DNA of 64,000 nt, taken from a virus. A model generated the notes under the pieces. The model was not told where the DNA came from. It did no database searches and saw nothing but the letters and a program-made list of their open reading frames with translations. The stretch spans positions 1-64,000 of IMG/VR virus record IMGVR_UViG_3300045988_179398; one strand, given 5' to 3'. How positions within the stretch are numbered: the stretch's first letter is position 1; every line of letters starts with the position of its first letter. The translations under genes and the position numbers were made by a program. Shown here one piece after another: positions 1 through 64,000 of the stretch.

Positions 1-288
1 AAGCCTTTCTTCTAATATGAACGCGGGACCGAACATTCTTGCGAGCCCGACATACGCGTCTTTATAGACGTTCCAGCCTGCATAACGCCGCTGCTTTTCG
101 TTTGAAACCAACAACGTGTATTGCGACGTTGGAGTGCCTGTTCTCGGGTCGCGATATTCGCCGCCGAATTCGAGGCTTACGGTGCCCGTTATATACGGAA
201 CGACGTTTTCTTCGATGTAACGCTCTATTGCGAGAACGTTGGTTTTGAGCTGTTCTTTTTGCTCAGCTGTAAATGTTAAATTGTCCAT
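1..288 (-). CDS. hypothetical protein, partial (N-terminal 96 codons; C-terminus beyond window start)
   Basis: ATG at 288-286 with AAGGAGG 5 nt upstream (rc of 294-300). My translation MDNLTFTAEQKEQLKTNVLAIERYIEENVV... stays open to position 1. Absent from the ORF track only because no stop lies in the window. Confidence 0.6.
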   Translation of the reverse strand, partial: MDNLTFTAEQKEQLKTNVLAIERYIEENVVPYITGTVSLEFGGEYRDPRTGTPTSQYTLLVSNEKQRRYAGWNVYKDAYVGLARMFGPAFILEERL

Positions 289-304
289 TTTAACCTCCTT
301 GGAC

Positions 305-484
305 TTAATCCTTAATTACGCCGTAAATATCATCGACGTAATAACCCGCGAAAATGTTATAAATCGCGGTGCATTTCTTACCGTTGTATTCAACGATAAT
401 GTCGTTATCCCCGTTGTATTGGAGAATGGTTACTTCGGCAAACTTGCCGTCTAAGCTGTGAATGTGTGCTTGTACTTTGTTCAT
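305..484 (-). CDS. hypothetical small protein (59 aa)
   Basis: ATG 484-482, GGAGG 6 nt upstream (rc 491-495), TAA at 307-305. Translates MNKVQAHIHSLDGKFAEVTILQYNGDNDIIVEYNGKK... Below the track's length cut-off. Confidence 0.6.
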   Translation of the reverse strand: MNKVQAHIHSLDGKFAEVTILQYNGDNDIIVEYNGKKCTAIYNIFAGYYVDDIYGVIKD

Positions 485-541
485 ATCGAACCTCCAGATT
501 TTACTGCGATTATTCAGGCGAACATCGCGAAACGCCGTTTT

Positions 542-688
542 TTACTCCTCGTCCTTTTCAGGCTTCGGGAGCGTTTTGGGGTCGTGGGTTGAACCTGCGT
601 TTTTGACTTTGAGCAGGTCTTTGTCCGCTTCCGTCAACGCGAGTTTCTCGACGCTTTTCTTCGTGTAATCCTTGAAGAAGTTAGCCAT
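542..688 (-). CDS. hypothetical small protein (48 aa)
   Basis: ATG 688-686, AGGAGG 6 nt upstream (rc 695-700). Translates MANFFKDYTKKSVEKLALTEADKDLLKVKNAGSTHDPK... Confidence 0.55.
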   Translation of the reverse strand: MANFFKDYTKKSVEKLALTEADKDLLKVKNAGSTHDPKTLPKPEKDEE

Positions 689-689
689 T

Positions 690-860
690 TCAGTCCTCCT
701 TTTTGAGACGCTCATTTATGAGCTTGTTTCTGATTTTTTCGATTTCGATGCGGTTCTTACATCCCCGCAACGAAGCTCTGATTTCGTCCGTAATTTCTAT
801 ATCGAAGTCACGGAGCAGATGCCGCGTATAACGGCGGTATTCCTTTAACGTGAGTTCCAC
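690..860 (-). CDS. hypothetical small protein (56 aa, GTG start)
   Basis: GTG 860-858 with GGAGG 9 nt upstream. Translates (M)ELTLKEYRRYTRHLLRDFDIEITDEIRASLRGCKNRIEIEKIRNKL... The nearby ATG at 867 gives only 19 aa. Confidence 0.5.
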   Translation of the reverse strand: MELTLKEYRRYTRHLLRDFDIEITDEIRASLRGCKNRIEIEKIRNKLINERLKKED

Positions 861-988
861 TACTCATCACCTCCTTTCGTCCAGAAGAACGATTTCTTTC
901 CTTTGACGGCTCTTTCGTAATCGATAAGAACTGTCGCTCCGACGATTGCCGTCGTTAAACAAACAACTGCGATAATTCCGAGTACCAT
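860..988 (-). CDS. small membrane protein (42 aa, one hydrophobic helix)
   Basis: ATG 988-986 with GGAGG 8 nt upstream. Translates MVLGIIAVVCLTTAIVGATVLIDYERAVKGKKSFFWTKGGDE. Confidence 0.55.
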   Translation of the reverse strand: MVLGIIAVVCLTTAIVGATVLIDYERAVKGKKSFFWTKGGDE

Positions 989-989
989 T

Positions 990-1421
990 TTAATCACCTC
1001 CTTTAAGTGCTTTCTTTAACGATTCAGCTTCGTCAGCTAAACCGTTCCTTTTGAGAACACGATACGCACTTGCGTAATCTCCGAGTTCAACGAAAACGCT
1101 TGCGTCGTCGATCGCGAGTTCTTGCGAGTATGCAACCACGCGTTTTGCCGCGTTCGTGAGAAGACGTTGTGCAACGCCTTTGCGGTCGTACTTGCGCGTT
1201 TTGCGGACTTCGATTACAACCTTCGTCGTTTTGCGGAGCTCTTCCGCTTCGAGAAGCGCCATCTTCGCCGCGTGCAATTGGGCGAGATAACATTTATCTT
1301 CGATGCAAAAACCTGCTTTGGGGCAGATCGAGCAACTGTGCTCGAAACGTGATTTTGCTTCTTCGATAGTCTTTGCCTCGTCTTGAAGTTCGATTGCTTT
1401 GTTCTTGTTAAACCACTTCAT
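990..1421 (-). CDS. hypothetical protein (143 aa), Cys-rich centre
   Basis: Track ORF with AGGAGG upstream (rc around 1429-1435). Contains CSICPKAGFCIEDKC. No family recognised. Confidence 0.8.
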   Translation of the reverse strand: MKWFNKNKAIELQDEAKTIEEAKSRFEHSCSICPKAGFCIEDKCYLAQLHAAKMALLEAEELRKTTKVVIEVRKTRKYDRKGVAQRLLTNAAKRVVAYSQELAIDDASVFVELGDYASAYRVLKRNGLADEAESLKKALKGGD

Positions 1422-1422
1422 A

Positions 1423-1647
1423 TTATTTCACCTCCTTGACGTCCGTCCAGTTGTATTGAGCGTCGCCGCCCGAATTCTTTTTGAAGTTCTTGCAGAAAAG
1501 CATGCAGTAATCATGTGCTTCATTCAAGCATTCTTGCTCAGTTTCGTGTAACGAAGTTGTGAATTCGTTCACGATTTCGTTGCTGCGCTCGTCTCTGAGC
1601 GTTTTGCCATCCACTTCGAGAGTGAATTTGATGTTATAGAATTTCAT
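1423..1647 (-). CDS. hypothetical protein (74 aa)
   Basis: Track ORF with GAAGGAG upstream. First cistron downstream of hammerhead 1. Confidence 0.8.
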   Translation of the reverse strand: MKFYNIKFTLEVDGKTLRDERSNEIVNEFTTSLHETEQECLNEAHDYCMLFCKNFKKNSGGDAQYNWTDVKEVK

Positions 1648-1698
1648 AGTTTACTCCTTCGCCCACCCTTTCGAGGTATATGAACGGGCTTGTTTATT

Positions 1699-1761
1699 GG
1701 GTTTTACCCTGACGCCTTTCGGCGTTTCGTCTCAATCTTCCGAGACTCTTCAGAGGGTTAA
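1699..1761 (-). ncRNA. hammerhead ribozyme, type I topology (copy 1)
   Basis: Minus-strand RNA reads UUAACCCU-CUGAAGAG-UCUC-GGAAGAUU-GAGA-CGAAAC-GCC-GAAA-GGC-GUC/AGGGU-AAAACCC. The full CUGANGA and GAAA core, the A15.1:U16.1 pair and C17 are present. Stems II and III are closed and stem I is open. Confidence 0.85.
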
Positions 1762-1982
1762 TAGTAACTAATTTCGAGTATAAGTAAATCTTCAACGGGC
1801 GAGACGTCGACCGTGTGAAACTCGGCACTCTTGACTTGCTTGCACTTCAAAAGCGCTTTTTTGATTTCTCCGAGCGGAACGTAAATTTGTTCAATACCAC
1901 GAACACGTTCGATTTCGAAGATATCGTTATCGAAGATGCACAATCTACGTTCAGTTACGATGATGTCAGCGAGTGTTTCCAC
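1758..1982 (-). CDS. hypothetical protein (74 aa; start uncertain)
   Basis: Track ORF uses GTG at 1982. The only SD (GGAG, rc 2014-2017) lies 7 nt before an in-frame ATT at 2006-2004, so the true start may be upstream. Confidence 0.65.
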   Translation of the reverse strand: METLADIIVTERRLCIFDNDIFEIERVRGIEQIYVPLGEIKKALLKCKQVKSAEFHTVDVSPVEDLLILEISYY

Positions 1983-2064
1983 TAAAGTGTTATTGAGTAA
2001 TAAAATGGTAGTTCTCCTTTGCTCTAAACCCCTGAACGTCCTATCTACGTTAGCGAAAGGTAAT

Positions 2065-2127
2065 GGGATTTATCCCGACGCCCGAAGGCGTTTCGTCGTA
2101 ATTTTCAACGACTCGTCAGGGGATTAA
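2065..2127 (-). ncRNA. hammerhead ribozyme, type I topology (copy 2)
   Basis: Minus-strand RNA reads UUAAUCCC-CUGACGAG-UCGU-UGAAAAUU-ACGA-CGAAAC-GCC-UUCG-GGC-GUC/GGGAU-AAAUCCC. It has the same architecture as copy 1, with compensatory changes in stems I and II. Confidence 0.85.
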
Positions 2128-2300
2128 AGTTCTTCCTGTTCGCATTCGAGCTGATATTGTTCATCAACTCCGATACTCGAAAGGAATTCAGCAACCATAT
2201 CGGCTGCTTCACGCGCTGTCTCTGCGCAAAAGATGTGAGAGAGTTTTACTTCGTCGTTCGTGTCTAATAGAACGACTTTGAAAGTATAACCTTTCAGCAT
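2124..2300 (-). CDS. hypothetical small protein (58 aa)
   Basis: ATG 2300-2298 with GGAGGTG upstream. Translates MLKGYTFKVVLLDTNDEVKLSHIFCAETAREAADMVAEFLSSIGVDEQYQLECEQEEL. The stop codon lies inside stem I of hammerhead 2. Confidence 0.65.
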   Translation of the reverse strand: MLKGYTFKVVLLDTNDEVKLSHIFCAETAREAADMVAEFLSSIGVDEQYQLECEQEEL

Positions 2301-2312
2301 TTTGTCACCTCC

Positions 2313-2675
2313 TTAAAGGGCGATGCCAAAAAGTTTGGCACCAACCCTTCTTGCTGCTTTGCGAACCTTCTCCGCTTCGGGCGAAGAAAATTTCGCAGCT
2401 GTTTCGAAGGCTTCTCTAAGATACGCCTTCAGGTTGTTACGTCCGAAATCGGTCGTAACTATTTCTTCGCTCTCGATAACGTGAGCGATGTCTCTCGCGC
2501 TTACTGCGAGCATTATAAGCTCATCGTAACGAGCTTCGTTGGACCCCGACACTATAATGTCGTAATCTTCGTAGCCTGCTTGCTTTACATCAGCAACCAG
2601 CTTGCGTGCTTCGTCCGCGAGATATTCCGCGAACTCTTTTGCTTGTTTTAACCAACTGTTCATAACGTTTGTCAT
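2313..2675 (-). CDS. hypothetical protein (120 aa)
   Basis: Track ORF 2313-2711. I prefer ATG 2675-2673 (MTNVMNSW...) because GGAGGG sits 5 nt upstream. Confidence 0.75.
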   Translation of the reverse strand: MTNVMNSWLKQAKEFAEYLADEARKLVADVKQAGYEDYDIIVSGSNEARYDELIMLAVSARDIAHVIESEEIVTTDFGRNNLKAYLREAFETAAKFSSPEAEKVRKAARRVGAKLFGIAL

Positions 2676-2728
2676 AAAACCCTCCATTGGGTGCTCGCTT
2701 AACTCCTGCATTTCAGCAGTGAGTGCTT

Positions 2729-2772
2729 ACACCCACACCTTTTGAAAAGGCGGAATTACATTATTGTAATTC
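2729..2772. promoter_or_regulatory. two palindromes in the leftward promoter/leader region (operator candidates)
   Basis: CCTTTTGAAAAGG at 2729-2741 has 6-bp arms. GAATTACA-TTAT-TGTAATTC at 2753-2772 has perfect 8-bp arms and contains the recurring AATTACAT motif. Confidence 0.45.
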
Positions 2773-2795
2773 ACTTTTATTACTATATATAGTAT

Positions 2796-3110
2796 ATGTT
2801 AACCCATCTCCTCCTCAACCCAAAATTTTCTTCTCCTCACATAAAACCCCTCCATCCCCCATATCCCGCCCTTCGTAAAAAATTTTTTCCCAAACCCGCC
2901 TATAAAACTCCCAAATTCCCCTTTTATCCACCATCTGGCACAACTCCCCTCTCTCGCCTGTCACCATACCCTATCGGTAAGAGTGCCGTTTTGGCACACT
3001 CTCCACCCCACCCATATGCCAGACCCTCAACCCAACCACGCAACCATTCCCACGCCTTCCTCACAAATCAGGAAATTACATTCAGCCTTCCAAAATCCAT
3101 TTCGCCTTTT
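2796..3110. other. about 300-nt C-rich, nearly G-free tract on the plus strand (G-runs on the minus strand)
   Basis: By eye only about 20 G in 300 nt. The minus strand reads GGGCGGGATATGGGGGATGGAGGGG and GGGTGGGGTGG. The Pro-rich ORFs here lack any SD. Confidence 0.6.
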
Positions 3111-3145
3111 CGGCTTTTCCCAAAATTTAAAAAAATCAAAAATCC
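3073..3145 (+). repeat. regulatory-region repeat, copy 1 (AAATTACATTC ... AAAATTTAAAAAAATCAAAAA)
   Basis: Shares order and sequence blocks with 3702-3774. A 21-nt core (3122-3142) is identical to 3751-3771. Confidence 0.7.
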
Positions 3146-3157
3146 ACCAAAAATCAC

Positions 3158-3186
3158 TTGACAAATCTTCCCGCTTATGTTATACT
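3158..3186 (+). promoter_or_regulatory. sigma70/SigA-type promoter
   Basis: TTGACA (3158-3163), 17-nt spacer ending in TGT, TATACT (3181-3186). Lies 22 nt before the ATG at 3209. Confidence 0.75.
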
Positions 3187-3208
3187 ATAACCAAACAAGG
3201 AGGTATTT

Positions 3209-3703
3209 ATGAAATTCGAAGAATGCAAAATTGGCGATATCGTCACACCTAAAACAGATAAAATAAAAACTTATTGCTTTCGCGGTGGAACCTCTTATAT
3301 CGCATTGGCAAAAGAATTTATAATAACCGAACTCAATCGCGCTACAAAGACTGTGGATATAACTTCTACAGATCCAAAAAACGATACAGTATGCCTATTT
3401 GTCTATCCGTCATGTCTTAACCCCGCCAACTCTGACAAATTCTCAATGTCCGAAGCGCTTCATGGCAAAATAATAACGCCCCCGCAAACGCCAGATTACA
3501 AATTAGACTTCGAGGTACGCCGCGAGAAAAACGAGCTTTCGGCTTATTATCACGGTGTCAAACTCGCGACCGTGCGCTGCCACCCAGACGACACTTACGA
3601 CGAGGAGTTCGGGCTTCACCTTTTACTCCGCCGCGCGTGCCTGAAACTCAAAGACGAACACACGGTGGTCGAGACGGTCGAAGAGCTTTTGCAAAAACCG
3701 TAA
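3209..3703 (+). CDS. hypothetical protein (164 aa), moron-like single gene
   Basis: Track ORF with AAGGAGG 6 nt upstream and its own consensus promoter. No family recognised. Confidence 0.85.
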   Translation: MKFEECKIGDIVTPKTDKIKTYCFRGGTSYIALAKEFIITELNRATKTVDITSTDPKNDTVCLFVYPSCLNPANSDKFSMSEALHGKIITPPQTPDYKLDFEVRREKNELSAYYHGVKLATVRCHPDDTYDEEFGLHLLLRRACLKLKDEHTVVETVEELLQKP

Positions 3704-3774
3704 ATTACATTCGGGCGGCTAAAATCGATTTTAACTTTTTAGCGTTTTCGAAAATTTAAAAAAATCAAAAAACC
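3702..3774 (+). repeat. regulatory-region repeat, copy 2
   Basis: AAATTACATTC at 3702-3712 and AAAATTTAAAAAAATCAAAAA at 3751-3771. Similarity to copy 1 ends where the TnpB element begins. Confidence 0.7.
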
Positions 3775-3875
3775 GACTTTGCATGGAAACGGTTGAAAGA
3801 CAACGGTTTGCAATCTTAATCCTTTTAAGGGTTTGGTCAAAGAGTCTATAAAATGAATATGAGGAGGTGATAAGT

Positions 3876-4988
3876 ATGTTAAGAACCTACAAATATAGAT
3901 TATATCCAAATAAACAGCAAGAAATACTGTTACAAAAAACATTTGGATGTTGCAGATTTGTGTATAATCAAACTTTGGATTACAGGAAGAAATTATATGA
4001 AAACGAAAACAAAAGTATGAATAAATTTTCTTGTAATCAATATGTAAATCAAGTTCTTAAAAAGGAGTTTGAATGGTTAAAAGAAGTAGACAAATTCTCT
4101 TTAACTAATTCCGTTTGGAATATGGACGCTGCTTATCAGAACTTCTTTGTATTACATAGCGGTTATCCTAAGTTTAAGAGCAAACGAGATAATCATAAAT
4201 CTTACAAAACAGATTTTACAAATAATAATATAGCGGTTTCGTTTAAAAGAAATAAAGTCAAACTACCAAAACTTAAATGGGTAAAAGCAAAACTACACCG
4301 AGAATTTGTTGGTAAAATTAAATCAGCTAATATTTCACAGGAACCGAGTGGTAAGTATTTTATTTCTATATTAGTAGATGAGATCTATAATGAAACACCT
4401 TCAAGGGTCGATAGTAAAGTTGGAATTGATTTAGGTATAAAAGATTTACTTATCACTTCAAACGGAGATAAATTCGAAAATATTCACACTCTTAAAAAAT
4501 ATGAAAATAAGCTTATAAAACAACAGCAAAGATTATCTCGAAAAGTCAAGGGCTCAAATAACCACAATAAGCAAAAGATTAAAGTTGCAAGATCACACGA
4601 AAAAATTCGTAATATCAGATTAGATTACTTACATAAAATCACTCACAAACTTATTAACGAAAATCAAGTAATAGTTAGTGAGGATTTGAATGTAGGTAAA
4701 ATGATGGAAGAACATAATCTTGCAAAACAAATTCAGGATTGCGGTTGGTACGAATTAACACGACAATTGCAATATAAAGCAGATTGGAATAATAGACAAT
4801 ATATTAAAATTGGCAGATATGTTCCAAGTAGTCAAACTTGCAATTGTTGCGGATATATAAATCCAGAAGTTAAAAATCTATCTGTTAGAAAGTGGATCTG
4901 CCCTGAATGTGGAACAAAACACGATAGAGATATAAACGCTGCTAAAAATATTTTAGCAGAAGGGTTAAAACAATTGACAAAAGCATAA
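3876..4988 (+). CDS. tnpB: TnpB (OrfB) RNA-guided endonuclease of the IS200/IS605 family
   Basis: N-terminal MLRTYKYRLYPNKQQ. RuvC-like VGIDLGIKD and VSEDLNV. C-terminal CNCCG...CPECG zinc finger followed by HDRDINAAKNI. ATG 3876 preferred (GAGGAGG 8 nt upstream) over the track's GTG 3867. Confidence 0.9.
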   Translation: MLRTYKYRLYPNKQQEILLQKTFGCCRFVYNQTLDYRKKLYENENKSMNKFSCNQYVNQVLKKEFEWLKEVDKFSLTNSVWNMDAAYQNFFVLHSGYPKFKSKRDNHKSYKTDFTNNNIAVSFKRNKVKLPKLKWVKAKLHREFVGKIKSANISQEPSGKYFISILVDEIYNETPSRVDSKVGIDLGIKDLLITSNGDKFENIHTLKKYENKLIKQQQRLSRKVKGSNNHNKQKIKVARSHEKIRNIRLDYLHKITHKLINENQVIVSEDLNVGKMMEEHNLAKQIQDCGWYELTRQLQYKADWNNRQYIKIGRYVPSSQTCNCCGYINPEVKNLSVRKWICPECGTKHDRDINAAKNILAEGLKQLTKA

Positions 4989-5107
4989 TAAAGTGCTATA
5001 ATAAAAAATACCGTTGGAACTACGGAAATTTACGCTTGTGGAGACAGAGGTTGCGAAGTCGATGAAGCAAGAAACCCTCACCTTTTTAGGAGCTGTGGGT
5101 GGTTCAC
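4880..5107 (+). ncRNA. candidate omega RNA (reRNA) overlapping the tnpB 3' end and right end
   Basis: Placement follows established TnpB biology. Local hairpins are visible, e.g. CCGT-TGGAACT-ACGG at about 5013-5027. Boundaries are not determined. Confidence 0.4.
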
Positions 5108-5328
5108 AAATACGCAGTTTTAGTGCAGAATCGGTTTTTTAACTGCTCGAAATCGACGGGTTTAAAATGACCCGACAAAGACCCAATGTTTAATACTTTT
5201 GACCCAATACGGGTTTACGTCCAAAATAACAAACATAAACTTAAACACGTCTTTTGTTCTAATCCACGCGAAAAGTCGGTTTCGGCTCGGTTCGCGCAAT
5301 CTTGTTCGTGATTTCAATTTAACATCGA

Positions 5329-5379
5329 TTTTATCAATCTAACATCCGAATGTTAAATGTCTAAAACGAATGTTACTAT
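5329..5379. promoter_or_regulatory. nested TAACAT/ATGTTA inverted repeats overlapping an extended -10 (TGTTACTAT)
   Basis: TAACAT occurs near 5330 and 5340 and ATGTTA near 5349 and 5370. TGT-TACTAT lies at 5371-5379 on the plus strand. Confidence 0.35.
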
Positions 5380-5385
5380 ATCACC

Positions 5386-5520
5386 TTACTGATACAAAAC
5401 CGCCTCGCTCGTTTTTATCCTGTGATTTCAAATTCGGTAATCTCCGTTTCTCCGATTAAAAACGAGCTCTGCGATTTTAAGTAAGCAAAAAGCCCCGCCG
5501 AAACGGAGCTTTGTTTTTTT
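5386..5520 (+). ncRNA. candidate small RNA (about 130 nt)
   Basis: Lies downstream of the extended -10 at 5371-5379. An 11-bp long-range stem pairs GCTCGTTTTTA (5407-5417) with TAAAAACGAGC (5457-5467). It ends at the intrinsic terminator 5491-5520. No SD-led ORF. Confidence 0.3.
5491..5520. terminator. bidirectional intrinsic terminator between convergent units
   Basis: AGCCCCG-CCGAAA-CGGAGCT stem-loop followed by TTGTTTTTTT on the plus strand and preceded by AAAAA, so U-runs flank it on both strands. Confidence 0.6.
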
Positions 5521-5536
5521 GACAAACTGATTTTTT

Positions 5537-5788
5537 TTACCAACTTATTCGCAAGACTGTTTTCGTATCTTCGTCGACGCAATCCACATTATATCCAAGA
5601 TTTCGAAGTCCTTCCTGTATTTCAACAACAACGAACAACATGCAATGTTCAAAATCCCAAACAATGCTTGTTTCGCCGTGCTCTGCTGCTTGCCTGATGT
5701 TTTTGAAGATTTGGTTCTCTAACCATTTCTTGCCAAGCGTTTTGGTAACTTCTCGTGCCTGTTTCACCGTCAATCTTTCTTTTTCCAT
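5537..5788 (-). CDS. hypothetical protein (83 aa)
   Basis: Track ORF with GCAGGAGAAG upstream. Confidence 0.75.
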   Translation of the reverse strand: MEKERLTVKQAREVTKTLGKKWLENQIFKNIRQAAEHGETSIVWDFEHCMLFVVVEIQEGLRNLGYNVDCVDEDTKTVLRISW

Positions 5789-5864
5789 AACTCTTCTCCT
5801 GCTCTAACGGGCTAACGCAATTATGGCTACGCCGCGAACCCGATTTATCTAACCCTTTCGGAGA

Positions 5865-6620
5865 TTAGTCTTCTATTATAATACATCCAACTTTATAGCT
5901 CAACGCCGTTGTCGTATCGAGCCCGATTAACTTACGCTCTTTATCGACGTAAATATCGCCGTCTATCTCTCCCCACTTCCCAGCGAACCTCTCGTTCAAT
6001 TCTTTCGCTCGCCAGTGTCCAAACACGATGGTTTGGTCGGGTTTTACCTTAATCTCATCAAAGGCTCTTATATAATCGGGAGTCTTTGCCCACGAAGCGG
6101 TCGCCCAGTCGTCTCTGTCGAATTCTTCCAGTCCCAAACCGCGAGTAAAATAATCCATCGGTACAAACCCGTGCGTGATAATATAATGCTCCATCTCGAA
6201 ATACCACGGAAGCGATTTGAGCCAGTTGTAAAACCCGACGTTAATCATCACCTTCGCCGCGTCGAATTGCAGGTAATAATCGCGCTTTACTTGATTTGGG
6301 TAACGTCCCAAAAACGAAGCAAACGTGTTGTGCTCGCCATTATATATATCGGTTTCGGTCAGCTGCCTACGCTCGATTGCGTCGATGAGAATGCTCTCGT
6401 GATTTCCCCGAATGCAAATCGGCTTATTTGTGTGATGGGGCGAAGTGAGATATCGCCAAATATCCACACAATCCGAATTGCTCCGCGCCGCCCTGCCGAA
6501 ATAATCCCCGCACCCGACGAGTTGGTGTTGCGGGTTCGCCGCATCATAACCCATTTCGGTAATCGCGGTTATAAGTGCCTCGTAATTCCCGTGCGGGTCT
6601 GCAAAAACAAAATATGTCAT
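5865..6620 (-). CDS. PPP-family metallophosphatase (Ser/Thr phosphatase or ApaH-like, as in lambda phosphatase)
   Basis: Motifs in order: FADPHGN (DxH), CGDYFGR (GDxxxR), RGNHE, ITHGF, VFGHW. Confidence 0.85.
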   Translation of the reverse strand: MTYFVFADPHGNYEALITAITEMGYDAANPQHQLVGCGDYFGRAARSNSDCVDIWRYLTSPHHTNKPICIRGNHESILIDAIERRQLTETDIYNGEHNTFASFLGRYPNQVKRDYYLQFDAAKVMINVGFYNWLKSLPWYFEMEHYIITHGFVPMDYFTRGLGLEEFDRDDWATASWAKTPDYIRAFDEIKVKPDQTIVFGHWRAKELNERFAGKWGEIDGDIYVDKERKLIGLDTTTALSYKVGCIIIED

Positions 6621-7844
6621 TTATTTCCTCCCAAGCTCCGAAATATCTTCCCAACCAGACACAATACCTTTGCGAATGTAATTGGCGGTCATATCGTCAA
6701 CCTTACCCGATAAAAAGTTGTGAATGAGTTCGGCTATTAAGACCGCCTCTTCTCTATTGCATCCTCTCGTTGTCGCTGCTGCAAAACCAATTCTTAACCC
6801 ACTCGTTTCAGACGGCTTTAACGTGTCGCCAGGAAGCATATTTTTATTGGTCGTTATACCAATGCTTTCAAGCTTCTTTTGGGCTTCTAAACCAGTTAAT
6901 CCATATGAATCAAGCGTGTTCAAAAGAAACAAGTGCGTTTCAGTTCCGCTTACTTTTGCTCCGAGTTCTGCCAATCTATCGCAACAAATTTTTGTGTTGT
7001 CCAAAACGTGGCAAATGTATCTCCGAAAAGCGATACTTTCTGCTTCGCTAAAGCATATCCCTTTCCCAGCGATTATATTCATTAACGGGCCGCCCTGATA
7101 ATAAGGAAATACCGCTGAGTTAATCTTTTTAATCAAATCGTCTCGGTTGGTCAATATCAGGCCGCCTCTCGGTCCTCGAAGCGTTTTGTGAACCGTTGAT
7201 GTTACGACGTCGGCATAATAGCAGGGGTTATCATATTCATCTGCCGCAACTAACCCAGCGATGTGAGCCATATCGACCATCAAATACGCCCCGATGCTGT
7301 CTGCGATTTCTCTAAATTTTTTAAAGTCGATTTTGAACGGATACGCGCTATATCCAGTTAAAATAACGTTTGGACGAAATTTTAAAGCATACTCCTGAAC
7401 TAAATCGTAATCTATTTTGCCATCGTTACCAAGCGGAAAGAAATGAAATTCATAAGTTTTGCTCGAAAAGCTAACGTCTGAACCGTGCGTCAAGTGAGCA
7501 CCGTCATTCAAACACATCGATAAAACACTCCCGCCATTCGGCATTAAAGCGCGATAAGCGGCGGCATTCGCTTGACTTCCGCTGTGCGGTTGCACATTTG
7601 CGTATTTGACATTGAAAAGGTTCTTTGCGTGCCTAATCGCGTATTCTTCTATCTTATCGATAAACTCGCATCCGCCATAATATCTCTTGTCGGGATAACC
7701 TTCAGCATATTTGTCCATTGCAATACTTCCACAAGCCTCGAGTATATCTTTACTGGGATAATTTTCACTCGCAATAAGTTCTATCCCTAAGTTTTGTCTC
7801 GCCAACTCGTAATCGAGCAGAGTTTTTATAATTGAATTGTCCAT
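6621..7844 (-). CDS. glyA: serine hydroxymethyltransferase
   Basis: ELIASENY, YYGGCEFID, VQPHSGSQANAAAY and the PLP-lysine motif TSTVHKTLRGPRGG. 407 aa. Confidence 0.9.
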   Translation of the reverse strand: MDNSIIKTLLDYELARQNLGIELIASENYPSKDILEACGSIAMDKYAEGYPDKRYYGGCEFIDKIEEYAIRHAKNLFNVKYANVQPHSGSQANAAAYRALMPNGGSVLSMCLNDGAHLTHGSDVSFSSKTYEFHFFPLGNDGKIDYDLVQEYALKFRPNVILTGYSAYPFKIDFKKFREIADSIGAYLMVDMAHIAGLVAADEYDNPCYYADVVTSTVHKTLRGPRGGLILTNRDDLIKKINSAVFPYYQGGPLMNIIAGKGICFSEAESIAFRRYICHVLDNTKICCDRLAELGAKVSGTETHLFLLNTLDSYGLTGLEAQKKLESIGITTNKNMLPGDTLKPSETSGLRIGFAAATTRGCNREEAVLIAELIHNFLSGKVDDMTANYIRKGIVSGWEDISELGRK

Positions 7845-8329
7845 TATTTGATCTCCTTAATTTCGGGGTCTATCGGGTTTCCGTTTGTGTCTAAAACAAC
7901 CGCGTATTTAACGAGATGAGCCGTATAAACTGCATCCCCGTTTTTATGGGTTTCGGAAAATATCTTTCCTCCGTCATCTTCGAGCCAACGCCATTCGCAA
8001 AGTTGGTTACACGTCAGATTTATCAATTTTTCCCTATCGGTAATCCCGCCAAACATTTCGAGGTTTTTCGCGTAAAGGCTATCAATGATTTTCTCTTGAA
8101 TTGCGTTTATATCGGTTTCGTCTCTTCCGATTTCAACGTCGACTTTATAAGTTTTTAACTTATACCTTTTTTGGGTGACTTTTTCGGGATTAGAAACGTC
8201 GAGCCAAGCAACCTCGTTACCCCAAACGTTCATACTCGTATAATAAGCGCAAAAAGGTTTTGATTCTTCGATTATATCGTCATATCCGTTATTTTTGAAA
8301 TATTTCTCTACTTTGTTGATGTCTATCAT
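7844..8329 (-). CDS. hypothetical protein (161 aa)
   Basis: Track ORF 7844-8407. I prefer ATG 8329 (MIDINKVEKY...) because GGAGG lies 5 nt upstream and the consensus promoter at 8352-8380 falls inside the longer ORF. Confidence 0.75.
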   Translation of the reverse strand: MIDINKVEKYFKNNGYDDIIEESKPFCAYYTSMNVWGNEVAWLDVSNPEKVTQKRYKLKTYKVDVEIGRDETDINAIQEKIIDSLYAKNLEMFGGITDREKLINLTCNQLCEWRWLEDDGGKIFSETHKNGDAVYTAHLVKYAVVLDTNGNPIDPEIKEIK

Positions 8330-8351
8330 ATTTACCTCCATCTTCACTTCT

Positions 8352-8380
8352 ATTATACCACATCGAAACCCGTTTGTCAA
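8352..8380 (-). promoter_or_regulatory. sigma70/SigA-type promoter (perfect consensus)
   Basis: Minus strand reads TTGACA (rc 8375-8380), 17-nt spacer ending in TGG, TATAAT (rc 8352-8357). Confidence 0.8.
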
Positions 8381-8490
8381 GCGTTTTGCTAAACTTTTTT
8401 TTGACAACGCAGTGACACAATTTTATAAGTGGTTGTTGCACAAATTGCACTACCCACAAATACGGCAAATTCGCCATAATTAGACGGTAA

Positions 8491-8514
8491 TAACCCCTCG
8501 CTTTCGAGGGGTTA
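8491..8514 (-). terminator. stem-loop terminator after ORF 8527-9153
   Basis: TAACCCCTCG-CTTT-CGAGGGGTTA, a perfect 10-bp stem. The downstream tract on the minus strand is only moderately U-rich. Confidence 0.55.
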
Positions 8515-8526
8515 TTTGGGGTTACG

Positions 8527-9153
8527 TTAGTTAAGCTTTTCGTCCGTCTTTTCTTCGAACGCTTTATCAACCGCTTCGTTGTCAATCGTGTCTTTGAGAT
8601 TATTCAACGCGGGGTCGTTCATACGAGCAATATCGGCGATGTTTTTAATTACCTCGGGGTCGATCTCGTCTTTCATTCCACGGATTTTCTCCGTAACTTC
8701 GCTCAAGCTCCCGACGTCAACTTCTCTTATGCTCTGAACCAGTTCCATAAGGTTTTGGTAAGAAAGCGTGCGTTCCATCATACGAACGAGACGGTCATAA
8801 TCTTTTCCGCAAAATTCGAGAATGTAATCGGCAAGCCCCGACTGATAAATCAGGTCGTAATTCTCGTAATTCTTTATATCGATATTTACTTCTGGTTCGA
8901 TATTCACATACGAGAGAAGTCCGTCGAAGCAACACGCGATTTCGAGCCCTGCCGTGAAAAATGCTTCGGGAACGTCGATGTCTTTATCGCTGTCTATAAT
9001 CATACGGACGAGCGCGACAACCTTATCCTGCATCGGCAAATAAGCACGGATTACGAGACCTTGAAGCATGTCGTTATAAGTTTTAACAGCTGCTTCGTCT
9101 TCGGGGTTTTTGATGAACGCGTCACAAACGTTTAATATTTCTTGAAGTTTCAT
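8527..9153 (-). CDS. hypothetical protein (208 aa)
   Basis: Track ORF with AGGAGGG upstream. Confidence 0.75.
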   Translation of the reverse strand: MKLQEILNVCDAFIKNPEDEAAVKTYNDMLQGLVIRAYLPMQDKVVALVRMIIDSDKDIDVPEAFFTAGLEIACCFDGLLSYVNIEPEVNIDIKNYENYDLIYQSGLADYILEFCGKDYDRLVRMMERTLSYQNLMELVQSIREVDVGSLSEVTEKIRGMKDEIDPEVIKNIADIARMNDPALNNLKDTIDNEAVDKAFEEKTDEKLN

Positions 9154-9156
9154 AAT

Positions 9157-9522
9157 TTAGCCCTCCTGCTCGTCGGGTTCTCCACCGAGCACAACTATTT
9201 CTTCTTTGGGAAGTGTATAATACCAATTGCCGTGTAATTTTACCATTGCTCGAAGTGCATACGGGAAAATACTCGTCATCTCCCACGTGAGATTATCGGT
9301 AAATACCGCGCAATCATCTTCTGTCGGCATCAAGTCTTTGGTAATGAGTTCGAGCTTCGCTCGACAACCTTGCTTTGCGAGCTTTTCGGTCACTTCTTCG
9401 TAGTGCCTCTGCCCACCGAGATAGTAACATCTATGCCCTTGTGAAAATTCATCCTGAATCATTGTGATGAGGAATTGAGTTTTCCCGCCCTTCTTTGGGG
9501 CAACATATCCGAGTTTAATCAT
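9157..9522 (-). CDS. small P-loop protein (121 aa)
   Basis: Walker-A-like APKKGGKT near the N-terminus. Function unknown. Confidence 0.65.
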   Translation of the reverse strand: MIKLGYVAPKKGGKTQFLITMIQDEFSQGHRCYYLGGQRHYEEVTEKLAKQGCRAKLELITKDLMPTEDDCAVFTDNLTWEMTSIFPYALRAMVKLHGNWYYTLPKEEIVVLGGEPDEQEG

Positions 9523-10093
9523 TTTTATTTATTTCCTTTTCTTTTATTTCTTTTTCGTTTTTTACTTTTAATTTTTCAGCCAACCCACACGGGTAAAACT
9601 CTGTGCAAGTATATCCGCGATAAACGCAGTTCGGGACAAGTAACCCTTTGAATTCGGGGTTCACTTCTTCCACCTGTCTGCATATTTCCGCCACAACCTG
9701 TCGCGTTTCAGGCGAAGCCTGTGTGCATAAACGCTTACGGGCGATTACCATCAATTCTTGGGCATTCATTGCCCAGCACATATCTACGGGTTGATTTTGC
9801 GGCGCTTCCCCACGGTCGTAATTCGATTGGCGGTCATTTCTTTGCGTTTTAACAAACGGCGTTGCATGAACGTGTCGGCATAAATGAACGCTTACCCAAT
9901 ATGAGATATTCGTAATCCTGAATACGAATTGCAACGTTCTTATCGGGCTGTGTTCTGCCGCGAGTATTTTGTGTTTCCATTCAGCTGTTGGGAGCTTATC
10001 GCTGTCTTTCCCGACCGTGACCAATGTGCATTTTTTGCACAAAAGCCAATCTTCGTCGGTCGGGCGCTTTAATATTTCGACTTTAAAGTCCAT
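9515..10093 (-). CDS. thyX: ThyX-like (flavin-dependent thymidylate synthase fold) protein with a non-canonical signature
   Basis: AEHSPIRTLQFVFRITNISYWVSVHLCRHVHATPFVKTQRN aligns with the ThyX motif RHRxxSxxxxSxRY but reads RHVxxTxxxxTxRN. The downstream segment NAQELMVIARKRLCTQASPETR is also ThyX-like. Only 192 aa. Confidence 0.7.
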   Translation of the reverse strand: MDFKVEILKRPTDEDWLLCKKCTLVTVGKDSDKLPTAEWKHKILAAEHSPIRTLQFVFRITNISYWVSVHLCRHVHATPFVKTQRNDRQSNYDRGEAPQNQPVDMCWAMNAQELMVIARKRLCTQASPETRQVVAEICRQVEEVNPEFKGLLVPNCVYRGYTCTEFYPCGLAEKLKVKNEKEIKEKEINKND

Positions 10094-11076
10094 CAGTACA
10101 CCTCATCTGCAAGAGATTTTATTTTTGGTTTCTCTATACCATATTGTTCGAATAAATCTATTTGCGGAGCATATTCTCCAAAGTATTTTGCTTCTGCCTC
10201 TAAACGAGCTTTTATAGCTTCATCCTTTTCTTTAAATCGTTTATGAAGTTTATAATCATCATCTATTTTTAACGTCGCCATCCACAATGAACGTTCTTTA
10301 CACCAATGAACGCCGATAATTCCAGAAGTGTTTGTGCATTTTATTCCTTTATTGAAATTATTTTCTCTTTGCGAGCACTTGCGCAAATTGTTCCGACGGT
10401 TATTTAATTCATTTCTATCTATGTGATCGTAATTTGAAAAACCAAGATATACATGTTGCCTTATCTTTTTCCCGTTTACAACCCCGCTTAACCTTTTCAT
10501 ATTGGTCCATTCTGTATTTTCAATCCAATAAATATCTTTTACTTTTTCATAATCTTCTAAATCAATATAAAACGGTGTTCCTTTTTGCGTATATCCAACA
10601 ACATAATTTTCATGTATTTCATATTTATTTCTTTTTCTACGCTGTTCTCGTTCTTCTTTTGCTAAACAACCACAAGATAATCTACTTCCATATAAAATAC
10701 TTCCGCCAGATAATTCAAATTGTTTTTTGTTTCCACATCGGCATTCACACATCCACATCCAATTATTTTGCTTATTTTGTTTTGTGCGATAAATTACTTT
10801 AATACGGCTTCTAGGAATTCCGTGTTCCCACATTTTCCAACCCGTAATATCCTTAAAATAACGATTTTCTTTTTTATAACATCCGCAACTTATGTTATCC
10901 TCGTGTCTTAAATCATATGAGGATTTAATAACCTCTTTACCACATTCACATAAACACTTCCATTTTGTGACGTGACCACCTTTTGGTGAAATATAAGTCG
11001 GTGCTCTTTCTATTACGGTAAGTCTCCCGAATTTTCGTCCAGTCAAATCTTTTAATGCCATTTTAATTAACTCCAT
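10093..11076 (-). CDS. free-standing HNH homing-type endonuclease with an AP2-like DNA-binding domain
   Basis: DHIDRNELNNRRNNLRKCSQRENN (HNH) followed by GIIGVHWCKERSLWMATLKIDD...AEAKYFGEYA (AP2-like). N-terminal repeats of W.C.C.CG...SCGC. An alternative start lies at 11061. Confidence 0.8.
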   Translation of the reverse strand: MELIKMALKDLTGRKFGRLTVIERAPTYISPKGGHVTKWKCLCECGKEVIKSSYDLRHEDNISCGCYKKENRYFKDITGWKMWEHGIPRSRIKVIYRTKQNKQNNWMWMCECRCGNKKQFELSGGSILYGSRLSCGCLAKEEREQRRKRNKYEIHENYVVGYTQKGTPFYIDLEDYEKVKDIYWIENTEWTNMKRLSGVVNGKKIRQHVYLGFSNYDHIDRNELNNRRNNLRKCSQRENNFNKGIKCTNTSGIIGVHWCKERSLWMATLKIDDDYKLHKRFKEKDEAIKARLEAEAKYFGEYAPQIDLFEQYGIEKPKIKSLADEVY

Positions 11077-11794
11077 CTGCCCAAGAGCAAAATTTTGACC
11101 TGTAAACTTTCGTTAGTTTGACTTCTGTAACAAAATCACAATCAGTGACCGCATTCATATATTTTGGTAACGCTGAATCGGAAGGATACTTCAAATCACA
11201 TTGAGAAGAACATCCCAAAACAACAACTTTACAATTTTTCCCAACTCTTGTCAGCACCTTCTTTGCTTTTCTCATGTCATAATTCTCGAATTCATCTACG
11301 ATTATAAAAGCATTATCTATGGTTTGTCCCCGCATAAACGTTTCGCCTGTAAAAATAACTTTCGCCGAACCAAATTTTTGCGCTTCCATATCGTCATCAC
11401 TAATAATTGTTTGGGCGGGATCATATCCCCATTGTAATATTGCCTGATCAAGAGCTGTCCTCATCGGCAAACATTTTGTGTTAAAATCTCCAGGTAACAT
11501 CCCAATTGAAGATACCTCTACCGTTGGGTTAATTATATAGTACATTTTGTCAAACATTTTAAGTTCATTTGTCATAAGGAGTCCGCATCCGACCGCTACA
11601 CTAGTTTTTGACGTCCCAGCCTTCGCGTTTACAAAAATACCAATATTTTTCTCATTGAAAATTGCTTTAATATAATCTTTTTGTTCATCGTCTAATTCAT
11701 AAGGAAATCTTTTCCAATAAGTATAATCCAATGGGTTTTTTAAAATTTCAATTTGTTTTTGTTCGGTGTTTGCACTGCTTTTCTTTGTCGCCAT
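11063..11794 (-). CDS. phoH: PhoH-like ATPase
   Basis: Walker A NAKAGTSKTS, Walker B FIIVDEFENY, and a VVVLGCSSQCD segment typical of PhoH-family proteins. Confidence 0.7.
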   Translation of the reverse strand: MATKKSSANTEQKQIEILKNPLDYTYWKRFPYELDDEQKDYIKAIFNEKNIGIFVNAKAGTSKTSVAVGCGLLMTNELKMFDKMYYIINPTVEVSSIGMLPGDFNTKCLPMRTALDQAILQWGYDPAQTIISDDDMEAQKFGSAKVIFTGETFMRGQTIDNAFIIVDEFENYDMRKAKKVLTRVGKNCKVVVLGCSSQCDLKYPSDSALPKYMNAVTDCDFVTEVKLTKVYRSKFCSWADGVN

Positions 11795-11802
11795 AAATCA
11801 CC

Positions 11803-12489
11803 TCACAACAACTCGCTTATATCGGTTATAATTTCATCAACGATCCCGAGTTCAAGTTGTTCTTCGCCATTTATATACCATTCGGATTTCTTTTTCTTTT
11901 TGAGCAATTCTTTCGAAATTTTAGTCCTATTGAGAACACGAGCGTTTAAGGTCTCCAGCTGTTTAGGATATTGCGCTGTTTGCGACTGTATCTGTTCGGC
12001 TGTTCCAGAAACACCTGCTGAACCAGAATGATATAATGCCTTCGAATTTTTGAGGGCAAATCTTTTATGTCCACTAATCAAAATATCAAATCCTGCGGAG
12101 AGCGCAATTCCCATGTTATAAGTATAAACGGGCGTCTTTGAAATCTCGATTATGTCTGCAATATGAAAAATTTCCTCGACTCCGCCGCCGCAAGTATATA
12201 TAAACAATTTAATCGGTTTGCGTGATTCGATCGGAATATTTTTTTCATTATCTTCCCTATTCCACGCCAAAATCATTTTGGTAATAGGAATAGCTGTAGT
12301 TTCATCAACCAAGTCATCGAGCCATACGGTTCTGTTTTTTAACCCGTCGTAATACATATAGAGATCGGGGTTGGGCAACTTCGGATCTTCATCCATGCGC
12401 GTAGCATAATCCATATTGAGATTAGCGACACTTAAAAACAAAGAATCCATATCTTTTGGAATAAAGTCTTCGATATGTTTTTTAGCCAT
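11803..12489 (-). CDS. ClpP-family serine protease-like protein
   Basis: IYTCGGGVEE, GIALSAGFDILISGHKRFALKNSKALYHSGS. Compare the ClpP patterns INSPGGSV, G.AAS.G and IHQP. Confidence 0.7.
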   Translation of the reverse strand: MAKKHIEDFIPKDMDSLFLSVANLNMDYATRMDEDPKLPNPDLYMYYDGLKNRTVWLDDLVDETTAIPITKMILAWNREDNEKNIPIESRKPIKLFIYTCGGGVEEIFHIADIIEISKTPVYTYNMGIALSAGFDILISGHKRFALKNSKALYHSGSAGVSGTAEQIQSQTAQYPKQLETLNARVLNRTKISKELLKKKKKSEWYINGEEQLELGIVDEIITDISELL

Positions 12490-12501
12490 ATTTTCTCCTT
12501 T

Positions 12502-12554
12502 GACGATTCTTAATCGTCTAACAGCATTATAACATACATATCATAGATTGTCAA
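12502..12554 (-). promoter_or_regulatory. sigma70/SigA-type promoter (perfect consensus) plus a leader hairpin
   Basis: Minus strand reads TTGACA (rc 12549-12554), 17-nt spacer ending in TGT, TATAAT (rc 12526-12531). The leader hairpin GACGATT-CTT-AATCGTC lies at 12502-12518, before the SD of the ClpP-like gene. Confidence 0.8.
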
Positions 12555-12627
12555 CTGAAATTACATACAAAATTTTAAAAATATTTTTATTTTTGTTGCT
12601 TTTGCAATCACACATTTTTAATAATTA

Positions 12628-12636
12628 TGTTACAAT
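12628..12636 (+). promoter_or_regulatory. extended -10 promoter candidate (TGT-TACAAT)
   Basis: TGTTACAAT at 12628-12636. No good -35. It faces the ORF-free structured region. Confidence 0.4.
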
Positions 12637-12642
12637 GCCCCC

Positions 12643-13010
12643 GAAACTGAATAGGTATCAGCGGACGCGCCACCGCTTCAACAACAGGACTGCCACAAGA
12701 TACTGTCGCCACACACCGACATATTTTGCGTAAGAGGATCGTGGACACCAAACAAAACCTCAATAAAAAAGACGGTGGGCTTAGGAAGGCGAAGAAGAGA
12801 GCGCTTACCTCGATAAAGACGTTATGGATTCGCGTGTAACGAGAGGTATGACGATGTGAAATCATTGTTTATATGTGTGTTATAGCAGAACGGAAACTCA
12901 AGCAGGGGAAGTTTGTGAAAAGGGTATAATGTTGTCCCATTACCGCATGGGAGCATTATACCCAAAACACAGAACCATATTTCTCGCAGGGGAAGGTTTG
13001 TGTTCATATT
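12643..13010 (+). ncRNA. candidate large structured ncRNA or regulatory element (strand and ends uncertain)
   Basis: No SD-led ORF on either strand and more GC-rich than its flanks. Many helices, including a perfect 10-bp stem GGGTATAATG/CATTATACCC (12922-12963) flanked by two similar stem-loops whose loops carry GCAGGGGAAG. The last one is followed by a T-rich run. Confidence 0.45.
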
Positions 13011-13055
13011 ATTTCTTATATTTTTTACATAGTTTTCATATTTAATAAAGTTTTT

Positions 13056-13082
13056 GGGTGTAATTAGGGTGGTTTGGGTGGG
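13056..13082 (+). other. G-tract cluster / GGGTG iteron-like repeats in an AT-rich spacer
   Basis: GGG-N8-GGG-N6-GGG-N1-GGG. TGGGTG, AGGGTG and TGGGTG are spaced 9-11 nt apart. Confidence 0.4.
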
Positions 13083-13150
13083 TAAAGTGTAGTTTATTTT
13101 GAATAAATATAAAAATATATATTTTTTGTGTATAATTTATACAAGTTTAA

Positions 13151-13179
13151 TTGACAATATAAATATTCTATGTTATAAT
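13151..13179 (+). promoter_or_regulatory. sigma70/SigA-type promoter (perfect consensus)
   Basis: TTGACA (13151-13156), 17-nt spacer ending in TGT, TATAAT (13174-13179). Heads the rightward gene block. Confidence 0.8.
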
Positions 13180-13199
13180 AAAGTTGTAAGTTAGAAAAT

Positions 13200-13820
13200 A
13201 TGTATTCCAACAAGGAGGAAAACGATGACGTGAAAGTATTTTTAGATTGTGATGATACGATTATAGATTCTTCCAAATGTATTATCAATTTATTAAATAA
13301 GAAAAACGGAACAAATAAAACAATTAAGGATTTAAAAGATTTCCATTATCTCTCAATTGACAAAACTTTAACAAATAATGATGTGATTGAATTATTTGAA
13401 TCTGACGACTTCTGGGACACGGTTCATTATAGCCAAGAATTTTTAAGATATAACCGATTCTTAGATAATAATTTTGAAGTTGAAATCGTAAGTTGTGGAA
13501 CAAGGTTAAATTTGGAGAAAAAAGAAAAATATCTGAAAGATTTGGGTTATAAATTCACAGGCGTTTTAATCGATAATGATATGAATTTATGCAAAAGGCA
13601 TATAAATATGCAGGGTGGAATTCAAATCGATGATAATATACAGAGTATTGAAAATACAAACGCCGCAATAAAAATTCTTTTTCAAGGTGGTAATAATTTT
13701 CCGTGGAATAGGGTTAAACCAAATGTAGATAATTTGTATGTTGCTCAAACATGGGAAGAAGTTTATCAGATTTTAGAATTTTTTAAGAAAAATCCAGAAT
13801 TTGTTTATAAAGGATATTGA
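13200..13820 (+). CDS. HAD-superfamily phosphatase, 5'(3')-deoxyribonucleotidase-like
   Basis: Motif I VFLDCDDTIIDS (DxDxT). The start is either ATG 13200 or in-frame GTG 13230, which is better placed after AAGGAGG at 13212-13218. Confidence 0.65.
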   Translation: MYSNKEENDDVKVFLDCDDTIIDSSKCIINLLNKKNGTNKTIKDLKDFHYLSIDKTLTNNDVIELFESDDFWDTVHYSQEFLRYNRFLDNNFEVEIVSCGTRLNLEKKEKYLKDLGYKFTGVLIDNDMNLCKRHINMQGGIQIDDNIQSIENTNAAIKILFQGGNNFPWNRVKPNVDNLYVAQTWEEVYQILEFFKKNPEFVYKGY

Positions 13821-13821
13821 G

Positions 13822-14346
13822 ATGAAAATAATTTTAATTTCGGGTGCCGCTCAAAACGGAAAAGATTCTTCGGCTTTTATAATGAAAGAATTGTTGGAAA
13901 AGCAACAGAAGAAGGTCCTGATAATTCATTATGCCGATAATCTTAAACTTTTTGCAAAAAATTATTTTGGTTGGAATGGAATTAAGGACGAAAAAGGTCG
14001 CCGATTATTACAGTGGCTTGGAACCGATGTAATTCGTAAAACTTATCCTGATACTTGGGTAGATATGGTCGCGGCATTGTTAAAAGGTATAAAAACATTG
14101 TACGATTATGTAATTATTCCAGATGTTCGTTTCCCAAATGAAATCGACAAAATGTGTGATGATTTTAATTGTGTCACGGTTCGTGTAATTCGCCCTAATT
14201 TTGACAATGGTTTAACCGATGAGCAGAAAAAACATCCAAGTGAGACGGCGCTTGATAATTATCCAATGGAGTATGAGTTAATTAACGACGGTGACTTGGA
14301 AAAATTATTAGAAACAACGAAAACATTTCTTAAAAATATTGGCTAA
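13822..14346 (+). CDS. deoxynucleoside monophosphate kinase-like P-loop protein
   Basis: MKIILISGAAQNGKDS (GxxxxGKD P-loop typical of phage dNMP kinases). ATG 13822 preferred over the track start at 13801. Confidence 0.65.
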   Translation: MKIILISGAAQNGKDSSAFIMKELLEKQQKKVLIIHYADNLKLFAKNYFGWNGIKDEKGRRLLQWLGTDVIRKTYPDTWVDMVAALLKGIKTLYDYVIIPDVRFPNEIDKMCDDFNCVTVRVIRPNFDNGLTDEQKKHPSETALDNYPMEYELINDGDLEKLLETTKTFLKNIG

Positions 14347-14358
14347 AAGGAGAAAATA

Positions 14359-17169
14359 ATGCCAGTTTTGCAAAACCTGTATCAGGTTTATAAATTACCA
14401 TCGAGTTTTATCGTGGAAAACAATTTAAAAATCGATAATTATACTCGAAAACGAGCAATCCAAGACGGCAATCTTGTAAGCGTCGGCGATAATATGGTAT
14501 TTTATAAAATTCGGGATTATTATGGGGATACAAGAAGCCACAAAGAGATTTTTGACGCGGTGCAAAATCTTAGAACAACTCTTCGCATTTGTAAAAGAGA
14601 AGGTAAGATACTCGAAGGGCACATTGTAAATCAACAAATTCAAGACATTCTTTTTGTGAAAGATATAATCGTTGTGGTTTGCGAGAAGAAATCTGAATAT
14701 CTAAAAATCGGAACAAAAGGTTTTGAAGTAAACGGAGTTAGATACACGAGGCTTTGTGCAGGTGCAGGTAATTTGCGCCGCAACAACGCAATTTATGTAA
14801 ACGAGAAGCTTTACTCTTATCTTTATGAAGTGTTTATGTGCGGGCTCGCCGACAGACTCAAAGAAGCGGTTCTCCCGAAGCTCGGTGCATATTTTGCCCT
14901 TTCTTTCTCATCGGTTTTGTGGGTTAGAACACCGCGAGTTTGCGTGATAAAAGATTTCGAAACGACGCTCCCCAATCAAAATGTTGATTTCATTTGCCGA
15001 AAGGAAGAATTGGACGAAGAGGGTAAACCCCGAACGAAACATTACATTGAAAAGCGTGTGATGGATTTAACGCTCAATAGTGCGGACGGACAGGGTTTAG
15101 TAGATCCCGAATTCAGTAAATTGTGGGCGGAGGATATGCAGCTCGATTACGTACCTTCGTCGTTTGTTGTAAGAAGCTCATTTGTAAAAGGAAATCTCGT
15201 TCCGTTTGATTTTAAGGCTTACGCAGCGGAACATGGAATAGACAAAATTAAAGACAGATGGGGCGTTGAATACCCGTTGAATGAAATTGACGTTTTATTA
15301 AGCGAGTCGCAGTTCAAAGAATATAAGGAATATTCGAGCTGGCAGGAGTATTTGTATTATTTCAACAAATACAAGCTCCGTTGGGGCGTCGCCCGTTATA
15401 ATAAGAAACACGATGACGAATACGTCCTCGCGAATTATCAATACATTCAGGCGCTCACCCTTTCAAAGGAAGATATTCACGGGTTAATTCAACCGACAAT
15501 TGATTGGATAAAAAATATTTGTTCGGGCGATGATTTGTATAGTCTTCTTTTTATGTTCGGAGGCAAAAGCGAAGACATAACTTACGAAAGAATGTACTCT
15601 TCGGCGCAATCGACGTTTATGAAGGCGATCGTGAAAAACAACGAAATGCTGAAAGACGCGCACGTTCAACGGAAGATTTACAAAAACATTGTCGAGTGTA
15701 TAAACCGCGCGAAGATTGGCAAGATTTGGGTGAGAGGAAATTACCAGTTTATGATTTCCGACCCGATCGCGCAGTGCCAGTCGGCGTTGGGATTACCAGT
15801 TAAAGGGGAAATTCCAGCAAAAAATATTTATTCCGAATTTTGGAATAATAGAGGGTTAACTGGGAAGGAAGTTGATTGTTGCAGAAGCCCTCAAATAGAT
15901 ACAAGTGAACACACTCCTTCAGTTGTTTATAATTCTGAAAACGCATATAAATGGTATCAATATATAAAAAGTGGAGTTATTTTTAGTATTTATGATACTG
16001 CAACACTTTTTTTGTCAGATGCGGACTTCGATGGGGATTTGTGTTTCAGCTCGGATAATGAATATTTTTTAAAAGGCAGTGCTCGTGTTGAAAACGTTAT
16101 AACCTATGAAAAAGGGATTGCCGTTAAAGAAAAAATAAGCAGGCAAAGTTTTGTAAAAAAAGATCTTATGGGGTTTGGCACGGCAGTAGGAAGTTTTTCT
16201 AATACGGCAACAATTCTTTATTCAATGATCGGGATTTTTAATAAACCCGAACAGGAGGAACAAAGAAAAGAGTTGAAAACGAGAATTAAACTTCTTCGCG
16301 AATACGTCGGGCAGGAAATCGACAGAGCAAAACTCGGAATAAAGCAGCAAAAACTACCAGATGAGTGGAAAAAGCACGTTAAAGTAAACGAAGACGACAC
16401 GGACGAAGTAAAGGCGGAAAAATATAAACATAACTCGATGGTTATTTGTAAAAAACCGTATTTCTTCCGTTATCTTTATCCCGAACTCAACAAAAAATTC
16501 AAGCAGTTCGAAAACGGTTATAACATCGTTTCAAAAGATATGTTCGGTATTAAGTTCAAAAAACTTCTCGCAAAGCCCGATAAAACCGAGGCAGAGAAGA
16601 TGCTTGTTAGAAGATACCAAAAATACTCTCCGCTAATCGTTTCAAATTGCACGATGAATATTTTATGCAAAGAGTTTGAAAACGTTGATTTCGATATAAA
16701 GTTCGGGAAGTCTAACACAAATCTTCTCAATCTTTATCAAAACGAAGGATTCGAGGCGGATACAAAAATTCTTGCGAAATTCCGAAACGCTTATCGGAAA
16801 TATAACAACAAAAAAACGGTTCACGTGCTCGATGACGTTTTTGAAAACAAAGACGAAGACGATATAAAGAGTATTTATAATCTCGTTCTCGATACGGCGA
16901 AGCAGGAAATTCAGGAAGAAATTTTCGGGTTCGGGTTAAAACCCAAGGAAATGCTCTTTTACGTTGGTCAGCTCGCAAAGGAATACACGAATTTTAATTG
17001 GAGCTTCGTTTGGGACATAATGGATTCAATCGTTCTTGAAGGCGTTGAACAAGGAAAAAGTTACGCACCAGTTCGTTCGGAAGACGGAGAAGAATATCTC
17101 GGCGAGAAGTTCGCGCTTAAAGAAGTTGTGAAGAAAGCCGAAGGGGAGGTTTATACGAATGTTGAATGA
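14359..17169 (+). CDS. single-subunit two-barrel RNA polymerase-like protein (YonO / eukaryotic-type RdRP-like)
   Basis: LSDADFDGDLCF (aa 552-563, nt 16018-16038 for DADFDGD) matches the beta-prime NADFDGD metal-binding motif. CRSPQI lies upstream (cf NRAPTL). AGAGNLRRNNAIYV resembles the RdRP SxSQLR segment. 936 aa. Confidence 0.6.
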   Translation: MPVLQNLYQVYKLPSSFIVENNLKIDNYTRKRAIQDGNLVSVGDNMVFYKIRDYYGDTRSHKEIFDAVQNLRTTLRICKREGKILEGHIVNQQIQDILFVKDIIVVVCEKKSEYLKIGTKGFEVNGVRYTRLCAGAGNLRRNNAIYVNEKLYSYLYEVFMCGLADRLKEAVLPKLGAYFALSFSSVLWVRTPRVCVIKDFETTLPNQNVDFICRKEELDEEGKPRTKHYIEKRVMDLTLNSADGQGLVDPEFSKLWAEDMQLDYVPSSFVVRSSFVKGNLVPFDFKAYAAEHGIDKIKDRWGVEYPLNEIDVLLSESQFKEYKEYSSWQEYLYYFNKYKLRWGVARYNKKHDDEYVLANYQYIQALTLSKEDIHGLIQPTIDWIKNICSGDDLYSLLFMFGGKSEDITYERMYSSAQSTFMKAIVKNNEMLKDAHVQRKIYKNIVECINRAKIGKIWVRGNYQFMISDPIAQCQSALGLPVKGEIPAKNIYSEFWNNRGLTGKEVDCCRSPQIDTSEHTPSVVYNSENAYKWYQYIKSGVIFSIYDTATLFLSDADFDGDLCFSSDNEYFLKGSARVENVITYEKGIAVKEKISRQSFVKKDLMGFGTAVGSFSNTATILYSMIGIFNKPEQEEQRKELKTRIKLLREYVGQEIDRAKLGIKQQKLPDEWKKHVKVNEDDTDEVKAEKYKHNSMVICKKPYFFRYLYPELNKKFKQFENGYNIVSKDMFGIKFKKLLAKPDKTEAEKMLVRRYQKYSPLIVSNCTMNILCKEFENVDFDIKFGKSNTNLLNLYQNEGFEADTKILAKFRNAYRKYNNKKTVHVLDDVFENKDEDDIKSIYNLVLDTAKQEIQEEIFGFGLKPKEMLFYVGQLAKEYTNFNWSFVWDIMDSIVLEGVEQGKSYAPVRSEDGEEYLGEKFALKEVVKKAEGEVYTNVE

Positions 17170-17764
17170 TACGACGATAAATCGGTTATTAGAGACAAAA
17201 GAGATAACCTCTCTCGACGAGTTGAAACAACTAACGATTTATTTCACGCAAAAGGGAGCTGATGTTTCTCAAATACTTGAAACGCTCGAAAAGTACGAAA
17301 TCAAATTCGAGATAAAAGGCGTAAAAATCGAAGAAATCGTTCGGCTTTTGGTTGTGATAAACCCACCCTCGAAAAAAGAGAAACAGGAAGAGTTCGAGAT
17401 TTACGAGTCGGAAGTTCGTTATTTACAAAGTGTTAAAAACGAGGCCGACAGAAAAATTCTCTTTTTGCTTTTGGCGATATCGAAATACGATAATCACCCG
17501 ACGGGGTGGATAAAATACAATCGTGACTTGCTTTTCAATTTTTGGGGACTAAAACTCACAAACCCCAAAAAATCAGAGGTTATAAAACGGTGTTGTGAGA
17601 GTGGTGCGATTGATTTACGCGTTATCGGAAGTAAGAACCCTATTGTATGTTTTAAGGTGAATTTCAGGAGTTACGATTTTGCCAACGCGGTGGCAAAGTT
17701 GAGGTTTGAAGATAATTTGATTGCTGACTTTTACGACAGTTATTTATATGGAGAGAGCGAATGA
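17159..17764 (+). CDS. hypothetical protein (201 aa)
   Basis: Track ORF with GGGGAGG upstream. Overlaps the end of the upstream gene. Confidence 0.75.
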   Translation: MLNDTTINRLLETKEITSLDELKQLTIYFTQKGADVSQILETLEKYEIKFEIKGVKIEEIVRLLVVINPPSKKEKQEEFEIYESEVRYLQSVKNEADRKILFLLLAISKYDNHPTGWIKYNRDLLFNFWGLKLTNPKKSEVIKRCCESGAIDLRVIGSKNPIVCFKVNFRSYDFANAVAKLRFEDNLIADFYDSYLYGESE

Positions 17765-18558
17765 ACGATTATATATTTGATTGGGCGGAAAACAGTGAAA
17801 AGATTTTGGCGGGCGGAGGTTACACAACCAAAGTCCACCAAACTTTCGAACAGATAATGCTTTTCGCGTATTTAAGAGAAAGAGGATATAGCAAAGACGA
17901 GATATTTAGTTTGTGGATTAAAACCAATTCGTTGCTTCTCCAAAAAATCGGGGACGATAAGGACCAGAGGGATAAGTATTTTGGGAAATTGTTCGCGGAT
18001 TCGACGAAATATAAGATCGAGAAAGGAAATCGGATAGATATTTATCAGAGCGAGATTGATTTTATCAATAATATGGAAGTGAGCATGTGGATAAAACAGT
18101 ACGTTCTCGCAATGTTGTGTATTTATAAGTGGTATGGGAAGGAATGGTGCGTTTATAACGATAAAATTAAGAGATTTTGTTATAGTTGTACGAGCACAAA
18201 AATAGAGAGAGAGCGAAATGTTGGTTTACTTCATTTATGTCTTGATAAATATAAACCATACATTATCAATACGCGTAATGATTTTTTATCTTATAAAATT
18301 TTAATACCCAAAAAGAATATTAAAATAAAAACTTTAAATGATCCAAGGGAAATAGATAAATTATTTATTTTTTTAACACATGAAAAAAAATGTTCTTTAT
18401 GCGGTAATTGTTTTGAGTATCGAGATAATACGATAAATCTATCAGAGTGTCCAATTTGTAGAAAAAAGATAAGATACAAGAGGCAATATCAAAATATTGT
18501 TACCCGAGGGGGTTCGGAAAAATCCTATAATAGTGAAAACAGACAAATAACTGATTAA
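17761..18558 (+). CDS. hypothetical protein (265 aa) with C-terminal CxxC...CxxC zinc ribbon
   Basis: ATGA start/stop overlap with the upstream ORF. Contains CSLCGNCFEY...CPICRKK. Confidence 0.75.
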   Translation: MNDYIFDWAENSEKILAGGGYTTKVHQTFEQIMLFAYLRERGYSKDEIFSLWIKTNSLLLQKIGDDKDQRDKYFGKLFADSTKYKIEKGNRIDIYQSEIDFINNMEVSMWIKQYVLAMLCIYKWYGKEWCVYNDKIKRFCYSCTSTKIERERNVGLLHLCLDKYKPYIINTRNDFLSYKILIPKKNIKIKTLNDPREIDKLFIFLTHEKKCSLCGNCFEYRDNTINLSECPICRKKIRYKRQYQNIVTRGGSEKSYNSENRQITD

Positions 18559-18571
18559 AGGAGAAAACAAG

Positions 18572-19765
18572 ATGATAAATTTCGAAGATATAGATTATAA
18601 ACGCCTTGACGAAGAAACCGAAGATGATTACACTCTTCGTATATGTGCGTTAAAAGAAATAAAACATCTTTATTGGGATGAAATTGCCCAAATAATAAAT
18701 AGAACGCTTGATCAAAATTATACCGAGAGCAGATATAGAAAAATGTATTCCGCTTACACGAAAGGAAAAGCGGATGCAGTTAAGGAAGAGGAAATCCCAG
18801 AAATCTCCGAATATATGCAACAGAAAATTGAACTCCAAAAAGAGCGTATAAAAATCTCCGACGAAAGAGTTCAAACAAATGCTTATATCCGTCAACTTGC
18901 GAGAGAAGAAACGATTAAAGAGATAGCCTCGAAATGTGCTCAGGAAATGAACTCCAAAAAGCTCCTGGAAGTCCGTAAAATTGATAGAGATTTTTTTGGC
19001 GAAGGAAATTCCGCGATTGTTTGTTTGAGCGATTGGCATTACGGTATTGATATAAAAAATTATTGGAATGTTTACAATCCAGACATAGCGAAAGAGCGTG
19101 TTGCAAAATTACGCGATGAAGTTAGAGTTTATTGCTTTGCAAACGGCGTAAAAGATTTACATGTTGTAAACCTCAGCGATTTAATTTGCGGACGTATCCA
19201 CCTCGGGTTGAGACTCGAAAGTAGATTTGATGTGATAACTCAGGTAATGCAGGTTTCTGAAATTCTTGCCGAGTTGTTAAACGATTGGGCGACAGATTTC
19301 GAAATTCATTATTACGACTGTCTTGATAATCATAGCCGTCTCGAACCGAATAAGAAAGATGCAATGGATTTGGAAAGTCTTGCAAGAGTAATCCCGTGGT
19401 ATCTCAAAGAACGTTTGAATAACAGAATTGTAATTCATGAAAACGAATACGATGAGGGAATTATAACATTCAAATGTCACGGTTACGAAGTAGTTGGCGT
19501 TCACGGGGATCACGATAAACCAAGCACAGTTGTTGATAATATGAGTTTGATGACACATAAACACTACGATTTAGTTGTGACGGCTCATCTCCATCATTTC
19601 TCGGCGGATGAGAAAAACGAAACGGTAGTTGTGAGCAATGGTTCGCTGATGGGGACAGACACATATGCAAAGAATTTGAGACTAAGTAGCAAGGCGTCAC
19701 AAAATCTTATTATCGCGACCGACAATTCACCTTGCGAATGTATATATAGAATAATTTTGAATTAA
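18572..19765 (+). CDS. calcineurin-like metallophosphoesterase (SbcD/Mre11-like nuclease or phosphatase)
   Basis: Ordered motifs CLSDWHYG (DxH), NLSDLICGRIH, GVHGDHD, VTAHLHH. The N-terminal roughly 130 aa are unrelated. Confidence 0.55.
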   Translation: MINFEDIDYKRLDEETEDDYTLRICALKEIKHLYWDEIAQIINRTLDQNYTESRYRKMYSAYTKGKADAVKEEEIPEISEYMQQKIELQKERIKISDERVQTNAYIRQLAREETIKEIASKCAQEMNSKKLLEVRKIDRDFFGEGNSAIVCLSDWHYGIDIKNYWNVYNPDIAKERVAKLRDEVRVYCFANGVKDLHVVNLSDLICGRIHLGLRLESRFDVITQVMQVSEILAELLNDWATDFEIHYYDCLDNHSRLEPNKKDAMDLESLARVIPWYLKERLNNRIVIHENEYDEGIITFKCHGYEVVGVHGDHDKPSTVVDNMSLMTHKHYDLVVTAHLHHFSADEKNETVVVSNGSLMGTDTYAKNLRLSSKASQNLIIATDNSPCECIYRIILN

Positions 19766-19873
19766 AAAAGTTGATAAAACGATTGGGACAGGGAGTCATG
19801 ACCTTTTCCACAACTCCTTTTTGTGGAATTACCAATCTTTTATAATATTTTGTTTTTTTAGAAGGAGCTAAAA

Positions 19874-21046
19874 ATGAGTAGTAAAAAAAATAATATTACC
19901 AAAGAGAACTTATATGATTTGTATATAATACAAGACAAAACTATTGAAGAATGTGCGGAATATTTTAATTGTAGCAAATCTGTTATAAGAAGAAGGATAG
20001 CACAATATAATATTAAATTAAAGGGGCATTCTTATACGAGAAGACATATAATACCAAAAGATAAGCTTTATAAATTTTTTATAAGAGAAAACCATTCGTT
20101 AAAAGAAACCGCCAGCAAATTTGGGTGTTCTGGCGCGACAATATTACTAAGATGTAAAGAATATGGTATAAGAAAACTGGGAAATATAGTTGATAAAGAT
20201 GAATTATATCAGTATTATATTGTAGAGAATCATACCAAGAAACAATGTAATCAATTTTTTAATTGTTATGTCGACCCGTATCTTCAAAAATATGGAATAT
20301 TAAAACCAAAAGATAAAATCAATGAGAATACGTGGCATGAAAAATACCATGTTGATGTTGATTGTTTATATGATTTATATATAGCTAAAAATCATACGGT
20401 TGATGAATGTGCGGAATTTTTTAAATGTCCAAAATCTAAAATAGAAATAACATTGCGAAAGAACAATATACACAAGGTTAATACTATTCCAATACCAAAA
20501 GATGAACTATATAATTATTACATAGAAGAAAATCATACAGCCTATGAAACGGCTGAATTTTTTAATACCACCGTTTCAAAGGTGTTTTATTGGGCAAATA
20601 AAGTTTATGGAATAAAGAAAGATGTCTATAAAGCAAATGAGTTAACGCAGAAGAAAATGCGTGAAAACAAAACTTTTAATAGTTCCAAACAAGAAGATTT
20701 ATTTTATGAATATTTAGTAGGCAAATATGGAAAAGATGATATAATCAGACAATACAAGGAAGAAAGATATCCGTTTAATTGTGATTTTTATATAAAATCG
20801 AAAGATATTTTTGTAGAGTTAAATCTTAATTGGACGCATGGCAGAGAACCATTTGATTTTACAAATCTAAATCATATACAAAAAGCTAAGATATTAGAGG
20901 AAAGATCGGTTTATTCTGATTTTTATAAGATTGCTTTAAATGTTTGGACTGAACGCGACCCGAACAAAATTAAAACAGCAAAATTGAATAATCTTAATTA
21001 CGTTATGTATTATAATGTTAAAGATTTGTATGATGGCAGAGTGTAG
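19874..21046 (+). CDS. multi-HTH protein with C-terminal Vsr/DUF559-like PD-(D/E)XK nuclease domain (homing-endonuclease-like), paralog A
   Basis: Five tandem units of about 40 aa (xxLYxxYIxxNxTxxExAxxFxxSxSxI). C-terminus EDLFYEYL...FNCDFYIKSKDIFVELNLNWTHG. Confidence 0.65.
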   Translation: MSSKKNNITKENLYDLYIIQDKTIEECAEYFNCSKSVIRRRIAQYNIKLKGHSYTRRHIIPKDKLYKFFIRENHSLKETASKFGCSGATILLRCKEYGIRKLGNIVDKDELYQYYIVENHTKKQCNQFFNCYVDPYLQKYGILKPKDKINENTWHEKYHVDVDCLYDLYIAKNHTVDECAEFFKCPKSKIEITLRKNNIHKVNTIPIPKDELYNYYIEENHTAYETAEFFNTTVSKVFYWANKVYGIKKDVYKANELTQKKMRENKTFNSSKQEDLFYEYLVGKYGKDDIIRQYKEERYPFNCDFYIKSKDIFVELNLNWTHGREPFDFTNLNHIQKAKILEERSVYSDFYKIALNVWTERDPNKIKTAKLNNLNYVMYYNVKDLYDGRV

Positions 21047-21076
21047 CTTTTGCCATTTTTTTATAAGGAGTAAAAG

Positions 21077-21943
21077 ATGATAAAACAAGTAAAAAGGGAA
21101 GTTGAAGAAGAAAATATAATAGACAGCGTGTTATCGTCTGAAACGAATGAAACCATAGATCCTACCGAAGGGTTGTCGGAAGAAGATTTAGCAAATAGGC
21201 GAGAAGTTTTGTCGATATTTCATTATGACCCATTTGAAAGAGAATGTTTATCAGATCGTAAAAAAATGTATAGAGATGTTACCATAATGGTCACACCAGA
21301 TCTCTCAACTGATTTACCAAAACAAAGAGGATGTATTGATTTGGTTCGAAGTTATTTGAGAGCCGATAAAATTTCGGTAGCAATTCAAGAGCTCACGAAA
21401 GATGCGGATACGATGATAAATAATGATAAAAAATTAAAAACCTTGCAGGATTTTCAAAAGACAACGAGCGACATAATCCAAAAAAACTTAAAAGATTTTG
21501 GATTTAGTGAGCGTTATTCGTTAGCAAAAAGTAAGGGTGTTGGAACGCTTTCTTATATAATGCGTGAAAGTGAAGAAGTCGACCGCGATGACGAGAAAAT
21601 AAATATTTACGACGTTGAAACAAGCAAAAGTATGCAGTTGGCAAGCGACATAAGCGCCGAATCGTTTTTTAAGCAAATCGCGTTGAATGCGGGCGATTAT
21701 AAGGATATCGTAACGAAACAGAAAAAATTAATCAAAGAATTGACGGATGAAAATAAAAAACTCAAAGAAGAAAATCGGCTTATTTACGAACAAATAACCA
21801 AAGAGGAGCTTTTGAAAGAACTTGCAAAGAAACTCGAAGGGAAAGGTTTAGGGCGTAGAGAAATACAGGATATGGTTCTCGCAGAAATTCATTATGATGA
21901 TAATGAAATAAAAGAAATGAAGAAGCGAGGTAAAAATAAATGA
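21077..21943 (+). CDS. hypothetical protein; possible small terminase subunit (by position only)
   Basis: Immediately upstream of terL, which it overlaps. Coiled-coil C-terminus. No motif recognised. Confidence 0.35.
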   Translation: MIKQVKREVEEENIIDSVLSSETNETIDPTEGLSEEDLANRREVLSIFHYDPFERECLSDRKKMYRDVTIMVTPDLSTDLPKQRGCIDLVRSYLRADKISVAIQELTKDADTMINNDKKLKTLQDFQKTTSDIIQKNLKDFGFSERYSLAKSKGVGTLSYIMRESEEVDRDDEKINIYDVETSKSMQLASDISAESFFKQIALNAGDYKDIVTKQKKLIKELTDENKKLKEENRLIYEQITKEELLKELAKKLEGKGLGRREIQDMVLAEIHYDDNEIKEMKKRGKNK

Positions 21944-23844
21944 TAAGTTTATATAGCCGAAAAACAGAAACCGACCTTACGATACGTAAAAAAGAGTCGA
22001 TGGACAAATATGTCGATTTGATTCAATGGGGAAGAGAAAACCCAACGAAATTTATCGAAGAAATTTTCGGGATACAACTTATCGACTTTCAAAAAAACCT
22101 TATTCTCGGAACGTGGACTTCAAACCGCGCGGTTTGGTGTGCTGCTCGTAACAGCGGTAAATCATTCTTGGTTGCGATATATGCAATGCTTCGAGCGCTT
22201 CTTTTGCCAAATTGCACGATTTATATCGTATCTAACTCGGCTGACCAAGCGCAAGCGACCTTTAACAAAATTTGTAAATTATGCCGTGGTGAAGAGCAGT
22301 CGGTTCAGACAGACCCCTGTATGTTTTATAACGAGTTGGTTAAAAGCAACGCCAACACCGATGGTTTCATAAAGAAACAAGGTAATTATTCGCTCACGCT
22401 TTTTAACGGCAGCACAATTCAAACACTCGCAGCAAACCCTGATACCGCTCGTGGTCGCCGTGCGAATGTAGTTATATTTGATGAGGCGGCATACGTTTCT
22501 GATGTCATGTATCAAGCGTGTTTGCCTTTCATCAACCAAGACCCGAACTTCAAAACAGGGAAAGGTTTCAATTCGAAGGTTCACCCGAAGACTTTCAATA
22601 ACCAGATTATAATGTGTTCTTCGGCAGGAAGCGTTAATACCGAATGTTATAGAGCTTATAGACAATGTATAATAAATTCGATTATTGGTTATCCAGGATA
22701 TTACGCCGCAGATATAAATTGCGAGATGACACTGCATCCTTATATAAACGGTAAACCCGTTCCAGCGATAGCGAATAAGGCTGAAATGGAAATGATAAGA
22801 GATACCGATATTCGAAAATACAACACGGAATTTATGAATTTGTGGACAGATATGGAATCGCCCGATTCGCTTCTTCAACGTTCCGTAATAATTCGTAACG
22901 AAAAAAAATACTTACCCGAAACCGCGAGTACCGACAAAACGAAGAAATACGTTGTTTGTTGGGACCCAGCCGTTCAACACGATAACAGCATTGTTTTGAT
23001 CGGGGAAATATTCAGAGATGAAAAAGTTGGATTAAAAGGCAGGTTAGTAAACTGCTTCAACCTTATTGAACCCGCCAAACCAGGCGGAGGAGAAAGGCAA
23101 CCACTTCGAATGCCAGACCAAATCACTTGGGTTCGTAAGTTTTTGCGCGATTATAACAACGCAGAGAATCACGAATACACAAACGTAACGCTTCGAATGG
23201 ACTCAGGTTCGGGTGCAGGTGGTAAAAGCATACCAGATTACTTAATGGCGTCTTATACAGATGAAAACGGTGTTAGGCATGTCGGTGTTTATGACAGCAA
23301 ATTTAACCCAGATGTTGATGATGTCGGCACGTCGTATCAAAACATGCACAGGGACAAATTCCCCGAAGCGGTAGATTGTTTACAAGCGGTAGACCCGCGT
23401 AAATACAGAACTGAGATGTTCGGCGCGTTGACTTCGATGATTACACAGGATTACATCGAGTTCCCACCATCGCTTCCTTCGCGTGGTGAAATTGAAAACG
23501 AAGATGGTTCGGTATATAAGTTGTCGCTAGAGGAGACCCGCGCGTTACTCGAATTTGACCTCTTGAAAGACGAAGCGGTAAGGATGCAACAAACGAAATT
23601 GACGACGGGCGAAGTGAAATACGCAATGCCAAGCGGCAAAGATCACGACGATAGAGTTTATTGTCTTGCTCTTTTCGCCTCTTATTTGGCAAATATGCGC
23701 CAAGCCGAAAATCGTGCGTCTGAAAATAATAACACAAGTGAATTTGCCGATTATATAATGAGCCGTATTAGAGAAGGCGACGGCAAAAAGACTCAAAACC
23801 CGTTCGCGGGTAAATCAAATCCGTTCGCGGGTAAAAAGTGGTAA
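21940..23844 (+). CDS. terL: terminase large subunit
   Basis: Walker A-like WCAARNSGKSF, Walker B NVVIFDEAAYV, RNase-H-like nuclease segment VVCWDPAVQHDNSIVLIGE. 634 aa. Confidence 0.85.
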   Translation: MISLYSRKTETDLTIRKKESMDKYVDLIQWGRENPTKFIEEIFGIQLIDFQKNLILGTWTSNRAVWCAARNSGKSFLVAIYAMLRALLLPNCTIYIVSNSADQAQATFNKICKLCRGEEQSVQTDPCMFYNELVKSNANTDGFIKKQGNYSLTLFNGSTIQTLAANPDTARGRRANVVIFDEAAYVSDVMYQACLPFINQDPNFKTGKGFNSKVHPKTFNNQIIMCSSAGSVNTECYRAYRQCIINSIIGYPGYYAADINCEMTLHPYINGKPVPAIANKAEMEMIRDTDIRKYNTEFMNLWTDMESPDSLLQRSVIIRNEKKYLPETASTDKTKKYVVCWDPAVQHDNSIVLIGEIFRDEKVGLKGRLVNCFNLIEPAKPGGGERQPLRMPDQITWVRKFLRDYNNAENHEYTNVTLRMDSGSGAGGKSIPDYLMASYTDENGVRHVGVYDSKFNPDVDDVGTSYQNMHRDKFPEAVDCLQAVDPRKYRTEMFGALTSMITQDYIEFPPSLPSRGEIENEDGSVYKLSLEETRALLEFDLLKDEAVRMQQTKLTTGEVKYAMPSGKDHDDRVYCLALFASYLANMRQAENRASENNNTSEFADYIMSRIREGDGKKTQNPFAGKSNPFAGKKW

Positions 23845-23857
23845 AAGGAAATAAAAG

Positions 23858-24274
23858 ATGATTGGAAAATTAGTAGTAGATTACGAAGAAGTAAGTTTGG
23901 GAGATTTATTGGAGTTTTTAACCGATAAAGGTATAGAATGTTGCGTTGATGGTGATAATATTTATGTTTATACTTGTCAACCCGAGGGGGTTCGGAAAAA
24001 TCCTATAATAGTGAAAGAGAAGAAAATACAAAATTATTTCTTCAAAGAATTAACCTCGCCGCCGACTCGCACGCCGACAAATTACGTGCAAACTTGGCTT
24101 TTGGAGAAATTCAATGAACAAGAATATCTTCGCTTCGAAGAAAAGCATCAAGCCGAATTAAAAAAGGCGCAAGAAAATATCCAGAGGGCGATGGAAGAGT
24201 ATAAGCAGTTATACACAAAATACGTAAACCAACAAAACAAGGAGGCGCAGTCCGATGGCGGATCAAACAACTAA
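23858..24274 (+). CDS. hypothetical protein (138 aa)
   Basis: Track ORF with an SD. Lies between terL and the putative portal gene. Confidence 0.7.
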   Translation: MIGKLVVDYEEVSLGDLLEFLTDKGIECCVDGDNIYVYTCQPEGVRKNPIIVKEKKIQNYFFKELTSPPTRTPTNYVQTWLLEKFNEQEYLRFEEKHQAELKKAQENIQRAMEEYKQLYTKYVNQQNKEAQSDGGSNN

Positions 24275-26204
24275 AAAACGCGGCAGACCGCGCAAAATTG
24301 CAGTAGACGAAGATAAGAAAATTTTAACCGATAACGCGAGTGAAACGCTTATGATGGAACAGAAAAGCGCGGCGGGAACGAACGGAAGAGTAACCATTAA
24401 TCAAGTGGCGGAGAGTTTGTTCTCGTTGTATGGGAGTGTTCTTGGTACTTATAACGGGGAATGGGGAAGTAATAACATAAATCTTTACAACCCGTTTTTG
24501 CAGAACTCGCGATTGAAGATGATAAACGCGTCCCCAGTAACGGAGACGCCCGAAGAAATCGCGCAAGCGTTGAAAGACCCTGGGTCTCACGAAGAAGAGC
24601 TTAAATCGGTCTCGGCGGGGCTTTCCGCTCGGCAATACCTTTATTACAAGATATTGCGAGAGGCGTGCGATGTCCCGATGTATAAGAGCTATTTTTTACC
24701 CGAAACGCTCGAAGATGCGAGTGAATATACGAGCAAGAGATTTCGCGAAGAGGAAGCTTTTGTAGAAGAGTGGAAAGATAGACTTGACCCGCAAGCTTTG
24801 TTTAAAAGAATTGGAATGGAAGTCAAGAGAGAGGGAAAACCGTCCTATATATTCAGACAATGTATATATGAGGACGAGGGGAAGAAGCGCGTTAAATACG
24901 TAACGTTCCAAAAACTCCCTGCCGCTTATACCAAACTCACAGGAATTGGCGAGCACGGTTATATCGCGAGTTTTAACCTTATGGTATTTATGAACCCCGC
25001 ATTTTCGCCGTTGCAATACCCCGAATTCATACGTAAGATTTGGGATGACATTATCAAAGGCGGAATCGTGTATCGCGATAATAAAGGCAATTACGCGGTA
25101 GACGCCAATAAACTTGCTAAATTCACATACGATGATGAAGGACAGGAGCGCAAAGGAACGATAGAAATCGCCAAACAAGCGGCTTCGACGGTTTATTTGT
25201 ATTGGGTACAGTTGCCGCAAGACCTTTGTTTTACCTTTATGAGCGACGGTTCTAACGCATGGTCGGTTCCCGATACGATAGGTCTTTTCTCGGACCTTCA
25301 AGAATTAAGCGATTATTCAACACTTGCAGGCTTGATAGCGAGCAGCCCGTTGACGGCTGTTCTTACAGGTCAGGCAGAATTTATAGATGGAGCGCAGCCA
25401 GGTCAAGATCAGACCAAGATCAGACCGACGACGCTCGAAGCGTTCCAAAACCTTTTCAATTCAATGGTTTCTGGAAACATCAATGCTTTCTTTGGACCGT
25501 TCAAAGATATGAAACTACAGTCGTTGCCGAACATACCGAATAGCAGCGACATTAAAACGAAGGCGGTTCAAAACTTCATTTCCTCGGCAGGAGAGGGCGG
25601 CTTGATTGTTGCAACCGATAAACCGTCGGTAGCGATGATTAAAGGCGCGCAAATGCTTGCCGAGTCTCAATACGATTATGTCACAAGACAAATCGAAACA
25701 GCCACAAACACCGTACTTGAAAAATGGTGCGGTTGTAAATATAAATGGAAGCTCAAACTTTGGGGCGGAATTTATACTTTTGACAGTCAAGTCAAGAATA
25801 TGAAAGAACTTGTGTCTTCGGGCGCAACGTTCGTCCTTCCGAGATTGGCTTCTGCTTATGATATGTCTCTCAGGCAGGTACTCGGAGTATCGAGCTATAT
25901 CGATGAGAACAAGTTGTATGATAAATTCAAAACATTAGGTTGGGCGCAGAGTGCACAAAACGCACAGGCTCGTAGCGGCTCGACACAGGATTCTAATGGC
26001 GTTGGACGTACAGCATTGGACGATACCGATATAGAAAATGATTCCACAGCACAAAGCAGAGAGACTGGCGCTAACATCACCGAATTAAAGGAAGATTATG
26101 TCGCTCAACATATTTGCCCGTTGTGCGGGAGCGAAGACGTTGAAGACGGTCATTTCTTATGCTCGGAATGTGAAGAAAAGATGGAATTAGACGGGGAGGA
26201 ATGA
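24255..26204 (+). CDS. putative portal protein with C-terminal zinc ribbon
   Basis: Size (649 aa) and position after terL. C-terminus CPLCGSEDVEDGHFLCSECEEKM. No family motif verified. Confidence 0.6.
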   Translation: MADQTTKKRGRPRKIAVDEDKKILTDNASETLMMEQKSAAGTNGRVTINQVAESLFSLYGSVLGTYNGEWGSNNINLYNPFLQNSRLKMINASPVTETPEEIAQALKDPGSHEEELKSVSAGLSARQYLYYKILREACDVPMYKSYFLPETLEDASEYTSKRFREEEAFVEEWKDRLDPQALFKRIGMEVKREGKPSYIFRQCIYEDEGKKRVKYVTFQKLPAAYTKLTGIGEHGYIASFNLMVFMNPAFSPLQYPEFIRKIWDDIIKGGIVYRDNKGNYAVDANKLAKFTYDDEGQERKGTIEIAKQAASTVYLYWVQLPQDLCFTFMSDGSNAWSVPDTIGLFSDLQELSDYSTLAGLIASSPLTAVLTGQAEFIDGAQPGQDQTKIRPTTLEAFQNLFNSMVSGNINAFFGPFKDMKLQSLPNIPNSSDIKTKAVQNFISSAGEGGLIVATDKPSVAMIKGAQMLAESQYDYVTRQIETATNTVLEKWCGCKYKWKLKLWGGIYTFDSQVKNMKELVSSGATFVLPRLASAYDMSLRQVLGVSSYIDENKLYDKFKTLGWAQSAQNAQARSGSTQDSNGVGRTALDDTDIENDSTAQSRETGANITELKEDYVAQHICPLCGSEDVEDGHFLCSECEEKMELDGEE

Positions 26205-26208
26205 TTCA

Positions 26209-26400
26209 ATGGGAGACAAATGTAATCATCGAATTAAATCGAAAAACACGACCTTGCACTTACTTGGTCGGGTATTTATGACACACCCGAGTGTCCGTCA
26301 CGCCGTTTGTATGATTTGTGGAAAAGAGTTCAAGTTTGTCGAAGATGAAAATGGCGAACTTAAACCCTTTAAGAAGAACTGTGAGGAGGCAGAAAAATGA
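26209..26400 (+). CDS. small protein (63 aa) with CxxC
   Basis: GGAGGA 8 nt upstream. Contains VCMICGKEF. Confidence 0.55.
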   Translation: MGDKCNHRIKSKNTTLHLLGRVFMTHPSVRHAVCMICGKEFKFVEDENGELKPFKKNCEEAEK

Positions 26401-26903
26401 AGATTTCAGAAGCTTGTTATGAGCAATTGAACAATCTTATCAAAAAGAGTTTCGATTGCAATGCTCAAGCGGATAACTTCGCGTATAACATCGATTACAC
26501 GCGCTATCCGAACATCGCAAATCTTTATCATCATGCATTTGCCCACAAATTTCCTCAGCTTGCGGACGTCATAAGCGACCTTATGATACAGTTAAACGCA
26601 AGACCTGTCAGACGGGCGGTAAACGAGTACAAATCGGAATACCTCAGCCTTTATGACTTATTTGTTGATAACGACCGAATGATGGAGGAGTATAGACAAG
26701 AAGTTCGTAAAACAATTGATATCGCGGATTTGAACGACGATTACGAAGTCAGAATTGCGATGGAAGATTTTTTACTTAAACTTTTGCCTTATGTAAAACA
26801 GGCGGACATCTGGCGCACGAAGAGTGAGCAGTATAAAGACGAACCGTCGCAATTTGATGTGCATTTTGCAGAATTAACCACGCTTATCCCACATACCTTA
26901 TAA
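26397..26903 (+). CDS. hypothetical protein (168 aa)
   Basis: ATGA overlap with the upstream ORF. GAGGAGG upstream. Confidence 0.75.
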   Translation: MKISEACYEQLNNLIKKSFDCNAQADNFAYNIDYTRYPNIANLYHHAFAHKFPQLADVISDLMIQLNARPVRRAVNEYKSEYLSLYDLFVDNDRMMEEYRQEVRKTIDIADLNDDYEVRIAMEDFLLKLLPYVKQADIWRTKSEQYKDEPSQFDVHFAELTTLIPHTL

Positions 26904-26938
26904 AATTAACTAACTTATAATAAAGGGGGGTTTAACAT

Positions 26939-27676
26939 ATGAAAGAAATTGTTGATTCAATTATCAAATATGGAAGTACCCCTGTGCTGATAGCCGCGCT
27001 TGTATTTATTATTATTTGGTTCGCCAGGTGTTTTAAAGATATGAATGAGCGGCAACAAGAAATAAGCCAGAAGTCCGAGGAACGGGCTACCGAATTCTTA
27101 AAACTGATCAAAGAGGTCGAGGATAATACTAAACATACGCATCCTGGACCAGAAGAGGAAGAAAATAGGCGTTGTAATGATTTAGTAATGAATTTATTAA
27201 ATTGTTTACGCGAAAAATCTGGCGCAAATCGTGTAAGTTGTTTTATATACCATAATGGGGGGTATAGCGTAACTGGAAGAAGTTTTCAGAAAATGTCGAT
27301 GCTTTATGAAGTAGTTGACGGGAAAACAGTTTCGGTAATGAATTCTTTTCAAAATGTTCCTCGAACAATGTTTTTTACACTTACTCAAAAACTATCAGAA
27401 CAGGGTTGTTACGATATTAGCAATATAGAGGACATAAAAGATGCCGATGCGATAACGTATCAAACCTTTTATGCAAGAGGAGCAAAAGCGGCGTATTGCG
27501 GCGTAATCAAGGACAGCAGGAAGAATATTCTTGGTTTTATCGTTGTGGAATACACCGTTGACAAATGTAGTGATGAGAAGAAAACAAAAGACCTTATTAA
27601 AAACAAGGTCAACAAAATAAGCGCGGCATTGGAAGTAAATCCAGATGCACCGCTTAATCAAGGAGGGAAGAAATAA
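26939..27676 (+). CDS. membrane-anchored protein (245 aa) in the head module
   Basis: N-terminal hydrophobic helix PVLIAALVFIIIWFA, then a charged linker, then a globular alpha/beta-looking domain of about 150 aa. GGGGGG SD. Confidence 0.7.
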   Translation: MKEIVDSIIKYGSTPVLIAALVFIIIWFARCFKDMNERQQEISQKSEERATEFLKLIKEVEDNTKHTHPGPEEEENRRCNDLVMNLLNCLREKSGANRVSCFIYHNGGYSVTGRSFQKMSMLYEVVDGKTVSVMNSFQNVPRTMFFTLTQKLSEQGCYDISNIEDIKDADAITYQTFYARGAKAAYCGVIKDSRKNILGFIVVEYTVDKCSDEKKTKDLIKNKVNKISAALEVNPDAPLNQGGKK

Positions 27677-29508
27677 TGCTTAAGTGTTTTGAACTTGATT
27701 CTAACCAAATCAGAATTAGAGACATCTTAAACGACAAAAACTTCCTCGAAATAGAAATCTTTGCGATTTCTGATGCAAATCCTAACCGTAACAAAAGTCA
27801 TTTTACGCTCGAGTCAATGCAAAAAGGGCTTGAGTCTTTTAACGATAAACCTATACTTGGGTTTTTCAATAAACAGGGCGATTTTGAGTCTCACAACGGC
27901 AGAGTTGCCTATGATCCAGAAGAACAAGTGGATTATTGGGATAACTCTAACGGAGAACAGATTTTGGGTTTTATTCGCCAGACGGATAGGAAAGAAATCG
28001 TAGAAAGAGACGGTTTACACTGGATTTGCTGTACCGCAATGATATACACCCAATATAACTATAAGCAGGTCAAAAAACTACTTAAAGATCGAAAGAAAAA
28101 AGTATCGGTCGAGATAGCGGTTTTAGACAGCGAGATGGTTGACGGAGTTGAATATATCAAAGAATTTGACTTAAAGGGAATAACGATTCTCGGAAGCCGT
28201 AACGGCATACAGGTCAAAGAAGGTATTGAAGGCGCGGGATTATCGATTCTCGAAGTTTTTGACGCGGCGAGATTCAGTGGACAAAAACAAACAATTATTC
28301 AAGCGTACTCTCAGTTAGAGGACGATGAGAAAAATAAGGAGGACGGAAACTTGGCTATAGAAGATTTTGCAAAAGCTCTTAAAGTCAATAAATCCAAAGA
28401 AGCCATGTCCGATACCAGTTGGGGCGACGTTGACAAAACGGAGCTCAGAAAGCGCGTTGTCGAAGCGAGCAACTTTAAGGAAATCGCAGATGACGTGTTC
28501 CTCGACTTGAGAGAAGGCTGGGAAGAAGGGGAAGTTACGAAGCTCAAATATCCAGTTATGGAGATTAAAGGCGACGAACTGGTATATAACAGAGGGGCAT
28601 TAGGCTCAGCAAAGGCTTACGCCGAGAAGAACGGCGAAGAAGAAGTCTTAAAGAAGTTAAAGGCTATTTACGAACATTTAGACCTCGACTTCGAAGAGAA
28701 GTTTGATTGTGAATGCGACGAATTCTGCGACATTTACGAAGACGATGACGACTGTGATGATGATCACGATGATTGCGACGGCCGCTCGCTCGAAAAACAC
28801 GCGGAAGGAGTTGTCGTAGAGGAACCGAAGGCAGAATCCGTTGTGGTTGTTGAAAAGGTTTATACCGAGGAAGAATTCAACGCTGCTTGCGACGAATTGA
28901 AGATGAAATGTCAAGAGGCAGAAGGCAGATGTGCCGAAGTTGAAGGCAAGTATTCGGAACTCGAAGCTAAATGTTGTGAATATGAAAACAAATGCGGCGA
29001 ATACGAAAGTAAGTGCATGGATTATGAGAAGAAATGTGCAGAGTATGAGAAGAAATGTGCAGAGTATGAGAAGAAATGTGCAGAACTCGAAGAGAAGTGC
29101 GCGAATTACGAAGCAACCGCAGGAAAACTTAAGCTCGAAATGGATGAATGTATCGCGAAGATGCAGGACTACGAAGAGGTTAAGAAGGCTCGTGACGAAA
29201 TGGTCGAAAAATTCGCCGTTATGAAAGTTAACGAGCAAAAAGATTATATTTCCAATGTATGCGCTAAAATGAAGTTTACGGAAGAAGAGATTAAGCCGAT
29301 TGGTGAAAAATGCGAAAGAAGAGAATATGAAGATATCGATGCTATAGATAGAGATATTGCGTACTTATCTTTCCAAAAAACCAAAGCGACGCTTTTCAGT
29401 GAAAAAACGGAAATGTTTAGTGTAAATATTGTGGAAGAACCAAAACAAAAATCTGGTCGCAAAGAAAAAACATTACAAGAGCGACTCAAAGATAATTTAA
29501 GAAAATAA
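27676..29508 (+). CDS. putative scaffolding / prohead-protease-like protein with acidic Cys-rich and Cys-heptad coiled-coil regions
   Basis: Position between portal and capsid. CECDEFCDIYEDDDDCDDDHDDCDG, then KCCEYENKCGEYESKCMDYEKKCAEYEKKCAEYEKKCAELEEKC. Confidence 0.55.
   Translation: MLKCFELDSNQIRIRDILNDKNFLEIEIFAISDANPNRNKSHFTLESMQKGLESFNDKPILGFFNKQGDFESHNGRVAYDPEEQVDYWDNSNGEQILGFIRQTDRKEIVERDGLHWICCTAMIYTQYNYKQVKKLLKDRKKKVSVEIAVLDSEMVDGVEYIKEFDLKGITILGSRNGIQVKEGIEGAGLSILEVFDAARFSGQKQTIIQAYSQLEDDEKNKEDGNLAIEDFAKALKVNKSKEAMSDTSWGDVDKTELRKRVVEASNFKEIADDVFLDLREGWEEGEVTKLKYPVMEIKGDELVYNRGALGSAKAYAEKNGEEEVLKKLKAIYEHLDLDFEEKFDCECDEFCDIYEDDDDCDDDHDDCDGRSLEKHAEGVVVEEPKAESVVVVEKVYTEEEFNAACDELKMKCQEAEGRCAEVEGKYSELEAKCCEYENKCGEYESKCMDYEKKCAEYEKKCAEYEKKCAELEEKCANYEATAGKLKLEMDECIAKMQDYEEVKKARDEMVEKFAVMKVNEQKDYISNVCAKMKFTEEEIKPIGEKCERREYEDIDAIDRDIAYLSFQKTKATLFSEKTEMFSVNIVEEPKQKSGRKEKTLQERLKDNLRK
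29023..29085 (+). repeat. 3 x 21-nt perfect tandem repeat (TATGAGAAGAAATGTGCAGAG), in frame
   Basis: Units at 29023-29043, 29044-29064 and 29065-29085 (last base differs). Encodes YEKKCAE x3. Confidence 0.9.
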
Positions 29509-29525
29509 TTAAGGAGAAATTTAAT

Positions 29526-30068
29526 ATGGCTACTTTTGCTAAAATTAAAATGATGTCGGAAGACGTCAATTCTCTTCTTCTTACTGGTAAGTTTAAGGCC
29601 AACAGCCAACTTGCTAGAGTTGAAGATGGCGCTATCGTAGTTGTTGGCGACTTGATGGATAGCACGGTATATGCTAATAACAAAGATATGAACGTATTTG
29701 AAATCGGCGCACCTGCTGCTGATACCGATGAAGTTGCGATAGTTGATATCGTCGACGTTTCGAAGGGTGACGTTTATGGTGATGCGTGGAGACTCGGCGT
29801 TAGAACCGACAGCCTCTTTGCTGAACCTGGTCAACCTGTTAGAGTTAGAATACTTAAAAAATATGACAGATTCGAACTCTCGGCTGATGGTTTCAAGAGT
29901 GAACCCACTGTTGGTAAATATGCTGTTATCGAAGCTAACGGCACTAAGCTCGTTCCCTCGGAAGACGCTCCTGCTGCTGGAAAATTCGGTGTTAAGATCG
30001 AAACGGCGAAAGATTTCGTTATAGGTCAGACTGTTGCGGGCAAGAAATATTACTGCCGTGTACTTTAA
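29526..30068 (+). CDS. putative head decoration or auxiliary capsid protein (180 aa)
   Basis: Position immediately upstream of the capsid gene. Strong SD. No motif verified. Confidence 0.4.
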   Translation: MATFAKIKMMSEDVNSLLLTGKFKANSQLARVEDGAIVVVGDLMDSTVYANNKDMNVFEIGAPAADTDEVAIVDIVDVSKGDVYGDAWRLGVRTDSLFAEPGQPVRVRILKKYDRFELSADGFKSEPTVGKYAVIEANGTKLVPSEDAPAAGKFGVKIETAKDFVIGQTVAGKKYYCRVL

Positions 30069-30092
30069 TTTTTAAGGGAGGAATAGAATATT

Positions 30093-31187
30093 ATGTTAAA
30101 GATGTTTAATTATAAGAAATCTGACGTCGCCCTTTTTAATGATGTTGTAGACGGTATCGTTGATTCCGCTCGTCAAAGCATCGAAGGCGTTCAGAACCGT
30201 AAAGAATACGATGAAATGCAGGATGTAGTTTGCGAAAACCTCGTTAAATACTGCGTAAGCAATACTCGTTATGAGAACAGATTTGAAGCGGAAGGTCTTG
30301 ACCTTATAAAGAACCCCGCTGTTAACGGAAGCAGAGATTTCAGAGAAAACTTCGACGCGGTTATTGCGCAGGTTATCAACGCGACTCTTCCGATGACGAT
30401 GAGCTCGAGATTTGCTGATACGTTTATGGAACTTCATCACGTTGGTTGGGGCGACACCGCTCGTTTCATCGTTGATTCCAACGAACTTTATCAGGTAAAC
30501 GAACTTGCGGAAGGTATCCACCGTGGTGCCCTTCAGCACATTTACAACAACGAGATTTCGGTTAACCCGCAACCCGTTGAAATCGCTGTTTCGATCGACT
30601 GGTATCTTCTCGCTTCGAGAAAATTTGATATCGGTGTTTGGGCTGCGAAGATCGCTCGTTCGTTCGAAAACTACGTTCTTGCGAAAGCTATCGCTTCGCT
30701 CCTTTCTGTAACGGATGGACTTGGCGCTGGTTACACCACGAACGGTGTTGACGTTAAGAAATTCGGCACGCTTGCTCAGAGAGTATCTGTGGCTAACAAC
30801 GGCGCTGCTGTTTATGCTCTTGGTACTTCCGTTGCGCTTGCTTCGCTTATGCCCAACACGGTAGGCCTTCAGTATGGTCTTGGCGTTGAAATCACGAAGA
30901 ACGGCTTCCTTGACAGATATCTTGGAACCAACGTTATCGCGATTGATCAGGCTATCGATCCGTCGACCTTGAATTCGACCGCTAACCTTATGGTTCCCGA
31001 TGATAAGATTTTCCTTATCGCGGCTGGCGCGTACAAACCTCTCAAAGTTGTTATGGAAGGTAATGAAATCACCCTTACCGATATTCCCGAATACACCTCC
31101 GATAGAACTTACGTATTCTCCGTAAAAGTTCGTCTCGGAATAAAAGCGGTTCTTGGCTCCAAGCATGGCGTTATCAACCTCGGTTAA
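30093..31187 (+). CDS. putative major capsid protein (364 aa)
   Basis: Position after scaffold, size, strong SD, and followed by a hairpin. The family was not verified from sequence. Confidence 0.6.
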   Translation: MLKMFNYKKSDVALFNDVVDGIVDSARQSIEGVQNRKEYDEMQDVVCENLVKYCVSNTRYENRFEAEGLDLIKNPAVNGSRDFRENFDAVIAQVINATLPMTMSSRFADTFMELHHVGWGDTARFIVDSNELYQVNELAEGIHRGALQHIYNNEISVNPQPVEIAVSIDWYLLASRKFDIGVWAAKIARSFENYVLAKAIASLLSVTDGLGAGYTTNGVDVKKFGTLAQRVSVANNGAAVYALGTSVALASLMPNTVGLQYGLGVEITKNGFLDRYLGTNVIAIDQAIDPSTLNSTANLMVPDDKIFLIAAGAYKPLKVVMEGNEITLTDIPEYTSDRTYVFSVKVRLGIKAVLGSKHGVINLG

Positions 31188-31199
31188 TTAAGTTTTTTG

Positions 31200-31226
31200 A
31201 TGGCGTTTCTTTTTAAAAAACGCCAT
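31200..31226 (+). terminator. hairpin after the capsid gene
   Basis: ATGGCGTTT-CTTTTTAAA-AAACGCCAT, a perfect 9-bp stem. Only a short T run follows. Confidence 0.5.
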
Positions 31227-31242
31227 TTCCATTACAAAACGC

Positions 31243-31271
31243 TTGACAAGTGCCAAGTAATTTGTTATAAT
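31243..31271 (+). promoter_or_regulatory. sigma70/SigA-type promoter (perfect consensus) for nuclease paralog B
   Basis: TTGACA (31243-31248), 17-nt spacer ending in TGT, TATAAT (31266-31271). Confidence 0.8.
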
Positions 31272-31368
31272 TAACGTGTAAATTGCGGGACAGCGACGGC
31301 CATCGTTTTCCTTTGTCTCCTATCATTGGGATTACCGCTTTTTATATATTTTTATAGGAGATCAAAAA

Positions 31369-33297
31369 ATGAGAAATTTTTCGAAAGAAGAGTTATATGA
31401 ATTATATATAACTCAAAACAAATCAAAAAGAGAAGTAGCTGAAATATTGCATACTAACGAGAAAACTTTGGGCGATTATTTTAAAAAATATGGAATAAAA
31501 AAATCAAAAGAAGATGTCGTTAGAGCAAGAGAATTGACATGCTTGAAAAATTTTGGTTCAACAAACCAAATGAAAAATATTGAAATCGCGCAAGAACTTC
31601 GTTCCAAACAAATAGATAGTGGTAAAATTAAAGATATACCATACGAAGAGCTTTATGATGTTTTGGTTAATAAAAAAATGCTTGTAACCAATGCGGCGAA
31701 TTTTTTTCATACTTCAATAAGCACCATAAAGAGACTTGCAAAAGAAAACGGGATTGAAATTTGTAAAGAAGAATTAAAAGCCGTTGATAAAGACGAGTTG
31801 GAAAATTATTATATTACAGAAAAACATACTCGCGAAGAATGTGCAGAGTATTTTGGAGTATCTTATTCTCGTATTAAAACGTTTTTGAAAAAGTATAAAA
31901 TCGAAAAAAGTAAAGATGAGATTTTTGAAAACATTAAACGTGGGCATAAGCGTAAAACTGGATATGAATATGCTTTGCAAAACCCCGAATCGATAAAAAA
32001 ACAAAAGGCTACTTATAAAAATAGAACCGAAGAGGAAAAGTCGGAGACGATTGAAAAACGCAAAAATACCTGTATGGATAGATTTGGTGCGAATAATCCC
32101 TTGCGTTCAGAAGATATAAAAGAAAAAGCGTTTGCTACTAATATAGAAAGATATGGATATAAAACATCAATTCAAAATCCAGAAATTCGTAAAAAAGCGG
32201 AAGATACTTTATTTGATCGGTTTGGAGTCAGGAACCCGTCTTTAGTTCCCGAGTTTAAACAAAAAAGAGAAAACACCATGCGAGAAAGATTTGGTGTTTG
32301 TAATTACGGAGAGATTGTCTTATCGGAAGATATTAGGAATTTACTTAACGATAAAGATAAATTCAAAAAATATGTTTTAGATAATAAGTTATCGACGACG
32401 TATGATATTGCGGAAAGTATAGGATGTTCAATTACAACTATTACAAACAGAATTCACGAATATAATTTAGAAGATTTGGTGAATAGGTCACAATCGCATT
32501 TTGAGACGGAAGTCAATCGTATTCTGACCGATTGGAATGTTAGACATTATAAAACAAGACAAATTTTAAGCAGTAAGCAAGAAATAGATTTTTATTGTCC
32601 GAATGAAGCGGTTGGTTTTGAATTTAATGGTAACTGGCCTCATTGTTCGATTAATAAAGATAAAAAATACCACATGGACAAATCATTGGAAGCGCAAGAA
32701 AAGAATGTAAGATTTGTCCACATATATGAATACGAATGGTGTAATCCTCAAAAACAGCCAATAATATTATCTTTAATGCGTGGAGCGCTTGGTCTTTTTG
32801 ATAAAAAAATATATGCAAGGAATTGTAAAATAAAAGAGGTTGGGACAAAAGAGTATTTCGACTTCTGTAATCAAAATCATACACAGGGTTATAGGCAAGC
32901 AAGGATTATTTATGGGCTTTATTTCAATGATGAATTAGTTCAGATAATGAGTTTTTCTCATAATGATAAATATGAATGGGAGATAATTCGTGAATGTTCT
33001 AAAATTAATACTCAAGTAATTGGCGGTAACTCAAAGCTGTTTAAATATTTTATAAAAACGCAAAATCCAAACAGTATTTTTAGTTATTGCGATTTTAATA
33101 AATTTAATGGCAAAGGCTATGAGTTATTGGGTATGAAATTTATAGGATATACTGGTCCAGATATGAAATGGTATTTGAAAGGCAATATAGTTATAAATAG
33201 AAGTCCAAGTAAAAACAAAGAACTCAAAGAAAAAGCTATTGCCCAAATTTGGGGCGCTGGTTCTAAAAAGTATTTGTGGATAAAACCGCAAGAATAA
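31369..33297 (+). CDS. multi-HTH protein with PD-(D/E)XK nuclease core and extra C-terminal domain (homing-endonuclease-like), paralog B
   Basis: Three N-terminal units like those of ORF 19874. Repeated ...RFG..NP... modules. ETEVNRIL...QEIDFYCPNEAVGFEFNGNWPH. C-terminal KIYARNCKIKEVGTKEYFDFCNQNHTQGY domain. Confidence 0.65.
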   Translation: MRNFSKEELYELYITQNKSKREVAEILHTNEKTLGDYFKKYGIKKSKEDVVRARELTCLKNFGSTNQMKNIEIAQELRSKQIDSGKIKDIPYEELYDVLVNKKMLVTNAANFFHTSISTIKRLAKENGIEICKEELKAVDKDELENYYITEKHTREECAEYFGVSYSRIKTFLKKYKIEKSKDEIFENIKRGHKRKTGYEYALQNPESIKKQKATYKNRTEEEKSETIEKRKNTCMDRFGANNPLRSEDIKEKAFATNIERYGYKTSIQNPEIRKKAEDTLFDRFGVRNPSLVPEFKQKRENTMRERFGVCNYGEIVLSEDIRNLLNDKDKFKKYVLDNKLSTTYDIAESIGCSITTITNRIHEYNLEDLVNRSQSHFETEVNRILTDWNVRHYKTRQILSSKQEIDFYCPNEAVGFEFNGNWPHCSINKDKKYHMDKSLEAQEKNVRFVHIYEYEWCNPQKQPIILSLMRGALGLFDKKIYARNCKIKEVGTKEYFDFCNQNHTQGYRQARIIYGLYFNDELVQIMSFSHNDKYEWEIIRECSKINTQVIGGNSKLFKYFIKTQNPNSIFSYCDFNKFNGKGYELLGMKFIGYTGPDMKWYLKGNIVINRSPSKNKELKEKAIAQIWGAGSKKYLWIKPQE

Positions 33298-33358
33298 GTT
33301 AAAACAAACGTTGCGTAAGCGGCGTTTTGTATGATAAAAGTAGTAAAAGGAGAAAATT

Positions 33359-34051
33359 ATGACAACAACAACCAAAAAAGAAGCCATTGAAGAAGTGGTA
33401 AAAGAAACAAAACCCGCGGAAACCAAGGTAACAAAGAACGATAGTCTTGACACAAAAATGGCAAACTTGACTGACCTTATGTCACAGTTTGTTCAGGCGA
33501 TGATGGCAAATCAAGCTGCTCGCACAGAGGTTAGAACGCCCGAAGACAAAATTGTAATTGTTCATTTGGCACAGACCGACCCCCAACTTGGAACCACAAT
33601 TCACCTTTCCAACACAGAAATTGGAATGACCGAATTCGGCGAAGAAAGACAGCTTACGATACAGCAGTTCGAAGAATTGCTTTCGAAATACAGAAGCTGG
33701 TTTGCTAAGGGACTTTTGTGTGTGGCGGACGGCTACGAAGAGGCGGCTAAAAAATATGGCGTAACAACTGCGGGTTCTTGTCCCATAGATAAAACGTTCA
33801 TAAAGGGTCTCGGAGATATACCGATGAGTAAAATCGAAGAGGTTTACGCTAGACTTCCAGAATACGGAAAAGAGAACCTTGTAAGTTACTGGATTAGGTG
33901 TGCTTATGACGGAAATCCGAAATTCACCGATATGCGTAAATTAAGACAGCTTAACGATATAACGGGCGGCAAGTTCGACAATGTAATTATCGAGTTTGAC
34001 GGAAGAAAAGATACGACCGAAATCAATAGACCAAACATTGTAAGATACTAA
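33359..34051 (+). CDS. hypothetical structural-module protein (230 aa)
   Basis: Track ORF with AAAGGAG SD. Confidence 0.75.
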   Translation: MTTTTKKEAIEEVVKETKPAETKVTKNDSLDTKMANLTDLMSQFVQAMMANQAARTEVRTPEDKIVIVHLAQTDPQLGTTIHLSNTEIGMTEFGEERQLTIQQFEELLSKYRSWFAKGLLCVADGYEEAAKKYGVTTAGSCPIDKTFIKGLGDIPMSKIEEVYARLPEYGKENLVSYWIRCAYDGNPKFTDMRKLRQLNDITGGKFDNVIIEFDGRKDTTEINRPNIVRY

Positions 34052-34067
34052 TTTAATCAAACAAATA

Positions 34068-34105
34068 AAAGCCCCATTTTATTGCATGATAATTTGGGGC
34101 TTTTT
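34068..34105 (+). terminator. intrinsic terminator
   Basis: AAAGCCCCA...TGGGGCTTT stem followed by TT. Confidence 0.7.
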
Positions 34106-34134
34106 AATAAAAAAAATAACGGAGGGGAACACCA

Positions 34135-34845
34135 ATGATTCAGTTCTCAGATATTTACGAGCGGACGGTTAATCTTATTGATGACCCCGATATCAACAGA
34201 GCATATTTAACAAACACAATTGAATTTCAGAAAATAATGTACAATTTCCTCATCAACGGTTTAAGTTACTTTTCCAACCCGATAAAAGTATCCGACGCGC
34301 TTGCACAGTACGACAAACCGACTGGCGAGACAGAAGTCGGAAAGTGCGAAGCTGGGAAGCAGACTTACAATGTCACGATGGACATACCCAAAGACGCGGA
34401 AATTGTATTTTACATAGACACGCCGAATAAAAAAGGCGTGTTAATCAAACACCAAACGGAAGCGACTTATAACGCGGCCGCTAAAACCGTCGAGTTCGCG
34501 AACCCCGTGAACGATGGCGAACAATATGAAATCGAGTGGTATAAAGCAGGCGCATTTACGGCGGATTTTGTCGCCGCAGGGAAAGCAATCGGCGATTCTA
34601 TGACGAAACGTGTAACGGAAATACTCGCAAGAACAACGGTAATCGCGTGGGCAGAAAAAGAGCAAAATTTCTTGCTCGACATTCGCAACTTACTCAATGA
34701 TACCGACTTCAAGCTTCATTCCCCAGCGAACTCGTTAAAGACAAAAACCGACTGGGTAAAAGATTTGCAGTTCGAGATTTACTCGTTGCAAAACAAGCTT
34801 GATTGGGATTTACGGTGCAGGAGCGTGAGTTGGTATGGATACTAA
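34135..34845 (+). CDS. hypothetical virion-module protein (236 aa)
   Basis: Track ORF with GGAGGGG SD. Confidence 0.75.
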   Translation: MIQFSDIYERTVNLIDDPDINRAYLTNTIEFQKIMYNFLINGLSYFSNPIKVSDALAQYDKPTGETEVGKCEAGKQTYNVTMDIPKDAEIVFYIDTPNKKGVLIKHQTEATYNAAAKTVEFANPVNDGEQYEIEWYKAGAFTADFVAAGKAIGDSMTKRVTEILARTTVIAWAEKEQNFLLDIRNLLNDTDFKLHSPANSLKTKTDWVKDLQFEIYSLQNKLDWDLRCRSVSWYGY

Positions 34846-35185
34846 TACATTTGAGAACCGCATAATAATTTCCGACGCCGCAAAAAAGAAATTTCTCGAA
34901 AAACTTATCGGCAAGATGATAAAGATTTTGCACCTTGTTGAGGAGAGAGAAGAAACGGGAATTGACCCTCGTGATTTCATATACGGACAACTCGTCGAGT
35001 TAAACTCGGCTAACCAACTATTCGACAATGAACTGATTGAAATAATCGTAAAACTTAATGTGGTTTATCGCGATTTCAACCAAGTCGAATTTAAAGCAAT
35101 AAAAAAACAAATTTTCGAGATAAAGCGCAAAATCAATTATCTTATCGGTTTGATTGATGCTCGCGAGAAGGAGGCGGTGAAATGA
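34835..35185 (+). CDS. hypothetical protein (116 aa)
   Basis: Track ORF overlapping both neighbours. Confidence 0.65.
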   Translation: MDTNTFENRIIISDAAKKKFLEKLIGKMIKILHLVEEREETGIDPRDFIYGQLVELNSANQLFDNELIEIIVKLNVVYRDFNQVEFKAIKKQIFEIKRKINYLIGLIDAREKEAVK

Positions 35186-36486
35186 GCAAAGTAATAAACA
35201 GCGCGTTTACCCCAACTTCTTACGTTTACGATCTTGAAAACAACGTCGGCGCTAATAACGGAGAACCTTATAAAACAATTTCCCAAACGCCGAAGAATTA
35301 TTCAAAATACAATTACTATTTGCACACGTTGCAGGACAAAATCGACGCCGATTGGAAATATCGTCCTAACAGAGTTGACGTCGAAGAACAAGAGATCGAA
35401 GATTGGGGTACTGATAAATACACCCCGATTGAGGTTGTTATTCAGACGCTCAAAAACGATAAGGGCGAGAAACTTGCGGATGATTATAAGAAGCTCGTGT
35501 TCCGTGATATTCAACACAACAAACTTCTCGGAATGAAATACCGTTTCTCGTTCAACTTCGATCTCGAAGAAGATGACGTGGATAAGTTCTGCTGGCTCAT
35601 TACAAACCTAAACGAAACTGACCCGATGAGCGCGGTTGCAATAACTCGTTGCAACGGCACGATTGCCTCGGTTTTCAAGAACGCAGACGGTTATAACGAT
35701 GTTCATATCGAAGAGGTTATCGCAGGAACTGATTTGTCTGGAACTGGTTTTCATTTCAATGAAACGATTTTGACACAAAAAGACAGCATTGTGATGATTG
35801 TTCAAGCGAACGATTACACGCGTGGTTATTACGTAAACCAACGTTTCATCGTCGGTTACGACACGGTTTATAAAGTAACTAACATTGAAAATTACAACAG
35901 CAGAAGCACTTATAAAGCGAAGGATAACGGGTTAATCGTGTTATACGCGACCGTTGACCAAAAGAGCGAGCAAGACATCTTCGACAAAGAGGTTTACGGG
36001 AAAGAACACGTTTATCTCGCGTACAACAAAGCGGAAGACCAAATCACGGTTACGCCTCCCGACGTTAGCGAGGGTTATACGTTCAGATTCTACGAACCCG
36101 TTCCGATGCCGACCGAATTATACAGCGAACCGATTACGTTCAGAGTCGGTTTATTCCAAGGCGACGCGTTGGTCGAAGCGCCCGTCAATATCAGCATAAC
36201 GCTTGGTACGCTTGTGCCGTTTGCGGCTTATGACCCGAACACTTACGCGGGTTATGCGTTCCTTATCACGAAAGACGGAGAAGACTTCTACGTTGTCGAT
36301 ATGGCCGACTACGAAAAATACGTCGAAGTCGTTGATGACGACGATAAAGGTACGTTTACTCTTCGCAGACTGAAAGTTTACGCTCGCAAAGAACTCATCG
36401 TTATGGCTTATATATCGGCAGAAAACAGTCCGACAGGCAAAGAGATGAAACAATCGTTCGTTTTGAGCCTTCGTGGGCTTGAGTAA
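35182..36486 (+). CDS. hypothetical virion-module protein (434 aa)
   Basis: ATGA overlap with the upstream ORF. AAGGAGG SD. Confidence 0.75.
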   Translation: MSKVINSAFTPTSYVYDLENNVGANNGEPYKTISQTPKNYSKYNYYLHTLQDKIDADWKYRPNRVDVEEQEIEDWGTDKYTPIEVVIQTLKNDKGEKLADDYKKLVFRDIQHNKLLGMKYRFSFNFDLEEDDVDKFCWLITNLNETDPMSAVAITRCNGTIASVFKNADGYNDVHIEEVIAGTDLSGTGFHFNETILTQKDSIVMIVQANDYTRGYYVNQRFIVGYDTVYKVTNIENYNSRSTYKAKDNGLIVLYATVDQKSEQDIFDKEVYGKEHVYLAYNKAEDQITVTPPDVSEGYTFRFYEPVPMPTELYSEPITFRVGLFQGDALVEAPVNISITLGTLVPFAAYDPNTYAGYAFLITKDGEDFYVVDMADYEKYVEVVDDDDKGTFTLRRLKVYARKELIVMAYISAENSPTGKEMKQSFVLSLRGLE

Positions 36487-36510
36487 AAGTGAGAAAAGGA
36501 GGAAACGAAC

Positions 36511-37185
36511 ATGGGGCTTCCTATGTATTTTGACGACAACGGGTATAACCGTTATAACGACCTCGATGGGTTGGAGTGGCGAATTATACACGCGTTAGTA
36601 AACAGCGATTCGAAATATGGCAAGTATTTGTGGAAGTTGCTGAAATATAACACGCCTGATTGTCTTATGAACGATGAACTCAACAACAAAGAGAAGTATA
36701 AAATGGTTTATCGTGACAATGGCGACGCAGGCAATTATAACGTATTTTTACTTCCGTTCATCGACGACGGTTGGACAAAGCAGGCTTCGAGGCTTGACGT
36801 TTACGTGAGCCGAATTGAGCCTTTTGATCAAGTCCGCTCGAAAGTTGATGTAACGCTTGAAATTATAGTTCATAACAAAATCAACAATGTTTACGGCGAC
36901 GCGGATGACGAAGAAAACCCGCTGACCAACCCGACTGAAACCGATGAAGATGGGGACATCTTAATCCCGACGAAGAGCCGCGCGACCACTATTTTGAAGT
37001 GCGTTTTGGCTATTTTAAACGGCTTATACGTCGATGGCGTCGGTACGTTGCAGTGCAACCAACTGACAAGCCCGTATTGCGGGGTAAAGAGTTACGTCTG
37101 GAACGACCGCTCGTATTTTGGTTATTCGGTTACATTCTCGACGGTTATGGCGCAAGAAACGGTTAACCCTGATTGCGGCTGGTGA
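36511..37185 (+). CDS. hypothetical virion-module protein (224 aa)
   Basis: AAAGGAGG SD. Confidence 0.75.
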   Translation: MGLPMYFDDNGYNRYNDLDGLEWRIIHALVNSDSKYGKYLWKLLKYNTPDCLMNDELNNKEKYKMVYRDNGDAGNYNVFLLPFIDDGWTKQASRLDVYVSRIEPFDQVRSKVDVTLEIIVHNKINNVYGDADDEENPLTNPTETDEDGDILIPTKSRATTILKCVLAILNGLYVDGVGTLQCNQLTSPYCGVKSYVWNDRSYFGYSVTFSTVMAQETVNPDCGW

Positions 37186-37198
37186 GGCGGTGATTTGA

Positions 37199-38200
37199 GT
37201 GAAAATTTATAACCCGAATTTACCGCAAAGTCTCGTTGATGAGCTTAATCGGCTTAATGCGACGTATTTTCAATTCGATGAGCCCGTTCCATTTAAAGAC
37301 GGTTTGACGTTATACCCGATAAACGTTCGGTATCATGATGAATTTTTAGCTGCGTCGGAGTGTCTAACACTTAATAAAGACGACGTGGAAGGGAACGAGG
37401 AGAAAACTAACCTCGAATATCTTTTGCTGAAGATGAGTGGAAAAGCCGACTCGCAAGACAAAGATGGACCGCTGAAAGGCGCGTTAGAAAAAGCCGCCGA
37501 AGAGAAAAAGGCTAAGGAAGAGCAGGCTCGAATTTCGCAGTATTTTATACGCATTTGCGAGTTGGTTTTTCATGTGAAATATGGTATTCGTTGTGCGAAG
37601 TGCGGAAAAGTTTACGATTATCAAGAGTTTTTAATAAAAGCGCTTGATAAAGAGCATCCATTCCATTGCGAGTGTTATAAAGGCGAAGAAGGTAAGGAGG
37701 AAGACTTCGATATAAACATAAAATATCGAATGAATCCCGAAACTAAAAAATACGAAATTTTGATTAACGGAATTACGATAACGTCGGAAGACTTCGACCG
37801 TTTGAGACAAATTGTAATGTATCAAAATTTACCCGATTTTAAGGATGACACTTGGGTTGATCCCGATATGAGAGCCGATCAAGCGGAGAAACAAAGGCTT
37901 TTGGCGAAGAAAAACAATGCTGGAACTGCGACGCTTGAAAGAAAGATTGTTTGCGTTTCGGCGAAATCGTGTTATAAAATCGGAGATATTTACAAATTAA
38001 CGATGAGAAAATTCTTGATTTTGTTGTCTGCGATTGACGACGCGATGAATTATGAATGCACACGTATCGGTTTAATGACTGGTATGGTGAGTATGAAAGA
38101 ACCAGTTGAACACTGGATTTATAAGAAAGAATCTGATGATTTGTATGGCGGAGAGGCGGTAAGCCTTGATGAAATGAAACAAACTTTGGGTTCTGAATAA
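37199..38200 (+). CDS. hypothetical protein (333 aa, GTG start)
   Basis: GTG 37199 with GAGG upstream. Contains a CAKCG...HCEC cysteine cluster. Confidence 0.65.
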   Translation: MKIYNPNLPQSLVDELNRLNATYFQFDEPVPFKDGLTLYPINVRYHDEFLAASECLTLNKDDVEGNEEKTNLEYLLLKMSGKADSQDKDGPLKGALEKAAEEKKAKEEQARISQYFIRICELVFHVKYGIRCAKCGKVYDYQEFLIKALDKEHPFHCECYKGEEGKEEDFDINIKYRMNPETKKYEILINGITITSEDFDRLRQIVMYQNLPDFKDDTWVDPDMRADQAEKQRLLAKKNNAGTATLERKIVCVSAKSCYKIGDIYKLTMRKFLILLSAIDDAMNYECTRIGLMTGMVSMKEPVEHWIYKKESDDLYGGEAVSLDEMKQTLGSE

Positions 38201-38220
38201 TTTACAAAAATTATGGCTTT

Positions 38221-38250
38221 AAAAACGTGGTTAATCCGCTGCGTTTTTTT
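38221..38250 (+). terminator. A/U-rich hairpin with T-run
   Basis: AAAAACG...CGTTTTTTT flanking an inner GG/CC pairing. Confidence 0.45.
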
Positions 38251-38306
38251 ATTGCTTGATTTTAATATATATAAATTTATATAAATTAAAAAAGGAGAAA
38301 ATTAAT

Positions 38307-39170
38307 ATGGCTAATTATATTCTTGGCGATGTTATGAAGGCGCAGGCTTTTATATCTGTTAAAGATAAGACTGGTGACAGTTATCATCTTGAACCTTATT
38401 TCACTGCCAATACGATGACTGAAAGTACCATAAATATATCGACGACCGCTGAGGAAGTTCGTGGTGGCTGGGGCAACCAGTTGCTTGGTAAAATATTCCA
38501 TGATTCCAATTTTGCGGTAAACCTTACCGAAGCAGAGTGGTCTCTTGATTATCTTGCAGCGCAAATTGGTAAAACCATTGACAAAAAAGCCAATGGTATT
38601 AATATTAAAACTGGCAGGGGAACGATAGCTAAAACGACTGGAATACTTACTTTCAAAGAGGGTCAAGGACCCGCAACTGGTGAAACTATTGCCACCATAT
38701 TTGCCAATGCCAGCTCTTTCTGTGATGTCTCGAATACTGCTATAATGTGGGCGAAAGATTGCAAAGATAATGTATACACGATTACTGTCGGAGCTAACGA
38801 AGGAAAACCTGTATATACTGTTGTTGGTGATGCACCCACAGCAGATATCGACGTGTGTGTAACGTACCCGTTGCAGCAAGCTGATTGTGAATCTCTTATT
38901 GTTGAAGCAGCTTATGAACCTGCTGAGTTCAGTCTTTTCTTGTATGGTAAGATATTCAAAGGAAACGGCTGTCAGAAGTCTAAGACCAATAAGGTTGGAT
39001 ATTTTACGATTGAAATCCCGAGATTCCAGCTTGATGGTACAGTTGATCTTGCGATGAACCCGAGCTCTGCTGCTACTACTGGTCTTAATGGTTCTGCTCT
39101 TGCATATGGTTGTACTTGTGGCGGCGAACCCGAATATGCAAAAATTACTGTTGTTCTTGACAAAGAATAA
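38307..39170 (+). CDS. putative major tail/tube-type structural protein (287 aa)
   Basis: ATG 38307 (MANYILGDV...) preferred because AAAGGAG lies 8 nt upstream. Set between terminators as a highly expressed single gene. The family assignment is only a guess. Confidence 0.4.
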   Translation: MANYILGDVMKAQAFISVKDKTGDSYHLEPYFTANTMTESTINISTTAEEVRGGWGNQLLGKIFHDSNFAVNLTEAEWSLDYLAAQIGKTIDKKANGINIKTGRGTIAKTTGILTFKEGQGPATGETIATIFANASSFCDVSNTAIMWAKDCKDNVYTITVGANEGKPVYTVVGDAPTADIDVCVTYPLQQADCESLIVEAAYEPAEFSLFLYGKIFKGNGCQKSKTNKVGYFTIEIPRFQLDGTVDLAMNPSSAATTGLNGSALAYGCTCGGEPEYAKITVVLDKE

Positions 39171-39355
39171 TGGCTTGTAAATTTGCTATTGATAAAAATG
39201 GGCCAGTTCAAATAGCTTGTAGTAAATTACATAATATGAATTGTCCTTATCAATATTGGTGTACGACTTTTCATCGTTTTAATAGTACCGCCACTAAAGA
39301 TAAATGTAAATATTACGAAGAAGCCGAGAACTCGGAACAACTGAATAAAAAATAA
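39170..39355 (+). CDS. small Cys-rich protein (61 aa)
   Basis: TAATG overlap with the upstream gene. Weak SD. Seven Cys residues. Confidence 0.45.
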   Translation: MACKFAIDKNGPVQIACSKLHNMNCPYQYWCTTFHRFNSTATKDKCKYYEEAENSEQLNKK

Positions 39356-39362
39356 ATAAATT

Positions 39363-39409
39363 AGAACCCGTTGAATGTGTTATGCGATACGTTCGCGGGT
39401 TCTTTTTTA
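39363..39409 (+). terminator. intrinsic terminator
   Basis: AGAACCCG...CGGGTTCT followed by TTTTTAT. Confidence 0.6.
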
Positions 39410-39524
39410 TCTATCGTGCAATAAAACAAAACTTTTATTCAACGAAAATAGTAAAAAAGAGAGATAAAAGATAAGAAAAGAGGAATAATAACATAAAAAA
39501 TCTAAAATTATAAGGAGGTTTATT

Positions 39525-40427
39525 ATGTATTACTTAGACTATGCTAAAAAAGTAGACGATAGATATATACTTAACTTTTTCGCGGATTCCGCCGAGGATC
39601 TTAAAGACGTCCCCACGGATAAACCGTATATAACCCGTAACGGCACGAATTACGGTATACCGCTTGAAACGTCCGTTGTTACGATAATCGAGAAAGGCAC
39701 GAAGGTGAATTACGTGTTACAGAACGGCGCGTATATCGCTGGTGGAGATGTTGCACCCGTTGTTGGCACGCTCGAAGCTACCGAAAACAAAACTTATCTT
39801 GCGAAAGATGCCAACCTTGACGGTTATAGCCAAGTTGTGGTCAACGTTCAACCCACACTTCAGGAAAAATCGGCAACCCCGACGAAGGTGCAACAGGTTG
39901 TTACCCCCGAAGAAGGGTTTTATGGTTTGTCCAAAGTAACGGTCGCGAAAATACCTGATAACTACGTAATTCCGACTGGCGCGGTAGAAATTACGACTAA
40001 CGGCACTCACGACGTATCGGGAAAAGCGAGCGCGACGGTAAATGTTCAACCTAAATTACAGGAGAAGACCGCGACTGCTAACGGCGAAGTAACTCCAGAT
40101 GCTGCGTATGAAGGTTTGAGTAAGGTTACGATAAATGTTCAACCGAAACTCCAAGAAAAGAGCGTTACGGCGAATGGTGCGGTTACGCCCGACAGCGGTT
40201 TCCAAGGTTTGAGCAAAGTGACGGTCAACGTTCCCGCAACCCCGACCGAAGAAAAGACGGTTGAGTTAGCTCTCGCGAGTGGCAACCAAGTGATAACCCC
40301 GACCGCTGGGAAAAACATATCGAAAGTTACGATTACAAAGCCCGCGGAATTGCTTCCTGAAAACATCAAAAAAGGTGTGACGATCGCTGGCGTTGTAGGA
40401 ACTTATGAGGCAGCGCCGCAGGCTTAA
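39525..40427 (+). CDS. tail-associated protein with N-terminal domain shared with ORF 61536 and tandem 31-aa repeats
   Basis: MYYLDYAKKVDDRYILNFFADSAEDLKDVP...NGTNYGIP parallels MLYLNYAKPIQGGNILNFFADSEKDLEAVS...NGTDYGVP. Repeats have the form VNVQPKLQEK. Confidence 0.7.
   Translation: MYYLDYAKKVDDRYILNFFADSAEDLKDVPTDKPYITRNGTNYGIPLETSVVTIIEKGTKVNYVLQNGAYIAGGDVAPVVGTLEATENKTYLAKDANLDGYSQVVVNVQPTLQEKSATPTKVQQVVTPEEGFYGLSKVTVAKIPDNYVIPTGAVEITTNGTHDVSGKASATVNVQPKLQEKTATANGEVTPDAAYEGLSKVTINVQPKLQEKSVTANGAVTPDSGFQGLSKVTVNVPATPTEEKTVELALASGNQVITPTAGKNISKVTITKPAELLPENIKKGVTIAGVVGTYEAAPQA
40038..40223 (+). repeat. 2 x 93-nt in-frame tandem repeat (a more diverged third copy starts near 39840)
   Basis: VNVQPKLQEKTATANGEVTPDAAYEGLSKVT and INVQPKLQEKSVTANGAVTPDSGFQGLSKVT. 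Confidence 0.8.
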
Positions 40428-40465
40428 AGGCGTCGCTTAATTTAGATAAATAATCGAGGTACAAT

Positions 40466-40792
40466 ATGATTTCAATCAAAACATTTTACGCTTATGGTAA
40501 AGAAAAGCCAATTACAGGCGAGAGTTCTGTTATTTTTAACAATTCTGCGGAAACCCTCACTATGCAAGTTGACGAACTAGCGGGTAGTGTTGAGTTATAT
40601 GGTACCGCAGATTTCGATTCAAATATTTTTTACAAACTCACGGGCAATAATTTGTCTTTTGAGTTAGTAAACAAAATCACAACCGACGGGATTTACCACT
40701 TTTCAATTGAAGGCATTGCAAAAATCAAATTCGAGGTCGAAAATACCAATAAAGATTTGATTGTATTTTGCCGAATGACAAAGGGGGTATAA
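40466..40792 (+). CDS. hypothetical protein (108 aa)
   Basis: Track ORF with GAGG SD. Confidence 0.65.
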   Translation: MISIKTFYAYGKEKPITGESSVIFNNSAETLTMQVDELAGSVELYGTADFDSNIFYKLTGNNLSFELVNKITTDGIYHFSIEGIAKIKFEVENTNKDLIVFCRMTKGV

Positions 40793-40796
40793 TCTT

Positions 40797-43043
40797 ATGA
40801 CGGATAAATTAGCGAGAGATTTAGCATTAAGCGCTTTAGACAGAGTAAACAAAACAGTCGAAGGTGTTCCGAGAGATTATGTCGATGAGCATTTGTCGAG
40901 AAAAGTAGATAAGATAGAAAGTTCGTCCGCAAACCCACGGTTATACGGGGTTAGCGAGGCGGGGTCTCAAACTAGTTATTTCGCCACCCAAACTGCCAAC
41001 GCGCATACAATTCCGATAAGAGACGCGAGTGGCAGGTTCCAAGTAGAAAGCGGGTTGGCTCCGAAACAAGCCGTGAATAAAGAGCAGCTCGATGCTGCGA
41101 TAGAGGCGACTGCGAAGTTGTCGGAGCCCAATGCTTTTACGGAACAAAACACATTCACATCGGAAGTAAAGTTTTACGGAACCGTCGAACACACGTCCAA
41201 CGTGAACATAACAAATGGTTTTCTGAAAATATTAAATGGCAACGACAAAGATTACGTTACGACGTATAACGTCGACAATATTAAAGTTGAGGAAAACGGA
41301 AATGAATACACTTTGGCGTTTCCGACCCAATCTGGAACGTTGGCGTTGATGGGTGACATTACCACGAAGATAAATGAAAAAGTCGGGTTTAAGCATTCCG
41401 AGCTTAAAAACGAAGATGTGTTAAATAACGGCGTAATTCAAAAAGAGGATGTTTGGAAGACGGGGGATCCCGATGTGTCGTTAGTTGTTCAACACTCCGA
41501 TAGTACCAACCAATCAGGGTTGAATATCTCAAAGGCATTTGCGGAGATGGGCGTTCACGCTTTTGCGGGACAATCAACGGAAGCCGCGCAGATAATGATG
41601 ACGCCGAGCAGCATCAACATAACGAGTACAAAAAGCTCAGACACTTATACGACGGTTATCATAACCCCTGACGGAGCGACGCTGAATGGCGATCAGATTG
41701 CGACCGAAAAGACGGTTGACGCGAAAGTTGCGCGTATTCCCGAGGGTGTTGAATTAAGCGAACCCGAAAGCGCGATGCAGGGAAATTTGACGGAAGAGCA
41801 GCTCGGGAAACTCCAATTCAACAAAGCGAATTACATCCTTTTTGCGGGAAAGAAATACGACTTACGGAACGAGCGGGAGCAGAAAGACTCGCTGTCTTAC
41901 GTTTATAACGATTATTTGAACAACCGTTGCGTCCAAGATGTTATAACGATCACGGTTTCGAACCGTTCGTGGGTACGCAACTCATGCACGTTAGTAACAA
42001 ACAAAGATTATGGAGATGGGACAGCTGGCGCCGTGTCGATAAAGAAAGATTTTTCGGACGGGTTGGAAATAGCGACGACAGACGGGAATTTAAGCATATA
42101 CGGCGCAATTGACGCGGATATAGCGGGCAGGAACTCGAAACGACCGATTACAGCGACAAATCTCAATAAGGCGGTTTTAGCGGCGCTGACCGACGCGAGG
42201 AAAGTTGAACCGACCGAGCAGCAGAAGAGCGCTTTTAAGTCGGCATGGGGAATTATCGATGCGGCAAATCTGCTTGACGCTGAAATGTCTGATGAAAGCA
42301 CTAACGCGGTTCAAAACAAGGTTATCAAAGCGGAATTGGACAACCGCGTTAAGTGTTGTACGAACGTTCAAAGTGGGCAGGTAAAGGTTTACTGCGCGAC
42401 GCAGAATAATCCCAACGACGTTTGTTTGGTTTCGAGTTCGGGGACGCAAAGCTCGATTGCCCGATATACGTCGACGGGGCAGCTCGCCGTTGGAAGAGAG
42501 CCGAGTGGCGATATGGAAATTGCGAATAAGAAGTTCGTGGAGGGGATTGTCCCAAAGTACGGGGCGCAACTTCCCGATCCGACGAACGGCGCATATAAAG
42601 TTGGGTGTTCGTTCTTGAACACGACAACGGGTGGTTTGTACGTTTTGGTTACTTCTGGGAGCGCGAACAACCGCTCTTGGCAGTTACAAACTACGATTGA
42701 AAAGCCAAAATGGAGAAATACGTTACCGCACGTAAACGACACACAAATGGTGGACGAGGCGAAGGTTTTGTTCACGAAAGTCACGATAACGACGACCGAT
42801 AGCACGAACTTCCCTGGAATGAGTGGAAAGTCTGTAACGGTTCAAGGATTGAGTCTCGACGGGTTCGCGGCTGGCACGATTGTGTGTGATGAGACGACTG
42901 GCGACATAAAATATAGCCCTTGTTTTGTCGGTTCGATTACTTCGAGTAGGGCGTCTGGAATTCTGATAAAGGGTTCGAACGCGGTCGCAATCGTGAGCGC
43001 CGACAACCCGAGCGTGACGTTTACTTATGAATATTTGTGGTAA
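40797..43043 (+). CDS. tail fibre protein (748 aa)
   Basis: Fibre-like composition. The motif TIPIRDASGRFQV recurs in ORF 43447 as TVPIRDTAGRIQV. Confidence 0.6.
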   Translation: MTDKLARDLALSALDRVNKTVEGVPRDYVDEHLSRKVDKIESSSANPRLYGVSEAGSQTSYFATQTANAHTIPIRDASGRFQVESGLAPKQAVNKEQLDAAIEATAKLSEPNAFTEQNTFTSEVKFYGTVEHTSNVNITNGFLKILNGNDKDYVTTYNVDNIKVEENGNEYTLAFPTQSGTLALMGDITTKINEKVGFKHSELKNEDVLNNGVIQKEDVWKTGDPDVSLVVQHSDSTNQSGLNISKAFAEMGVHAFAGQSTEAAQIMMTPSSINITSTKSSDTYTTVIITPDGATLNGDQIATEKTVDAKVARIPEGVELSEPESAMQGNLTEEQLGKLQFNKANYILFAGKKYDLRNEREQKDSLSYVYNDYLNNRCVQDVITITVSNRSWVRNSCTLVTNKDYGDGTAGAVSIKKDFSDGLEIATTDGNLSIYGAIDADIAGRNSKRPITATNLNKAVLAALTDARKVEPTEQQKSAFKSAWGIIDAANLLDAEMSDESTNAVQNKVIKAELDNRVKCCTNVQSGQVKVYCATQNNPNDVCLVSSSGTQSSIARYTSTGQLAVGREPSGDMEIANKKFVEGIVPKYGAQLPDPTNGAYKVGCSFLNTTTGGLYVLVTSGSANNRSWQLQTTIEKPKWRNTLPHVNDTQMVDEAKVLFTKVTITTTDSTNFPGMSGKSVTVQGLSLDGFAAGTIVCDETTGDIKYSPCFVGSITSSRASGILIKGSNAVAIVSADNPSVTFTYEYLW

Positions 43044-43108
43044 TCAAAATATAAAAAAATGTTTCCCCTAGCCCCGAAAGGGGTTGGGGGAGAATAACGG
43101 AGGGAAAT

Positions 43109-43444
43109 ATGAATATAGATACGATTGTTTTATACGCGATAATTGGCATAATAGCCGTTTGCTTGCTTGTTTTTGTAATTACGTGGATTGTGAAATTCTG
43201 CAAAATGAGCAAAGAAGAAAAAATAAAAACGCTGAAAACTTATCTCAAAGGGCTTGTTTCGCTCGCGGAGCAGGAGATAGTCGGAAGCAAAATGGGCGAA
43301 GAAAAGCTCGCAATGGTCGAGGCATACTTTAACAAAAAAGCCCCGATAATATATAAAATCATACTTTCGTTGCTTGGGAAAGACAACCTGAAAGAATTCA
43401 TAGAGGAAGCTCTTAAAGAAATCAAAGAATCGTTCGGAGGTTAA
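43109..43444 (+). CDS. small membrane protein (111 aa), holin-like topology
   Basis: N-terminal TM IVLYAIIGIIAVCLLVFVITWIV and a charged C-terminus. A holin role is speculative. Confidence 0.6.
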   Translation: MNIDTIVLYAIIGIIAVCLLVFVITWIVKFCKMSKEEKIKTLKTYLKGLVSLAEQEIVGSKMGEEKLAMVEAYFNKKAPIIYKIILSLLGKDNLKEFIEEALKEIKESFGG

Positions 43445-43446
43445 TC

Positions 43447-43935
43447 ATGGCTGAATATCTTTCTACCCACACTGGGTTACGTGTCGACGAGGCGATCGCA
43501 AAAATCCCCGCTGGTAATCCAGGTGATAAATCGGTTATAGTCGTTAACACGGACGGAAAGCCTGAATACGCCCCTGCGACAACGGGGGTTGCCCCAAACA
43601 CGGTTCCAATTAGAGATACGGCGGGGAGAATTCAGGTTGCTGATGGCGTGAGCGATAGTGACGCGGCAAATTATGGACAGATCAAGAAATACGCTGACGA
43701 TAATTTTGTAAAAGCAAGAACAAATGTCACTGGCGAAAGTTTTGTATTATATGGAGCAAGTGCTGGTAATCCTAGCGATGGCGTTGAAATGGCTTTAACG
43801 GCAATTCCGTATACCGTTCCTCGAAGAGTTGCAAATGGGCAGATTTTTGTCGGAACACCTACCGAAGATTTACACGCCGTAAACAAGCAATACTTTGACA
43901 CAAATGTAACCACTTTCTCCGTGGAGGTGTGGTAA
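43447..43935 (+). CDS. tail fibre-related protein (162 aa)
   Basis: Shares the PIRD.aGR.QV...A.N motif with ORF 40797. Confidence 0.65.
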   Translation: MAEYLSTHTGLRVDEAIAKIPAGNPGDKSVIVVNTDGKPEYAPATTGVAPNTVPIRDTAGRIQVADGVSDSDAANYGQIKKYADDNFVKARTNVTGESFVLYGASAGNPSDGVEMALTAIPYTVPRRVANGQIFVGTPTEDLHAVNKQYFDTNVTTFSVEVW

Positions 43936-45308
43936 TGAAATTAAAAGTTAGTAATGTTTGTCAGTTGTTGGATAAGAGTAAATATCCTGCAACGATTACA
44001 AACAGCGGAGTTACTTTTACAAACAATGGCGATGGTACAATCACCCTAAATGGTACTAATACGGGTGGTAGTGAGAATTTATATAGTTTTATGCTTGTTT
44101 CTGTTAAGGCAGGACATTATTACTATATTTATTCGGGTCAGGAAGGAAGGTGGGAAAATTGTATGTTCACCGTTAATTACAGTATAAGTGCAATCAACGT
44201 CGATGGAAATATCGGTTTTCAAAATAAGTCTTTTGATAATTGTGTGGTATATTTATACATTGGTGCGGGAGCAACATTTAATAATTATATTGTAAAACCA
44301 CAGTTTTTCGACCTAACCGAAATGTATGGAGCAGGACACGAGCCTACCACGGTTGAACAATTCCGTCAAGACTTCCCGAACGAGATGTATGATTACAGTC
44401 CTGAGTGTTGGAAAAGGTTAAAAGAGTTGAGATATAGGACTGAAACGAAGAACTTATTTGATATAAGTAAAGCGGATATTACTCAACATAATGGGTATTG
44501 GACATCAAATGCTAATTATACGGAGCATTTTTATACACAAATTGTTGAGCCTGGTAAAGCTTATAGAGTGAGTTATGAATGCTACAACCCTTTAGCAGGA
44601 CTTGATGCTTTGAGTTTAGGTGTACAGACGGGTAATGGGTTTGGTGATGGCACGGCTTTATATATAGGATTAATAGGTGATGCCCACTATAAATGGGTTA
44701 AACAATATAGAGATTTCACAATTCCAAACGGTATAACACAAATAACTTTTTCGGCTTTTACAGAGACGATGTTTCGTAATCTACAATTCGAAGAAGGCTC
44801 AACAGGAACTCCCTATCAACCTTACGGTTATCTCCCATTAAGACGGGGGAAGTTTAGAACTGAGACGAGGAATTTACTACAACTAAATGACTTTTCAAAT
44901 AGTTGGCTTACTATAAAGGGTAATGCTATAAGGATAAAGAAGACAAACGATGTCCAAGTATATGATGACCAAGTAGGCTTTTCTCCAATTTCAAGTCAAT
45001 TAAAAGCAGGGAAGTATTATCGAATAAGTGCAAAAGTCATTGGAGAGTTTACGGGTAGATTGTACCGAATGTTTGGCGATAGTTTATACAGTAATGAAAT
45101 TGTAGACAGTCATTGGCAGAAAACATTTACCACCGATACGGTTACAGATAAGTATGGTCTTTATATTGCTCAAAATAACACAACTTCAATTGGTATGACC
45201 TTGATTAGCGATGAAGTTGTTATTTACGATATAATGCTTGAAGAAAGCGATACCGCATTCACGGGTATTGCTCAATATCAACCCTATAAACACGTATCTT
45301 TCCATTAA
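43935..45308 (+). CDS. tail fibre / receptor-binding-type protein (457 aa)
   Basis: ATG 43935 (TAATG overlap, GGAGGTG 5 nt upstream) preferred to the track's GTG 43929. Confidence 0.6.
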   Translation: MKLKVSNVCQLLDKSKYPATITNSGVTFTNNGDGTITLNGTNTGGSENLYSFMLVSVKAGHYYYIYSGQEGRWENCMFTVNYSISAINVDGNIGFQNKSFDNCVVYLYIGAGATFNNYIVKPQFFDLTEMYGAGHEPTTVEQFRQDFPNEMYDYSPECWKRLKELRYRTETKNLFDISKADITQHNGYWTSNANYTEHFYTQIVEPGKAYRVSYECYNPLAGLDALSLGVQTGNGFGDGTALYIGLIGDAHYKWVKQYRDFTIPNGITQITFSAFTETMFRNLQFEEGSTGTPYQPYGYLPLRRGKFRTETRNLLQLNDFSNSWLTIKGNAIRIKKTNDVQVYDDQVGFSPISSQLKAGKYYRISAKVIGEFTGRLYRMFGDSLYSNEIVDSHWQKTFTTDTVTDKYGLYIAQNNTTSIGMTLISDEVVIYDIMLEESDTAFTGIAQYQPYKHVSFH

Positions 45309-45319
45309 GGAGGTAAAAG

Positions 45320-45619
45320 ATGGCAGAAACAAATATAAAAGATGTAAAATTAAAAATCGGCACGGAAGCTCAGTTTCAAGACAAACTGAAAGACTTACCG
45401 TTAAACACATTAGTCGGAGTTACCGACCCGATACAAGAGGGCGAGTTGGACACTTCGATTATAAACAAGTTGGACAAGGCGGAAAATGCGCTACCCAAAC
45501 CGACGAATGACAGTACGGGAACTGATGGGCAGGTTCTTACTAAAACCGCAGCGGGGAGCGTGTGGAAAACCCCAATCACCGCTACGCTCGACGGCACCGT
45601 TCTGACCTTGACGATATAA
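45320..45619 (+). CDS. hypothetical tail-module protein (99 aa)
   Basis: AAGGAGG SD. Confidence 0.7.
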   Translation: MAETNIKDVKLKIGTEAQFQDKLKDLPLNTLVGVTDPIQEGELDTSIINKLDKAENALPKPTNDSTGTDGQVLTKTAAGSVWKTPITATLDGTVLTLTI

Positions 45620-45629
45620 GGGGTGGGCT

Positions 45630-47183
45630 ATGAGCATAATGATAAATGGGACCGAGGTCACGGGCGTTATCGTGAATAAAGACGGTGTGCAAACCGACGT
45701 GACTGAAGTCCGTGTTAAAACGCAAGGAAGTACGTCCTACACGGTCGTTTTTACGAGCGCGTTACCCACTCCGACGAGTTATCGTGTTGATACACTCACA
45801 GAGATGATGGAGAACGAGGAATACGTCGATTACGGGGTTGTCCCGTTCCAAGACATCGATAGTTTAAAGGAAAGTCTTTTTAGAAACCAAAAAACGATTT
45901 TCTACTTACTCGATCCGTTGAACGCACACTACAATTACAATGGCGTGGCTTTCGCGAACGATTACCCACAGGTCGCAGACGTTTACAAGGATGCAACAGC
46001 TTCTACACCGCTGAACTTCGTCCCGACAGCTGCGGATGGTCAAGCGGTTTATACGACGTTCCAGATAGTCGACGCGCAGTTGAGCACGCCGAGTTTGGAG
46101 GCTTATAACAATTATACAAATTTGAGCTTTGGTTTTGCGTTGCGTTACGGGTTGACGCTTAGAGATAATCTTTTTGAAATTCCAGCAGATGATGTTTTGC
46201 AGGCTTTCCACCGAATAACCGATATGGTGACCGACAGAGGGGATGATATTATCGTTATTTATTTAAATGACAGAATGACGCCTGAACGTCTTCAATATAC
46301 GTTCTCGAAAGGGTTTGGTGCTTATGTCGATACTTACGGTTCGGCTGTTGATCAGCAAAAGCGCAAAATCGCCGTGTTATTAGTCGGAGACAAGACGATA
46401 ACCGAGTTCACGAATTATCAAGAAATCATCGGTAATGCTTTCGCGCAGTCAGGAATTGCGGAGAACGCGGGTATGGACGCTAATTTATTATCTGATTACG
46501 CTCAATGGAATGACACGCTTACCAACATACTAATTAACCCGTCTTCCCAGTTGTCTCACTCTCAGGTTTATACCATCCCTATTCCAGCCACAACAAGTTA
46601 TGTGAATGCGCAAGGTTGGGTTGGTTGGGATAGCGGCGAGGTAGATAAATATCTTTATGATACATTGGGACAAATTTGGAGTAACGGGGTAAGTGATTTT
46701 AATAAAGCGATTATCAGATTCGACGATAATATTTCGAGCAGCCTAGACGGGCAAGTTAATCAATCTTTCACTATGTCGACAGATCCGAATTATTACGTCC
46801 CGCCTTATATATATGACCTTATACATGTATCGACGCTCACTTTTGAATTGCCAGCAGCAACGTTATTCGTTGATGAATTAAATTATAATTATACCAACAT
46901 AGATAAATTAGTTGGAAATTTTTCCACTATTTGTTTCGGGCTTCGGCTGTGGCCGATTTTTTATTCAAGTTTAGGCGGAGGCGGAGACACGACAGGGAGC
47001 AATTGGAATTCGTTAATGCGGCACATTGTTCGCACCGAAAGAAAACGATTGAATATTCCATCGGATGTTACAAACGAAGAACTTTTAAGCTACTTTAGTT
47101 CGATGTATGGAAGCATCTCGGAAAAGATAACATCTAGCAACGTCAAGAATTGCGGTGACAATTATATAGTCGGGCTTAAATAA
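45630..47183 (+). CDS. hypothetical tail-module protein (517 aa)
   Basis: Track ORF with GGGGTGGG upstream. Confidence 0.7.
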   Translation: MSIMINGTEVTGVIVNKDGVQTDVTEVRVKTQGSTSYTVVFTSALPTPTSYRVDTLTEMMENEEYVDYGVVPFQDIDSLKESLFRNQKTIFYLLDPLNAHYNYNGVAFANDYPQVADVYKDATASTPLNFVPTAADGQAVYTTFQIVDAQLSTPSLEAYNNYTNLSFGFALRYGLTLRDNLFEIPADDVLQAFHRITDMVTDRGDDIIVIYLNDRMTPERLQYTFSKGFGAYVDTYGSAVDQQKRKIAVLLVGDKTITEFTNYQEIIGNAFAQSGIAENAGMDANLLSDYAQWNDTLTNILINPSSQLSHSQVYTIPIPATTSYVNAQGWVGWDSGEVDKYLYDTLGQIWSNGVSDFNKAIIRFDDNISSSLDGQVNQSFTMSTDPNYYVPPYIYDLIHVSTLTFELPAATLFVDELNYNYTNIDKLVGNFSTICFGLRLWPIFYSSLGGGGDTTGSNWNSLMRHIVRTERKRLNIPSDVTNEELLSYFSSMYGSISEKITSSNVKNCGDNYIVGLK

Positions 47184-47200
47184 TTTCAAAGGAGAGAATT

Positions 47201-47551
47201 ATGGGTCTTTTTAAGGAAAATTACGAGAGTAAAAAATTGGGCATTACGCTGCCGAAAGCGTATGCGTATATAACCGATTTTAAGCTCAAAGAAACGGCTG
47301 GCAAAACTTACGGCAGAGCCATATTTGCAGTTCAGACTTCGAGGGAGGCGTGCGTGAACAAAGCACCCATTGAGGAAGTTATACTCGAAAGCATCGAACT
47401 CGATAGAAGCAAAAATGTGCTTAAACAGGTTTACGACAAAATGAAAGAGGGAGAAACCCACGAAATCATAAATCCCGAAACGGGTAAAAAAGAAACGGTT
47501 GAATTTGGAATGCCGTTTTACGGTTGGTCGGATGATATTACAGCCGAATAA
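47201..47551 (+). CDS. hypothetical protein (116 aa)
   Basis: AAAGGAGAG SD. Confidence 0.7.
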   Translation: MGLFKENYESKKLGITLPKAYAYITDFKLKETAGKTYGRAIFAVQTSREACVNKAPIEEVILESIELDRSKNVLKQVYDKMKEGETHEIINPETGKKETVEFGMPFYGWSDDITAE

Positions 47552-47595
47552 TAAACCACAATTTTTTAAAAATAATATCTAGGAGGATCTGCCTT

Positions 47596-48636
47596 ATGGC
47601 AAGAACGACGGTTTATAACGAAGATTTGTCAAAAGAATGGCAGGTCGTCAATCCAAAAAACCAAAAATTATTGCGGGAGTTTGTGCGTTATTGCGTCGCG
47701 AACGATAAAAGCCCGCACACTTGTAATCAATACGAATCGCAGCTCAAAATCTTTTTCTGCTGGAATTACAGAGAAAACGCCGACAAGTTTTTTATCGACG
47801 TTAAGAAGCGCGATTTGGTCAACTTTTTCGGCTGGGGGAGAGAAATCGGATGGAGCCCGTGTCGGCTCGCCTCTCTCCGCGCCGTGTTGAGCTCGTTCAG
47901 CAATTACATCGAACGAATACTCGACGAAGATTACCCCACGTTTAGGAATCTTGTAAAGGTTCTCGAGCCGATCCATCTCGAAGCCGTCCGCGAAAAGACG
48001 ATTATCGAGAAAGACGATATAATGGCGGGGATTGAGCGATTGGTCGCACTTGGCGAGTACCAATACGCGTGTTTTCTCTCGCTTCTCTTTTCATCTGGAA
48101 TGCGCAAGTCCGAAGCGGTGCAAATGAAGGTTTCGTTTTTCACGACCGAAAGACAAGATGCTCTCGGTGGGCTCGCTTATATGACCCCAAAAATCAGGAC
48201 GAAAGGACACGGAGCGCGGGGCAAACAAGTTCAAAGGTACGTTTTTAAGGAAACCTTTGACAAATACTTTGACTTATGGATGAAGGAGCGCGAAAAGCTT
48301 GGCGTGAAAACCGACGCGCTTTTTGTTATAAAAGGCGGGTATGAAGATTACCAACCCGCGAAATCGCAAAATTTCTCCCATTGGGCGCAGAAAATCGGCG
48401 AGCTGATAGGCGTTGAATCGTTATATTGCCACAGCCTGCGACACGCGTTCACCACGTACTTAAAGCGTAACGGAACGCCAACCGACGTGGTACAAAAACT
48501 CCAATCTTGGGGAAGTGCGGATATGGTTGCGAGATATGACGATCGAAGCGAAAGCGAAGAGTTGGACGAGTTCTTCTCGACGCTTTCTGGTGAAAAAACA
48601 ACGGTTAAGGAGGAATGTGATTTATGGCAGAAGTAA
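47596..48636 (+). CDS. tyrosine recombinase / phage integrase family
   Basis: SGMRKSE (Arg), TKGHGARGK, HSLRHAF (H-x-x-R), WGSADMVARY (W/H...Y), in canonical order. 346 aa. Confidence 0.8.
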   Translation: MARTTVYNEDLSKEWQVVNPKNQKLLREFVRYCVANDKSPHTCNQYESQLKIFFCWNYRENADKFFIDVKKRDLVNFFGWGREIGWSPCRLASLRAVLSSFSNYIERILDEDYPTFRNLVKVLEPIHLEAVREKTIIEKDDIMAGIERLVALGEYQYACFLSLLFSSGMRKSEAVQMKVSFFTTERQDALGGLAYMTPKIRTKGHGARGKQVQRYVFKETFDKYFDLWMKEREKLGVKTDALFVIKGGYEDYQPAKSQNFSHWAQKIGELIGVESLYCHSLRHAFTTYLKRNGTPTDVVQKLQSWGSADMVARYDDRSESEELDEFFSTLSGEKTTVKEECDLWQK

Positions 48637-49724
48637 TAGGCGATAACACCATACCGAACGGGTTATCGGCAAACGTAATGCGCGAGTTGTTACAGAGCAA
48701 AAATATGCTCAAAAACAAAGGCGATATGTATATAGGTACTGGAATACAGGAAAACGGAGTATATAAAACGGGAATTTTATCTGGCCCGAGCAAAGGCGGT
48801 TTGGTTTTAGCGGGGACAAATGCGGGAAGTGGTGTCGATGTTCAATACAAATCAGCACTTGATATTTTAAATGAAGATTTAACCATTGGTGATTCCGATG
48901 GAATACACATAGGTAAAAGTGCCGAGACGTCTAATGGAGGCGTAGCGATTGGCGTGTTCGCAGAAGCTAAAAATGATGGGACCACCTCATATGGAAATTA
49001 TGCAAAAAGCCTTGGCAAATATTCGGCTGCCATTGGTAATTTGGCAAATGCAACTGCTGAATACGCATACCAATTAGGGCCTGGAGAGAACAGTGTTGCA
49101 AATTCATTAAAATTCATAAATACACAAATTGTGGACGGGACGGGGAACGTAAATGCCACAAAAATAAACGGAGTGTTGAGCACGGAGATTTTTGAAAGTG
49201 ATGGGAAGACGGCAAAAAATAGTACGTTGGCGCAAAGTGTTGTTAATGGCTCTATTATAAAAGATTCATTCAAAACTCCTAAGCAATTGGTTTCGCATTC
49301 AATTTGCATTAAAGCATCGAATTTCTCAATGGAAGTTGCGGTCCTCTGTGTTAATAATAGTGACCCTTATGGTAATAACTTTTTAAATTTTTGCAAAGAC
49401 TATGAGACCACTGCGGTCGTTCGTGCGGAGCATTTGATGGTTTGTGGATACATAAATAGGGAAAGCGATGGAAGCGGCTTATCTATAAATATTAAACCAG
49501 TGATGAAGATGTGGAGAATATCGGCGGGTCAGGTTTTTCAATATGAAATTAATTTTACTGGAGTAGAGTATAATTCGACCACAAATCGTACAGAACAAAC
49601 GTCCTTATCTTTATATATACGAAATGGAGACGATGGAACCAAGGCTTATAAATATATAGAACCGACTTCTGGCGAACCAGTTTATACCATGTATGACTTG
49701 GCTTATTCGGTAACTGGGGTATAA
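48624..49724 (+). CDS. tail fibre-type protein (366 aa)
   Basis: Overlaps the recombinase stop. Contains KGDMYIGTG and Gly/Asn-rich repeats. Confidence 0.6.
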   Translation: MAEVIGDNTIPNGLSANVMRELLQSKNMLKNKGDMYIGTGIQENGVYKTGILSGPSKGGLVLAGTNAGSGVDVQYKSALDILNEDLTIGDSDGIHIGKSAETSNGGVAIGVFAEAKNDGTTSYGNYAKSLGKYSAAIGNLANATAEYAYQLGPGENSVANSLKFINTQIVDGTGNVNATKINGVLSTEIFESDGKTAKNSTLAQSVVNGSIIKDSFKTPKQLVSHSICIKASNFSMEVAVLCVNNSDPYGNNFLNFCKDYETTAVVRAEHLMVCGYINRESDGSGLSINIKPVMKMWRISAGQVFQYEINFTGVEYNSTTNRTEQTSLSLYIRNGDDGTKAYKYIEPTSGEPVYTMYDLAYSVTGV

Positions 49725-49836
49725 TATCTTTTATGTCGATAATTTATGTAATAATATAAATAAAGATAGTTGCAATTAAATAAAACCCTCGTTTTATTAC
49801 AAGGAAAAAATTTAGGATATTTTTTTTGGTAAAATT

Positions 49837-49869
49837 AGAGACTTCGCTACGCGCGAGGTCTCTTTTTTA
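49837..49869 (+). terminator. strong intrinsic terminator
   Basis: AGAGACTTCGC-TACGC-GCGAGGTCTCT followed by TTTTTT. Confidence 0.8.
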
Positions 49870-49926
49870 CTATATTTTTTGGAATTTAGGAACTTTAAAT
49901 TAGAAAATAATCACAGGAGGAATGAT

Positions 49927-50370
49927 ATGTTTGAATTAAAAGAAAAAATGCTGGAGATTTATAACGAAGGCGACAAAAAAATACCGTTAGAACGTTATCG
50001 TTCCGAGGGTGTTAGATATATACAAGACAATATTCGGAGCGTTGCGTATGATTCAATCACGCGAACGTATTCGGAGAGCGGAAATAGACGACTAATTGAT
50101 TTACCTGATTTATTTAATTCGGTCAGGTTTAATCAACTCGACCAATGGAATTTTGATATGATGATTGACAAATCGTTAATTTACGAGAAGCAAAATCGAT
50201 TACGGCAAAACGAAGAGGTTTACGGAATGTCGAGTTTGATATATCGAGACGCGACGGAATTTAGCGAGAATGATTTAATCAGAATGCAAGTTCGATTGGA
50301 AAACGATGTAGAAAAATTTATAGATACGAATTTTACGGAATATTTAGGTAAATTGGTTAGGAGGAAATAA
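49927..50370 (+). CDS. hypothetical protein (147 aa) immediately upstream of the giant gene
   Basis: ATG 49927 (MFELKEKML...) with AGGAGG 7 nt upstream, preferred to the track's alternative start at 49879. Confidence 0.7.
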   Translation: MFELKEKMLEIYNEGDKKIPLERYRSEGVRYIQDNIRSVAYDSITRTYSESGNRRLIDLPDLFNSVRFNQLDQWNFDMMIDKSLIYEKQNRLRQNEEVYGMSSLIYRDATEFSENDLIRMQVRLENDVEKFIDTNFTEYLGKLVRRK

Positions 50371-50375
50371 AGTTT

Positions 50376-53300
50376 ATGATAATGAATCGTGCTGAATTAG
50401 ATAAATATTTGGCTAATAATATAGTTTATACTGGCGAATATCTCGAAGCTATGTCTGCGAAAGACTTTGCAACTTTAAACGAAGCCGCGAAAAAGAAGGT
50501 TCAAGAAATGGCTAAGCGCGGAAGAGAAGAGAGTGCGATGAAAGGGTCTTTGGCGGATATGGAAGCAAAGGCTAAAAGTCTTGGATATGATGTTGCGTAC
50601 AATGTAAACAAAAAAACTAATGAAATAGAAGTCATCTTGGTTGAAAAAGGGCAAGATGTAAAGAAAAATTATGAAAAAGTTGCGGCTGAAGCACCGACCT
50701 TCAAACTTTCTATCGGCGAAGGAACTCGTGGCGGAAAGGGAAGAATGGCTGCGCCAAAATCTTACGCACCACACGTTAGCAAAAGCGGCAAAGGGACTGT
50801 TTTACTCACACAGGTGGAAGAAACTATAAATAGTGTTACTGACGCTTTGTCAAAGCTCGACAGCAGAAAAACAAGACCCGACAAAGGATATGTTAAACAT
50901 GAAGTGAAGAAAGCACAGCGGTTGGCAGAACAATCTATCGTTACGACCGAGGGCTATTCGGTTGTTGATGAAGATAAATTCATGGAAGAAATGAAAAGAG
51001 AAACCTCGAATGCAAGAGGACAATTTGTTCGAACTAGTATGAGAGTAGGCGGCTTAATTGGCGAAGTTATTAAAAAAAGCAATTTTACCAAAAATATAAC
51101 AGCTGCTCAGAGATTAACACAGGACGAACTTAAAGCTCTTAATCAAAAGGCGGACGCGGTTGTAACGAAATACCTTGCGATTTATGCACAAGAAGGAGAA
51201 AAAGCAGCCGATAATTATTTTAAAGCCACCAAGGTCTTAAAAGACGATTTTAAATTGAGTGAAGATGATATTAAAGCTCAATTAGAAGCGGTTAAATCTG
51301 GATTTGGTGACTTTTTATATTTGCCGTCTTCCTTTGGTTTGAGCGGTGATAACGCTTTAAATACGAAAAAATTTTCCTATGTAGGCGATAGAGATTTAGC
51401 ATTCCGTCCATCCACGAGAACTGGTAGACATACGTCGCAAACAAGGAATTATCTCGAACGTAGCCAAAGAGCAAAATCAAGAGTCAAAAAAAGAGCCACG
51501 GAACGTTTTATTCCTGATGTTGATAAAGCAGATACTTCTTATTATAAAGAAATGGGGCATCAATTATATAAGCGTGGCTTGGTTTCTGGTGGGACTAAGG
51601 ATGGGATTGAATATACTCCGCAGATGTTGGTCACTAAAGCATATGAAGATGCTGCGGCTGCTTATATTGAAGAGAAGGTAAAAAAACTCAAAGAGAGCAA
51701 AAAATATAATAAAGCTTCCGACGCTCGTAAAGCAAAAATGGAAGAAGAATTGCGAGATAATATTCAAAAATCGCTTCCGACGATAGCTCAACTTGGCATT
51801 ATGGAAGATGCTGGTTTAATGAGTGAATCCGCCGCTCGTGAATTCGAATCGAGCAGAATGGTGACGACGACTATTTCTGAAAATGAATACGACAAATTGC
51901 AAAAAGAAGCCAAAGAAAAATACGAAAAACTTTCTGAAAAAGCTAAGAAGGCTGTAAATTTATCGGATTTTACCGATCGATTTATCGCTAAAAAAGCACT
52001 TAAACGCAGTAAACTTTCTGACGTAGATATTTTTCGTAATGGAGCGGAGGGTGCTTTTTCTATATCTGCAACGGAAACAGTTGGTGGAAATAGAGCTAAA
52101 TTGCTTTCGAGATATACTGGCGCTCGTGAAACAGACGTTGCCGTTCCTGATTTTATTTTCAATAGGATGGCAAAAGAGCTTAAGATTGAAGGCGCCGACA
52201 TAATTAGTGCGGCGAAAAAGTTTAAAGCGGAGGAAATTCCTGGGTATTTTCAAGGATTATTAGGTGCTTCTATATCGCAACGAACAGCAGGCAAAAACCA
52301 AGATGAAATAGAAAAAACACTTAAAGATACGGTTGCCGCTTTAAATTCAATCGGCTTTAAAGCTTCACTTGGTGAGAATGGAGAAATTTTTATAGATAAT
52401 TCTGACGAAGCAGTGTCACAGATTAAGTGGGATAAAGCATTGGGTTATCTTGAAAGTCTCAATATTCTTAAGCAAATCGATGGCGGTTTTGAATTTGTAA
52501 ATCCAGCAACAATTATAGAAGATGTTATTAATCAAGCGGATACATACGATCCGTCGAAAAAGGTTAAAACAAGCCCAAAAGAGTATTCAAGTGTAAAACG
52601 TGATATCGCCGAGGCGATGGCTGCCTCTGGAGATAAGAGCAAATTCAAATCTTTGGCGGCAGATGTCGATAGAATGTATGATCCAACCACTGGAGCGTTC
52701 GGCGCCGAAGCCAAAAAGGCATCGGTTGACATAGATGCCATATTGAATAAAAAAACGGGGTCTATAGTAAAAACTTATCAAACGACCATAAGTGGGAAAG
52801 ACAGAATAAAAGACGTCACTTCTCTTAAGAGAAAAAGTTATAAAGGGAAGATGAAAAATAAAAAGGGTGCTCACTATATAATATCCGTTGGGCGTGGTTC
52901 TGGGTACACCATTGACGCCTCTCAGTTAGAAATGGCAGCAATCAATTATCAAGAGGCTGGCGGTTTGCTTACTCGTGAAGATTATGAAAACACAGTTCTT
53001 GGTACAATTAATAAAGTCAAGTCGGAAATACTCACGAATGATACAACTGCCTCGGTAGATGTCATGATCGATCCTGGCACTGATTTTGGATTTGGTATGT
53101 CGTTCGATGGAGAAAACGCCTCGGAAGGAGCAACTGGAAGATTTTTGGTTTTGCCAAATGTTGAAATAGACACTGTGCAAAAGGATGGCGAAACATTATA
53201 TAGTTTGCCAAGTTACAACAAAGAGATTCATTCTCTCATTGGTTCGATTAAATCGGGGCAAGGGGATAGCGGTAAAATAGCACAAGAGTTAAATAAGAAA

Positions 53301-56300
53301 ATGTTTGATGCCGCACATTCAAGCAAAGGGACGTTGTGGCAAAAGGCGCATACTAAGCGACAGGGCGGATCAACGAGTGGTCACATTACTGGCATATCTC
53401 AAGATGCGATTGATAAAGCGTTAGCTGAAGGCGATATCGAAAAAGCAAAGAGATTGGCTTCCGATATCTGGGTAAGCGAAAAAGCAATGATGGAAATGCT
53501 TTCCAGCAAAACCCCTTATACAAGCGCAGATGGTGTTTATAATGTTTCCGAACATCAAAATTTTTTAACAGAAGCGGTGAAGCACTTATATAAAGACGAA
53601 GCTGGTGGTATACTCGATGGTTTAAGTGGTTCCGATGACGAAAAAAATAAAATATTATCCAGAGCAATTGCTCAAAGAATAGCAGATGATAAATTTACTG
53701 GCGCAAAAGAAGGGTTGGCGGGCATAATGAACCGTTTCCCGTCGATTGCACAATTATCAGCTGTTTTCAGTAGTTACCATGTTTCTTCCCAATTACAAGG
53801 GAAAGATATAATGGTTGGTGCCGCAATTGCAAAATTTGTAAACGGCGACTATGACGGAGATACTTTGCAACTTGTATTGGGGTTGATGAGCAGCGGAAAA
53901 TCGTTTGAAGAAGCCGATGAAATGGTCGAAAGGCAGCGAGAGAAAAACCTTAATCTTTATAAACAGATGTTCTCGAAAGGAAAAGGTGAGCCGCTCGATA
54001 AAACTGTCGCAACTCTAACAGATGCGCAAAAATTATCAGACCCGAAATATATGGGATTGTCTGCGTTGGCGGCTAAATTCAATAAACCTTATACGGGAAT
54101 GTTTTCTAATATTTCCACGCGTATAAGAGAAGGGTTGAAATTTACTGGTTTTGATGTTATCGATGAGCAAGGCAATCCAAGAGAATTATCTTCGGTTAAT
54201 GATTATATCGACGTAATAAGAGGTAAATTAGTTGCTGGCGTTGGGCAAATATTGGAACAAGATAGTATTTCTTCTAAAAAGGTCGAAAAGCGTTTAGATG
54301 AAGCAAGGAAAGCGAAAGGAAGAGATTTAACATCCGAAGAAGAAGAGGCAGAGCAACTTAAAGTTTTGCAAGAGTTTGAAGATTTGTATAATATGATGAG
54401 GGATCCGAAATCCTCATATTCCGATATTATAGGAAGAATGTCCGAAATGGGATTATTCGGTTCAGACGTCACTCAAATTTCAAGCACTTTAAGCTCAAAT
54501 ATTTTAGGATTGTTAAAAGGCGTATCTGGCGAAGATAGAAATATAATTCTTTCGAGACTCGGAATTTCTGAAGACGATTTAACGAAAGGTGCTTTATCAT
54601 CAGATGTTTATAAAAATGCTGGGAATGCTTTGGAAAACCAACTTGTTGATCCAACCACAGGAAAGCGGCTCAAAATATTCGCAGGCGAGTATGGAACTGG
54701 TTTAGCAACCTCGAGATCTTTCACCCCTTATATGAAGCAGGATACCTATGAGCTTCTTAGGTTTTTAAAATCATTGGAAGATGTTAATAGCGTATTAAAA
54801 AAGACTGGCGAAATAATTGATGAAAATGGTAACAAATTCAATCAGTATGGTGAGAGAATTAAAGAAGCGAAATCTTCGTTGGCGGCAGAAGCAGGGCAAG
54901 AATCTGCAAAAGTTGTTATTGCTGCTAAAGAAGGAAAGACGATAGAAAGGAATGTTGATATTTACCAGAAATTATCTGAAAAATTAAAGACGGCTGGTAA
55001 TAATTATAACGAGATTAACCGTTTATCGACTTCTGAGCTAAAAAGCAGATTACTTCCTTACGGCGGAGAACAAACGACTGGAATCGACGAGAAAACTTTA
55101 AATAGCGTTTATCGAAAAATCAAAGCTGGCAAAACGTTTACAAAAGCAGAACTCGCTACGCAATTTGGTGTCGAGGACGAAAAGGCGTTAAACTCATTAT
55201 TCCTTGGTAATTTAAGTACCGTTCGTGGTAATTATATCCATAACTTATCGCAGGGAGATGTTAAAGGCGCAAGGAAAGAAAAACTGAAACTTCAAAAAAT
55301 GTTTGGAGTTTTGGGGTATTCAGATGAGCAAATCGCAAGCACGTTTGATACATATAAGGCTGGCGCCAAAAACGTAAAGGCTATAACTAAACAATACGGC
55401 AGGTCTTTGGGCTCAGAAATTCCTTTTATCGGAATGACGAGTGATGGGCAATACGTTGTCAATGCTCGAGGAGACGAATTTTTCGTTGGCGAGCGTGCAA
55501 ATCCGTTTTATGATAAAGACTTTAAAGATCCAAATCAAAAGAAGATGCAAAGGGTCTTTACCGCTGTTGATTATAAAACACATACAAGTGGGAAACTCGA
55601 AGACTCTGATATTGTTCAAGGTGTAATATACAAAACATTTCTTGAAGATTTACAGACACGTTTAAAGAGTATAAAAGGCGACGTAGATATTGATTCTTTC
55701 CGTGCCGAAGTTAGTAAAGGTATGAAATATACCTCGAAAACAGAAGAAAGAGAAGCTTTGCTTGCTAAAATTACACCAGATCTTATTAAAAACCTGAAAG
55801 AATCAGATGTTGTTCAAACAGAAATTATTGTTGTAAATCCCTCAACTGGTTCTGCTCAAGCATATTCCGTTGGGGCTGATAAAGATAAATTCAAAGTAGC
55901 ACGTGATATAATTCTTAGTGGCGATACTTCTCCTTTAACATCGGAAGAGAAGACTTCGGTAAAAAGCGTAGCGAAGAAAAGGACTGACGCAAGATACTTT
56001 AAACCAGGCGAACAACAAGAAGGGATTGGAAGTATAGAGGATAAACTCAAACAAAGTGGTGGTGTTACCGCTGAGCAAAAGAACGAATCTCAAAAAGAGT
56101 ATAACACTCTCGTTTCAGAAGAGTTTAAACTCAAAAAAGAAATCGCTGCTCTCGATAAAGAACGCTGGAAGTTGACCAATATTGAAGGCAAAAAGAGCAC
56201 CGACTATACAGTTCAAAATCTCGATGCGGAAAAACAATGGCGCCAAGACGAGTTAAAACGTATGCAAGATCGCAAAGCCGAACTTGAGGGTTTGGGTGCG

Positions 56301-56974
56301 GTTGAAAGTAAAGCGACAACGGCTTCGAATGAAGAAAAAATGACCGCGTATTTGACGCGATTAGGCGTCGGCGCAGATGGGAAAATGGCTTTAACACCCG
56401 AAGAACAGGCAGATTACTGGTCTCAATACGAGCGTGCGCTTGACAAACAGGCTCGCGCGGAAGAAGAGATTTTCGGTATTCGAAATAAAGCGCAGACAAG
56501 TTACGGAACAGAGAAAAACTTACTTTATCAAATTGCAGACGAGAAAGAAAAAGCGCTGGTAACGGATAAAGCAAATGTCGCAATGCTCGAAAAGATTGTT
56601 GGCAAACTTGATCCGACCCGTCTTGCGAACATCAAAGAACAGGTTGCACTTAACCAACAGCTTTATAAACTGCAAGCACTCAAACAAACCCGTGGCGCGA
56701 CCTCTATTTGGGACGTTATGGCGAACGATATTCGTCGTGCGACCATGCGTATTGCAGACTTCGGAATTGCTGCGAAGGTTTTAAACAAGATTCCGCAGGA
56801 TATACAGAAGGTAATTCAGTATACGAAAGAGTTAGACGCGGCGATGACGAATATCAGAATCGTTAGCGGAAAATCGATGGAAGAAGCGCAGGAATTTATG
56901 CGCGGATTACAACAAATAGCACAAAAAACAGGTACAACTTTAAGCGAGTTGGCGAGTGCTGCCAACGAGTGGCT
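50376..56974 (+). CDS. giant virion protein, exon 1 (aa 1-2199 plus 2 nt): RNAP beta-prime-like double-psi-barrel motif and start of the tape-measure core
   Basis: NRFPSIAQLSAVFSSYHVSSQLQGKDIMVGAAIAKFVNGDYDGD (nt 53730-53861). The C-terminal ...MTNIRIVSGKSMEEAQEFMRGLQQIAQKTGTTLSELASAANEWL is TP901-type TMP core. The apparent tail DDCLGHYKLL* is intron read-through. Confidence 0.75.
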
Positions 56975-57281
56975 TGACGATTGTCTGGGTCACTATAAAC
57001 TCCTTTAATTGCTGGAACCCCCTTAGAACCATATAGCTACAACATAACGATGAAATATGCGCAAGTGTGATAGTTGAAAATATATGGATTGGGAAATCAG
57101 CAGCCAAGCCTCGAATAGAGGAAGGTTCAACGAATATGTTCCACGAGTGTGGATAATGGGGAGCTCTACATAGAGAAATCTATGCGAAAGATATATTCTG
57201 AACTTCTGGGGAAACTCAGAGAAAATTCTATTATAGAATCTTTTAAATGATAAACTAAATTTAAAAGTAACACAATTACAG
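56975..57281 (+). ncRNA. group I self-splicing intron (IA-like, ORF-less, 307 nt)
   Basis: P1: exon AGUGGCU (56968-56974) pairs with GGUCACU (56988-56994), with a terminal U.G. P AAUUGCUGGAA (57007-17), Q AAUCAGCAGCC (57095-105), R GUUCAACGAAUAUG (57125-38), S AAGAUAUAUUC (57188-98). Ends in G57281. Splicing restores the frame. Confidence 0.85.
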
Positions 57282-60200
57282 ACAAGGTTATGAAAGCACT
57301 GAGGAGATAGAAGAACTTCTCGACGCTTCGACAAAATTAAGTAAGCTTGGTATGATACCCGCAAGCGAAAGCGTTAAACTCTTAACGTCGAGCTTAAAAG
57401 GTATGAAGTTATCCGCGAACGAAGCGATTTCCGTCGTTGATAAGTTGACAAAACTTGACATGAAGAGTGCTACGAGTGCGCAGGAACTCGCCCAAGCTTT
57501 AAGCAAGGTTGCAAACTCGGCGCGTCTCGCGAAAGTGTCTCAAGACGAAATTTTGGGTATTCTCAGTGTCGGTATTGAAACGACGCAACAGAGTGGTGAT
57601 GTTATCGGCACGGCTGTCAGAAGTCTTTTGGCAAGGTTCTCAAACGTTAAAGCTTCGAAATTTGGCGGAAGTGGAGAAGAAACCGAGGGAACGTTGAACG
57701 ATACGGAAGCCGTTCTTTCTAAGATTGGAATTCGTATAAGAAGTGCGTCGGGCGAAATGCGCTCGTTTATAGACGTTCTCGATGATGTCGCAGAAAAGTG
57801 GGATACTCTCGATGATGTTTCCCGTAATGCCATCAGTACCGCCATGGCAGGCACTAGACAAAAGGAGATCTTCGCATCAATCATTGAAAATTACGATCGC
57901 GTAAGAGAATTGATAAACGAATCTGCCAATGCCGCAGGAACCGCTGACGAGAAATACACCGCTTACATGGACTCTATGGAGGCGGCGACGAAGCGGCTCC
58001 AAAACGCGTGGGAAGGATTTACTCAATCGCTCGAAACGAGCACGGTAATGAAATCTATTACAAATACGGCTGCGTTTTTTGTCGAAAATGCTGATAAACT
58101 CAAGTATCTTGTGACTTATATAGCAGCCGCTGGTTCAGTAAAATTTTTTAACTTCTTGACCAACAAAGGCGAAACGGGCGGCTGGAAAGGTTTGGTTGCC
58201 AATATCCCGTTTGTAGGCAGAGGAACGAAGACTAACAATATCCTCGAAAGTATTGACAAAAAAGTCGGCAACATCGAGAGAGGTGTCGGAGCGGATTCGT
58301 TAGCAAATCAAACAAAGAATGGTGGTTTCTTTAAAAGGCTTGGCGGTTTCTTAAAAACTGGCTTTGGATTTGGGGATATTTATGATCCAGAAACTGGGAA
58401 GAGTATTTCTTATAGAGAAGCAAAGGCATATGGCAAACTTTTAAAATCGACTACTGGGGGGACCGCAGTAACCGATCCACAAATGAACCAATATGTAAAA
58501 CTCCTTAAACAGCGTAAAATCGGTAATGTCGCGATGGGTGCAACTTCTGCCGTTTTAACTAATCTGTTTACTACGAAACAAGTCGGCGGAAGCGGATTTG
58601 GGAAGCTGGTTAATACAACCAATCAAACCGTAGAAGAAACTACTGGCGATAAAATCGGGAGGACGGTTCTTTCTGGTGCCCTTGCTGGGCTCGGAGGATA
58701 CGTTTTAGGTCCTTTTGGAGCTATAATTGGGCAAACTCTAGGCGAAAATTTTGCAGGAATGTTCTCGACTTGGTTCCATCGTGACGAGCTTGCGATGAAG
58801 CAGCGCGTCGCTGAAGCCAAAGAGAATCTTGCAGCGCTGAAAAACTTGGATACGACCTTAGACAGTATAAATCTTGCAGAAGAAGGCAGCGCTGATGAGT
58901 TCGCGAATAAATTGAGAGATTATTTCACAGATAACCCCGATTTGTTCAAGCCCTTAATAGGATCATTAAACGATAGTAAAGCGATACAGGGAATAGATAG
59001 AATTTCTCAATTAGTGAACTTAGTTAAGAACAATAACACGGCCGACAACGAGAAGATTTTACAGGCGTTGAAAGTCGCTATTCCCAAAGGGAAAATCGGG
59101 GAGATATACGACTCTCAAGAAGAAGAACGCGCGAAAATTATAAAAGAAGAACAATCGGTTATTTATAGTGTTTCACAGTTACGTGATATTTTAGACCGTG
59201 TTAGTCAGGTCGATAAGAGTGTAGATTGGAGCCCCATAATAGGTGGAGATTGGGGCACCATAGAGGGAAGACTGGCCATTTTCGAAAAGCTCCGAGATAT
59301 AAATAGTGAAAATCTTAAGGATATTCTGCCTGATGAGTACATTGATTATTATATAAACAAAGTGAAACCCCTTGCTATAAAAATGCAAGCGCTGGATGAC
59401 GAGATTCTTACCCCGATTGCGCAATTCGGTTTTAATAAGTCTAATATTGCCAATCTTTCGGGGTATGAATTGACCGATCTCGGTGTTGAGGGGGCTGTCA
59501 AAAAGGTTGCAGATACACTGCAAGACGCGGGTTATAATGTCATGACTAACGGTCTGATACATAGGGATATATATGACCAGATTATGAATCAAATTAAAAA
59601 ATCTGATATATATAAGAGTTTGCAGTATGGTACAAAGACCATAGGGGAACTCGACCTAAACAAGGAACAAGATTTAAAGAGATTTGAACAGTTCGCTCAC
59701 GCGTTTGGTATTTCTATAGACAAAGCCGAAAAATTAAAAGAAGAATTCGGAGATTTATCTACTGCGATGGCTTATATGACGCCGCAAGAAGTGCTTGATT
59801 ATTATAATAATTTATCGTCCATATTCAACGATTTGGCTACTAACGCCGCAGTTTCGGCTGAAAACATCGAAAAAATATTAACCGACGAAAATTATAAGAG
59901 TCTTATTCCTTATTTAACCAAAGGGAACGAAGCACTTCAAGCCAACCTTTATAAAAGGTTGTTGGGCGGAGAGAAGGACTTTGTTTATGAGGCATCTTTA
60001 TTTTCTTCGTTAATGTCCAACAAGGATATTTTTGAGAGTTTCACAGATAAGCTCGAAGACGAAGGTTTGAAGAAGAGAATTAGCGAATTAGGCTACACGT
60101 CTTTCCAATCCATTATTTCTGCCGTTCAGGACGGGACCATTAAAGAGAGTGATGAAATTGTTCAAAAGGCAAAAGAAGAAATCGAAGCTTGGAACGTAGA

Positions 60201-61467
60201 ATACAAGAAAGACTTGGAGGGGACCAATAAACTTATTTCTTATCAAACGTCCCTTTTAGACAAACAAATCACTAACCTTAACGACCAAAAATCGGCGTTA
60301 AAAGATGTTAACAATGAGCGCGAAAAAGAGCTTAATCTCATAAAGGCGAGACAAGCACTTGAAGACGCACGGAAAGAAAAGAAGAGGGTTTATCGTGCGG
60401 GTGTCGGGTTTGTTATGGAAAGTAACGAAGAAGCAATAAATTCCGCTCAGAAAGCGCTCGACGATCTTGACGTTGAAAAGAGGCAGGAGGAAATCCAACT
60501 TCGAATAGACGCCCTACAGCAAGAAAAAGATATTCTAGAAAATTTGCCCAAAGAAGAAGAAATGGCGCAGCTTTCGAAGATATATGCTCAATGGGCTGGC
60601 GATGGCGAAGGCAGCATGAACTCTGTTTCCAAGGCAACCGCCGATTTGGTTGCAAAATACAAAGATTCAATCGGGGCGCTGGATGCTTATAAAAAGTTCG
60701 TCGATGAACTTAGGATTGAAAAGCCCAAAGATAATACCCCGCCGTCTTCCAACAACAACACTTTAGGTGCTCGACGTATCAATGTGGGTAGTATTGAGGG
60801 TGTAGATGACGATAAGTATAAGAAAAATTATAGGGGTTACGACGGGATGTCGATCACATTCGACGGAACAACGTATGAAGTGTTAACGTCGAATAAGAAA
60901 GATGATATTAGAGAGCAAGAATTTATCAAAGCCAAGTATAAAGAATTATATAAAAATCCCAAAACAGGAGAAGTTGACGATCCTAAAACAGGAGATGTCG
61001 TCTCCTATGGTGGGAACTATTATGTTTACCACGAAAGTAATACAACTTGGGAAAAAATTCTTAATGAAAGAGATGGCGAAGAGTTAATTAAAGCTTTCCG
61101 TGACAAGGGATATTCTTCTGGAACAACTTCCTTCCAAGGTGGCAGAGCTCTTGTCAATGAGCTCGGAACCGAGGCGGTCATTACTCCAGGCGGCACGCTT
61201 ACCGCGCTTCCTTCGAAGACGGGTATCGTCCCTGCGGACATAACCCGAAATGTTTGGGCACTCGGCGAAGTTGCTCCGACGCTGGTTGCGCAGCTTAGTT
61301 CGCTTAATCAAAAAGCGCTCACTGGCAACGCTGGAAACACGACTTATGAAGAAGGTCAATACATCGATAATCTTACCATGAACGTTTATCCGACAAAGGA
61401 TTACGATATGGATAAGTTGCTTTCCGAGGCGCGTGCCAAGGCGAAGCTCACAAGGCACAACAATTAA
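57282..61467 (+). CDS. giant virion protein, exon 2 (1,394 aa): rest of the tape-measure core and C-terminal region
   Basis: The frame is open from 57271. The junction CT|A gives ...ANEWL-QGYESTEEIEELLDASTKLSKLGMIPASESVKLLTSSLKGMK..., a continuous TMP core. The C-terminus has VNELGTEAVITPGGTLTALP, typical of TMP ends. Confidence 0.8.
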
Positions 61468-61535
61468 ATAAAGGTGGGGATAAGGCGGGGTAAAACCCGC
61501 CGATATCCGCACTAAATAGAAATAAGGAGAGAATT

Positions 61536-62336
61536 ATGTTATATTTAAATTATGCAAAGCCCATACAGGGCGGAAACATCTTGAACTTCTTCGCAGACTC
61601 TGAAAAAGACCTCGAAGCGGTGAGCGGCGGCAAAAAGTTCATAGCGAATAACGGAACGGATTATGGCGTGCCCGCCGATAGTTCTACGGTGATAATCACG
61701 CTGCCCGATAAGACTAAAAAGACATATATGTTGAGTGGCGGCGAGTGGATTGAAAACCCTGGAATAGAGAGTTTTATTAATACAGAGTTAAATCCGACAA
61801 AGATGAGTTTGCCATTGATTGATGCAATTGGAACTTTAGCAAAAAAACCTGCTGATTATTGTCTCGCGCCACAATATGATGAAAAAACTGGGTTTGTATT
61901 TGGAAATGAGTTTATAGAACTACAAACTAATACTCATTTTAATGGAGATGAAACTGGCGCATCAAAACCTATGCCTGGGGAGTTATATATAGTGTTTCTT
62001 CCCGACATAAATGACTTTGGGAGTATAATGACCTCGACAGACCGTGATATTCAATGTGAAACTCCCACCACATATATCTGCAAGGTTGTGGAAACAACAA
62101 ATCAAGATTATTTTTTAATAAATTATGATTGTACTTTGGAAACCCCTGAAGATTATTCTAATTTTTACCAGTATTTGATGAGTGAATTTAACGGTGTTTA
62201 TGACGAGAGATACTCTTCGGTAAAATTTGCCTGTCCATATAATTCATCTGGAGAAATAAGTTTTGCTCTCGGCGGTTTCATAACAAGAGAAAAACGTCTT
62301 AAGTCGATGACTTTTTCGATGATAAGAATTAAATAA
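61536..62336 (+). CDS. tail-associated protein (266 aa) sharing its N-terminal domain with ORF 39525
   Basis: See ORF 39525. AAGGAGAG SD. Confidence 0.7.
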   Translation: MLYLNYAKPIQGGNILNFFADSEKDLEAVSGGKKFIANNGTDYGVPADSSTVIITLPDKTKKTYMLSGGEWIENPGIESFINTELNPTKMSLPLIDAIGTLAKKPADYCLAPQYDEKTGFVFGNEFIELQTNTHFNGDETGASKPMPGELYIVFLPDINDFGSIMTSTDRDIQCETPTTYICKVVETTNQDYFLINYDCTLETPEDYSNFYQYLMSEFNGVYDERYSSVKFACPYNSSGEISFALGGFITREKRLKSMTFSMIRIK

Positions 62337-62453
62337 AATAATGGTTTTATCGCGTTTCCATTAAAAAACGCGTTACCATTAGTTTGGGTGTGGCGGTTGA
62401 GAAAACCTCCCGCCCGCCACGACTCAATAAAAAAATAAAGAGGAGGAAAAATC

Positions 62454-64000
62454 ATGGCGGTTTATAAACCAAGTAATTGCGTCCCGTTTTTATCTTGTTG
62501 GGATTTGACGCAGCCCCAATACATTAGCGGAGAATTGAACACTTCGAATGAAACCGTGACGGGGTATAAAGTTAGAGTTTTAGATAGTGAAAATAACACA
62601 ATTTTTGAAGGGAGCGAGTTTAACCCAATAAACTTTTCAGACAAAGTAATAAACAGCGGTCTCAACGGCTCAATTTTAACTCTTCCCTTAATTGTTTCGG
62701 TTGATAACTTGGAGACTGCGGATGCGCAGTATAATTTTATATATTATCAGAAAGGGCAAAATAAGTGGTATGGTTTTGCCAAAAACTCTTTTTACGAAAT
62801 CTCCAATTTTTCGAACAATTATCCCGACCAGCCATACAAATGGCAGATAACGCTCGCACAGGGTCAGCAAAACATAGATGGTGTTCTTGAACAGCAACCC
62901 TCCGACGAATACTTCGATATGGTAATCGACGAAGCAAAAATTCTCGGCTCGACTGGAAACCGTATTCAGAGTTGGTTGTCGGAAAATATATACAAAGATT
63001 ATTACATTCAATTATACGACGCAAGTAACAACGAACTCGGCGTGAGAACGCGCATCTCGAGTTACGATCATTCTTATGGTTTCATATACCCGCAAGAAAA
63101 TACGATTTCGCAAGAATTGGTCGATAGTGCGAGTTACTTTAAAATCTTCAAAGACACGAATGACCCGCAATACGTTTCAACGGCGAGGTTGATTAATTAC
63201 AGGTTAAAGACCGATATAGACAAGGTTGTGCTTGATGGTAAATTCCCGATAAATACTGAAAGTTTCGATGGTAGATTTAAACCTTCGGGAGATCCTTCTG
63301 TAGTTTCAAACCCTTATTTTACGCAGGTTTATGACGGGGATGTAACGAGTAATGTTACTTACGGAGCTTATACAAGGACAGAGAATACCACACCCCTCGC
63401 GGAAGGTACGACGTTTTTACTTATGTATCAAGGCGATACAAATACCGAACCAAACCCTACTTATAATAAATATAATGGTGTGTTTGCTTTCCAGTCGGCA
63501 GAGTTTAAAGATGGGAAAACCACGATTAAATGGTTACGCCCCGCTAACTTCAACAAATACTCCGATTTTCTTAATCGGTTGATTTGCGTTCAAAGCGAAA
63601 ACACAAATTACAGCACGAGCGCGACGGCAGAAAATCTCGGTACGATTAACCAAACCGAATTGATGTTCTACGACGAAACCGCGATAGGGTTATACCCCGT
63701 TTACGAAGACGGAACCAAGACTCTGAAAGTCGCGGAGGTAACGCTCGCCAATTCCGCGATAGGGAAGCCGCAAAATTTTGAGGGCGGCATCATTTCGTCG
63801 GTAAAGGTCAAAGCTCAACTAACGGGGGTAACCTTAACTGCGATTTGTCTTGGCGGTAATAAGTATGTTGTTAAAGCGCCAGATACATATACAGGAACGG
63901 CAACCGTAAATATCACCTATATGGAAGATAAAGGTGAAGTTTTCAAAAATACGGCGGGAAAGGCGTATATACGCCCGTTTATTGGAATTCATGCGGGCGA
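62454..64000 (+). CDS. large tail/baseplate-type structural protein, partial (runs off window end)
   Basis: ATG 62454 with AGAGGAGG 8 nt upstream. My translation MAVYKPSNCVPFLSCWDLTQPQYISGELNTSNE... has no stop up to 64000. Absent from the track for that reason. Confidence 0.7.
   Translation, partial: MAVYKPSNCVPFLSCWDLTQPQYISGELNTSNETVTGYKVRVLDSENNTIFEGSEFNPINFSDKVINSGLNGSILTLPLIVSVDNLETADAQYNFIYYQKGQNKWYGFAKNSFYEISNFSNNYPDQPYKWQITLAQGQQNIDGVLEQQPSDEYFDMVIDEAKILGSTGNRIQSWLSENIYKDYYIQLYDASNNELGVRTRISSYDHSYGFIYPQENTISQELVDSASYFKIFKDTNDPQYVSTARLINYRLKTDIDKVVLDGKFPINTESFDGRFKPSGDPSVVSNPYFTQVYDGDVTSNVTYGAYTRTENTTPLAEGTTFLLMYQGDTNTEPNPTYNKYNGVFAFQSAEFKDGKTTIKWLRPANFNKYSDFLNRLICVQSENTNYSTSATAENLGTINQTELMFYDETAIGLYPVYEDGTKTLKVAEVTLANSAIGKPQNFEGGIISSVKVKAQLTGVTLTAICLGGNKYVVKAPDTYTGTATVNITYMEDKGEVFKNTAGKAYIRPFIGIHAG

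Follow-up and report, generated by a model that had tools for sequence, protein, structure and literature searches.

An intron-split gene in this phage genome codes for a tape-measure protein of ~3,595 residues. We predict that its N-terminal ~1,500 residues are a single-chain RNA polymerase which is delivered through the tail, and assign a probability of about 70% to this reading. In the window (the whole stretch of 64,000 nt that was analyzed), one large ORF of 2210 aa is located at 50376..57008 and another of 1371 aa at 57352..61467. These are two exons of one gene, with a group I intron between them. The original prediction was a polymerase module covalently joined to a tape measure, and hence a candidate injected polymerase. 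Both the fusion and the homology to the beta-prime subunit are supported.

The genes for terminase and portal are upstream of this gene and belong to the same strand block. Matches to tail proteins are found at 40797-43935, and the gene order is unchanged in relatives. No chaperone family was found for the ORF immediately upstream. The source of the family is human-gut metagenomes. When the polymerase module was compared with isolated phages (tblastn), there was no match, and a scan of GTDB genomes for the host returned just three MAG contigs, the bin names of which contradict each other. The features at the level of genes, exons and intron are:

50376..56975, + strand: exon 1 (aa 1-2200), with the RNA polymerase-like module, the linker and the first part of the tape-measure core
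56976..57279, + strand: group I intron of 304 nt (RF00028 match)
56975-57281, + strand: alternative intron boundaries (307 nt), which would use the canonical terminal G
57280..61467, + strand: exon 2 (aa 2201-3595 plus stop), with the tape-measure core, the hydrophobic segment, a long helical part and the C-terminal domain
14359..17169, + strand: separate gene for a YonO-like single-subunit RNA polymerase (936 aa)

Along the chain, the predicted order starts with a beta-like part at aa 1-975 and goes on with a beta-prime-like one at aa 980-1520, which carries a metal-binding NGDYDGD loop, before a helical linker leads to the tape measure. In the latter, the PhageMin_Tail core would be followed by a single hydrophobic segment, an extended helical region and the C-terminal domain.

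The N-terminal polymerase-like module

The following features are attributed to the polymerase module:

50376..53300, + strand: beta-like (second-largest-subunit-like) part, aa 1-975, from the AlphaFold model and Foldseek
51420..51455, + strand: conserved segment TGRHTSQTRNYL, with R351, H352 and Q355 nearly invariant in the alignments
53313..54935, + strand: beta-prime-like part, aa ~980-1520, from profile and fold matches
53730..53861, + strand: catalytic-barrel motif NRFPS...NGDYDGD, aa 1119-1162, with the presumed metal-binding aspartate triad
54075..54137, + strand: conserved K.N....G.FSN.ST..R..L, aa 1234-1254, helical and nearly invariant across the family
54255..54293, + strand: conserved EQD.IS.KKV..R, aa 1294-1306, helical and nearly invariant across the family

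The beta-prime-like part is homologous to the largest subunits of RNA polymerases. It was detected in the PDB with the family alignment trimmed to aa 975-1320 (profile A5). Trimming was needed for significance, as a large profile (A1) reached E ~1 at best, at the motif, and a single-sequence Pfam search with the N-terminal 2,100 aa gave no match. The best sequence match of A5 is phiKZ gp55 (7ogp_A, E 8.9e-8, 35 bits), and further matches are vaccinia rpo147 (1.6e-5), ASFV RPB1 (8e-4), AR9 beta-prime (7s00/7s01, 1.5e-3) and archaeal largest subunits. E-values range from 8.9e-8 to 3.5e-3, and RNA polymerase largest subunits account for 60/60 among the matches listed. PF00623 is matched by 10 of 15 family members (best E 3.3e-7), and there is a match to phrog_2987, "RNA polymerase beta subunit" (E 2.1e-5).

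Fold searches point in the same direction. The best 50 PDB matches (Foldseek) of the AlphaFold model for aa 290-1489 (pLDDT 71, pTM 0.65) are all beta-prime/largest subunits, with E-values from 2.4e-4, a probability of ~1.0 and ~300 aligned columns. In BFVD, the same model matches many viral RNA polymerases and a "minor tail protein" (E 2.5e-23). The beta-prime-type barrel that had been postulated around aa 1100-1200 is found by both types of search.

The motif itself (NRFPSIAQLSAVFSSYHVSSQLQGKDIMVGAAIAKFVNGDYDGD) is at the predicted position, aa 1119-1162 (nt 53730-53861). It aligns to NRxP(T/S)...NADFDGD of the phiKZ, vaccinia, ASFV and AR9 polymerases. N1119, R1120, P1122 and NGDYDGDT (1156-1163) show no variation in 18 homologues, and a set of 29 sequences, which extends to relatives with ~22% identity, is without exception at R1120, P1122, D1158, D1160, G1161 and D1162. 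The triad had been expected to be kept in homologues, and DxDGD is indeed invariant in these 29 sequences, including relatives of 22-31% identity. A six-frame scan of the large ORFs in the window revealed only two D[FY]DGD sites, both in polymerase-like proteins. Rarity in the window, invariance in relatives and the profile match (E 8.9e-8) together argue that this motif is more than a chance resemblance. Of the two conserved segments downstream of it, the one at aa 1234-1254 is a candidate equivalent of the bridge helix. The YonO-like family has a collinear GxFSNxxT segment after DFDGD.

A further segment, RTGRHTSQTRNY, begins at aa 348 and had been noted to resemble weakly the SxSQxR motif of RdRP-type enzymes. 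It is conserved, but its RH..Q segment (TGRHTSQTRNYL) is a low-confidence loop (pLDDT <50) in both models, and it is not assigned to that motif.

For aa 1-975, neither PDB nor Pfam nor PHROGs returned a match at the level of sequence. The AlphaFold model of this region has a pLDDT of 80.2 and a pTM of 0.48, which is moderate, like the 0.65 of the other model. Its best 50 Foldseek matches in the PDB are all beta/Rpb2 chains, with weak E-values (6e-3 to 9e-2), and they include AR9 beta (7s01_C). Based on the model, a second barrel may be located at aa ~833-947, with the invariant D899, R922 and Y942 as putative key residues. The proposed two-barrel module is thereby supported by sequence and fold for the beta-prime-type barrel and only at the level of fold for the second one.

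The three aspartates, the intervening glycine and the upstream R-x-P are invariant down to ~22% identity, and the two downstream segments are nearly so. This is the pattern expected from purifying selection on a catalytic centre, and it argues against a module that is of polymerase descent but does not synthesize RNA, having adopted a structural or DNA-handling role instead (plug, DNA-end binder or length spacer). The triad is usually lost in inactive derivatives. We consider such a role unlikely, even though it would be compatible with a second barrel that lacks a detectable sequence signature and with the strong divergence from known enzymes, which is illustrated by the 35 bits of the best sequence match.

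The tape-measure half and proposed delivery through the tail

An enzymatically active module is the preferred reading. The remainder of the protein has these features:

54936..56693, + strand: helical linker, aa ~1521-2106, less conserved, connecting the polymerase module to the tape-measure core
56913..57852, + strand: PhageMin_Tail core domain, aa ~2180-2391, straddling the intron
58663..58737, + strand: glycine-rich hydrophobic segment TVLSGALAGLGGYVLGPFGAIIGQT, aa 2662-2686, the single such segment in a hydropathy scan

The C-terminal half had been recognized as a tape measure, and this identity is backed by PF10145, which is matched by the spliced sequence at E 3.8e-31 (positions 6-201 of 201). 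TMP_3 is matched at E 8.5e-10. The tape-measure C-terminus is also present in relatives that are 24-31% identical in the polymerase part. By analogy with tape-measure proteins in general, TVLSGALAGLGGYVLGPFGAIIGQT is a candidate for the membrane-inserting part. The density of invariant columns falls past ~aa 1520, and the linker is devoid of family matches in Pfam.

As the tape measure resides in the tail tube, from which it is driven out into the host envelope upon infection, the polymerase would be delivered along with it. Genes that enter first would then be transcribed by the delivered enzyme, and the host polymerase would not be needed. Later genes would be taken over by the YonO-like polymerase encoded at 14359-17169. 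This protein carries the motif CRSPQID...DADFDGD at aa 509-560, with D556 at nt 16024 (motif scan). It matches phrog_8308 (E 1.9e-100), and Pfam PF05183 is found on its homologues. In tblastn, the gene matches SPbeta-group phages at the YonO position (E 1e-28) and also phage genes that are annotated as RdRP. Its product is likely the non-virion partner enzyme.

Tape-measure proteins can undergo proteolytic processing, and the polymerase part might be cut off before or during assembly. We regard it as improbable that the polymerase is active but not virion-delivered, being cleaved from a tape-measure precursor or acting in the producing cell only. Besides processing as such, the less conserved linker of ~590 residues between the halves and the interruption of the gene near aa 1644 in some relatives would fit such a scenario. 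The single-frame fusion is, however, retained family-wide, including members with 24-31% identity, which is hard to square with mere co-expression. In addition, the phage already has a separate polymerase of the non-virion type, and the tape-measure-fused enzyme of Thermus phage P23-45 is in virions (PMC10770324).

The group I intron and the split gene

Exon 1 is defined by the ORF list and its translation, with homologues at E = 0. The intron is detected by the Rfam family model RF00028, which recognizes the catalytic core P3-P8 of group I introns. The match has a score of 47.2 bits, which is 2.8 bits below the curated threshold of 50, and spans the full model (positions 1-253), with E 5.5e-11 when scored on the region and E 7.1e-9 over the whole window. 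It is the only one in the window. Where exon 1 ends is set by P1 (GUGGCUU/GGGUCAC), a pairing with compensatory variation in three alleles (C-G, G-C and A-U), found in this intron and two others. A P10 pairing of 6 bp, AGACAA/UUGUCU, is contiguous with P1.

The 3' splice site is ambiguous. Intron-less homologues read ANEW[ALN]RQGY at the splice position. The junction that is defined by P1/P10 and preserves frame and length leaves an intron that ends in C, not in the canonical G, while a junction via G57281 would remove an invariant arginine. Depending on the junction, the spliced product has 3594 or 3595 aa. Junction 56974/57282 (3594 aa) was dropped as the splice site upon comparison with the intron-less homologues. 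The same intron occurs in L002, where a 288-aa ORF is inserted. When the gene was compared with isolated phages by megablast, only 112 nt of the intron were matched, in Serratia and Pectobacterium jumbo phages.

Exon 2 alone covers just positions 31-201 of PF10145 (E 1e-25). The PhageMin_Tail domain is complete only after splicing. In relatives that lack the intron, the same protein is encoded as one ORF of 3,300-4,000 aa, and the spliced sequence aligns end to end in blastp with such homologues (76% for P0002, 54% for P0021). The joining of the halves upon intron removal, as originally proposed, is thus supported by the intron, by the Pfam domain across the junction and by the single-ORF homologues. 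Gene callers in public data list the 2210-aa and 1371-aa ORFs separately, but it is very improbable that splicing does not occur and that these are independent genes for a polymerase-like protein and a tape measure: the sub-threshold Rfam score and the missing terminal G of the arginine-preserving junction are outweighed by the intron E-value (7e-9 over the whole window), the P1 covariation with its contiguous P10, the first part of PhageMin_Tail that is already present in exon 1, and the single ORFs of intron-less relatives.

Comparison with known polymerases

It had been claimed that no precedent exists for a two-barrel polymerase within a tape measure. This does not hold, as gp96 of Thermus phage P23-45 is exactly such a fusion, a proven tape-measure-fused virion RNA polymerase that is present in virions (Chaban et al. 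2024, PMC10770324) and was described as a previously unsuspected association (PMC10770324). The fusion is documented so far for P23-45 only, with the motif conserved in close relatives. Delivery with the tape measure, followed by transcription of the first-entering genes, is the mechanism shown for gp96 (PMC10770324). The gut family was not found in the survey tables of that study (PMC10770324).

In both systems, one giant polypeptide joins a C-terminal tape measure to an N-terminal polymerase module with DxDGD, which is predicted to be of the two-barrel type in the gut phage. Delivery with the tape measure and transcription of the first-entering genes would also be shared as a mechanism, and both phages code for a separate second single-subunit polymerase. 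This partner is YonO-like in the gut phage but gp64-like in P23-45. In sequence, the fused enzymes differ strongly. The hhalign probability is 0.4%, with an alignment limited to the DFDGD loop, and gp96 scores 2.5 bits against the family HMM (phiKZ gp55: 35 bits). Also, gp96 is not among the best 50 PDB fold matches of the aa 290-1489 model. Its triad is at aa 779, that of the gut family at aa 1158, and the gut-family module of ~1,500 aa resembles a fused beta plus beta-prime, unlike gp96. P23-45 infects a thermophile, while the gut family comes from human-gut metagenomes and has a group I intron in the gene.

Kinship to QDE-1/RdRP or YonO, which had also been considered, is not borne out, as the module is closest to beta-prime of the multisubunit type (phiKZ, poxvirus, cellular). 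Membership in the gp96/gp64 or YonO lineage was discarded, the family HMM giving just 0-5 bits against gp96, gp64 and YonO-like proteins. YonO of the Bacillus prophage SPbeta, whose group is the home of the 14359-17169 polymerase, shares the collinear arrangement R-x-P...DxDGD...GxFSNxxT with the tape-measure module. The latter is, however, far larger, is fused to a structural protein and reaches 0-5 bits against YonO-like sequences. With hhalign, the full alignment gave nothing against the YonO-like family, and trimmed input gave two short collinear motifs only.

Among the matches listed, the jumbo-phage polymerases (non-virion gp55 of phiKZ, AR9 beta-prime) are closest to the beta-prime-like part in sequence and fold. 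These enzymes consist of four or five separate polypeptides without fusion to a tail protein, whereas in the gut family the beta-like and beta-prime-like parts are in one chain that runs into the tape measure. Phi14:2 gp66 and N4 vRNAP are large virion-delivered polymerases that initiate early transcription without the host enzyme. They are packaged in the capsids of podovirus-like particles and are not tape measures. Gp66 of phi14:2, a crAss-like phage, is a two-barrel enzyme within a larger protein and is not named among the A5 matches listed from the PDB (all RNA polymerase largest subunits). N4 vRNAP is T7-like and not of the two-barrel type.

In the absence of detectable similarity to gp96 beyond DxDGD, and given the closeness to multisubunit-type polymerases, the gene is considered a variant of a known fusion type. 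Judged by sequence comparison, the gut family probably is a second, separate lineage of tail-delivered polymerases, known before only from P23-45. It is tempting to speculate, with slightly less than even odds, that the tape-measure fusion arose at least twice, that the gut lineage stems from a beta/beta-prime-type polymerase rather than from a gp96/gp64/QDE-1-like clade, and that the phage has a host-independent transcription programme.

If true, delivery of a polymerase by the tape measure would be a recurrent solution of long-tailed phages and no peculiarity of thermophiles. Given the human-gut source and a family that is intact at 24-31% identity, the mechanism would have a bearing on the biology of gut phages. 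In large human-gut phages, the first genes would be served by an injected enzyme and the rest by a YonO-like one, which would cover the whole programme without the host polymerase. The compact single-chain beta/beta-prime polymerase would be of value for structural and evolutionary work on two-barrel enzymes. With it, the question of how a folded enzyme as large as ~1,500 residues is kept in a tail tube and passes through it could also be put to a concrete test. As exemplified by the BFVD match, giant "minor tail proteins" of viral metagenomes may conceal enzymes.

The polymerase-like module

The giant gene is read from two ORFs, which are joined after removal of an intron (see the section on gene structure):

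50376..57008, + strand: ORF on the exon 1 side (2210 aa)
57352..61467, + strand: ORF on the exon 2 side (1371 aa)

The original prediction was that this gene fuses an RNA polymerase-type module to a tape measure. The observation behind it is confirmed, and computation supports the interpretation through homology of the catalytic half, invariant active-site residues and conservation of the fusion. The peptide on which the prediction relied is found as described (aa 1119-1162, nt 53730-53861). N1119, R1120, P1122 and N-G-D-Y-D-G-D-T (1156-1163) are invariant across 18 close homologues. When relatives down to 22% identity are added, R, P, D, D, G and D are still invariant. Two further segments, K.N....G.FSN.ST..R (aa 1234-1251) and EQD.IS.KKV..R (aa 1294-1306), are nearly invariant with distant relatives included. 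The module might be an inactive, structural derivative of a polymerase; the invariant aspartate triad argues against this.

In a single-sequence PHROG scan, aa 1091-1169 match phrog_2987 ("RNA polymerase beta subunit", E 2.1e-5). Pfam RNA_pol_Rpb1_2 was matched in 10 of 15 family members (best E 3.3e-7) and baculovirus LEF-9 in three of the 15. When a profile of aa 975-1320 was compared to the PDB, all 60 matches listed were largest subunits, aligned at NRxP(S/T)...NADFDGD. They include the phiKZ non-virion polymerase gp55 (E 8.9e-8), vaccinia rpo147 (1.6e-5), ASFV RPB1 (8e-4), AR9 beta-prime (1.5e-3) and archaeal Rpo1N (3.5e-3). An AlphaFold model of aa 290-1489 (pLDDT 71.4, pTM 0.65) gave the same assignment, as each of its best 50 PDB fold matches is a beta-prime or largest subunit (E from 2.4e-4, probability ~1.0, ~300 columns aligned).

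For the region upstream, a model of aa 1-975 (pLDDT 80.2, pTM 0.48) has exclusively second-largest subunits among its best 50 PDB matches (bacterial beta, Rpb2, archaeal B, AR9 beta and poxvirus Rpo132), with weak E-values (6e-3 to 9e-2). A profile of aa 300-959 had no match in PDB, Pfam or PHROGs. The beta-like part precedes the beta-prime-like part and the two match lists split cleanly, which argues for a fused beta/beta-prime enzyme, with the second barrel predicted at the fold level only. The strand pattern and the invariant residues G839, G841, Y844, D899, R922 and Y942 suggest that this barrel is located near aa 833-947. The RH..Q segment RTGRHTSQTRNY, pointed out in the original prediction, starts at aa 348; it is conserved in the family and is a low-confidence loop in both AlphaFold models.

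Among predicted viral structures (BFVD), the top match to the aa 290-1489 model is a metagenomic "minor tail protein" (A0A8S5SD80_1, E 2.5e-23, TM 0.51, 1,006 columns). It is followed by an unnamed protein (A0A7R7G2L5_2, E 2.4e-16), a protein from Acinetobacter phage ME3 (A0A172Q021_2, 8.9e-7) and then many viral RNA polymerases. The three named entries resemble the polymerase module in fold at a sequence identity of only 11-18%, so polymerases may be hidden in further tail or virion proteins.

Relation to other polymerases and proposed mechanism

Homologues of the giant protein are scarce. They form 27 clusters at 90% identity, and a search of 1.84 billion proteins gave just 19 representatives; the majority are 2,000-4,000 aa long. 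Among isolated phages in GenBank, none carries the polymerase module. Some members of the cluster of homologue P0001 end at 1,644-1,659 aa (e.g., DAQ93983.1, "MAG TPA: minor tail protein"), which suggests an extra interruption site in the polymerase-to-linker region of some genomes.

The original prediction that no tape-measure-fused two-barrel polymerase is known proved wrong, as Thermus phage P23-45 has such a virion polymerase, gp96 (PMC10770324). The pre-early genes that gp96 transcribes include the one encoding gp64, a second polymerase of the non-virion type (PMC10770324). Thus, both the fusion architecture and the proposed mechanism are already known. The present family has the same architecture and the same proposed mechanism but no detectable relationship to gp96. 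In an hhalign comparison of the family with gp96, the DxDGD loop alone was aligned (probability 0.4%). The family HMM scores 2.5 bits for gp96, below zero for gp64 and 35 bits for phiKZ gp55, and gp96 is absent among the best 50 PDB fold matches listed for the aa 290-1489 model. Among the matches listed, multisubunit-type enzymes are closest to the family by sequence and by fold; in the published scheme, these form a clade apart from gp96, gp64, QDE-1, gp66 and YonO (PMC10770324). The survey tables of that study do not include the present family. The fusion of tape measure and polymerase found here, in human-gut phages, probably has an independent origin.

The + strand block leading into the structural genes has a second polymerase gene as its third ORF:

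14359-17169, + strand: YonO-like single-subunit RNA polymerase (936 aa)

Its product carries CRSPQID...DADFDGD (DADFDGD at aa 554-560) and matches phrog_8308 (E 1.9e-100). Homology extends to phage genes with an RdRP annotation and to the SPbeta-group YonO locus (E 1e-28), and its many homologues carry PF05183. In close relatives, the YonO-like product often has just 557-577 aa (~60% of the query), and these lengths suggest that the gene is interrupted there.

With this protein, the phage encodes two candidate polymerases. The tape measure fills the tail tube until infection, when it is ejected into the envelope. A polymerase covalently joined to it would enter together with it or would stay at the channel. 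Most likely, transcription of the leading genome end would fall to the delivered polymerase and that of later genes to the YonO-like enzyme. The polymerase might also be active but cut off and never packaged; against this speak the conservation of the fusion and the separate non-virion enzyme that is already encoded.

Gene structure and the group I intron

The two ORFs are one gene, and four lines of evidence agree on this. (i) PhageMin_Tail (Pfam) begins at profile position 31 on exon 2 alone (E 1e-25) and extends over positions 6-201 of 201 on the joined exons (E 3.8e-31). (ii) Relatives without the intron have a single ORF of 3,317-3,654 aa, which reads ANEW[A/L/N]RQGY at the insertion site. 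(iii) The spliced protein aligns end to end with homologues P0002 (76% identity), P0021 (54%) and P0026 (42%). The more distant P0029, P0030, P0032, P0036 and P0037, whose N-terminal parts share 24-47% identity with it, likewise have an N-terminal module together with the tape-measure C-terminus. (iv) The internal guide 5'-UUGUCUGGGUCAC-3' base-pairs with the exon 1 end GUGGCUU, and where one exon position differs between three alleles (C, G or A), the guide changes to match (G, C or U).

Between the ORFs lies a full-length match to the Rfam group I intron model; its 47.2 bits fall slightly below the curated cut-off of 50 bits. The E-value is 5.5e-11 when the region is scanned and 7.1e-9 for the window as a whole, where no other RNA family is matched. 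The predicted continuation into a tape measure after intron removal thus holds, given this match, the completed PhageMin_Tail domain and the single-ORF relatives. That the ORFs are separate, unspliced genes is made unlikely by the intron evidence and by these relatives. Contiguous P1 and P10 (AGACAA/UUGUCU) and protein homology place the junction at 56975|57280, resulting in ANEWLRQGY and a protein of 3,595 aa; the intron then ends with C, the canonical base being G. An alternative junction using G57281 results in ANEWLQGY (3,594 aa) and loses an arginine that is invariant in the intron-less relatives. Either junction keeps the reading frame.

An intron stretch of 112 nt (56998-57109) is 79% identical to unannotated DNA of the Serratia/Pectobacterium jumbo phages 2050HW, Haymo and ParM-25, which points to one intron lineage in very different phages. 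The homologous intron in L002, a related 159-kb human gut contig (16685-17921), holds an ORF of 288 aa (Pfam DUF7487) that may code for a homing endonuclease; the intron in the window lacks this ORF.

Genome context

The giant gene is part of a + strand block that starts at 13200, and the gene order around it matches that of the 159-kb human gut metagenome contig. Other features of this block are:

19874-21046 and 31369-33297, + strand: two HNH homing endonuclease genes, in the block of replication/packaging and head genes
21940-23844, + strand: terminase large subunit
24255-26204, + strand: portal
38256-39170, + strand: match to a virion structural protein
40797-43935, + strand: matches to tail proteins
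47596-48636, + strand: tyrosine recombinase (phage integrase family), amid tail genes, two ORFs upstream of the tape measure

The position of the tyrosine recombinase gene within the tail block is kept in relatives. A GTDB scan revealed almost no prophage copies. Both HNH endonuclease genes share a repeated 60-nt coding module (repeat family D1, five copies). An exact 37-nt repeat, ACCCGAGGGGGTTCGGAAAAATCCTATAATAGTGAAA, occurs at 18502-18538 and 23980-24016. It has a GC-rich, hairpin-like start and contains TATAAT, and could be a promoter/terminator element or the end of a mobile element. Two intergenic repeat pairs of 65-80 nt with 75-78% identity (1695-1761/2061-2127 and 3065-3145/3694-3774) are candidate regulatory elements of the left part of the window.

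Follow-up and report, generated by a model that had tools for sequence, protein, structure and literature searches.

Positions 56975-57281 of the window, the 64-kb (64,000-nt) stretch of viral DNA analysed here, very probably comprise a functional group I intron that carries no ORF and splits a giant tail gene within its TP901-type core. Judged from its sequence, the element is IA-like, without P2, with one P7.1 hairpin and with P9.1 and P9.2 extensions (Table). This reading, already proposed in a preliminary description, is supported by a match to the Rfam group I model (E=7e-9), by intact helices, by covariation and by uninterrupted homologues.

The interruption is evident from the reading frames. 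The ORF at 50376..57008 (2,210 aa) ends in ...LSELASAANEWLDDCLGHYKLL and a stop, and the tape-measure frame picks up again in another frame as QGYESTEEIEELLDASTKLSKLGM.... The UAA at 57006..57008 terminates an 11-residue read-through tail, DDCLGHYKLL, and a read-through stop is found at the same place in all relatives (...YKLL, then stop). Exon 1 comprises an N-terminal RNA-polymerase-like module followed by the beginning (~55 residues) of the TP901-type tape-measure core. Joining 56974 to 57282 yields a 3,594-aa protein with a continuous match to tape-measure models: a single match to TIGR01760 (107 bits, cut-off 28.8; profile 8-299) and a single match to PF10145 (110.4 bits, cut-off 33.2; profile 6-201). 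Exon 1 alone matches neither TIGR01760 nor PF10145, and exon 2 alone matches PF10145 at 31-201 only. The arithmetic of frame restoration given earlier is correct, as the two exons total 10,785 nt, or 3,595 codons, with a terminal stop only. Comparison with intron-less homologues, which had been suggested as a check, revealed proteins of 3,643-4,310 aa that run unbroken across the site. For annotation, the ORFs at 50376..57008 and 57352..61467 belong in one 3,594-aa gene.

The Rfam scan, likewise suggested as a check, returned a full-length alignment to RF00028 (model positions 1-253) of 47.2 bits that is significant (E=6e-11 in a local search; E=7.1e-9 across the whole window), though 2.8 bits below the curated gathering threshold of 50 bits. 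It is the sole match to this model in the window; a scan at the gathering threshold reports nothing there, and the match surfaces in E-value mode only. The alignment takes in P3, P4, P5, P6, P8 and P9 together with the P, Q, R and S elements; relative to the model, the window sequence has 55 extra nt in P5 and a further 18 nt (P7.1) after P7, and P1 is placed wrongly, inside the exon. The subfamily to which the intron belongs straddles the cut-off: sibling introns at loci L009 and L017 score 48.5 and 53.1 bits, the L017 core being ~95% the same as that of the window intron, and a relative in phage ICP1 that was found by experiment to be spliced scores 38.9 bits. With default filters and larger inputs even the 53-bit sibling at L017 goes undetected. 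Standard Rfam scanning overlooks this subfamily at the gathering threshold and, with longer inputs, even at lenient E-values. By blastn, the intron matches introns that score 72-93 bits in Rfam with E-values down to 7e-22, and its core is 75-89% identical to phage introns in that score range. The L009 copy is 97% identical to the window intron, with 9 of 307 positions differing and pairing kept by the changes, whereas the flanking exons are merely 51-62% identical.

All 13 helices of the proposed fold are made solely of standard pairs, with no core pair broken, and most of these helices reappear in the MFE fold (z=-3.0). A covariation test on 10 relatives found 92.5% of cells paired (slid controls, 30-45%) and changes on both sides in 20 of 39 pairs; none of 500 shuffles reached the observed values. 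The P, Q, R and S elements named in the preliminary description align to the Rfam consensus AAUUGCGGgAAA, AAuCCGCAGCC, GGUUCAaAGACUA and AAGAUAUAGUC, respectively, and the complementarity described for P4 (UGCUGG/UCAGCA) and P7 (GAAUAU/AUAUUC) consists of standard pairs throughout. Within P7, A57130 pairs with U57199, C57131 is bulged, and G57132-C57198, which is presumed from general group I architecture to be the G-binding pair, is kept as G-C in 9 of 10 aligned relatives. Elsewhere in this helix, the pair that is A57134-U57196 in the window is C-G in most relatives, and the ICP1 sequence reads GAUCA/UGAUC. The IA-style hairpin CCAC-GAGU-GUGG reported to follow P7 is present at 57141-52; in relatives the stretch from P7 to P3' holds one hairpin or two. 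In L013 and L017, P9 has changes at 57206 and 57209 that keep the pairing. Both 3' hairpins described earlier exist; their coordinates were one base off and are corrected here to 57225-57239 and 57240-57267. In L013, P9.1 and P9.2 are both replaced by other sequences that still fold as hairpins, the one at the place of P9.2 having a wholly different sequence (AUAACAAA/UUUGUUAU). The terminal nucleotide is G57281, as had been proposed.

Table. Features of the interrupted gene and of its putative intron (window coordinates).
Feature	Position	Strand	Evidence or remark
Group I intron (307 nt, canonical boundaries, without ORF)	56975..57281	+	RF00028, L009 identity, covariation
Exon 1 (6,599 nt; 2,199 codons + 2 nt)	50376..56974	+	ORF; TIGR01760/PF10145 matches begin here
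Exon 2 (4,186 nt; 1,394 codons + stop)	57282..61467	+	PF10145 positions 31-201; PHROG tape-measure families
UAA stop of exon-1 frame	57006..57008, in J3/4 right after P3	+	ORF end
P1 5' strand AGUGGCU, last 7 exon nucleotides	56968..56974	+	pairs with 56988-94; U56974 is the 5' splice-site U
GUCUG, immediately 5' of guide	56983..56987	+	the same in each of the four intron variants
Internal guide sequence GGUCACU (P1 3' strand)	56988..56994	+	compensatory changes at 56989 and 56993
P3 5' strand CUCCUU	57000..57005, pairs with GGGGAG 57158-57163	+	both-side changes in 3/6 pairs; 100% of cells paired
P4-P5 domain	57009..57103	+	Rfam alignment, pairing, covariation
P4	57009-15 with 57097-103	+	
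P5	57018-20 with 57091-93	+	
P5a	57029-35 with 57081-87	+	compensatory changes in 6/7 pairs
P5 extension, family-specific	57036-57080	+	motif in 38 viral contig stretches
P6 and P6a	57104..57125: P6 57104-05/57124-25, P6a 57109-12/57118-21	+	P6a covaries in 4/4 pairs
P7 5' strand A-(C bulge)-GAAUAU	57130..57137, pairs with AUAUUCU 57193-57199	+	pairing, covariation
P7.1-like hairpin UCCAC-GAGU-GUGGA (5 bp), between P7 and P3'	57140..57153	+	insertion relative to Rfam consensus exactly there
P8 hairpin CAUAGA-GAAA-UCUAUG	57169..57184	+	Rfam alignment, MFE fold, pairing
P9 hairpin, GAAA loop	57204..57221	+	Rfam alignment, pairing
P9.1 hairpin AUUCUA-UUA-UAGAAU	57225..57239	+	ORF insertion point of siblings in loop (between 57231 and 57232)
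Sequence of L017 ORF 3' end (..T ATA GAA TCT TTT AAA TGA; ..IESFK, stop)	57232..57250	+	identical sequence in window
P9.2 hairpin, 9-bp stem CUUUUAAAU/AUUUAAAAG	57240..57267	+	MFE fold, pairing
3' tail UAACACAAUUACAG	57268..57281	+	same in ORF-less and both ORF-bearing forms; ends at G57281

At the 5' splice site, the P1 proposed earlier (7 bp, AGUGGCU/GGUCACU, with U56974.G56988 at the splice site) gains from two compensatory exon/guide swaps, independent of each other, in the siblings. In L009 and L010 the exon change G56969->C is matched by a complementary guide change that turns a G-C pair of P1 into C-G, and in L015 and L017 the change C56973->G is matched likewise (C-G to G-C). The guide therefore co-evolves with the exon, which argues that splicing is under selection. 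The P10 that had been suggested between UUGU (56981-84) and ACAA did not fare as well: the element is not conserved, reading AAGU in L009 and AUGU in L017, and 2 bp are kept. As usually drawn, P10 would comprise these 2 bp at a 3-nt offset from P1. The GUCUG next to the guide is complementary to CAG^AC (57279-83; ^ marks a splice junction), that is, across the 3' splice site, and is a candidate for a P1 extension, for P10 or for an element that sequesters the 3' splice site.

We considered whether the intron might have decayed and no longer splice, in which case the locus would encode two polypeptides, a 2,210-aa RNA-polymerase-like protein ending in DDCLGHYKLL and an internally started tape-measure fragment, for example from M57352. 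A score slightly below the Rfam cut-off could be read this way, and a copy without an endonuclease gene represents the stage of the homing cycle that precedes decay. We nevertheless regard this as unlikely, given that no core pair is broken, that the few differences from L009 keep the pairing and that guide and exon have co-evolved in the siblings. Two separate proteins would moreover cut the Pfam domain at profile position ~30 of 201 and leave an exon 1 product unrecognisable as a tape measure. The ATG at 57352 has no Shine-Dalgarno sequence upstream and corresponds to a conserved internal Met, that of an LSKLGM motif, in all uninterrupted homologues, and exon 2 is open for its full length in the frame predicted by canonical splicing. 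To the notion that the stretch lies between two genes as an ordinary spacer or as some other structured RNA, with its matches due to chance, we give almost no credence. Its sole point is that nothing in the window reaches the Rfam gathering score, and it is effectively refuted by the E-value of 7e-9, homology to bona fide introns, covariation, the P1 swaps and the uninterrupted homologues.

By analogy with the general group I pathway, splicing of the intact intron would begin with the formation of P1 between the last seven bases of exon 1 and the guide GGUCACU. An external guanosine bound at G57132-C57198 of P7 would attack after U56974, the terminal G57281 would next occupy the G site, and exon 1 would be ligated to A57282. 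The expected outcome is ...GAGUGGCU^ACAAGGUUAUG..., which would encode the 3,594-aa fusion of an RNA-polymerase-like module with a tape measure. Ribosomes that enter unspliced RNA would be expected to halt at the UAA at 57006-08, just inside the core.

The position of the 3' splice site poses a puzzle. In the sequence, CT^ACAAGG is the only junction that satisfies both the canonical U/G rules and the reading frame, G57281 being the only G that, together with U at -1, gives an in-frame, stop-free junction, yet its predicted product omits an Arg found in intron-less alleles. The canonical ligated sequence, GAGUGGCU^ACAAGG (also written GAGTGGCTACAAGG or GAGTGGCT^ACAAGGTTATG), encodes ..NEWLQGYESTEE.. 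and so contains WLQGY. Every intron-less allele and homologue found, from 7 viral loci, 5 metagenomic loci and 10 representative proteins, instead has W[LAM]RQGY. The empty site GAGTGGCTTAGACAAGG is made up of the window flanks and three intron bases, the first one and the last two; exactly AACGAGTGGCTTAGACAAGGTTATGAA, corresponding to the flanks plus T56975, A57280 and G57281, occurs in four viral and four metagenomic loci. Since the empty site retains three intron-edge bases, the insertion at the DNA level is 304 nt, not 307 nt. Under the canonical junction, intron-bearing alleles are one residue shorter than their closest intron-less relatives (L009 versus L012, and L017 versus P0010). Neither IMG/VR nor the metagenome collection yielded an intron-less tape-measure allele with the sequence of the canonically ligated exons (TGGCTACAAGG); all matches to WLQGYE there are unrelated and occur by chance. 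The two outcomes predict different tryptic peptides: ...TGTTLSELASAANEWLQGYESTEEIEELLDASTK without the Arg, and QGYESTEEIEELLDASTK preceded by ...NEWLR with it.

Several accounts of this difference were examined and rejected. Compensation of the lost Arg by a one-residue insertion in exon 2 does not hold, as the 16/17-residue variation after QGY is independent of intron presence; the intron-less L012 carries both the Arg and the long form. Loss of the intron by deletion between the GAC repeats (56976-78 and 57281-83) would leave GGCTTGACAAGG, and GGCTTAGACAAGG is observed. The alternative junctions 56973^57287, 56974^57288 and 56977^57282 each lack a U.G pair or remove the conserved QG. Copies of the same subfamily elsewhere do not reveal the true intron ends: in 38 viral stretches the homology is confined to P3-P7 (56997-57137) and never extends to the guide or the 3' tail.

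It is also conceivable that the same self-splicing intron keeps the Arg, through splicing as CUU^AGACAAGG (removing 56976-57279) or CU^CAGACAAGG (removing 56975-57278). This reading, which we hold to be quite unlikely, implies that the intron measures 304 nt and ends in C or A rather than G, with a cDNA of the form GAGTGGCT(T/C)AGACAAGG, i.e. GAGTGGCTTAGACAAGG or GAGTGGCTCAGACAAGG. It would account for the W-L-R-Q-G-Y of every intron-less allele, for the eight loci with AACGAGTGGCTTAGACAAGGTTATGAA and for the missing residue of intron-bearing alleles, and the GUCUG/CAGAC pairing would give a contiguous P1/P10 where the canonical junction leaves the 3-nt offset. However, a terminal G is to our knowledge a universal feature of group I introns, and the G-binding pair in P7 looks standard. 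On inspection of the sequence, C57279/A57280 could form a short P9.0 with G57200/U57199 just before G57281. Once the obligatory G is given, the T and A would match the empty site by accident about 1 time in 16, and one event when the intron first inserted, either a loss of 3 nt or a microhomology event, passed on by co-conversion, would explain the difference with no need for new chemistry. Nor does the Pfam score speak for the Arg: the PF10145 scores of 110.4 bits without it and 108.1 bits with it are not discriminating. That splicing occurs as CUU^AGA or CU^CAGA, with a 3' splice site set by a contiguous P10 (GUCUG/CAGAC) and following a non-G terminal nucleotide, appears very unlikely. Under canonical splicing, the 3-nt difference may represent a small deleterious exon change that hitch-hikes with a selfish element; an unusual choice of 3' splice site is the much less likely alternative.

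The window copy has no ORF, in agreement with the earlier claim that it carries no homing endonuclease, and at this site sibling introns have, in the P9.1 loop, one of two different homing-endonuclease-like genes. The intron of L017 amounts to that of the window with 867 nt added between 57231 and 57232; at this point L013 has another ORF, enclosed by a 15-bp stem that also differs. Over its last 50 nt the window intron matches L017 at 100% identity, and it retains the last six codons of the L017 intron ORF. The sequence at 57232..57250 would either be left over from an endonuclease gene that was lost or mark the spot where such a gene, once gained, landed. The sibling ORFs, of 393 aa (L013) and 288 aa (L017), belong to PHROG 12131/3339 and DUF7487. 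They have weak Pfam matches to DUF559 (E=0.002) and MTES_1575 (E=0.0018), and contain strings resembling the motif of EDxHD/Vsr-like enzymes (I-Bth0305I), namely EYDGSGHD and EYDGWYWH. Sequence searches of the PDB with the sibling endonucleases gave no match. These enzymes, predicted to be endonucleases, probably target the conserved 27-bp intron-less site AACGAGTGGCTTAGACAAGGTTATGAA.

The window copy represents the ORF-less state of an intron that bears either of two distantly related endonuclease genes in its siblings. It would persist by vertical descent, and might spread via recombination or with help in trans. The window's own endonuclease gene (31369..33297) was considered as a trans partner and set aside, as its identity to the sibling ORFs, over the repeat region, amounts to only 26-27% and gives no sign of a link. 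Together, the alleles form a natural series at one site, comprising the empty site, the ORF-less intron and the intron with one or the other of two endonuclease genes in its P9.1 loop, and including a guide sequence that tracks exon drift. Such a series illustrates the cycle in which homing endonuclease genes are gained and lost.

Group I introns in tape-measure genes have already been published, for Bacillus cereus prophages and for ICP1. The TMP-IVS1/2/3 introns of B. cereus-group prophages are of IA type and lie in conserved stretches; some have no complete endonuclease gene, the same ORF-less intron occurs in different phages, and the P3-P7 core stays conserved, with P1 and the guide adapted to the insertion site (Tourasse & Kolsto 2008, PMC2504315). 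The window intron resembles them in lying within a conserved tape-measure stretch and in lacking an endonuclease gene, but its host gene is different, much larger (3,594 aa) and has an RNA-polymerase-like N-terminal module, and its site displays one ORF-less and two ORF-bearing states. The tape-measure gene of Vibrio phage ICP1 contains three introns whose splicing was demonstrated by RNA-seq and RT-PCR; their endonuclease content varies among isolates while splice junctions are kept, and the endonucleases are ~30% identical to one another (Barth et al. 2023, PMC10448857). Over 140 nt, the core of the window intron shares ~76% identity with the stretch of ICP1 between ORF80 and ORF79. Tape-measure family and insertion site differ, however, and the ICP1 endonucleases are of HNH-3 type, unlike the DUF7487 / PHROG 12131/3339 proteins of the window's siblings.

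Streptococcus phage Str-PAP-1 (NC_028666) contains an intron core that is 78% identical to that of the window and scores 82 bits in Rfam. The intron, which has no annotation in the NC_028666 record, starts exactly at the stop of the first tape-measure fragment, with endonuclease genes between the fragments. It does not represent the same homing site, as both tape-measure family and site are unrelated (..NSNKMG^ versus ..NEWL^). A lysin-gene intron of Streptococcus thermophilus phages, which Foley and colleagues reportedly described in 2000, is said to occur at one site both with an ORF and as shorter, ORF-less derivatives. The intron at the window site likewise occurs with and without an ORF, in a different host gene.

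The host gene itself is reminiscent of gp96 of Thermus phage P23-45, a virion RNA polymerase fused to a tape measure (Chaban et al. 2024, PMC10770324). Both are giant tape measures with an N-terminal catalytic motif of the two-barrel RNA polymerase type, DFDGD in gp96 and N[AG]D[FY]DGD here. Since PDB searches revealed no sequence match to gp96, the two lineages appear unrelated. Unlike gp96, the host gene is split by an intron and resides in a low-GC, mesophile-like phage, and only the beta'-type barrel was detected in it. With this gene, tape-measure-fused RNA-polymerase-like proteins, recognised here from sequence, extend beyond Thermus phages.

The end of the long ORF and its resumption in another frame are both as the preliminary description reported: the 2,210-aa ORF at 50376..57008 ends in ...LSELASAANEWLDDCLGHYKLL*, and a second long frame, QGYESTEEIEELLDASTKLSKLGM..., is open from 57283 to 61467. 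Joining 56974 to 57282 restores the frame exactly, as had also been claimed, over 10,785 nt or 3,595 codons with zero internal stops. The spliced product gives single continuous matches to TIGR01760 (profile 8-299 of 349) and PF10145 (profile 6-201 of 201); exon 1 alone has no match in Pfam or PHROG, and the PF10145 match of exon 2 by itself begins only at profile position 31. In line with the proposed comparison with intron-less tape-measure homologues, an exhaustive HMMER search recovered full-length proteins of 3,643-4,310 aa that run uninterrupted across the site. In tblastn searches, 106 phage records have a single place that spans 80% or more of the junction-spanning query, and five of these align without a gap at the junction. 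ATG 57352, which lacks an upstream Shine-Dalgarno sequence, encodes the internal Met of a conserved LSKLGM motif.

Every helix of the interruption (P1, P3, P4, P5, P5a, P6, P6a, P7, P7.1, P8, P9, P9.1 and P9.2) consists of standard pairs only, and most were recovered by an unconstrained fold (z=-3.0). The motifs named previously all lie at their assigned positions, save that the two 3' hairpins were one base off and are actually at 57225-57239 and 57240-57267. We aligned the window copy with nine relatives (the sibling contigs L013 and L017, Str-PAP-1, Goe20, 2050HW, BpSp, LBC2, PMBT8 and ICP1), using as controls partners slid by 1-3 columns and 500 shuffles. When the window helices were mapped on this alignment, 92.5% of cells were paired, compared with 30-45% in the slid controls; both sides had changed in 20 of the 39 pairs, and no shuffle (0/500) reached the observed value of any measure. 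For example, P3 is CUCCUU/GGGGAG in the window and UUGAUU/GGUCAA, CUUGUC/GGCAAG or CUUACU/AGUAAG in relatives, while P7 is GAAUA/UAUUC in the window and GACUA/UAGUC or GAUCA/UGAUC elsewhere.

Searching proteins with a junction-spanning peptide identified five metagenomic proteins, all ending at the same place with the read-through tails DDCLGHYKLL, DNCLGHYKLL or NKSLGQYKLL. Contig L009 holds a complete 307-nt intron copy with nine differences from the window (97% identity), flanked by exons that are only 51% (last 120 nt of exon 1) and 62% (first 120 nt of exon 2) identical. There, exon position 56969 is C and the paired guide base 56993 is G, changing G-C to C-G; in the IMG/VR contigs L015 and L017, a G at exon 56973 faces a C at guide 56989, changing C-G to G-C. 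These two independent compensatory changes bear out the 7-bp P1 and indicate that its pairing is under selection, and thus that the intron probably splices in this lineage.

At the Rfam gathering threshold, which is 50 bits for RF00028 (Intron_gpI), the 64-kb window had no match; with E-value reporting, the sole match was RF00028 at 56932-57221 (+), at 47.2 bits (E=6e-11 in a local search, 7e-9 over the whole window). The Rfam scan suggested earlier as a check is thus highly significant by E-value, with a score just below the cut-off. The alignment correctly places P3, P4, P5, P6, P8, P9 and the P, Q, R and S elements, with insertions of 55 nt in P5 and 18 nt after P7 relative to the model. 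By blastn, 56990-57137 is related to 165 phage records at 72-80% identity. The score of the window copy understates the case for a group I intron, because these relatives score 72-93 bits, the L017 copy (core about 95% the same) scores 53.1 bits when 361 nt are searched alone, and the relative in ICP1, whose tape-measure introns were demonstrated by RT-PCR to splice (Barth et al., PMC10448857), scores only 38.9 bits. Moreover, the L017 core was missed at E<=0.01 in a 5-kb search and at E<=1e-4 in a 25-kb search, and the L013 intron likewise went unreported in a 25-kb search, so the absence of an Rfam match is weak evidence against introns of this subfamily. Together, the RF00028 E-value, the covariation, the P1 changes and the uninterrupted homologues support the claim of a group I intron splitting a tape-measure gene.

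The exact junction requires closer consideration. Only 56974|57282, giving ...NEWL|QGYEST, has both a G-paired U at -1 and a terminal G, leaves the frame open and keeps the conserved QGY. Every intron-less allele has one codon more than this canonical product: the site reads TGG TTG AGA CAA GG in L012, L031 and L032, TGG TTG CGT CAA GG in L028, and AACGAGTGGCTTAGACAAGGTTATGAA in L023, L025, L029, L030, L033, L035, L043 and L053. W[LAM]RQGY is found in 10/10 representative proteins uninterrupted at the site, and intron-bearing alleles are each one residue shorter than their nearest intron-less relative. As AACGAGTGGCTTAGACAAGGTTATGAA equals the window exon flanks plus T56975, A57280 and G57281, the first and last two intron bases, the insertion relative to the empty site comprises 56976-57279, or 304 nt.

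These alleles raise the possibility that splicing uses a non-canonical junction that restores the Arg, and we found no intron-less tape-measure allele with WLQGY. The UUGU previously proposed as the P10 partner is AAGU or AUGU in sibling copies and thus finds no support. GUCUG (56983-87), directly 5' of the guide and invariant in 4/4 intron variants, has a perfect complement in CAG|AC, which spans the 3' splice site; this pairing would make P1 and P10 contiguous if the Arg were kept but would put them 3 nt out of register at the canonical junction. However, the terminal G is, to our knowledge, universal in group I introns, the G-binding pair in P7 is standard-looking, and a short P9.0 is possible between C57279, A57280 and G57200, U57199. 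With the G taken as obligatory, a chance agreement of the T and A with the empty site has a probability of about 1 in 16, and Pfam has no preference for the Arg version (110.4 bits without Arg, 108.1 with it). We therefore regard an Arg-restoring junction as very improbable and read splicing as canonical at 56974|57282. The Arg codon may have been removed when the intron first inserted, through one loss of 3 nt or one microhomology event, and this change would then have been carried along with the intron by co-conversion.

The window copy is ORF-less, as claimed, and in at least four IMG/VR contigs an ORF-bearing version of this intron occupies the identical site. The version in L015 and L017 has 1,174 nt, corresponding to the window intron plus 867 nt between 57231 and 57232 in the P9.1 triloop; its last 50 nt are the same as in the window copy, including the last six codons and stop of the ORF (ATA GAA TCT TTT AAA TGA). 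In L013, L014, L016 and L018 it has 1,574 nt with a different, 393-aa ORF, which has its own TTGACA-N17-TACAAT promoter and RBS and sits in the loop closed by another stem, of 15 bp, followed by a different P9.2 hairpin and then the same 14-nt tail, UAACACAAUUACAG. That entire stems have been exchanged for others confirms that P9.1 and P9.2 are structural elements. Both ORFs match DUF7487 and two PHROG families labelled 'homing endonuclease' (12131 and 3339), with additional weak C-terminal DUF559/REase-like signals in the L013 ORF, and their mutual identity is only 27%. In view of these siblings, the window copy is the ORF-less form of a homing intron; either its ORF was lost, as reportedly in published deletion derivatives from S. 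thermophilus, or the ancestral form had no ORF and was invaded on two occasions.

At 31369-33297 (+) lies a homing-endonuclease-like gene of 642 aa (PHROG 3339, E=8.5e-86; also PHROG 559, 'HNH endonuclease'). It is flanked by 30093..31187 and 33359..34051 in the head module and appears to be free-standing. Its product is of the same broad family as the sibling-intron ORFs but only 26-27% identical, and the Rfam E-value search of the window gave no intron signal around it.

The architecture, P1 specificity, exon continuity and endonuclease-gene content are direct observations; by the general group I pathway, an external guanosine would attack after U56974, and G57281 would then dock before exon ligation. 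Ribosomes entering unspliced RNA would stop at UAA 57006-08, which lies directly 3' of the P3 5' strand at the same position in all siblings, presumably leaving the downstream catalytic core ribosome-free. The ORF-less copy occurs in exon contexts differing by 40-50% (window and L009), which suggests recent lateral movement, plausibly via recombination or sibling endonucleases acting in trans during co-infection.

Tape-measure group I introns are already established in the literature. Three sites are known in tape-measure genes of B. cereus-group prophages; their introns are of types IA1/IA2, show guide adaptation and in some cases lack an ORF (Tourasse & Kolsto, PMC2504315). The tape-measure gene is 'frequently interrupted', and the three spliced introns of ICP1 vary in endonuclease content while their junctions are fixed (Barth et al., PMC10448857). 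Capsid and tail genes of cluster J mycobacteriophages also contain introns that are spliced. Streptococcus phage Str-PAP-1, whose tape measure belongs to a different family, contains an unannotated relative: in NC_028666 (3518-7365 of the compared record), two 'tail length tape measure protein' CDSs have two endonuclease genes between them, and an 82-bit group I intron starts exactly where the first fragment ends.

Exon 1 carries MNRFPSIAQLS..(29 aa)..NGDYDGDTLQLVLGL, a signature of the RNA-polymerase catalytic barrel whose N[AG]D[FY]DGD is invariant in 17/17 representative homologues spanning the segment (2,000-4,300 aa). A 12-sequence profile of the NRFPS...DGD segment matched only RNA-polymerase largest subunits in the PDB, all aligning on the NRxPS...NADFDGD barrel.

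Polymerase-like signature of exon 1 and PDB matches of the segment profile
Feature	Position	Wider module	E value
beta'/Rpb1-type catalytic barrel signature NRFPS...NGDYDGD	53730-53885 (residues ~1119-1170 of exon 50376..56974)	~52473-54875	
PDB match: phiKZ PHIKZ055			1.1e-8
PDB match: vaccinia Rpo147			8.9e-6
PDB match: phage RNAP beta' subunit (7s01)			1.9e-4
PDB match: RPB1 homologue (8q3b)			2.5e-4
PDB match: archaeal Rpo1N			0.005

The signature and these matches indicate that the intron splits a predicted fusion of an RNA-polymerase-like module and a tape measure. Such a fusion was shown experimentally for gp96 of Thermus phage P23-45 and reported there only for four Thermus phages (Chaban et al. 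2024, PMC10770324). Here the architecture, with a beta'-type barrel, is predicted from sequence; the host protein looks like a gp96-type polymerase fused to a tape measure, from an unrelated lineage of low-GC phages. Without splicing, the RNA would code for just the polymerase-like module. A role for this truncated product is pure speculation, and the intron is not required, because intron-less relatives exist.

Overall, the window covers structural genes of a phage, among them a portal gene and tail genes, along with the free-standing homing-endonuclease gene and an integrase-like ORF. This last ORF, tyrosine-integrase-like (47596-48636 (+); PHROG 1, E=4e-26), falls among the tail genes, with the giant tape-measure gene two genes downstream. 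In L017 (IMGVR_UViG_3300045988_171725, 10282-11533) and the homologous protein P0010, exon 2 ends early at ...AFAGRMTYARNYGNIIC*, about 190 aa past the first site, and a further 380-aa ORF follows, suggesting a second interruption site in the same gene; Rfam gave no match there in L017, in a search that also missed the known first intron. The window is uninterrupted at this putative site (..AMAGTRQKE..). Finally, the 2,022-aa homologue P0014 (29% identical), from a much more distant lineage, ends ...AESANTWLNLI, cut at the same W-L position as window exon 1, suggesting that this insertion site is ancient or was used independently.
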